A DNA stretch of 21,339 nucleotides from a candidate division FCPU426 bacterium (GTDB lineage Bacteria > Oederibacteriota > JAAXVQ01 > JAUVAV01). The position numbers and the translations under genes are program-made. Where the stretch lies: positions 1-21,339 of the forward strand of contig DAOWGI010000118.1 of assembly GCA_030637655.1 (NCBI GenBank), given 5' to 3'. The notes beneath the pieces were generated by a model that saw only the letters and a list, made by a program, of their open reading frames with translations, was not told where the DNA came from and did no database searches. This document shows, in pieces, positions 1-21,339 of this stretch (within the stretch, counting starts at the first letter, position 1; each line of letters begins with the position of its first letter).

Positions 1-172
1 AGACCAGAGAACAAGCCAAAAGCAGTATCTTTGAATATGTTGAGCTGTTTTATAACCGGGAAAGGAGGCACTCAGGCATAGGAAATCAGTCGCCGTTTGA
101 ATATGAACGAAGATTCAGACTGGCAGCTTGATTTTCGATGTGCAGTGTGTCCATTTTTTCGGGGGAAGATCA
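1..172 (+). mobile_element. Right end of an IS3-family insertion sequence, with right terminal inverted repeat at ~146-172
   Basis: The transposase tail is followed by GTGTCCATTTTTTCGGGGGAAGATCA, ending in the CA-3' typical of IS3-family ends. Confidence 0.88.
3..131 (+). CDS. IS3-family transposase OrfB, C-terminal fragment (runs off window start)
   Basis: Frame 3 reads [42 protein letters not shown]. This contains the IS3-family C-terminal signature I.EY...FYNxxRxHSxxG..SP. Confidence 0.92.
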
Positions 173-894
173 GTGCCGGGATTATTTGAAAACAATTGAA
201 GTCCTTCCACTTGAAAATAAGCATCCCGTAAGGTGAGTGGTCTACTATTGTTCACTTCTATACGATAACCATCTGTTGTATATTTGCCTTGATGACGCTG
301 GCTTATACCAACCTCACTGAGTAGATATGGTGTATAGATTTTAATTTGATTCGACGGGCCGGAGGTCCAACTCATCCAGGTCGTCGACGAGGTATCCACT
401 GCATCGTTATAACAAGCAACATAGAAATTTTCATCATTGGTCAACAAATTACGGTTACCGGCATCAAAATTCACCAACCCCGCATCAATACCAGTGTTCT
501 CTGTGCCACTCCTTACAAAGGCAAGTAATGTATAGGCTCGAAAAACAGACCAATTGATCGTAGCACCGGCATCACCCGGCACTGCGCCCAATGCATCCCG
601 CACAGTATACTCGGTATCAGAAGTCCTGCCATGAATAAACACAATCGCATCCGGGGTGGTATCACCAGTTGTATCGTACTGTATTACATCACCTACACCC
701 ACATTATCCGGAACAGCATTGTTAAAATAAACAGTTCCTGAACTAATCGACATGCTATTACTATCTGCTGTTCCGGTATCTAACGCGGTTGTATTACCCG
801 GACCTACAGAGCGATAAATATCAACAGCATTTGAAAAACAAGGTACAATAAAAACAAACAAACAACCTAATAGGATAACACTGAAATTCTTCAT
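173..894 (-). pseudogene. Secreted/surface protein, N-terminal part, interrupted by the IS3 element at 172/173
   Basis: ATG at 894 follows an AAGGAG RBS. Signal peptide MKNFSVILLGCLFVFIVPCFSNA, then G/T/D/N-rich beta-type extracellular sequence. The last ~18 aa of the 115..951 ORF (DLPPKKWTH...) are read from the IS terminal repeat. Confidence 0.75.
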
Positions 895-1071
895 GATTTT
901 CTCCTTCCAACAGGGCAAGCATTTCATTCTATTGGCTGAATTATACATCAATTTAATAATTGTTTGAAATGATTTCCCGAAAGGTGAATCACGAATCGCA
1001 AAAAGAGTTGACAGGGACGTTCTTAGAATAACAGGTTAAAATCTCCCCCTATGTTACAACCCCGCCTATTC

Positions 1072-1093
1072 GGGCGAGGTGACCTCGCCCCTA
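1072..1093. repeat. GTAG-type REP palindrome split by the IS110 insertion
   Basis: GGGCGAGG-TGA-CCTCGCCC-CTA; the final C of the CTAC foot is displaced to 2457. Confidence 0.8.
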
Positions 1094-1104
1094 TCTATGG
1101 GTAA

Positions 1105-1110
1105 TGTCAA
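1105..1110 (-). promoter_or_regulatory. -35 box (TTGACA) in the IS110 right end; half of a circle-junction promoter
   Basis: Perfect TTGACA pointing out of the element. It would lie 18 bp from TAGAAT (2444-2449) once the element is circularised at the CTA core. Confidence 0.7.
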
Positions 1111-1122
1111 CCCCCAATATGG

Positions 1123-2268
1123 TCAAGCGGTGGATGGATAATCTTTCCACCCCATAACATTTTTAGCTAATCGTGGTGCAGCGTTCTGTGGGCACCGTCC
1201 GTAAGCTTGGTGCAACAGGCTGCGAAATTTAAAAACTAAATATTTTGATCTGGCATGTTTGAAAACTTTATTATCCTTCAACATTTGCCAAATGATTTCC
1301 AAAAGATGTCGGGCAATTGCCACGATCGCTACGTTATGCGTTTTGCCTTTACGGCGAAACCGATGATAGCGATCCTGGATCGGGCCGGGCGTCATGGTGG
1401 CGGCATTAGCGACTTCCACCATTATCCAACGCAGCAGAGAACGTCCCTGTTTGGTGATGGAACCATAAAATACTTTGTCGCCCGATCCAATGACTGATGG
1501 TACTAGTCCGGAATAACTGGCCAGTTTTTTTGGAGAGTCAAAACGACTAACATCTCCAATGGCTGATGTAATAATCAAAGCAGCTTGAGCTTTAATCCCG
1601 GGCATGGTCATTAATTTAAGACATTGCTCATTTTTCAAAGCTTCGGAGGCAAGTTCCTGATCAAGCTGATGTATTTCGGTTAAAAAACTTTGCCCGATTC
1701 TGTAATTGGAGCGCCATTGTTGTTTACTAAATTCAGGTAGCGAAGAGCGTTCAATATATTCTAAAGCTTTTTGATCAAGAATATCCTGGCTTGTATAGTC
1801 CAGACCGTGACGATAGAGTATGCTTCGGAGTTGATTGCGCATTGATACGACATGCCTAGCCAACGCGTGGCGATGAGAAGCCAACTCTCTTTTAGCTCTG
1901 ACTTCTGGTGTGGGGACCCAGACTTTATGAGTATAACCGCTGGCTAAAGCACGGGCTAATTTCAAGGCATCAAGCTTATCGGTCTTTTTGCGTGAACAGG
2001 TGCGATCATGCATGCCCAGCATATGAGCAATCTGCACTTCTCCAACTATAGGAGAAAGCTGGTTATAAACATGATAACTGTTACCCGTTGCTTCGATAAT
2101 CACTTGGTCCTCTTTGCTTAAATTTTCTGTCGCCCAGCGGGGCAGATTCACCATGAGTATGGTGCCGCTGGCTGATACTTCGCCTTTGCGGTTAACAATT
2201 GCAAAACTGGCCGTTTTTTTATGGATATCCAGGCCGATAAATCGGGTATAATGCTTTTGTTCTAACAT
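1123..2268 (-). CDS. IS110-family transposase/bridge recombinase (DEDD RuvC-like domain plus C-terminal Tnp domain)
   Basis: Motifs FIGLDIHKK, IIEATG, KKTDKLDA, MPGI, RFDSPKKLASYSGLVP..GSG, GSITKQGRSLLR, AIVAIARHL. Likely start is ATG 2268 after an AAGGAG RBS. Confidence 0.96.
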   Translation of the reverse strand: MLEQKHYTRFIGLDIHKKTASFAIVNRKGEVSASGTILMVNLPRWATENLSKEDQVIIEATGNSYHVYNQLSPIVGEVQIAHMLGMHDRTCSRKKTDKLDALKLARALASGYTHKVWVPTPEVRAKRELASHRHALARHVVSMRNQLRSILYRHGLDYTSQDILDQKALEYIERSSLPEFSKQQWRSNYRIGQSFLTEIHQLDQELASEALKNEQCLKLMTMPGIKAQAALIITSAIGDVSRFDSPKKLASYSGLVPSVIGSGDKVFYGSITKQGRSLLRWIMVEVANAATMTPGPIQDRYHRFRRKGKTHNVAIVAIARHLLEIIWQMLKDNKVFKHARSKYLVFKFRSLLHQAYGRCPQNAAPRLAKNVMGWKDYPSTA

Positions 2269-2304
2269 GTAGTACTCCTTTCTGCGAGGTGAGGTTAGTT
2301 TAGA

Positions 2305-2437
2305 GAGGGTTGTGCGAGACAACTATCTATACGGGCTCTATGGCCCAAAAAAGTTGGTCGCGGGGGCCACTTACAAAACGGGGTTATCTTCACCCAGTAG
2401 GGGCTCGGCCTCCCTCTCGCTTCCCGGTTACTTCTTC
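2305..2437 (-). ncRNA. Putative bridge RNA (target-binding and donor-binding loops) in the IS110 left end; ends approximate
   Basis: Two stem/internal-loop/hairpin units. One contains GCCCCUAC (2397-2404), identical to the target; the other contains AUAGAUAG (2323-2330), matching the donor junction CTATCTAT at 1091-1098. Confidence 0.75.
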
Positions 2438-2443
2438 AACTCT

Positions 2444-2449
2444 ATTCTA
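2444..2449 (-). promoter_or_regulatory. -10 box (TAGAAT) at the start of the IS110 left end
   Basis: Lies 4 bp inside the left end, directly upstream of the putative bridge RNA. Confidence 0.65.
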
Positions 2450-2501
2450 ACCTCTACTCCTGATTGGAGGAATTACATTAACCATACCCTTACATCCTGG
2501 C

Positions 2502-2526
2502 GGGCAGGTTTGGAACCTGCCCCTAC
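2502..2526. repeat. GTAG-type REP palindrome
   Basis: GGGCAGGTT-TGG-AACCTGCCC-CTAC. Confidence 0.85.
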
Positions 2527-2551
2527 ATTCTTTACCGTGAACCTTATTGGT

Positions 2552-2959
2552 TCATGGTCGCTTGCCTACTGCTTTCTTAAATTCCTTAAATGCCGCTTCT
2601 ACTGCCGCCCAGCGTCTGTTCATGTCTTCTCGATACGCTATCCAGTTTTCCTGTGTCTGCAAACTTATTCTATTTAAATTCGATTCGAAATTGTCTTGTG
2701 TTTTCGCAAACTGCTCACTGCTTTCCAGCCATTTTTCCTTGGCCTGATCAGATAGTCTCAAACCACTCCCCTGGAGCATTTCCAAGCGCATCTCCAGGTT
2801 TTGTAGTTGTGCCCGCATATCCGCCTCAAAGACCCTCACTTTTTCTTGAAACCGCGTATCTGACATTTTATTAGTCTGTGGAGCTGGTCCACATCCTGCA
2901 CCTATTCCTAACAGACCAATACACAAAAACGTTGTGACTATTTGATACATTTTTTTCAC
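2552..2959 (-). CDS. Putative lipoprotein, helical/coiled-coil, function unknown
   Basis: GTG at 2959 (or ATG 2950) follows a GGAGG RBS. Basic N-terminus, hydrophobic stretch and lipobox-like GAG-C, then heptad-rich E/K/Q/L helices. Confidence 0.75.
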   Translation of the reverse strand: MKKMYQIVTTFLCIGLLGIGAGCGPAPQTNKMSDTRFQEKVRVFEADMRAQLQNLEMRLEMLQGSGLRLSDQAKEKWLESSEQFAKTQDNFESNLNRISLQTQENWIAYREDMNRRWAAVEAAFKEFKKAVGKRP

Positions 2960-2997
2960 GGCCTTTCCCTCCCATATACATGATTGTGGACAGAGTC

Positions 2998-3096
2998 GGG
3001 CAGACACGCAGGTCTGCCCCTACGGCTTCGGGCGAACACAAGGTTCGCCCCTACAGCATTATCGGGCCCATCAGGGCGGGGAAACCTCGCCCCTAC
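2998..3096. repeat. Cluster of three co-oriented GTAG-type REPs (2998-3023, 3030-3054, 3074-3096)
   Basis: GGGCAGAC..GTCTGCCCCTAC, GGGCGAAC..GTTCGCCCCTAC and GGGCGGGG..CCTCGCCCCTAC. Confidence 0.88.
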
Positions 3097-3590
3097 GGCT
3101 TATTATGCGGCAGGCTGTAAATAATTTCAAAGCTAATTGCAGGCACCATGGCGATGCCATCTGAAAACTCCTCCTTAAACCAAGGATTGATAAAAGCCGG
3201 GATATATATGATCCCTATGTTCGCGGAAATATCAAAAGCCGGAGTTATAGACTTTGATATTCCAAAATCCAAATGAAGGTCAATGATGCCTTGGCCCTCC
3301 CCGCGACCCCTAAAAAACTCCCAGTAACCAATACCTGCCTGTATAAAGGGGGACCATTTTTTTATTATAGTATACCTATAGTTTGATTCCACTCTAAGGA
3401 TTATTCCCGGAAACCCGCCTATAGACAGGTTGAGAGATGACGTGTCATCCAATTCCAATTCACCCACAGCGGAAAAACACGGCCCTCCGGAGAATCCCAT
3501 TTTCACCCCGATTCCGGCATCCCCGGCCTGCGCGGTGTTTATGGTCAATAATAATAATAAAAAAACAATACCAAATTTGCTAATAAACAT
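3093..3590 (-). CDS. Exported protein, probable small outer-membrane beta-barrel
   Basis: Signal peptide ending AQA. Alternating amphipathic strands (SPFIQAGIGY, LHLDFGISK, DISANIGIIY, ISFEIIYSL). Confidence 0.7.
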   Translation of the reverse strand: MFISKFGIVFLLLLLTINTAQAGDAGIGVKMGFSGGPCFSAVGELELDDTSSLNLSIGGFPGIILRVESNYRYTIIKKWSPFIQAGIGYWEFFRGRGEGQGIIDLHLDFGISKSITPAFDISANIGIIYIPAFINPWFKEEFSDGIAMVPAISFEIIYSLPHNKP

Positions 3591-3630
3591 TTTATCCCCC
3601 TCCGGTCTACGCGAATCCCATTTCCCCGCA

Positions 3631-3705
3631 GGGCGAACATACCCAAAAGACGGGCACAGGCAAGATTCGCCCCTACGTCTTTGGGCGTATGCAATACGCC
3701 CCTAC
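3631..3705. repeat. Two GTAG-type REPs (3631-3676 with expanded loop; 3683-3705)
   Basis: GGGCGAA...TTCGCCCCTAC and GGGCGTAT-GCA-ATACGCCCCTAC. Confidence 0.82.
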
Positions 3706-3817
3706 GTTATTGTACCATCAATTCAATCTCCCTGATATTCGAGTGATGCTGTCGGCCTGCTTTGCCGGGCGCAAGTGAACGTCTCCTATTTCACATAGCA
3801 CGATAAACTGCTACACA

Positions 3818-6800
3818 TCACGCGGCGGATTTGAAGGAATAGCGTAAAGGGTACCAGCGAGGGTCAAGCTTGCGCCTGTCAATTTCCAGTTCCAAATAAT
3901 TCAGAATATCCAGATAAACGCCCAGTTGCCGTATAGTGACCGCATCCGGGATCCAGAGTGTTTGTTCATTGTTCCTTAGTCCACCATTTTCCAGCGGTAT
4001 TGGCTGACGCATCCGGGCAGGCATACATTGCATAATTTCATTAAACGTTACCAGCATATCTTCCAGTTCATCTCGTGCCGCCTGTTTCAACGGTCCTTTG
4101 GGCAGGGCCTGAACCTTGGAATAGGTATCTGCCAGCATCGAAAACATTTCAGTAATAAATTGTTCGGCATAGCGGCGATTAATATGGCGCGCAAAATTGA
4201 TCGCGGTTTTTTGAACCGGCGTCAACGCGTTTGGATTAAGCACCGCATAGGCTAGCGCTGATTGCGTCAATTCGCGGCTGATACGCGCATTCACCGCATC
4301 CAGATCGGCATGAAAACGCATAGTCTGGGTCCAAAGCGCGGCCTGGGCAAGCAGCGCGGCGATTTGATCGGTTTCTGACTGGAAAAACACGGCATCCGGC
4401 AGAAAGAGATCAAGCGTTCCCTGCTTGCTGATAGCATACGCACCTAACATATTACCTTTGGCAATATGTTGTAAAAAGGTCCTGCTCATTTCCGAGAGAG
4501 GCCGCACCCGGATTTGATTGGTATCAAACGAACGGGCGCTTAGGGGAGTATTTAGAACAGCCTGTTTTTCCCCAAGATTCAACCGTCTTATCCGGGGTAT
4601 TTCTTTTTTAGCTGAGGTTCCCTGACGCCTGGCAACCAACAGCAATCCCGTGCCTTGCAGTAGTCCGGGCAAGATATTCAAAACAGGCGCAAGCGGTGAA
4701 CGCAGCCGTAAAACAGGACGCATCAGGAATTGGTAGACGCGCAGCCGGCCGGGCCGCGTGCCTGTGAAAGAACGGTTGATGATCGAATCCGGCAAAAGCA
4801 TATCTTGAGTAATAGGTTCTGTCAGGGGCGTGTTGGTCTGCTTGATATTTTTAGCTGAATTTCCCTTCAGACGCGACCGAATACTACGTGCCCACTGGAT
4901 CAAGGTCCATACAACAGGAGCATGTTCCATAAGAGTTGCCCAGGCATGTCCTCTGCCCAAAGATTCCATTAATTCATGTGTCAGAATCCTTTTTTGCAGC
5001 CAGGCTGGGAAGAAAAGCACTGTTGGCGAAATCAGCACCTTGCCGGATTCACCCCAGCCGATCCGGTGGTCCAGAAAAAGGCCATGCCGGCTTGCAGACT
5101 GCTGAAATACGTCCTGCCACCTTTCCGGATAATCTGCCAGCTTGTCCCACTCTATGGGTTCTCTGGTAAGCAGACCCAGCTTTGTCTGTGGAATATCAAG
5201 ACCGCGTCTTTTCATCTGTTGAATAACCTCGCTAAACAACGATGCGGTCTGTGCCTGTTTCCGGCGCAACATGACTGAAGACATAGTTTCGATAGGAGGC
5301 ACGGCATTATGATATGCCCAGTAAAGCAGACGCAGCAGATGAGCTATCAGACCGCCCAGCAATCCGGTAATCCCCATCATGGCTAGGGATATATCCCAGG
5401 GCAGCATGGCGCTAAACACAGCAACTGTAAGACCAATCCTGCTGACGCGCAAAAGGATTGCGCCCAGATTGACAATCAGGTTGCCATCCTTAGGAGTGAC
5501 AATCGTTTTCAGTTCGTCAAAACTACCTCTGTCTTTATTAATATTATTGAACCTATTAATAGCCTGCTCCGAAGGCTCTCCCGCCAATATTCCGAATGGG
5601 ATTGGTTCTGATTCACGCTTTTTTTTCTTTGCCTTTTTCTGGACTCCCTCCCTAATCCTGGCATCAATTTCAGCCTGGCTATACTTCGGCTTCTTGTAAC
5701 CTATCACGTTTTTCACCGCAGCGGAGATAAGCTCAAAGTCATCCTCTGTGTGATTTTCAGCCTTTTGGGCCAGATAGGCTTCTGTAACCTGCTGCAAGGT
5801 AATGTTCTTGGCCTGTTCCTTAATCTGACTTTTATGCAGCCGTATTTCTTCTTCTTCATGCAATGTTTCCAGCAGTTCGCGCAATACGACTGTCTGAAGA
5901 CCGTTTGCGCTTCCCTGTTTGGCAAAAGCTTTTGCCGTCTCATACTCAATCAGATTCACCGCTTGCAGCAAGCGAACCAGACTTGGCACATCGGCAACAA
6001 TGATTTTTTCAGGCTCGGGCATGAGAACGGTCTCTTCCTCTGGTTTCGCGGCCACAGCCTCATTTTCGTTCGCTTCCTGAGCCGGGAGTACGGGCGAAAA
6101 CTGCTCTTTGGTCTCGCTGGACCTTGCAAGCGCAGGTTCCGCAATTGCCTGTCTAACTTCTCCAATGGTTCCTGCCGGCACTTCATCCTGCAGTAAAATT
6201 CCAACCAAATACTGCTGGATCTCTGTATCAGCAGATTTGAATTTCTCTTGCCATTTATGAATGGCATCCGACAGCTTGGTATCTTTGGTTAGAAAAGACG
6301 TATAGCTCGGCAAGAGAGTTTCCAAGCGGCTGCGGAGAGTTTTGATTGTGGCTATTGGCATGCTGCTTCGCACCCAGCCTAGGGCTGATTCCACCAATGT
6401 TTTATTCTCCGAATATTTAACTGCAATATATAGAATGTTCTCCAGGGTTGTTTTCTCGGATAATTTCCGCCGATATATGCGCTGCAGGCCTTTGTCCTTT
6501 TGCAGCAAATCCGAATCCATTGCCATCACCTCGTCAAACTGCGGTGGATTGCGCAACACATATTCAATAATCTCATATTCAGCGCCGAATTTTTCCAGAC
6601 GCTGGACCAGGTCCTTGATCTCAGCCACTGATAACGGCGATGCAATCATAGCCACGATAGTTGACATCGTCCGCTCGCAAAAGAAATCAACAATATCCAG
6701 AATATCCTTATCCGGTCGTGCGTTGCGCAAGATGGTGTGCAACAGTTGTCCGGAAATTTCAATCTTTTTGCGTTTCTGGACCATATATAATTTTTCCAAC

Positions 6801-9800
6801 AGCTCGAGTTTGGCATGAATTTTATGAATAGAAAGTTCGCGGCGCATCGTATCAATATGTCCGTCAGTTATGTCGAACAGAGGCTGCGCATGGATCGCCT
6901 TCATAATAGTCTCAACCAGCAATGGTTCCACTGCAGGATCGGTCTTGATTTTTTCCTTTAGCGCCGGAACAGTACCGATGTCCGATAATTTCAGTTTATT
7001 CCTAACTTGCGCAAAGGATTCCTGCTCATTTAAAAGCCCCTGCCGGCCGAATGCCTCGATAATCTCCACAAATTCTTCTGCCATGTTTTGCTTGCGCAAA
7101 GCAATCACAGATTTTATATAAGATTTACACGCCTTAATGGTCTTGATTTGATTGGCCTTCTTTGCGAGAAAATGTTTTTTGATTTCAGCAATGTTCAGCC
7201 TATATTTAAAGACTACCGGAAAAATATTCCTCTTGTAACCTTTGGGAGCCAATTGCGGCAACAGATCCAGCATATCCTCTATGGGATGAACGCTGGCCAC
7301 AATTATTTCAATATCGGTCTTGTGCAATAAACCGAGATTACGCAGTTCCTTTAACAATGCAATTAATTCAGCAGAGGGCTTATTGGAAACCAGCAAATTT
7401 TTGATCATCGTCCGCGTATAAAAATCGTCCTTAGCATCACTCGTTTGTGCGATATAATCAATTATATCCAGTTTGAGCAAAAACTTGGTCCAGCCTGCGG
7501 CCAGCAGGCTGTTTTTCATATCAGTGGCAAACTGTCGCTTCTTCTTATCGGCAATTATCGGCAGCTGCATGTGATCCAGAATCGCGGAGAATACGGTCAC
7601 GTGGTTTTTTCCGGACATACTCATACCATCCAGTTGCTGCCTGACACCCTGGCCCTCGATCCAGCCGTGTTTGTCCAGCAAATTTAAAACACTTTCAGTC
7701 TGCCGGCCCAGCTCATCCGAAGCGGAGATGGCCGGCACACCTTTGGCAATACGCAATGCCTGCTCAATATCCTTGGCCGCGAACCCGCTTTCTGAAAGCT
7801 CTTTAATCATAATTGACAAATTTCTCCGGACCCCGTCTGCCTCCAATTGATGCACAGCATGCAGAGTCTTGCCCAGTTTAGGCGAGAACATGGCAGCTCG
7901 CTCACGGCCGGCCAGCACACCCATTACCACATAGCGGTCATACTCATCCAGGTTTTTCAGTGCGGCCAGTTCCCCGGAATACTGATCAGCAGTGCCTGCC
8001 TTGAGCAAAAACACTTCCCGCACAGCCTTGGACACAGCATCCCTGTTTTCCTTGCTCAGCGCCTCGCTTAGCAGTACCTGAATATCCCGGGAAGAGAGAG
8101 GTGAATGTAGGGAATGATTAATCCGAATGATTTCAGCAATATCCGCCAGCGAAGCCTGGCGCTCGGTCATTACTTTGAAGATCCGATTTTTCTCTTCTTT
8201 AGCAGGCAGCTTGGCAATGGCTTTGAAAACCGTATCCAGGAATTGGTCAGAAGTTAAATTTGCCAAAGCCTTTTGGTAATACTCTTGATAGATGCCATGG
8301 TTTTCTAGCTGCTCGAGAATGTGATCAATCCGCTCCTGGGAACGTCTGCTGCGAATGATAGCAACAACGGTTTTGCCGGATTGTTCCTGTTCTAACAAGT
8401 ATTTATATATAATCTTCCGTTTTTCCTCAACATCCTTGATTCCCCGCAGCGCCATCTCAAACATAATCCGCGTTATATTCATGTCGTATTTGTTGATTCG
8501 GAGCATATCAATGAGAAGCGGTATATTCCGCAGTAGTGTTTTCAGGGGTAGCCGGTTGCGGATATCAGTCCCGGGCCCGAGCGCGCCCACGGCGAATTCA
8601 GAACGTTGTATTGTATTGACTAATTTTTCAATGACTTGGGCATCGGTCTCTGCTTCAAGCACGCGCACTTCATTTATGACCTCATTCGCCTCATCCTTTG
8701 ATATAATTTTGTTATTAGCCAATTCATTAAGAATTACCTGCGCCTGCGCTTCACGTTTCCTTATCTCCGCCTCTTTATCCCTATACTCTCTAATAAGTTG
8801 CGGGATATGATCATAACGGTTTCTCCAATTGGGACACTGTTCCTTAATATCATTCGCGTTCTCTCCCAGGAAAGTTCGGGTGACACCTGTAACCGGCACG
8901 GCGCTCCTGACAATCTTCATCACAGTCGACTCATCCTGCCAGGTTTGCATTAATGGCCTGACTATCTCTCTCAACTCCTCATATGAGCGTCCGCTATTGA
9001 ATATCCAGGCAGCCGCCATTCCGGTAATGCGTTGCTCAGGCTCTTCATGATCCAACAGCTTGTCAATCACCGGCCGGAGTCTTGTTGCATCATGGCTAGT
9101 GCGGAAATACGACTGCAACAGACTGCCTGTGATAAACCCTTTCTCCACATCCGCCGGCAAAATGACCTCAAAAATATCCATTTTATCGGCAAATCGGAAG
9201 AATCCGTGAGCGTGAACCATTTGTGCCTGGGTTTCCGAAAAGATAGGCTTAAAATTATGGCTGCTATGGCCGATGTTTTTGATAATGATGCCCAGATAAT
9301 AATCAACTGTGCGGTTGATCTCAGGCACCTGTGACAGTTTGAATTCGATTGCGCTGCGGTTAAGCCAGCCATAATTGGAGAGCTTGTCTATAAGGTCGAT
9401 TATTTCATCCGGCAAGATCAAAGGATGGCGCGGGCATACCTGGGCAATCGCTTTTTCGATTATTATTGGAGAAAAGTCTTTATTCATGAGCACCTGGTAC
9501 AGGAGAGGCTCGTTTTCTTCCTGGACCCACTCCGGATGTTCTTCAATAATCTCTTTGGCAGTTGTGACACATGCTTTCAGTTGCGGGCTATCAGTCGCGT
9601 ATTCCAACACTGTCGTCTTGGTCTTGGCCGGCACACTGGCATTCATTGCCGCAGGCCCGGCGCCCATCATGCCCAGCACACGCAGCCACACTGGAAAATC
9701 TTCCGGGCTTTGCAAAACCGCCTTATGATATTTAAAGTGAAAATACATGGACGCAGGCCGGCTGATTATGATGATAGTGGTAACCGCGGCTGCCATAGGG

Positions 9801-12800
9801 GTTACGGCAAAAGCCGCCAGAACAATGCCAAAATAAAACCAGCCATAAAATACCAGCCCGAGAAAATATAAACGGCCCCAGTTTTTTATCCTGGCCGGCC
9901 AGGTTTCTAAGCGCATCGGCACAATCTTGATTTCCTCTGTTTCCGGATTACATTGGACTTTAAAAACTCCAAAACCATGACCCAGGGCATAAACCAGGTT
10001 GGTCAGCAAAACCGCTGCCAACATGGTGATCCGGGGATCAATAGGCAGGGCATTGAACGCTACGACGAGCCTGGGGCCAACTATATAAGTAACCCACAAG
10101 GATTCAACCAGCGGCGCGGTGTACTTGGCGTTGTAATCAAAAATTTCTTTCTGTGACAGGCTCCTGCCCAGGATGCGCGGCATGATTTCTTCAGTCAGCC
10201 GGATCATGAAGTGATACATTCCCAACACAACCCCGAATTCATCCTGCTTGAGTTTTGCTGTTCGGAGACTCAATTTTTTCGCCAAACCACCGCTTGTCAG
10301 GCTTTTGAGGACCACGACGCATTTAGCCAAGCCAACGCGCAAATAATCCCTGCCCCACTGGATCAAAGTCCATACAACAGGAGCATGTTCCATAAGAGTT
10401 GCCAGGGCATGTCCTCTGCCCAGAGATTCGATTAATTCATGTGTCAGAATCCTTTTTTGCAGCCAGGCGGGGAAAAAAAGCACTGTTGGTGAAATCAGCA
10501 CTCTGGCGGATTCGCCCCTGCCGATCCGGTGGTCCAGAAATAACCCCTGCCAGGCTTTAGGTTGTTGAAATATCTCTTGCCACCTTTTTGGACTATCTGC
10601 CAGCGCGTCCCATTCGATATTTTTTTTGGTTAGCAGGCCCAGATCTGTATTTGGGATATCAAGGCCGCGTCTTTTCATCTGTTGAATAACCTCGCTAAAC
10701 AACGATGCGGTCTGCGCCTGTTTCTGACGCAACAGACTTGGAGACATTAACGCGGGTGGGGGCACGGTATTATGATATGCCCAGCAAAGCAGGCGCAGTA
10801 GATGAGCGATCAGGCCGCTCAGCAATCCGGCAATTGCCGGCATGGCTAGGGATATATCCCAGGGCAGGATGGCGCTAAACAGAGCAACTGCCAGACCGAT
10901 CCTGCTGACGCGCAAAAGAATTGCGCCCAGATTAACAATCAAGTTTCCGCCTTCAGGAATGACCCCCATTTCAAGATCGCTAATACTATCCACTTTAGTA
11001 TTAATAGTCTGGAATGTGCCATTATTCTTTTCAACCGGGTCTATATCTCCAGCACTAAAATCCGGTAAAATTCCGGATTTTAGTGCTTCCAATCCATCTT
11101 CATTTGTCGCTGCATAGTCTTCCTTATTACGCCTGAGTTTAAACGGCTTACGCTTCTTACGCTGGGACTTGGTTAATCTTTTCATTGCAATAGAAATAAG
11201 CGCTGAGTTATTATCCGTGCCATATTTAGCCTTCAGTGCCAGATAGGTATCTATAAGCTCCTGCAAGGTAAGCTTCTTGGCATGTTTCGCAATATCACTG
11301 CTAAGCAGAAATATTTTATTTTGTTTACTGAATGTTTCCAGCACTTCTCTCAGTACAACTCTCTGAAGACCATTTGCGCTTCCATTTTTGGCAAAATCTT
11401 TGGCTGTCTTTTCATTAATCAGATTCTCCTTTTGCAGCATGCGCACCAGACTGGGCACATCAAGAACACTATTTTCTTCAGCCTCGGGCTTGACAACAGC
11501 CTTTTCCGCTGGTCCCGCGGCAACGGTTTTTTCTGCACTCGATTCCTGAACCGCGACCACTTCCTCGGGCTGGTCTTTGGTCTTGCTGGTCTTCGCAATC
11601 GTCGGTTCCGGATCCGGCCGTGCATATGACGCTAAAACCCAGTCAATAATAAAACTGTCATGTCCTTTTTGCCGCAACCACGCGCACATGGTTTTCATAT
11701 CCGTCGCAGGATCTGCTCTTCTTAATTCAAAATAATCATACAGGCATTGTGCCCGGTAACCGGGTATAATTTTTTCAGCGATAATTGCCTCTCTCACCTC
11801 TCCAATGGTCTTTGCCGGGATCTCAGCCTGCAGCAAAACATCAACCATATCCCACTGAATTCCTGTACCAGCAGATTTGAATTTATTTTGCCATTGAAAA
11901 ACAGCAGCCGTATCCGGCTCTTTGGGCTCTTCTTTTACCAAAGACGTTTCATCCGGCTCTTCAGTATCTTCATCCGGCTCCTTGATATCTTCGGTTTCAA
12001 AAGGCGTATATCCAGGCAAGAGAGTTTCCAAGCGGCTGCGAAGGGTTTTGATTGTGGATATTGGCATGCTGCTTCGCACCCAGCCTGTGGCTGATGCAAC
12101 CAATTTTTCATTCTCCGGATATGTAGCCGCAATATATAGAATGTCCTTCAGCGTTGATTGCTTGGATAATTTTTTCCGATATATGTACTGCATATGTTTG
12201 TCCTTTTGCAGCAAAGCAGGATTCATTGCCATGACCTCGTCAAAACGCTGCGGATTGCGCAATACATATTCAATAATCGCATATTCGGCACCATGTTTTT
12301 TCAGACACGGGACCATGTCCTTGATCTCAGCCACTGACAAAGGAGAGGAAATTATACTTTTAATCGTCTCCATAGCATATCCGGAAGCAAAATTAATAAT
12401 TGTCTGAATATCTTCATCAGCCCTTGCGCTGCGAATAGCAGTGTGCAACAGCCATCCGGAAAGTTTTATCCTCTTTCGTTTCTGGACCACATATAATTTT
12501 TTCAACAGGAAGCGCTTGGCATAAAGTTCATGAATAGACAGATCGCGGCTCATCAACGCGATAGGGCTATCATTTATATTAAACAAAGACTTCGCTTTGA
12601 TCGCCCGCATAATACTCTCAACCAGCAATGGTTCCACTGCAGGATCAGTCTTGATTTTTTCCTTCAGCGCCGGAACAATACCGATGTTCGATAACTCCAG
12701 TTTATTTCTGAGTTGCGCAAAGGTTTCCTGTTGATCTAAAAGCTCCTGCCGGCCGAATGCTTTGACAATCTCTACAAATTTTTCTGCCATGTTCTGCTTG

Positions 12801-15800
12801 CGCAACGCAAGCACAGATTTTACAAAAGTTACACATTCCGCTTTAATCTCGAATTTTTTGGCCTTTTTCGCGAGAAAATGTTCCTTTATTTCGGCAAGGT
12901 TAAGCTGATATTTAAAGACTGTCAGAAAAATATTCCCCTTATAACCCTTCGCAGCCAGTTGCGGCAACAACTCCAGTATGTCCCCTGTGGAATGGGTGCT
13001 GGCCACAATTCTTTCAATAGCGGACTTGCGCAAAAAAACGAGATCACGCAGCGCCTTTAACAATTTGATTAGTTCAACCGGGGACTTCCTGGAAAGCAGC
13101 AGATTTTCAATTGTTATACGTGTATAAAAACCGCCTCTGTCATCAGGCGTTTGCGCGATATAATCAATTACATCCAGTTTTAGTAAAAATTTGGTCCAGC
13201 CCTTGGCCATCAGATGACTTTTCATTTCAGCAGTAAAATTCCGCTTCTCTTTATCAGTAATTATCAGCAGTTGCATGTGATCCAGAATCGCCGAGAATAC
13301 AGCCGCGTGGTTCTTCCCGGAGATACTCATGCCATCCAGTTGCTGCCTGACACCCTGGCCATCGATCCAGCTGTGCCGATCCAGCAAATTCAAGACCTTT
13401 TCAGTCTGCCTGCCCAACTCATCCGAAGTGGAAATAGCCGGCGCCCCTTTGGCAATACGCAAAGCCTGCTCAACATCCTTGGCCGCGAACCTGCGCTCTA
13501 AAAGAAGTCTGAACATGAGCGCTGAATTTGTCTGAATACCGTCCGCCTCCAAATGATGCACAGCATGCAGCGCCTGGCCAAGTCTGGGCGAGAACATGGC
13601 AGCTCGCTCACGGCCGGCCAGCACACCAATTATCACATAGCGGTCATACTCATTCAGGCTTTTCAGCGTGGTCAATTCCCCGGAATACTGGGCATCTGTG
13701 TTGGCATTGGGCAGAAACACTTCCCGCACAGCCTTAGACACACCATCCCTGTTTTCCTTGCTCAGTGCCTCGCTTAGCAGCACCTGGATATCCCGGGGTG
13801 AAAGCGGCGAATGTTCGGAACGATTAATTTGGATGATCTCAGCAATATCCGCCAGCGAGGCTTGTCGCTTGACCATTGCTGCAAAGGCCCGGTTTTTCTC
13901 TTTTTCAATGGGCAGCTTAGTGATGGCTTTAAAAATTGTATCCAGGAATTGGTCGGAAATTCCATTTGCCAAAGCCGGTTGGTAATACTTTTGACGGATG
14001 CTGTGTTTTTTAAGCTGCTCTAAGATATGATCAATACGCTGCTGGGAACGTCTGCTGCGGATGATATAGAGAAGTGTTCTAGTGGATCGATCCTGCTCTT
14101 GCAAGTACTTGTGGATAATCTTCTGTTTTTCCCCAATCTCCTTGGTTCCCGCTAAGGCTGCCTCAAAAACCGGACATGAAATGAATCGGCGGGATTTATT
14201 GATCTTGATCATATCAATCAAGAGCGGCATGTTCAGTAAAAACCGGTTCAGTGTCATTTGATTGCTATCAAATCGCAGCTTAGCTCCAGGCATGAGCGCG
14301 CCTGCGGTGAATTTAGGATTTTGAATGGTTTTGACCAGCACTTGAATCACCTGACCATCGCTCTCTGCGTTTAGCGCACGCACTTGGTCCATGGCTTTAT
14401 TCGCCTTATAGTCTGAGATAATTTTCTTCTTAGCCAATTCATCTAGAATTTCCTGTGCCAGCGCTTCGCGTTTGCTTATTTCCGCTGCATTATCCCTATA
14501 TTCTCTGATAAGTTTCTTAATGTGGTTATCACAGTCTGCCCAATTGGTATGCTTTTGCTTTATTTTTTCCGCTTCATCACCCAGAAAATTTTGGGTGATA
14601 AACTCAATAGGCAAGGCACTAGTGACAATATTTTTCACAAGAGACTGATAATACCAGGTTTTCATCAATGGCTTGACAATCTGTTTCAACTCAGCATACG
14701 AACGTCCGCTATTGAATATTCTGGAAGCTGCTATGCCGGTAATGCGCTGCTCAGGATCATCATGATAAAACAGCTTGTCAATAAACACGCGGAGTCTTGC
14801 CGCATTATGACTGGTGCTGAAATACAACTGCAACAGATGGCCTGTGATAAATCCTTTTTCCACATCATTTGAAGTAATGGCCTCAAAAATATCCATTTTG
14901 TCGGCAAATCGGAAAAATCCGTGCGCGTGAACTATTTGTGCCTGGGCATCTGAAAAGATGGGCTTGAAATTATGGTTTTTATGGCCGATGTTTTTGATAA
15001 TGATACCAAGATAATAATCTACTGTGCGGTTGATCTCAGGCACCTGTGACAGTTCGAATTCAATTGCGCTGCGGTTAAGCCAGCCGCAATTGGAGAGCCT
15101 GTCTATAAGACGGCTTATTTCATCCGGTAAGGCCAAGGGTTCGCGCGGACAGACCTTGGCAATCGCTTTTTCGATTATTATGGAAGAAAAGTCTTTATTC
15201 ATGAGCGCCTGGTAAAGGCGCGGTTCGTTTTCTTCCTGGATCCAATCCTTATGCTCTACAATAATCTTCCTGGCTGTTGTGACACAGGCCTCCAGTTGCG
15301 GACTATCAGTCTTGTATTCCGGCACTGTTGTCTTGGTTGGCGCGTAAGCGCTCATGTCCTTAAGCCCGACGCCCATCATGCCCAGCATACTCAGCCCAAA
15401 CGGAAATTTTTCCGGATTTTGCCAAAACGGCGTTGCAAACATGCCAATTATTCCGATGATGACAACAGCCGCGGCACTGTAAATAAAAATTTCATTACGC
15501 GACATGCTCTTGGCCCGCGACTCGTAAAATTCATACACCAGCGATCGGGCCTGTGCCAATAAAGGGGTTAGCTTGCGCAGTTGTCCCACCAGGACCGGCA
15601 GGAGCCGCCAGGCCAGATAAAGTCCTACAGTTTCGTGCAGATTCAAATCCGCCAATGAACGGGTTGGCATGGAATCCAGCATGACTTGCACCTGTTTTCG
15701 ATTTTCCGGCTTAATCAGCATGATATATTCGTTCGGAAATACGGCTTTTCTCAGGATATCTTCTTCCTTAAGCCTTAGGCGCTGCTTGCCCGTACAGACC

Positions 15801-17476
15801 ACAGCCAGCATATCTTCCTGATTAGCTGTAACCGGGAAGCTGAACACCTGGTTGGAATGGATATTTACATCCTCAACGGACTTGACCTGGTAATCGTCCA
15901 GTATTTTCTCCACCTGCTGCCAGACTTCCTGCGCAACCTTGGTCCGCATAAAATTATCTGCCCTGGCTTTGATAACAATAAACAATTCCAGCAGCCTGTT
16001 AAAGAGCGCTCTTCGTTCCGAGGATTTGCCTGGCGCGGATACGCGGTGGGGATCCGAAAGCGTGGGCAGATACGGCTCCAGGGTAAAAACACGCTGTTCC
16101 TGGGAAAGAAGTTTTTCCAGCGGTGTCTTGCGGTTGCGCAACAGGGTGAAATAGGGATTCACCAGATCCTGCTGCGTAAGCTTGGGCTTGAGTGAGAGGA
16201 TGGAAATCCCTTGCGCCTGCAAACCGGCCAGCACATGTTCAGTATGGAAACCACCGGTCACCAGCACCATCAGTTTTTCCTGCTGCTTTTGCATGTTGCG
16301 CAGCGTATTTTGCACAAACGCTCTGCTGCGTTCATCCGCCACCCGGTAAAAATCAGCCACAGCATTAAGAAGTCCGTCGAGCATGAAAATTTCCGGATCC
16401 ATTTCCAGCTCGCCAGTCTTGTCATAGCTGCGGATAAAATCAACAAACACCTGAACCTGGAAATCACCACGGTTTTGGCGAAAGACCTCCAGTTCCTCCG
16501 GACTACCGGAAATGTTGATTAGCTTCTCAATAATTGAGAGCCGGAGCAGCCGGCGGTCCAGCTCGCGCTCCTGTGTGTTAATATAAAAATATTCGCGCAA
16601 AGTGTATTCCAGTATTTCCAGTTCCTTAAAAAGCGCGTCCGCGTCTATTTTGGGCGTGAAAAGCGCCCGGCGGTTCCTGGCATACCTGAGAGCAGTGGGA
16701 TACGCAGCCAGGTCATAACCGAGCCGGCGCGCTGTTTTCACTAAAAAAAGCGTCTGCGTAAGAACATTGTTCTTGCCGTCGCGGTAGAGCAGGCACTGCT
16801 TGTCAAATTTCAGCAAACGACTGTTATAAAGCCCGGGCTTGAGCGCGTCCAGGCTGTCGCGCAGATCATAGCAATAGCCCTGCCCCTCATCCTTGAGAAT
16901 GAATTCCACTGAGCGCTTATTGCGTTTATAGAGATCCTCGTTCTCAATTCCTTCCAACCTTACGGGATATTCACCTGTAGCCGCGTAGAATTCAGCGCCT
17001 GAGAGTTTACCCTGGCGCACAAAATAGTCACTGACCTCGGTCCGGATTTTCTTAATCGGAAAAGTTCTGATCTTGGTGGTATCAATCGGGAGTGATGTCC
17101 CCTCCATTGAAACCAGACGCAACCCGTGTTTCTCAGCCAGCAGATGTATAATTTGGGCAATATTCATCTGCACTTCATAATTGCAGTGAAGATCCTGAAT
17201 ATGCACCACCAAACGGTTGTCACCCTGGAGAAGGTGGCTCACGGTTCCCAGTTTTTCGGGAATAAAAACCGTCTTATTATTAAATATAATAGACGGCTGA
17301 CTGATCGAATAATTGGCAGAATCAAATGCCCAGGTAAAATATGGGGAAATAAAGGTCAATATCACGGCAAGAGCAATGATCCGCACCCAATTGCGCTGTT
17401 CTGGTTTTTGCCAGGCTGATAATGATATTATCATAGGCTCAATTGTCTGCCTGGTGTTGGACTTGCTATTAAACAT
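3818..17476 (-). CDS. Giant (4552 aa) membrane-associated multidomain protein with a large internal duplication
   Basis: Uninterrupted 13.66-kb ORF with a CAGGAG RBS before ATG 17476. N-terminal hydrophobic signal/anchor, HIQDLH...SMEG...RS...GGFH domain, several TM segments and two ~1600-1680-aa homologous blocks. Confidence 0.93.
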   Translation of the reverse strand: MFNSKSNTRQTIEPMIISLSAWQKPEQRNWVRIIALAVILTFISPYFTWAFDSANYSISQPSIIFNNKTVFIPEKLGTVSHLLQGDNRLVVHIQDLHCNYEVQMNIAQIIHLLAEKHGLRLVSMEGTSLPIDTTKIRTFPIKKIRTEVSDYFVRQGKLSGAEFYAATGEYPVRLEGIENEDLYKRNKRSVEFILKDEGQGYCYDLRDSLDALKPGLYNSRLLKFDKQCLLYRDGKNNVLTQTLFLVKTARRLGYDLAAYPTALRYARNRRALFTPKIDADALFKELEILEYTLREYFYINTQERELDRRLLRLSIIEKLINISGSPEELEVFRQNRGDFQVQVFVDFIRSYDKTGELEMDPEIFMLDGLLNAVADFYRVADERSRAFVQNTLRNMQKQQEKLMVLVTGGFHTEHVLAGLQAQGISILSLKPKLTQQDLVNPYFTLLRNRKTPLEKLLSQEQRVFTLEPYLPTLSDPHRVSAPGKSSERRALFNRLLELFIVIKARADNFMRTKVAQEVWQQVEKILDDYQVKSVEDVNIHSNQVFSFPVTANQEDMLAVVCTGKQRLRLKEEDILRKAVFPNEYIMLIKPENRKQVQVMLDSMPTRSLADLNLHETVGLYLAWRLLPVLVGQLRKLTPLLAQARSLVYEFYESRAKSMSRNEIFIYSAAAVVIIGIIGMFATPFWQNPEKFPFGLSMLGMMGVGLKDMSAYAPTKTTVPEYKTDSPQLEACVTTARKIIVEHKDWIQEENEPRLYQALMNKDFSSIIIEKAIAKVCPREPLALPDEISRLIDRLSNCGWLNRSAIEFELSQVPEINRTVDYYLGIIIKNIGHKNHNFKPIFSDAQAQIVHAHGFFRFADKMDIFEAITSNDVEKGFITGHLLQLYFSTSHNAARLRVFIDKLFYHDDPEQRITGIAASRIFNSGRSYAELKQIVKPLMKTWYYQSLVKNIVTSALPIEFITQNFLGDEAEKIKQKHTNWADCDNHIKKLIREYRDNAAEISKREALAQEILDELAKKKIISDYKANKAMDQVRALNAESDGQVIQVLVKTIQNPKFTAGALMPGAKLRFDSNQMTLNRFLLNMPLLIDMIKINKSRRFISCPVFEAALAGTKEIGEKQKIIHKYLQEQDRSTRTLLYIIRSRRSQQRIDHILEQLKKHSIRQKYYQPALANGISDQFLDTIFKAITKLPIEKEKNRAFAAMVKRQASLADIAEIIQINRSEHSPLSPRDIQVLLSEALSKENRDGVSKAVREVFLPNANTDAQYSGELTTLKSLNEYDRYVIIGVLAGRERAAMFSPRLGQALHAVHHLEADGIQTNSALMFRLLLERRFAAKDVEQALRIAKGAPAISTSDELGRQTEKVLNLLDRHSWIDGQGVRQQLDGMSISGKNHAAVFSAILDHMQLLIITDKEKRNFTAEMKSHLMAKGWTKFLLKLDVIDYIAQTPDDRGGFYTRITIENLLLSRKSPVELIKLLKALRDLVFLRKSAIERIVASTHSTGDILELLPQLAAKGYKGNIFLTVFKYQLNLAEIKEHFLAKKAKKFEIKAECVTFVKSVLALRKQNMAEKFVEIVKAFGRQELLDQQETFAQLRNKLELSNIGIVPALKEKIKTDPAVEPLLVESIMRAIKAKSLFNINDSPIALMSRDLSIHELYAKRFLLKKLYVVQKRKRIKLSGWLLHTAIRSARADEDIQTIINFASGYAMETIKSIISSPLSVAEIKDMVPCLKKHGAEYAIIEYVLRNPQRFDEVMAMNPALLQKDKHMQYIYRKKLSKQSTLKDILYIAATYPENEKLVASATGWVRSSMPISTIKTLRSRLETLLPGYTPFETEDIKEPDEDTEEPDETSLVKEEPKEPDTAAVFQWQNKFKSAGTGIQWDMVDVLLQAEIPAKTIGEVREAIIAEKIIPGYRAQCLYDYFELRRADPATDMKTMCAWLRQKGHDSFIIDWVLASYARPDPEPTIAKTSKTKDQPEEVVAVQESSAEKTVAAGPAEKAVVKPEAEENSVLDVPSLVRMLQKENLINEKTAKDFAKNGSANGLQRVVLREVLETFSKQNKIFLLSSDIAKHAKKLTLQELIDTYLALKAKYGTDNNSALISIAMKRLTKSQRKKRKPFKLRRNKEDYAATNEDGLEALKSGILPDFSAGDIDPVEKNNGTFQTINTKVDSISDLEMGVIPEGGNLIVNLGAILLRVSRIGLAVALFSAILPWDISLAMPAIAGLLSGLIAHLLRLLCWAYHNTVPPPALMSPSLLRQKQAQTASLFSEVIQQMKRRGLDIPNTDLGLLTKKNIEWDALADSPKRWQEIFQQPKAWQGLFLDHRIGRGESARVLISPTVLFFPAWLQKRILTHELIESLGRGHALATLMEHAPVVWTLIQWGRDYLRVGLAKCVVVLKSLTSGGLAKKLSLRTAKLKQDEFGVVLGMYHFMIRLTEEIMPRILGRSLSQKEIFDYNAKYTAPLVESLWVTYIVGPRLVVAFNALPIDPRITMLAAVLLTNLVYALGHGFGVFKVQCNPETEEIKIVPMRLETWPARIKNWGRLYFLGLVFYGWFYFGIVLAAFAVTPMAAAVTTIIIISRPASMYFHFKYHKAVLQSPEDFPVWLRVLGMMGAGPAAMNASVPAKTKTTVLEYATDSPQLKACVTTAKEIIEEHPEWVQEENEPLLYQVLMNKDFSPIIIEKAIAQVCPRHPLILPDEIIDLIDKLSNYGWLNRSAIEFKLSQVPEINRTVDYYLGIIIKNIGHSSHNFKPIFSETQAQMVHAHGFFRFADKMDIFEVILPADVEKGFITGSLLQSYFRTSHDATRLRPVIDKLLDHEEPEQRITGMAAAWIFNSGRSYEELREIVRPLMQTWQDESTVMKIVRSAVPVTGVTRTFLGENANDIKEQCPNWRNRYDHIPQLIREYRDKEAEIRKREAQAQVILNELANNKIISKDEANEVINEVRVLEAETDAQVIEKLVNTIQRSEFAVGALGPGTDIRNRLPLKTLLRNIPLLIDMLRINKYDMNITRIMFEMALRGIKDVEEKRKIIYKYLLEQEQSGKTVVAIIRSRRSQERIDHILEQLENHGIYQEYYQKALANLTSDQFLDTVFKAIAKLPAKEEKNRIFKVMTERQASLADIAEIIRINHSLHSPLSSRDIQVLLSEALSKENRDAVSKAVREVFLLKAGTADQYSGELAALKNLDEYDRYVVMGVLAGRERAAMFSPKLGKTLHAVHQLEADGVRRNLSIMIKELSESGFAAKDIEQALRIAKGVPAISASDELGRQTESVLNLLDKHGWIEGQGVRQQLDGMSMSGKNHVTVFSAILDHMQLPIIADKKKRQFATDMKNSLLAAGWTKFLLKLDIIDYIAQTSDAKDDFYTRTMIKNLLVSNKPSAELIALLKELRNLGLLHKTDIEIIVASVHPIEDMLDLLPQLAPKGYKRNIFPVVFKYRLNIAEIKKHFLAKKANQIKTIKACKSYIKSVIALRKQNMAEEFVEIIEAFGRQGLLNEQESFAQVRNKLKLSDIGTVPALKEKIKTDPAVEPLLVETIMKAIHAQPLFDITDGHIDTMRRELSIHKIHAKLELLEKLYMVQKRKKIEISGQLLHTILRNARPDKDILDIVDFFCERTMSTIVAMIASPLSVAEIKDLVQRLEKFGAEYEIIEYVLRNPPQFDEVMAMDSDLLQKDKGLQRIYRRKLSEKTTLENILYIAVKYSENKTLVESALGWVRSSMPIATIKTLRSRLETLLPSYTSFLTKDTKLSDAIHKWQEKFKSADTEIQQYLVGILLQDEVPAGTIGEVRQAIAEPALARSSETKEQFSPVLPAQEANENEAVAAKPEEETVLMPEPEKIIVADVPSLVRLLQAVNLIEYETAKAFAKQGSANGLQTVVLRELLETLHEEEEIRLHKSQIKEQAKNITLQQVTEAYLAQKAENHTEDDFELISAAVKNVIGYKKPKYSQAEIDARIREGVQKKAKKKKRESEPIPFGILAGEPSEQAINRFNNINKDRGSFDELKTIVTPKDGNLIVNLGAILLRVSRIGLTVAVFSAMLPWDISLAMMGITGLLGGLIAHLLRLLYWAYHNAVPPIETMSSVMLRRKQAQTASLFSEVIQQMKRRGLDIPQTKLGLLTREPIEWDKLADYPERWQDVFQQSASRHGLFLDHRIGWGESGKVLISPTVLFFPAWLQKRILTHELMESLGRGHAWATLMEHAPVVWTLIQWARSIRSRLKGNSAKNIKQTNTPLTEPITQDMLLPDSIINRSFTGTRPGRLRVYQFLMRPVLRLRSPLAPVLNILPGLLQGTGLLLVARRQGTSAKKEIPRIRRLNLGEKQAVLNTPLSARSFDTNQIRVRPLSEMSRTFLQHIAKGNMLGAYAISKQGTLDLFLPDAVFFQSETDQIAALLAQAALWTQTMRFHADLDAVNARISRELTQSALAYAVLNPNALTPVQKTAINFARHINRRYAEQFITEMFSMLADTYSKVQALPKGPLKQAARDELEDMLVTFNEIMQCMPARMRQPIPLENGGLRNNEQTLWIPDAVTIRQLGVYLDILNYLELEIDRRKLDPRWYPLRYSFKSAA
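4891..9678 (-). repeat. Internal duplication copy B of the giant gene (~4.8 kb)
   Basis: Same anchors (cgcccatcatgcccagca 9661-9678; cccactggatcaa 4891). Long shared peptides such as SQVPEINRTVDYYLGIIIKNIGH and VPALKEKIKTDPAVEPLLVE. Confidence 0.92.
10354..15387 (-). repeat. Internal duplication copy A of the giant gene (~5.0 kb)
   Basis: Starts at LGMMG (cgcccatcatgcccagca, 15370-15387) and ends at HAPVVWTLIQW. Colinear with 4891-9678. Confidence 0.92.
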
Positions 17477-17535
17477 CCATGACTCCTGCTCTAAGAAAAG
17501 TATATGTTTTTATATAATTAAGATAATAAAGTTTA

Positions 17536-17564
17536 AATATAGCATACATATTTCCTTTTCGCAA
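17536..17564 (-). promoter_or_regulatory. Candidate sigma70 promoter of the giant gene
   Basis: TTGCGA-17 bp-TATATT with a TGn extended -10, ~60 bp upstream of the start codon in an AT-rich tract. Confidence 0.5.
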
Positions 17565-17881
17565 GTTTGTCATGACTTTTTAACGCTTGTTTTACTAGGT
17601 TTTTATCGCGTCTGCTTCAATTCGGAACGGTTAGCTGTTGAGCTGCTGAAAAAGTCCGCTGATTAGAGACATCCTCCGGTCGCCATCGTGTTCGCGCCAG
17701 CACTATAAGATAGTATAAAATCTCATTTGGAGGTATGTCCTAAATGGCACTAAATATAACGAGGATTACGGCATACCCAATCACAAAACCGCTTTTTGCC
17801 AAAATCGGGTGAAATTAAATATAATCCGGCAAATCCGTTTATAGCAGGATGCGCTTGCCGGTTAAAAAAACATCAAGTTGT

Positions 17882-18274
17882 TCACCCATAATCCGAATTC
17901 AAAATCTCTTTGATCCTTCTTTTCAGGTCCTCCAACTCAAAAGGCTTTGGCAAACACGCTGCCACGCCCAATCCGTTGGCATAGGCAATCAATTCCGGTG
18001 TCAACATGGAGGTGTATAAAATTATTTTAGGGTGGACATCATCCACGGACGCAGCTAGCAGCGCCCCTACGTTATTGATCCTCTTTATTAATTCCAATCC
18101 ACTCATCCCCGGCATATTCATATCCGTAATTACCAGATCAGGTTGAATTAACTCCATCAGCCCCAGCGCCTCTTCCCCAGACCGGGCAGTATGGACCGTG
18201 TACTCGTCTTCCAAAGCATGCTGCATAGCTTCGAGTAGGATATCGTAATCGTCGATGATGAGGATATTTGGCAT
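17882..18274 (-). CDS. Stand-alone CheY-like response regulator receiver protein
   Basis: ILIIDD acidic pocket, PDLVITDMNMPGMSG (phospho-Asp), IILYTS and LPKPF; no output domain. Start is ATG 18274 or TTG 18280. Confidence 0.93.
   Translation of the reverse strand: MPNILIIDDYDILLEAMQHALEDEYTVHTARSGEEALGLMELIQPDLVITDMNMPGMSGLELIKRINNVGALLAASVDDVHPKIILYTSMLTPELIAYANGLGVAACLPKPFELEDLKRRIKEILNSDYG
18047..18070. repeat. GTAG-type REP copy inside the receiver-domain gene
   Basis: GGACGCAGCTAGCAGCGCCCCTAC: an imperfect palindrome with the GCCCCTAC foot, encoding VGALLAAS. Confidence 0.7.
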
Positions 18275-18316
18275 GGGCAATCAAATAATTTCCTATTCTA
18301 ACCGACACTATTCCAT

Positions 18317-18333
18317 GTCGACTGCGAGTCAAC
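18317..18333. promoter_or_regulatory. Palindromic operator candidate GTCGACT-GCG-AGTCAAC
   Basis: GACT-N3-AGTC core lies in the short divergent gap between the receiver and XRE genes. Confidence 0.45.
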
Positions 18334-18358
18334 GTTAAACTATCAGAAAACTGCTACT

Positions 18359-18574
18359 ATGTCAAATATGAAAACGATCCATGAAAAACTCAGTAAAAAT
18401 ATCAAATATTTTCTCAAAAAGAACAAAATGACTATGGAAGCATTGTCATTTGAAATTGATATAAACAAAGCTCATGTTTCTCGCATTATTTCTTGCCAAA
18501 GACAAGCCAGCCTTGATGTGGTCCAAAAAATCGCAGATGTTTTTGAAGTAAAAGTTGATAGGATGTTTAAGTAG
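18359..18574 (+). CDS. XRE-family helix-turn-helix regulator (C-protein-like, 71 aa)
   Basis: NIKYFLKKNKMTMEALSFEIDINKAHVSRIISCQRQASLDVVQKIADVFEV fits the HTH_3 pattern. Confidence 0.88.
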   Translation: MSNMKTIHEKLSKNIKYFLKKNKMTMEALSFEIDINKAHVSRIISCQRQASLDVVQKIADVFEVKVDRMFK

Positions 18575-18844
18575 AGGGATTTTATAGGTTTGGTAACTTG
18601 TATCCGAAGAACGTTTCCTTTTACTTTAATGATCCATGATATATGGACAGCACCCGAATTGAAGAATAAGGACTTCCTTCGGTCGTAATCTCTGATGAAA
18701 TGCAAAAATCAGATTGCTGCCGAAGGCGTCCCTCTATATCTTTTCCGGTTGGGGCCGCGCTCCCATGGTCGCCCGCAATGACATCTTAGGGGTTTTACGA
18801 ACGGGAATTTACTGCCTGGCACCATCGTCCCTATATGCCGGCTA

Positions 18845-19090
18845 TTATAACTGAGCAACTTTGTGTAGAATCTCCGCAACAAAAGACTGATATTTAACTC
18901 CCAGCTTCCGGGCTTTTAATTTAATATTCTCTAGGTCTTGGCGATTAATCCGAATATTTAAAACCGCATCCTTGCGTCTGGCAGCAACCGCCTGCGCAAT
19001 AGCCTGATATTCAGACCCTTTGACAGGAACATAAGCATCCATCCTTGCTTCAATTTCTTTTTCCTCTTTTGACAATCGAACTCGCTTCAT
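18845..19090 (-). CDS. CopG/BrnA-like ribbon-helix-helix antitoxin
   Basis: KDAVLNIRINRQDLENIKLKARKLGVKYQSFVAEILHK. ATG 19090 overlaps the toxin stop codon (ATGA). Confidence 0.85.
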   Translation of the reverse strand: MKRVRLSKEEKEIEARMDAYVPVKGSEYQAIAQAVAARRKDAVLNIRINRQDLENIKLKARKLGVKYQSFVAEILHKVAQL

Positions 19091-19347
19091 TTCTTCTGCT
19101 CCCATAAATATTTACTCATTAGTTTACGACTAGGATAGATGGTTTTTAAAAATATACTATCCTCCGAAGTTATAAAAGGCACTGCCCATATATATCTTTG
19201 GTGCTTAAAAACCATAATCCTTTGATGCCTCTGCTTAGGATGTTCAAGAACATCAACCAATTCCGCTTGTATTATTTCCTCAAAAGAAACACCCCTTGTT
19301 TGCTTCAAGCGCTTGCTTTTCAAAAGGCTCCATTTAATTTCCAACAT
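19087..19347 (-). CDS. BrnT-like type II toxin (putative RNase)
   Basis: W...K...LKQTRGVSFEEI, HP, VPF and FLKTIYPSRK motifs; toxin gene precedes the antitoxin gene. Confidence 0.85.
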   Translation of the reverse strand: MLEIKWSLLKSKRLKQTRGVSFEEIIQAELVDVLEHPKQRHQRIMVFKHQRYIWAVPFITSEDSIFLKTIYPSRKLMSKYLWEQKK

Positions 19348-19626
19348 CCGGTCACTTTCCTTTGTATATACTATTGTATCACATTTTGCAATTTCAACAA
19401 CACCATTTTCCGATTGTAATCCTATATTTAAGTAGACAGATTATTTGGAAATTCCTTGCAGATTTTATTCTTTATTTCTTACAGTGATACGGGATACGGG
19501 ACGTAGTCCGTTTTACCTACATCTTCGGGCAAACACGGGGGGGGCTACGGCATCGGGCGTATGTACCCTGTCGGGCATCTCCGACAATTCGCCCCCACGT
19601 GTTTTTCATTACATAATGGACAAATA

Positions 19627-19785
19627 TCATTCCCCCGAACGCCATTTGAGGTCGCCGTCGGTTTTGTCTTTAAAGATAATTATAAAAAGTGCGCTGATGA
19701 CGATCATGTCCAAAAGGAACCGGACGATGGATTGCGGTGTTACCTGGTTATCAAAGAATCCATTACAGCATACCGAGGCGCCTGT
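19627..19785 (-). pseudogene. Possible 3' fragment of a small membrane protein gene
   Basis: Start-less frame ...NGFFDNQVTPQSIVRFLLDMIVISALFIIIFKDKTDGDLKWRSGE*: one TM helix followed by a KWR tail. Confidence 0.4.
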
Positions 19786-19796
19786 CTAACTTAGGC

Positions 19797-20513
19797 TTAT
19801 TTTTTCCCAACCGGCATTATATATAAAGGCTGCTCTTCATCCGGCAGATTCATAATCATCTTTACTTCATCATCTCTAAAAGCTCCAATCACTACAGTAG
19901 CGAGATTCAAAGCAGCGGCTTGTAAATAAATATTTTGCGCGGCATGGCCGACTTCCATGTGTACATAGCGAATGGCTCTTTTTCCATACTTGCGGCTGAC
20001 ACGTTCATAAACCGCGGAAAATACTATGACGATTGCGCCCTTTTTAACACAAGGCTGTCCCAGTGCGGCCCTGCATATTTGCGCTCTTTTATCCCCTTCT
20101 CCCACCATCTCCAGCTCATGCCCATAAGGTTTATACTTATAAATTCCAGCCGGAAGTTTACTCACATTTCCCACTACATAAACCTCAAGCGGATAGAGAG
20201 CTCCGGCAGAAGGAGCAGTCCGCAAGCCACTTGCATCCGTAACTCCCTGGGCGGCCCAGAGAAGCTGTGAAATCTCCGCCAGAGTTAATGGCTTGTTCAA
20301 ATAGTCTCTCACTGATCTTCTTTTAAGCAAAGCCTGCTCTACTGAGACAGGACTATCATATCTTGGTTCCGGCAGCTTAATTCTTTTGGCGGACGTGTTT
20401 TCAACAGACATGGTTACTCCTTTCGGACAGGTTTGTCGCGGAAATATAACAGACACGCCAAGTCCTAAGCCCATCACTATTATAGTCGTAATTATTACAG
20501 ATATTTTTTTCAT
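19797..20513 (-). CDS. SagB/ThcOx-family FMN nitroreductase-like oxidoreductase with N-terminal membrane anchor/signal
   Basis: LPEP...SVEQALLKRRSVRDY, SQLLWAAQG, RTAPSAGALYPLEVY, MEVGHAAQNIYLQA and IGAF motifs. GAGG RBS before ATG 20513. Confidence 0.92.
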   Translation of the reverse strand: MKKISVIITTIIVMGLGLGVSVIFPRQTCPKGVTMSVENTSAKRIKLPEPRYDSPVSVEQALLKRRSVRDYLNKPLTLAEISQLLWAAQGVTDASGLRTAPSAGALYPLEVYVVGNVSKLPAGIYKYKPYGHELEMVGEGDKRAQICRAALGQPCVKKGAIVIVFSAVYERVSRKYGKRAIRYVHMEVGHAAQNIYLQAAALNLATVVIGAFRDDEVKMIMNLPDEEQPLYIMPVGKK

Positions 20514-20659
20514 CTTATCACCTCGCAAGATTTATATCAGTGGTATAATGCCCCGATAAATACCTCAGGTTGAAATTCCGGGTAGTGGCGATACAGGACG
20601 TTCATACAAAAACCCACAGATCGCAGCGTTCAAACCAACAAATACAAATAATAAATCAT

Positions 20660-20760
20660 CCCCGCACTGAAGTGCGGAGTATTAAGGTAACCCTCACCCT
20701 TTATCCCTCTCCCTAAAATGGAGAGGGGATGCGGTATTCCCGGACTAAAGTCCGGGGAAT
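20660..20760. repeat. Cluster of short palindromes from other REP-like families
   Basis: CCGCACT-GA-AGTGCGG (20662-20677), CCCTCACCC..CCCTCTCC..GGAGAGGG (20691-20728) and CCCGGACT-AA-AGTCCGGG (20739-20756). Confidence 0.65.
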
Positions 20761-21075
20761 CCTTTAGTATATTGAACCAAGAATATTATGCAGTATTTTC
20801 ATAATTTGCTTTCTCCGGTTTTTACGATTTATTTACTTGCGTTGTTTTTTTTCAATTTTAAATTAGGAACTCCCGTTCTCCGGATAACCGGTTTACTCCA
20901 TCCCCACCCAGTCTCTTGCTTCCAACCAATCCCCCCAGCCTTTCAGGCCGATTTCCTTCGCCCCGACTAAAGTAAATGGGACTTCCTTCGGTCGCCGAAG
21001 AGGCGTTTTTTTACTTTCCCTCTTCCCACGGAATTTGTCAATTCTATTGTTGTGTTTTGTGGGCATATGATTTTT

Positions 21076-21168
21076 GTAGGGAACGATCGCAACCGAAGGG
21101 AATCCCATTCGTAGGGAACGGTCGCGACCGTTCCCTACAGCTATTCCGATTGGGGGACCGTTCCCTAC
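21076..21168. repeat. GTAG-bounded perfect 28-bp palindrome (21111-21138) with two partial copies
   Basis: GTAGGGAACGGTCG|CGACCGTTCCCTAC; partial copies at 21076-21094 and 21156-21168. Confidence 0.85.
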
Positions 21169-21201
21169 AATTCATGATTTTTCATAATCGAGGGTATTGT
21201 C

Positions 21202-21339
21202 TGATCAGCGTCAATTATATTTTCCCTCTAACGATAATTAAAATTTCCGGTTTTTAGATGCTGCAATTACCCCCTTTCCTTGATTTTTCGATCTTTGGCC
21301 GTGGTCATGCGATAACTGGGTATATTAAGCTCAAGAATA
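21202..21339 (-). mobile_element. Right end of an IS21-family element
   Basis: The istB-like tail is followed by two imperfect subterminal repeats (GGAAATTTTAATTATCGTT / GGAAAATATAATTGACGCT) and a terminal ...GATCA-3'. Confidence 0.72.
21267..21338 (-). CDS. istB: IS21 helper ATPase IstB, C-terminal fragment (runs off window end)
   Basis: ILELNIPSYRMTTAKDRKIKERG* matches the IstB C-terminal I.E.N..SYR motif; only 23 aa are visible. Confidence 0.68.
   Translation of the reverse strand: MLELNIPSYRMTTAKDRKIKERG

Follow-up and report, generated by a model that had tools for sequence, protein, structure and literature searches.

A 21,339-nt stretch of DNA from a candidate division FCPU426 bacterium (contig DAOWGI010000118.1; hereafter the window) very probably carries, at 1094–2490, one intact RNA-guided copy of an IS110-family element in the broad sense, seated in the foot of a REP, with an RNA encoded by its left end (LE) and recombination at a TA dinucleotide. 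The DEDD/Ser element measures 1399 bp (window 1094–2490 plus the 2-bp TA core), and its gene lies on the minus strand. The transposase/recombinase gene (1123..2271) opens with an ATG at 2271 and comprises 382 codons including the stop (1123–1125), giving a product of 381 aa. The family assignment made in the initial annotation is borne out by Pfam domains PF01548 (E 2.1e-13) and PF02371 (E 1.7e-21) and by NCBIfam NF033542 (212 bits against a cut-off of 140). The catalytic motifs are intact, namely GLDIH (D14), IEATG (E59), KTDKLDA (D97, D100), and GSG (S262), and these residues together with the domains place the element in the broad IS110 family of ISfinder, that of the DEDD transposases.

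Element boundaries and the REP insertion site

On the plus strand, the element interrupts a REP hairpin, GGGCGAGG-TGA-CCTCGCCC followed by C (1072..1091), which constitutes the left half of the target. This half folds into an 8-bp hairpin, its last five bases are GCCCC (1087–1091), and its stem is present at three other REPs in the genome. The TA core follows at 1092..1093, at the junction with the right end (RE), and recurs at 2491..2492, at the junction with LE, where other copies agree; TA is the sole dinucleotide common to both junctions of the window copy and is kept in all compared junctions. RE is 29 nt long (1094..1122, minus strand), ends on the gene strand in ...TTGACATTACCCATAGA, and is shared with ten copies in G002 and with G008, L046, L047, and L049. 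Beyond LE, the right half of the target (2493..2526, plus strand) consists of the foot C, then ATCCTGGC, then an intact neighboring REP, GGGCAGGTTTGGAACCTGCCCCTAC.

Both ends were set by comparing copies. The left junction, GCCCCTA/TCTATGGG (1093/1094), recurs in contig C77 of the same genome, in 10/10 copies of G002, and in the single copy of G008 (1/1). At the LE end, nine G002 contig ends are identical through ...TTATTTATACCCTTAC and diverge only beyond it; the metagenome copies L047 and L048 have the same breakpoint, at ...ATACCCT-TA-C (2490/2493); and sequencing run X5 yields a stand-alone repeat contig of 1404 nt that corresponds exactly to 1087–2493, at a depth of 98.7 versus 5.66 for its flanks. 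Therefore, the true LE end is 2490, the TA core is 2491–2492, and the foot C is 2493.

The initial annotation had placed the 1093/1094 junction correctly and the LE end 36 bases too far in, at 2456, with a 3-bp CTA core. It had proposed a comparison of copies as the check and a different end in other copies as the outcome that would count against it, and a different LE end is what the copies show. CTA is indeed present at 1091–1093 and 2454–2456, as it reported, and the second of these is internal rather than a junction. An element ending at 2453, with CTA repeated at its junctions and 2457–2492 belonging to the host, could also draw on the fact that joining at these points yields GCCCCTAC, the octamer of the REP foot, yet it is wholly improbable and is refuted by the copies that carry 2457–2492. 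This segment travels with the element in 9/9 G002 ends, in L047 and L048, in the G005 and C35 remnants, and in X5, X6, and X8; the X5 repeat contig ends at 2493; and both an arm of a 12-nt inverted repeat (2475–2486) and a -10-like box fall within it. For annotation, the lesson is that a short repeat found at both "junctions" may be misleading however plausible it looks, and that ends should be set from several copies.

With the end at 2490, removal of the element leaves GGGCGAGGTGACCTCGCCCC-TA-CATCCTGG..., ending in CTAC. Since GCCCC-TA-C is still restored, the conclusion that excision regains a CTAC foot stands, although it had been reached through a coincidental internal CTAC. Likewise, precise insertion into a REP foot was correctly recognized, the site being GCCCC-TA-C of a hairpin-bearing REP. 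Site-specific insertion with a duplication limited to the short TA core agrees with the broad IS110 family. The insertion is intergenic and leaves the downstream gene's promoter-like site (968->940) undisturbed, and we infer that the REP target may act as a "safe harbor". Neither a precise empty site nor a circle junction was seen in the DNA contigs of four runs. In only one of these contigs is the element bypassed, by a junction of 987 with 2511 at which 106 nt of flank, the REP itself, and a further 18 nt are lost as well; we rejected this contig as an excision product and regard it as another intergenic variant, whose 88-nt piece has 3 differences and whose 190-nt piece has 15.

The host genome (G000) is rich in such sites. 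It contains 616 copies of GCCCCTAC versus 23–65 expected from mono- to 4th-order Markov estimates, which were used because the reversed pattern, CATCCCCG, is itself abundant (266 copies in G000) and so unfit as a null. Of 611 scorable copies, 496 mark the end of a stem 6 bp or longer, in most cases with a span of 19–22 nt. The seven further sites listed for the window (2519, 3016, 3047, 3089, 3669, 3698, and 18063) are all present and all on the plus strand; the sole minus-strand copy, 2397–2404, lies within the element. Tandem REP clusters occupy 2497–2526, 3000–3096, and 3650–3705. The second includes three tandem REPs with unoccupied feet at 3016, 3047, and 3089 (3016..3096, plus strand) and the third two REPs with unoccupied feet at 3669 and 3698 (3669..3705, plus strand), while the octamer at 18063..18070 (plus strand) has only a poor, degenerate stem. 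An X5 junction was considered as proof of an occupied site at 3669 (REP 3652–3676) and set aside, as three other REPs of G000 match it exactly and the window REP differs by one base. These sequences are short imperfect palindromes, present in hundreds of copies, clustered, and bearing a CTAC foot, as expected of REPs; those of E. coli have a conserved GTAG foot. A search for RAYT genes (PF01797) returned four matches in the genome, 0/4 of which have GCCCCTAC on both sides within 1.5 kb.

The putative upstream RNA and target recognition

Our reading of the upstream region follows the mechanistic frame described for bridge and seek RNAs (Durrant 2024 PMC11208160; Hiraizumi 2024 PMC11208158; Siddiquee 2024 PMC11187229). 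LE, 219 nt long (2272..2490, minus strand), encodes a putative RNA of this kind and is conserved across six sequences of three lineages. Under the proposed structure, 94.9% of cells are paired versus 35–57% in slid controls, and 5 pairs are changed on both sides versus 0–2; in a shuffle control, the observed value was attained in 0/500. Folded as a single sequence, the region shows a modest gain over shuffles (z = -2.1). The closing helix covaries in three lineages, as UAGAG/CUCUA, UGGAG/CUCCA, and UCGAG/CUCGA, and was retained in place of an RNAalifold pairing of the U-run with AAUAGAGUUG. An Rfam search of 900–3800 on both strands (E <= 1) returned no family.

Two internal loops of this structure contain the candidate guides. 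On the 5' side of the first loop, target guide 1, GCCCCUAC (2397..2404, minus strand), is complementary to GTAGGGGC on the gene strand. On its 3' side, target guide 2, UUUUGUA, followed by a handshake-like AG (2370..2378, minus strand), shares its sense with the flank-TA-LE junction (...TTG-TA-AG); the significance of bases 3' of the second guide follows the handshake logic described by Hiraizumi 2024 (PMC11208158). On the 3' side of the second loop, the donor guide AUAGAUA plus G (2323..2330, minus strand) matches the RE end, ATAGA-TA, and then the first target base, G, and is unchanged in all five sequences that reach this position. The guides thus match the target on both sides and the donor on its RE side. 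A guide for the LE side of the donor was sought in the RNA region of the window and its relatives, and none was identified. Two candidates were rejected: ACUUUUUU, 5' of the second hairpin, requires two G.U wobbles and a core mismatch and is unchanged in the relative G072 despite its other donor, and in ACCCU[CUC]UA, further 3', CUCUA instead pairs with UAGAG in the closing helix.

The flanks of other copies reveal what the guides would read. Of 17 distinct RE-side junctions of the window lineage, 16 are TA-GGGGC (the window, C77, ten in G002, G008, X5, X6, and X8; G002, L047, and L049 represent the same population and were counted once). The exception, L046, has the same guide 1 as the window, yet its RE flank is TA-TTGTCATGG, without a hairpin. 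In all 13 flanks with enough sequence, a hairpin begins at GGGGC, and the 13 stems are all different. On the LE side, the flank has C at +1 and a purine at +2 (13/13 each). The earlier proposal that the guide covers the invariant foot and not the variable stem therefore agrees with these 13 stems; what it lacked is that the guide is bipartite, its second segment, UUUUGUA-AG, reading the other side of the core. The relative G072 (55% amino acid identity) has CACCCUAC at the position of guide 1 and sits in TA-GGGTG in 8/8 copies. Guide and target thus change together, GCCCCUAC with TA-GGGGC and CACCCUAC with TA-GGGTG, a correspondence that rests on two lineages, these being the only guide variants seen.

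Could REP specificity instead come mainly from recognition of the DNA hairpin or from the protein, with GCCCCUAC in the upstream end incidental? The RNA reads only about 8–10 bp, every GGGGC-type flank is a hairpin (13/13), the perfect octamer within the element (2397–2404) lacks a hairpin and bears no sign of self-insertion, and a preprint on ISPpu10 reports that a target stem-loop adds specificity (bioRxiv 10.64898/2026.03.19.712850). We nevertheless consider this quite unlikely: guide and target covary (GCCCC/GGGGC versus CACCC/GGGTG), the guide lies in a conserved internal loop beside a segment matching the other flank and the handshake bases, and RNA guidance has been demonstrated experimentally in both branches of the family, as described by Durrant 2024 (PMC11208160) and Siddiquee 2024 (PMC11187229). 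Moreover, a structural gate would add to the guide rather than replace it.

Building on the ends, core, target consensus, complementarities, joint guide/target change, and fold conservation read directly from the sequences, we propose the following RNA-guided mechanism. On the REP strand, the target reads hairpin-GCCCC-TA-C(A/G). In the first loop, GCCCCUAC would pair with gene-strand GTAGGGGC, and UUUUGUA would span that TA core as well, paired with the opposite strand, and effectively read only 1–3 further bases; the AG that follows would match the element's own end as a handshake. In the second loop, AUAGAUA-G would match the other element end. The DEDD/Ser recombinase would then swap strands at TA and could place the element in any REP foot. 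Excision as a circle would join the two ends into a promoter, TTGACA-17-TATGGT, that drives both RNA and recombinase. From this arrangement we infer RNA expression, promoter formation in the circle, the chemistry of strand exchange, and present activity of the window copy.

The promoter is predicted by analogy with IS621, ISEc11, and ISPpu10. The RE arm of the subterminal inverted repeat (1096..1107) is 12 nt long and 92% complementary to the LE arm (2475..2486), in which 2481–2486 reads TATGGT on the gene strand, a putative -10 box. A putative -35 box, TTGACA, lies in RE (1105..1110, minus strand), and the two would form a promoter only by RE-LE joining in the circle, where the spacer between them is 17 nt (11 nt of RE, TA, and 4 nt of LE). 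G002-type copies have TATAAA in place of TATGGT. In the integrated copy, no sigma-70-like promoter was found on the gene strand within 2272–2492.

Relation to IS110 and IS1111 elements

In comparison with known systems, the architecture of the element appears mixed: its RNA lies upstream as in the IS110 group, and its 12-bp subterminal inverted repeats and guide order resemble those of IS1111. IS621, a bridge RNA-guided element of the IS110 group in E. coli (Durrant 2024 PMC11208160; Hiraizumi 2024 PMC11208158), had been offered as the analogue. As described in these reports, it likewise features a DEDD/Ser recombinase, an RNA whose coding region precedes the gene, a pair of internal loops, each reading the two strands across a 2-bp core, handshake bases on the 3' side of each loop's second guide, a junction promoter with its -35 box in RE (putative in the window element), and insertion in a ...CCTAC REP foot (IS621 wild-type target ATCAGGCCTAC). 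The long LE (219 nt upstream of the gene) and short RE (29 nt) are also typical of the IS110 group.

The differences are nonetheless substantial. The core reported for IS621 is CT rather than TA, so the two elements are cut one base apart within the foot. The guides come in the opposite order relative to the gene strand: in the published IS621 descriptions (Durrant 2024 PMC11208160; Hiraizumi 2024 PMC11208158), the first guide reads the bottom strand and the second the top, whereas here the first, GCCCCUAC, is complementary to the gene strand and UUUUGUA has the same sense; consequently, the REP hairpin adjoins RE and not LE. The IS621 protein has 326–328 aa versus 381 aa, and its C-terminal part alone aligns (E 8e-6). 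Finally, subterminal inverted repeats in the IS110 group are described as absent or only 2–3 bp long (Durrant 2024 PMC11208160; Siddiquee 2024 PMC11187229), in contrast to 12 nt at 92% in the window. With its repeats and its IS1111-type guide order, the element has a better analogue than IS621.

ISPa11 and the IS1111 family, guided by seekRNAs, are described as having subterminal inverted repeats of 11–13 bp with 7- and 3-bp extensions and a guide complementary to the top strand that comes first, and ISPa11 likewise targets a REP, in P. aeruginosa (Siddiquee 2024 PMC11187229). The window lineage, TA-AGGGT-ATGGTTAATGT ... ACATTACCCAT-AGA, can be read in the same way, with extensions of 7 and 3 and an 11-bp repeat. 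In G072, the inverted repeat is 17 nt at 82% and the extensions are longer, so the 7/3 rule is limited to the window lineage. Unlike the window element, the IS1111 family has its long non-coding, seekRNA-encoding region downstream of the gene in that description; here the RNA-like region precedes the gene, and RE measures only 29 nt. ISMtsp17 is named as an exception in the IS1111 cluster with an upstream region (Siddiquee 2024 PMC11187229). The window protein (381 aa) is also longer than the 330–350 aa given for IS1111 proteins, and its nearest plasmid-borne relatives, 33–36% identical, are labelled merely 'IS110 family transposase'. In relatives from the same phylum at ~30% identity, RE is long and the repeats include pairs such as ATGAAAAAG/CTTTTTCAT.

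ISPpu10 of P. putida (bioRxiv 10.64898/2026.03.19.712850) is comparable in other respects: its target is also a REP, in which the 3' arm of the stem serves as the guided left target and is preceded on its 5' side by a conserved stem-loop; stem structure is more conserved than stem sequence; and it has a junction promoter, which is putative in the window element. It differs in its CT core and IS621-type pairing logic, and it has inserted exclusively into REP copies that are nearly identical, in contrast to the heterogeneous stems of the window lineage. REP targeting, which the initial annotation gave as established for IS621 in E. coli, is established for the family by this preprint and by the description by Durrant 2024 (PMC11208160). 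The lifestyle of a REP-targeting, RNA-guided insertion sequence is already known, and the element is a further example.

Tentatively, the element might be a natural IS110/IS1111 hybrid, in which an IS1111-type donor (repeats, 7/3 extensions, and top-strand guide first) is combined with an RNA moved upstream. Its RNA would read the foot of ~8 bp, the variable hairpin would serve as the structural half of recognition, and the apical hairpin could read the donor end. If the hairpin is indeed a second recognition half, this would explain both the use of 13 stems and the sparing of the element's own octamer at 2397–2404. The likeness between this apical hairpin, which belongs to the target loop, and the inverted-repeat sequence (an 11-nt identity in G072) would suit such a reader.

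Mobility in the host and wider implications

The 120-contig draft genome, with its 616 sites, contains one full copy of the element and two decayed fragments (C77 and C35). This scarcity, and the lack of a promoter-like site for the RNA in the integrated copy, would suit a quiescent or dead resident, a single arrival that is no longer mobile in this genome; we hold that view to be possible but rather doubtful. The gene retains its open reading frame and every catalytic motif, low expression when integrated is described as normal for the family, and further copies could be unassembled in a draft of 120 contigs. In addition, run X5 contains a form with 97% identity, showing 42 differences over 1404 nt, that reaches ~17x flank depth, and a form with 80% identity is present in G002 in at least 10 copies. 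A protein search of G002, G005, G008, and G003 found the recombinase in 0/4; the body of the G002 element is absent from the assembly, so only its ends are usable, and L047 provides a full copy of the G002 type. A pattern search of the genome contigs gave 28 matches, none of which is a relative.

An RNA-guided element in a REP foot, as we read the window copy, brings an uncultured cold-seep lineage, which has a REP family of its own, into the range of REP-targeting, RNA-guided insertion. The element also provides a compact natural data set, in which a single guide serves at least 13 different hairpin stems, and a two-base guide change in a sister element is matched by a change of target. These address two questions about bridge recombinases: the minimum guide length and whether a target hairpin adds specificity. 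Finally, the mixed IS110/IS1111 anatomy is useful for tracing the movement of the RNA between element ends.

Recombinase gene, element boundaries and junctions

The element encodes an IS110-family recombinase on the minus strand (open frame, 2271-1123). Its 381-aa product contains both halves of IS110-family transposases (PF01548, E 2.1e-13; PF02371, E 1.7e-21), scores 212 bits against NCBIfam NF033542, "IS110 family RNA-guided transposase" (cut-off 140), and retains intact catalytic motifs: GLDIH (D14), IEATG (E59), KTDKLDA (D97, D100) and GSG (S262). In an alignment with IS621 (PDB 8wt6; E 8e-6) that covers only the C-terminal part, S262 is placed at the catalytic serine region. Non-coding DNA borders the gene on both sides, 219 nt on its upstream side (2272-2490) and 29 nt on its downstream side (1094-1122).

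The window genome, G000 (120 contigs), has one full copy. Contig C77 retains 224 nt of the gene-distal end, and C35 an upstream-end fragment with an internal deletion. In G002, a genome of the same family, nine contig ends are common up to ...GATTGGAGGTCCGACATTATTTATACCCTTAC and then diverge, while ten are common up to ...TTGACATTACCCATAGATA and continue into GGGGC and differing sequence. A full copy of the G002 type is present on metagenome contig L047 (counted once together with G002 contigs C39 and C37, whose flanks it shares), and contig L048 adds one more upstream-end junction. In metagenome run X5, a stand-alone 1404-nt contig spanning window positions 1087-2493 is exactly GCCCCTA, the element and TAC (depth 98.7 vs 5.66 in the flanks). 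Since TA is the only sequence shared by the window junctions, GCCCC-TA-TCTATGGG and ...ATACCCT-TA-CATCC, the element occupies 1094-2490, flanked by a TA core at 1092-1093 and another at 2491-2492; with one core included, its length is 1399 bp.

The initial annotation had suggested aligning the flanks of other copies. These agree with its left junction, but its second junction (2454-2456) falls 36 nt inside the element, and its CTA core is reduced to TA. Excision still restores the foot as it claimed, even with that boundary misplaced: deleting the element yields GGGCGAGGTGACCTCGCCCC-TA-CATCCTGGC, which runs on into the next REP, and regenerates GCCCCTAC. No precise empty site was recovered among contigs of the metagenome runs; the single contig that skips the element, record 7 of run X5, joins 987 to 2511. 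It belongs to a diverged population in which this intergenic region (window 988-2510) is 1523 nt shorter, the REP that the element interrupts and ~106 nt of unique flank being absent along with the element itself.

Two minus-strand genes flank the insertion, which leaves the promoter-like site of the downstream gene (968->940) unaffected. Joining of the ends would bring TTGACA (1110-1105, gene strand) to 17 nt from TATGGT (2486-2481), replaced by TATAAA in G002-type copies; no sigma-70-like site was found on the gene strand in 2272-2492 of the integrated copy. Such a predicted promoter would fit the scheme of junction promoters reported for IS621, ISEc11 and ISPpu10 (PMC11208160, PMC11187229 and bioRxiv 10.64898/2026.03.19.712850). 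Farther along the window, 3818-17476 (minus strand) is a single 4552-aa open frame with hydrophobic stretches and two visibly similar halves, a putative internal duplication of ~2000 aa.

The REP foot as target

G000 contains 616 copies of GCCCCTAC (334 plus, 282 minus) vs 23-65 expected. Among the 611 copies with scorable flank, 496 terminate a stem of at least 6 bp, variable in sequence and mostly spanning 19-22 nt; these hairpins are a genuine REP family. All seven further window sites listed in the initial annotation are present, the one at 18063 with a poor stem.

On the hairpin side, TA-GGGGC borders the element in 16 of 17 distinct junctions of the window lineage (ten in G002, one in genome G008, those of the window and of C77, and a single one from each of runs X5, X6 and X8). 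In all 13 that are long enough to fold, GGGGC opens a hairpin, and the 13 stems all differ. Across the core, TA-C is invariant (13/13) and is followed by A (n=10) or G (n=3); as background, A and G each stand at that position in 192 of the G000 REPs (n=496), T in 80 and C in 32. At the palindromic REP GTAGGGGCGCAATAGCTTGCGCCCCTAC, the element occupies the left foot in one record and the right foot, in opposite orientation, in another (L066, from G002 contig C63, and L048). The sole exception among the 17, metagenome contig L046, reads TA-TTGTCATGG without a hairpin. L046 (90% protein identity) carries the same guide 1 and a changed guide 2, UUUCGUAAG; its gene-distal junction at ~1375 abuts neither REP nor hairpin, and its other flank is missing. 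This may reflect an off-target or half-match insertion, or later rearrangement.

A composite REP subfamily of ~50 nt, GGGCGAACATACCCAAAAGACGGGCACAGGCAAG(G/A)TTCGCCCCTAC, is found at least 10 times in G000, near-copies included (window 3627-3676; C27, C57, C86, C103 and others). G000 also has four matches to PF01797, a Y1 transposase family (C87:11898-12236, C82:7689-8012, C49 and C60), possibly RAYT or IS200-like; at none do REP feet occur on both sides within 1.5 kb.

A candidate guide RNA in the upstream end

An alignment of six upstream ends, taken from three lineages, has a mean column identity of 80%. The RNA would fold into a small 5' hairpin and a long-range closing helix, with an internal loop 1 (GGCC/GGCC closing, capped by a GGG(U)...(A)CCC hairpin) and a loop 2 capped by a GGGC...GCCC hairpin. 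In this proposed structure, 94.9% of cells are paired vs 35-57% with partners slid 1-3 columns, five pairs are changed on both sides vs 0-2 in slid versions, and 0 of 500 shuffles match these values; coming from three lineages, this evidence supports the structure without being strong. Folded as a single sequence, the region gives z = -2.1, and Rfam returned no family match for the region.

Target guide 1 (2404-2397, minus; GCCCCUAC), on the 5' side of loop 1, is the exact complement of gene-strand GTAGGGGC. Target guide 2 (2378-2370, minus; UUUUGUAAG), on the 3' side, has the same sense as the ...TTG-TA-AG junction of flank, core and element, and would thus pair across this core with the opposite strand. 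Its final two bases match the element's own end, which fits the handshake logic of IS621 as laid out in Hiraizumi 2024 (PMC11208158). A donor guide (2330-2323, minus; AUAGAUAG) on the 3' side of loop 2 matches the other end of the element, ATAGA-TA, plus the first target base, G; the candidate RNA yielded no guide for the donor half at the upstream end. The central idea of the initial annotation, an IS110-family element guided to the invariant foot of this genome's REPs, was right, and guide 1 is complementary to that foot.

The loop 1 apical hairpin (2379-2396, minus) is 76% complementary over 17 nt to 1098-1114 of the gene-distal end, which holds an inverted repeat; L047 has this complementarity as well. 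In genome G072, the apical hairpin and the upstream-end repeat arm (L018) have the exact 11-mer ACGAAGACCCC in common. Such likeness could be chance or a donor-reading element.

The G072 relative (55% protein identity) has CACCCUAC at the guide 1 position and TA-GGGTGAGGG in the flank of 8/8 copies, with ...GGGAGAGGG-TA on the other side, also in 8/8. Guide and target therefore change together between the two lineages compared. The G072 element sits inside a composite repeat whose two GC-rich hairpins, one on either side of it, differ from each other, ...CCCTCGCCCCTTG(C/G)GGGAGAGGG-TA-GGGTGAGGGGTG...CACCCTCACCCC (L069-L076, L052-L067), a second REP-like family that is the target of this sister element.

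Mixed IS110 and IS1111 traits, and spread

An upstream RNA is a trait of the IS110 group (PMC11208160 and PMC11187229), and the candidate RNA of the element has this position. The element also has a subterminal inverted repeat (12 nt, 92%; 1096-1107 with 2475-2486), as does the G072 relative (17 nt, 82%). Taken as 11 bp, the repeat leaves terminal extensions of 7 and 3 bp, an IS1111 hallmark according to Siddiquee 2024 (PMC11187229). There, IS1111 seekRNAs place the top-strand complement first and the IS110-family element examined has the reverse order; in IS621, the guide for the bottom strand likewise comes first (PMC11208160 and PMC11208158). The element resembles IS1111 in placing the gene-strand complement first, so that the REP hairpin adjoins its gene-distal end, unlike IS621, where it adjoins the RNA-bearing end. 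Its 381 aa contrast with the 330-350 aa given for IS1111 transposases in Siddiquee 2024. In the same phylum, relatives of ~30% identity combine clear subterminal repeats with an upstream end that is short and a downstream end that is long. IS621, the analogue cited in the initial annotation, thus gives way, on the subterminal repeats and IS1111-type guide order, to a form whose anatomy mixes IS110 and IS1111 traits; Siddiquee 2024 names exceptions of mixed kind such as ISMtsp17.

G000 offers 616 sites for a single full copy, whereas 135 octamers accompany at least 10 copies in G002, and in G072 CACCCTAC occurs 123 times, counting those within its 8 copies. Related forms occur on contigs of cold-seep and marine-sediment metagenome runs from several studies. 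Two gene-less upstream-end fragments (C35:44293-44395 in G000; L002, at C4:7469-7621 of genome G005) begin TA-GGGGTAT rather than TA-AGGGTAT, an end resembling the target foot; the C35 fragment lacks precisely window 2366-2440, the target-loop stretch.

Judged on sequence, this is an IS110-family element, very probably RNA-guided, aimed at the invariant foot of the G000 REP family. REP targeting by the IS110 family has reportedly been known since 2003-2006, from Choi in 2003 and Tobes and Pareja in 2006, and its RNA basis since 2024. The added interest is modest: a very short guide that would serve many different hairpins, and an anatomy combining IS110 and IS1111 traits.

Follow-up and report, generated by a model that had tools for sequence, protein, structure and literature searches.

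A putative REP-targeting bridge RNA with two loops in an IS110-family insertion sequence of a candidate division FCPU426 bacterium

A contig of a candidate division FCPU426 bacterium (assembly GCA_030637655.1, contig DAOWGI010000118.1) contains a recombinase gene preceded by a non-coding stretch. A preliminary description, made from the sequence alone, read this stretch as an IS621-type bridge RNA with four guides and a CT core. We wondered which element the locus represents, where its ends lie and which DNA its RNA would recognise. The window analysed is the whole stretch of 21,339 nucleotides, and all positions refer to it. In our main reading, to which we assign a probability of about 0.8, the locus is an intact, as yet uncharacterised insertion sequence of the IS110 family, present once in the window, with a putative REP-targeting bridge RNA that has two loops. 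Coordinates of its features are listed in Table 1.

Table 1. Features of the insertion sequence, its predicted RNA and the adjoining host repeats
Feature	Position	Strand	Remarks
Whole IS110-family insertion sequence	1092..2492	(-)	both TA core copies included
Insertion sequence body	1094-2490	(-)	1,399 bp, counting one core
Core dinucleotide TA, left junction	2491..2492	(-)	context G-TA-A
Core dinucleotide TA, right junction	1092..1093	(-)	right end reads ...CCATAGA-TA-GGGGC; context A-TA-G
Left subterminal inverted repeat TATGGTTAATGT	2475..2486	(-)	imperfect extension to ~2463; TATGGT doubles as candidate -10 box
Right subterminal inverted repeat ACATTACCCATA	1096..1107	(-)	
Candidate -35 box TTGACA in right end	1105..1110	(-)	read directly from sequence
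Recombinase gene, 381 aa plus stop	1123..2268	(-)	DEDD RuvC-like domain and Tnp domain
Ribosome-binding site AAGGAG	2275..2280	(-)	six bases ahead of ATG; read directly
Predicted bridge RNA core fold	2293..2452	(-)	closed by GGUUAG/CUAACC and nGAG/CUCn stems
5' stem-loop CCUCC-AAUCA-GGAG	2457..2470	(-)	present in minimum-energy fold
Target-binding loop hairpin (loop 1)	2365..2410	(-)	outer stem GGCC/GGCC, inner stem GGGU/ACCC
Target loop 5' arm GCCCCUAC	2397..2404	(-)	complementary to top strand G-TA-GGGGC
Target loop 3' arm UG-UA-AG	2370..2375	(-)	identical to top strand
Donor-binding loop hairpin (loop 2)	2314..2361	(-)	conserved inner stem GGGC/GCCC
Donor loop 5' arm ACUUUUUU	2347..2354	(-)	includes U-run 2352-2347
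Donor loop 3' arm AUAGA-UA-G	2323..2330	(-)	equals right end, core and first right-flank base (handshake)
Right part of interrupted host REP hairpin GGGGCGAGGTCACCTCGCCC, the target	1072..1091	(-)	
Separate intact host REP hairpin adjoining the element	2502..2526	(-)	outside the insertion sequence

Ends, core and recombinase of the element

Boundaries of the element were set by comparison with homologous ends, nine left and 12 right. Since the homologous left ends begin with GTAAGGG, GTAATGG or GGTAAGG, the left boundary is placed at 2490-2492. TA is the sole sequence common to the left and right junctions, and uninterrupted GTAGGGGC is read in REP copies elsewhere in the genome. UA also occupies the core position in three RNA arms (GCCCC-UA, UG-UA and AUAGA-UA). 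The predicted core is thus the palindrome TA and not CT, as had been proposed. Because of this core and this left boundary, the donor half AACCT-CT of the preliminary description is fictitious: the boundary drawn there falls inside the REP hairpin at 2502-2526, which had been taken for the end of the insertion sequence and is host DNA.

The observed anatomy comprises a non-coding left end of 222 nt and a right end of 29 nt after the stop codon. The subterminal inverted repeats match each other at 11 of the 12 positions tabulated and extend over 17-24 bp. Inverted repeats with 11-24 aligned positions are present in all eight relatives (8/8), in which both ends change sequence together. In the circle form, TTGACA and TATGGT (2486-2481) would be separated by a spacer of 17 nt, made of 11 nt of right end, TA and 4 nt of left end. 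A predicted promoter is reconstituted across the circle junction, as is typical of IS110-family elements; the integrated copy yielded no promoter-like site on its minus strand.

Only one full copy is contained in the 120-contig assembly, along with two related elements that survive as decayed relics (C35 and C77). Evidence of mobility comes from an unrelated cold-seep run of another study, where a 1,404-nt contig covers exactly 1087-2493 with a 97%-identical version of the element. Its depth is 98.7 versus 5.66 for the flanks, and several short contigs of the same run branch at 1085-1087 into different flanks. A related strain's contig that joins 987 to 2511 was considered as an empty site; it gives no clean one, because the missing stretch (1,523 bases) exceeds the insertion sequence.

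The recombinase matches both Pfam domains DEDD_Tnp_IS110 (PF01548, 2.1e-13) and Transposase_20 (PF02371, 1.7e-21). Among 39 sequences, little or no variation is seen in residues D14, E59, D97 and D100 or in the G254-x2-P257-x4-S262 motif. Judged by its domains and catalytic residues, the gene is predicted to encode an intact IS110-family DEDD/Ser recombinase. Similarity to the IS621 protein is confined to the Tnp domain (E = 8e-6), and the two proteins are barely alignable. Scanning of a genome collection with the single recombinase protein returned no matches, and with the recombinase alignment only relatives at no more than 33% identity; the best match in a plasmid collection is 34.8% identical. 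Four multi-copy relatives at 27-31% identity were characterised and are of the IS1111 type. The nearest outgroup is abundant, with proteins of about 415 aa (33-38% identity) and an upstream region of about 285 nt.

Predicted bridge RNA, its arms and the REP target

The minimum-energy fold of 2270-2470 (-68.1 kcal/mol; shuffle mean -53.35, sd 4.28, z = -3.45) was equalled by none of 200 shuffles. It reproduces both minus-strand hairpins of the preliminary description, the positions of which agree with the sequence. An alignment of 10 RNA sequences was constructed and its consensus derived by RNAalifold and pair counts. Conservation of the fold is observed in this alignment: 90.3% of cells are paired, with double changes in 11 cells of 4 pairs, in a set whose effective number is 1.18 and in which most stem columns lack variation. 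None of 500 alignment shuffles reached the observed pairing score, and sliding the partners by one column left at most 56.3% of cells paired. At the position of the 5' stem-loop, relatives carry other sequences that look self-complementary (judged by eye from the alignment). The non-coding left end is thus predicted to encode a structured bridge-type RNA with two loops and a conserved fold. Together with the Pfam matches, this bears out the earlier reading of an intact IS110 recombinase with such an RNA in its non-coding left end.

A covariance model (R1) built from the 10 sequences recovered only the nine training loci and the C35 relic among 100 loci (266,456 bases), and the RNA is therefore unrecognisable in more distant relatives. 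An Rfam scan of 900-2800 (E <= 10) returned four matches at chance level and no bridge-RNA family. Two contigs were obtained from a single RNA-library run, both within the recombinase gene; such libraries may contain DNA.

Loop 1 is composed of GGCC (2410-2407), GCCCCUAC (2404-2397), UGUA (2375-2372) and GGCC (2368-2365), and its outer stem shows a compensatory CG-to-UA change in two sequences. Its 5' arm is the reverse complement of right-junction G-TA-GGGGC and thereby complements the core together with the one left-flank base before it and the five right-flank bases after it. UGUA is identical to left-junction TG-TA, and the whole 3' arm runs from two bases of the left flank through the core into the left end, whose first two bases it covers as a handshake-type extension.

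Are these matches more than coincidence? When the left end was shuffled 5,000 times with its dinucleotides preserved, the target junction was matched by an 8-mer in 491 shuffles (9.8%) and the donor junction by a 7-mer in 1,925 (38.5%); 167 (3.3%) had both. Guide matches within a single sequence are weak evidence, and the strength of the predicted pairing comes from covariation among relatives. This covariation, named as a check in the preliminary description, is observed. Four guide/flank variants exist (GCCCC/GGGGC, UUCCC/GGGAA, UGCCC/GGGCA and CACCC/GGGTG), and agreement of the 5' arm with the first five bases of the flank is seen in eight of nine loci; the exception is L038, with a right flank (TTGTC) that misfits its guide. 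The fifth base of the 3' arm (G or U) tracks the second left-end base in 9/9 loci, and the base ahead of G-UA matches the left flank in 7/9. Right ends that lack an RNA of their own (L045, L047 and the C77 relic) also adjoin GGGGC. The predicted target arms accordingly match both strands across a short core and covary with the target. Programmability, as claimed earlier, is what we infer from this natural covariation of guides and flanks.

In loop 2, the conserved base stem is GA-CAACU/AGUUG-UC (2318-2359), and the inner stem shows compensatory change in two pairs. The GCGA/UCGC stem drawn previously does not hold, being paired in 71.8% of cells with no compensatory change. The 3' arm, already proposed as donor guide AUAGAUAG (2330-2323), is identical to ATAGA-TA of the right end followed by G, the base with which the flank begins. 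It is invariant in 10/10 RNAs; in 12/12 loci the right end reads ATAGATA, followed by G in 11/12. The 5' arm ACUUUUUU is possibly a weak guide for the left-end start TA-AGGGT, for which G-U pairs would be needed. It is nearly invariant, follows neither the G-to-T change of the left end in L042-L044 nor the AGGAG of L014, and can pair with the 3' arm in free RNA (CAACU/AGUUG by RNAalifold). Since both arms are invariant, their role is deduced from sequence identity. A longer fourth guide that uses ACCA was rejected, as L039 and L046 lack matching bases. Thus three of the four guides originally proposed stand, and the fourth (AACUUUU), which shows no covariation with the left end, is unproven.

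Which host sequence is read by loop 1? A GC-rich hairpin begins in 11 of 12 right flanks (by eye). Among the 33 genome copies of the target-type hairpin listed, 30 are preceded by GT and two by GC; the copy beside the insertion sequence is the only one preceded by AT, which is supplied by the IS end. The hairpin type of 2502-2526 has at least 26 genome copies, and all listed copies are preceded by GT. Heads of GTAGGGGC type occur in 56 of 59 REP copies listed, GTAGGGGC is counted 616 times in the genome versus 64.7 expected, and perfect TGTAGGGGC sites number 236. REP hairpins of the host are targeted at their GTAG foot.

Proposed mechanism and alternative readings

Transcription, RNA-protein binding and chemistry are steps that we infer as follows. 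In the excised circle, right-end TTGACA and left-end TATGGT would form a sigma-70-type promoter across the TA core. From this promoter the predicted bridge RNA, roughly 160-200 nt long, would be transcribed, followed by recombinase mRNA. Loop 1 would read the target, the GTAG foot of REP hairpins, and loop 2 the element's own junction. The U-rich 5' arm of loop 2 may pair weakly with the purine-rich left-end start; alternatively, the left end may be recognised through the long subterminal inverted repeats. The one or two extra bases of both 3' arms (AG and G) match the recombinant product and not the substrate, and would thus act as IS621 handshake guides do. The DEDD/Ser recombinase would exchange strands at TA. 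For a RE-TA-LE donor, the proposed target sequence is ATGTAGGGGCGAGG.

The preliminary description had instead assigned the element to the IS621 type, giving it a CT core, CGCCC-CT-AC as target and AACCT-CT-ATCTAT as donor junction, the latter including the neighbouring hairpin. CU is indeed present within GCCCCUAC, the plus-strand right junction reads CGCCC-CT-ATCTAT, and IS621's own target, ATCAGGCCTAC, has a similar ending. However, a CT core would turn the other junction into ...ACCC-TT-ACATCC, and the target rebuilt from it has an extra T found in no REP copy. In three arms the core position is taken by UA, and the neighbouring hairpin is a host repeat missing from homologous left ends. 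The strand order is reversed with respect to that reported for IS621, and the repeats of 17-24 bp and the distant protein (E = 8e-6) likewise argue against the IS621 type, which makes this reading very improbable. We give still less credence to the view that the structured left end is a mere 5'-UTR regulating recombinase translation, with coincidental flank matches. Its appeal lies in the position of the RNA directly upstream of the ribosome-binding site and in the frequency of single-sequence matches (9.8% and 38.5% of shuffles), but three independent guide changes are accompanied by complementary flank changes, expected by chance at about (1/16)^3. The handshake base covaries in 9/9 loci, and the same architecture recurs in an unrelated IS1111-type relative.

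Recognition of the left end is more evenly contested. Conceivably, the 5' arm of loop 2 is no guide, the recombinase recognises the left end via subterminal repeats, and three arms pair with DNA. This would account for CAACUUUUUU being almost invariant while the left-end start varies (AGGGT, ATGGT, AGGAG), for a pairing that requires two G-U pairs and a shifting register, for the RNAalifold pairing of the arm with its 3' counterpart and for inverted repeats that co-vary at both ends in 8/8 loci; Siddiquee 2024 also suggests a possible difference in end recognition for elements with such repeats. On the other side, all four arms are reported to pair in IS621, the U-rich arm with G-U pairs fits every purine-rich left-end start observed, and the geometry of loop 2 mirrors that of loop 1, with 5' arms of 11 nt in both. 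We regard recognition without a fourth guide as a serious contender, its chances falling somewhat short of even. Rather unlikely is an evolutionary leftover, of intact sequence, no longer mobile or expressed in this host, with an RNA that has no present function here. One full copy despite 236 perfect TGTAGGGGC sites would suit a leftover, as would the decayed relatives C35 and C77 in the same genome, the integrated copy without a promoter-like site and a left end without RNA-library contigs (single run). Yet no damage is seen in the reading frame, the catalytic residues, either end or any RNA stem, another sample has the 97%-identical version at high depth and beside several flanks, and members of the IS110 family normally depend on a promoter that arises at the circle junction alone.

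Significance and comparison with known systems

Durrant 2024 predicts bridge RNAs for 85.7% of IS110 elements and 93.0% of IS1111 elements, and a 2026 preprint (Evo-PIN/COMPASS) models 32,190 bridge RNAs. Because such RNAs are predicted for most elements of both groups, we regard the intact insertion sequence described here as an ordinary further member whose architecture is modestly unusual. It joins the tens of thousands of bridge-RNA insertion sequences already predicted, as another uncharacterised one from uncultured cold-seep bacteria, and its RNA cluster may already be included in Supplementary Table 5 of Durrant or in Fig. S12 and the database of the 2026 preprint. Its family offers a clean case of natural guide reprogramming, with four guide variants, each matching the REP hairpin foot of another host. 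It also indicates that an upstream RNA need not mean IS621-type strand order. Guide-calling pipelines that presume IS621 geometry and a CT core would misread such elements, as happened in the preliminary description, and a TA core would broaden the sites accessible to bridge recombination, if the enzyme is active.

The element resembles IS621 and ISCro4 (IS622) in several respects. Its RNA lies upstream of the recombinase gene and has a 5' stem-loop and two internal-loop hairpins, of which the target loop precedes the donor loop. The two arms of a loop match opposite strands, with an overlap at the 2-nt core, and handshake extensions of 1-2 nt are placed 3' of the core-binding bases; this handshake logic agrees with Hiraizumi 2024. 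Also shared are a promoter split over the RE-LE junction and a REP repeat as target. Unlike the 5' arm reported for IS621 and ISEc21, that of the element pairs with the top strand (recombinase sense) on the right-flank side. The core is TA, whereas IS621 and its close orthologues use CT, and the repeats of 17-24 bp contrast with repeats that are absent or 2-3 bp long in elements of the IS621 and ISEc21 type.

These differences bring the element closer to the IS1111 group. In the IS1111-type seekRNA elements, as outlined in Siddiquee 2024, the top-strand complement likewise precedes, on the 5' side, the bottom-strand match, and the same arm layout was found in an IS1111-type relative dissected here (CAVXPX, 14 copies). 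Three further elements (G047, G074 and G076) had been chosen as IS621-type polarity controls and were unusable as such because they proved to be of the IS1111 type. Subterminal inverted repeats are common to the element and the IS1111 group; those of the element are longer than the 11-13 bp that Siddiquee 2024 gives for the group. Unlike the IS1111 type, the element has its RNA ahead of the recombinase gene and not behind it, its donor loop forms a clear second internal loop, and its extensions beyond the repeats measure 4 + 2 nt plus core instead of 7 + 3. An upstream non-coding region, joined to a repeat and protein of the IS1111 type, is also reported by Siddiquee 2024 for ISMtsp17 and other IS1111-type exceptions, a likeness drawn from gene layout.

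Whether this combination of an upstream two-loop RNA, IS1111-type polarity, a TA core and repeats of about 20 bp, perhaps replacing one guide, is an undescribed architecture can be suggested only tentatively, and we would sooner bet against it than for it; the nearest outgroup with proteins of about 415 aa may share it. If true, the element would be an evolutionary intermediate between the IS621-type and IS1111 groups, and a scaffold with a core preference other than the CT/GT used so far.

REP repeats are also the target of other elements. ISPpu10 and ISPpu9 of Pseudomonas putida are REP-targeting IS110 elements whose reported insertion site is a conserved intergenic repeat with a GC-rich stem-loop beside the guide-matched bases. 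Hairpin structure might likewise play a role in targeting by the present element. The top-strand target of ISPa11, a REP-targeting element of the IS1111 type, is given as GTAGGGCG in a table of the review PMC13604230 and has the same orientation as the target of the element and a near-identical sequence.

Element organization, boundaries and target

Features of the element, an IS110-family insertion sequence, are listed in the table below; "top" strand denotes the recombinase sense. Non-coding sequence is distributed unequally, with 222 bases upstream of the recombinase gene and only 29 downstream. The gene product matches two IS110-family recombinase domains of Pfam, DEDD_Tnp_IS110 (2.1e-13) and Transposase_20 (1.7e-21). 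In an alignment with 38 relatives (47-97% identity), D14, E59, D97 and D100 show little or no variation, and the same holds for the G254-x2-P257-x4-S262-G motif. They correspond to the family's DEDD tetrad and its motif with the catalytic serine (Siddiquee 2024). The window also contains a giant 4,552-codon ORF (3818-17476, minus strand), whose two halves appear to be long near-duplicates; stretches of about 150 residues each occur twice in its translation.

Features of the element and its RNA
Feature	Position in window	Strand	Description
Element body	1094-2490	minus	delimited by homologous ends
TA dinucleotides flanking body	2492-2491 (left), 1093-1092 (right)	minus	
Recombinase gene	1123-2268	minus	381 codons
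Ribosome-binding site	2280-2275	minus	AAGGAG, for recombinase gene
Loop 1 (target), 5' arm	2404-2397	minus	GCCCCUAC, complementary to top strand G-TA-GGGGC
Loop 1 (target), 3' arm	2375-2370	minus	UGUAAG, identical with top strand TG-TA-AG: left flank, core, first two bases of element
Loop 2 (donor), 3' arm	2330-2323	minus	AUAGAUAG, identical with right end ATAGA, core TA and first right-flank base
Closing helix			GGUUAG/CUAACC, then nGAG/CUCn with A-U, C-G and G-C at one pair (consensus fold, 10 sequences)
First hairpin			11/12-nt internal loop (consensus fold, 10 sequences)
Second hairpin			3' of first (consensus fold, 10 sequences)

The preliminary description placed the left boundary within a GC-rich hairpin (2502-2526). 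This hairpin is a host repeat (REP, with GTAG foot) present in many genome copies. Two hairpin types headed by GTAGGGGC are repeated across the genome (33 and 26 copies among the matches listed), and GTAGGGGC itself is observed 616 times versus 64.7 expected. Apart from one genome in the same phylum (L014, 55% protein identity), relatives of the element came exclusively from metagenome contigs (L038-L047, 49-90%). All nine relatives with left end present start with GTAAGGG, GTAATGG or GGTAAGG, and all right ends terminate with ...TTGACRTTAnCCATAGATA. The right end of L014 (about 2650-2665) carries additional GATA (CCATAGATAGATA-GGGTG), a 4-base duplication beside the core.

The rebuilt target, ...GGATG-TA-GGGGCGAGGTCACCTCGCCC, is a REP head of the ordinary kind. 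For the target hairpin type, 33 copies were listed; the preceding bases are GT in 30 of them, GC in two and AT in one, the last being the window's own copy, where AT forms the end of the insertion sequence. The CT core proposed earlier would require an extra T seen in no REP copy, as well as unlike dinucleotides at the two junctions. The TA core is further supported by UA at the core position of three guide arms. By eye, a GC-rich hairpin begins in every right flank except that of L038, a 90%-identical relative. Target structure is reported as adding specificity in ISPpu10, and by analogy the target hairpin may do so here. In the genome, TGTAGGGGC sites fitting both arms number 236. An unoccupied paralogous site, REP-gccaggat-GTAGGGGCGAGG, lies on another contig of this genome (C57:1290-1340) and has the same tandem-REP arrangement as the insertion site in the window.

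A cold-seep metagenome run of another study supports the boundaries independently: a 1,404-nt contig in it spans exactly window 1087-2493 and shows 42 differences. Depth on this contig is 98.7 versus 5.66 on the flanking one, and several contigs of 31-52 nt branch at 1085-1087, the right end of the element. Such a pattern is expected when an assembler collapses a repeat whose insertion sites have in common just the bases specified by the guide. Depth and branching suggest many insertion sites in that community, depth being summed over organisms and thus not a copy number. In the same run, a 681-nt contig from a related strain (flanks about 95% identical) passes straight from 987 to 2511. Missing from it are the element, 104 bases flanking the right end, target REP included, and 18 bases of the adjacent REP. 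Between strains, the intergenic REP array itself varies.

The source genome contains one full copy of the element and two relics. One of them (C77:28503-28725, minus strand; locus L002) retains roughly the final 200 bases of a related recombinase gene, together with the right end (78% identity). Its junction with another REP hairpin is CATAGATA-GGGGCG, so that it represents a further insertion, the second, at this type of site. The other (C35:44293-44395; L003 1452-1571) is a remnant of a related left end starting with GTAGGGGTATAAATAAT. It keeps the closing stem and loop 2, has lost the whole of loop 1 and is followed by no recombinase gene; it is the only non-training match (38 bits) of R1, our covariance model of the RNA.

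Fold and guides of the predicted bridge RNA

Both hairpins of the bridge-RNA-like guide were found on the minus strand where they had been placed (2305-2437), and both form in the minimum-energy fold calculated for 2270-2470 (-68.1 kcal/mol, z = -3.45; none of 200 shuffles equally stable). Search of Rfam returned no family matching the RNA. Ten left ends align well. When the proposed structure is supplemented with closing helices, standard pairs occupy 90.3% of cells in these sequences, as opposed to at most 56.3% after sliding the partners by one column. Both-sided changes affect four pairs (11 cells), and the covariation score was reached in none of 500 shuffles; the sample is small, with effective sequence number of 1.18 and most stem columns invariant. 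One proposed helix fared worse: the basal stem of loop 2, GCGA/UCGC, is 71.8% paired with zero compensatory changes. Distant relatives keep GA-CAACU/AGUUG-UC in its place, which is uninformative because it is invariant.

Guide matches within a single sequence are not rare. When the left end was dinucleotide-shuffled 5,000 times, the 8-mer target match arose in 491, the 7-mer donor match in 1,925 and both in 167. Decisive evidence for the predicted guides is their covariation with flanks among relatives. In eight of the nine loci having both RNA and right flank, flank bases 1-5 are exactly complementary to the 5' arm of loop 1. Four arm/flank versions exist: GCCCC/GGGGC (five matching loci), UUCCC/GGGAA, UGCCC/GGGCA and CACCC/GGGTG. 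These comprise three independent two-base switches, all matched, with chance probability of roughly (1/16)^3. GGGGC also abuts three right ends without RNA of their own (L045, L047 and the C77 relic). The lone exception is L038, where guide GCCCC (GCCCCUAC) faces flank TTGTC (TTGTCATGGG; junction about 1366-1380); this may reflect an insertion that was off-target or half-matched, or else a join introduced by assembly.

In the 3' arm of loop 1, the base preceding G-UA equals the left flank base in seven of nine loci. The fifth base of this arm agrees with the element start in all nine, being G with AG (six loci) and U with AT (three). One- or two-base arm extensions past the core match the recombinant junction, not the substrate, which is exactly the "handshake guide" logic that Hiraizumi 2024 describes for IS621.

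The donor half to which AACUUUU (5' arm of loop 2) had been assigned as guide does not exist. With the true left-end start, TA-AGGGT, ACUUUU can pair, given two G-U pairs. This arm is almost invariant, while the left-end start varies (ATGGT in L042-L044, AGGAG in L014), the best pairing register differs from locus to locus, and in the consensus fold the arm is able to pair with the opposite arm of free RNA. The arm may serve as a U-rich but degenerate guide, or else inverted repeats may mediate recognition of the left end.

In the circular form, TTGACA (1110-1105) lies 17 nt from TATGGT (2486-2481); no promoter-like site was found on the element's strand of the integrated copy. The sole RNA-library run yielded only two contigs, both inside the recombinase gene, and the library may contain DNA. 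Going beyond sequence anatomy, we infer that transcription across the circle junction would produce the RNA and then the recombinase message. In the resulting RNA-protein complex, loop 1 would base-pair to a REP foot and loop 2 to the junction of the element itself, whereupon strands would be exchanged at TA.

Comparison with known systems

Predictions in Durrant 2024 assign bridge RNAs to 85.7% of IS110 elements and 93.0% of IS1111 elements, and a 2026 preprint reports 86 covariance models that cover 32,190 bridge RNAs, of which many fold differently from IS621; the RNA cluster of our element may already be among them. Since bridge RNAs are so widely predicted, the element is a further case of a known system, and its possible novelty is architectural: a two-loop RNA upstream of the gene combined with IS1111 polarity. 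Limited literature search found no description of this combination, which is not proof of its absence. ISMtsp17 is listed among rare IS1111-type elements with upstream non-coding region, its RNA not being analysed there (Siddiquee et al.).

The element was initially regarded as IS621-type. In IS621, the donor is written RE-core-LE (right end, core, left end), with transcription of the RNA running from RE into LE (Durrant 2024; Hiraizumi 2024). ISEc21 is reported to share the strand order of the IS621 arms, whereas four IS1111-type elements have the reverse (Siddiquee et al.; review table PMC13604230). Arm order here is the IS1111 one, with top-strand complement first. Subterminal inverted repeats agree with this order: TATGGTTAATGT and ACATTACCCATA match at 11 of 12 positions, and in relatives the repeats span 11-24 aligned positions, both ends changing together (8/8 loci). 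Against the IS621 and ISCro4 proteins, the recombinase matches over the Tnp domain with E no better than about 1e-5, which also agrees with the element not being IS621-like. The upstream position of the RNA, by contrast, is that of the IS110 group; a clear second loop is also present.

The nearest outgroup consists of recombinases of about 415 aa with 33-38% identity (L054, L057, L059, L063, L073, L084). They are common in metagenomes. Upstream of the gene they have roughly 285 nt of non-coding sequence, and their right end contains a -35 box, CTTGACA. Upstream RNA of L054 carries a 7-mer complementary to the right junction early and a 9-mer identical with the right end late; these positions hint at the same strand order as in the element. 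An IS1111-type relative with 14 copies in one Acidobacteriota assembly (L133-L169) has its RNA downstream, and its repeats are ATGAAAAC/GTTTTCAT. Its arm layout is the same as here: GUCAUCCUU is followed by CGCUCAGAUG, matching target CGCTCAG|GATGAC, and both arms extend 1-3 bases into the element ends in handshake-like manner. As tabulated in PMC13604230, IS1111-type ISPa11 targets a Pseudomonas REP with top-strand head GTAGGGCG in the same orientation as here, whereas IS621 reads the opposite REP foot.
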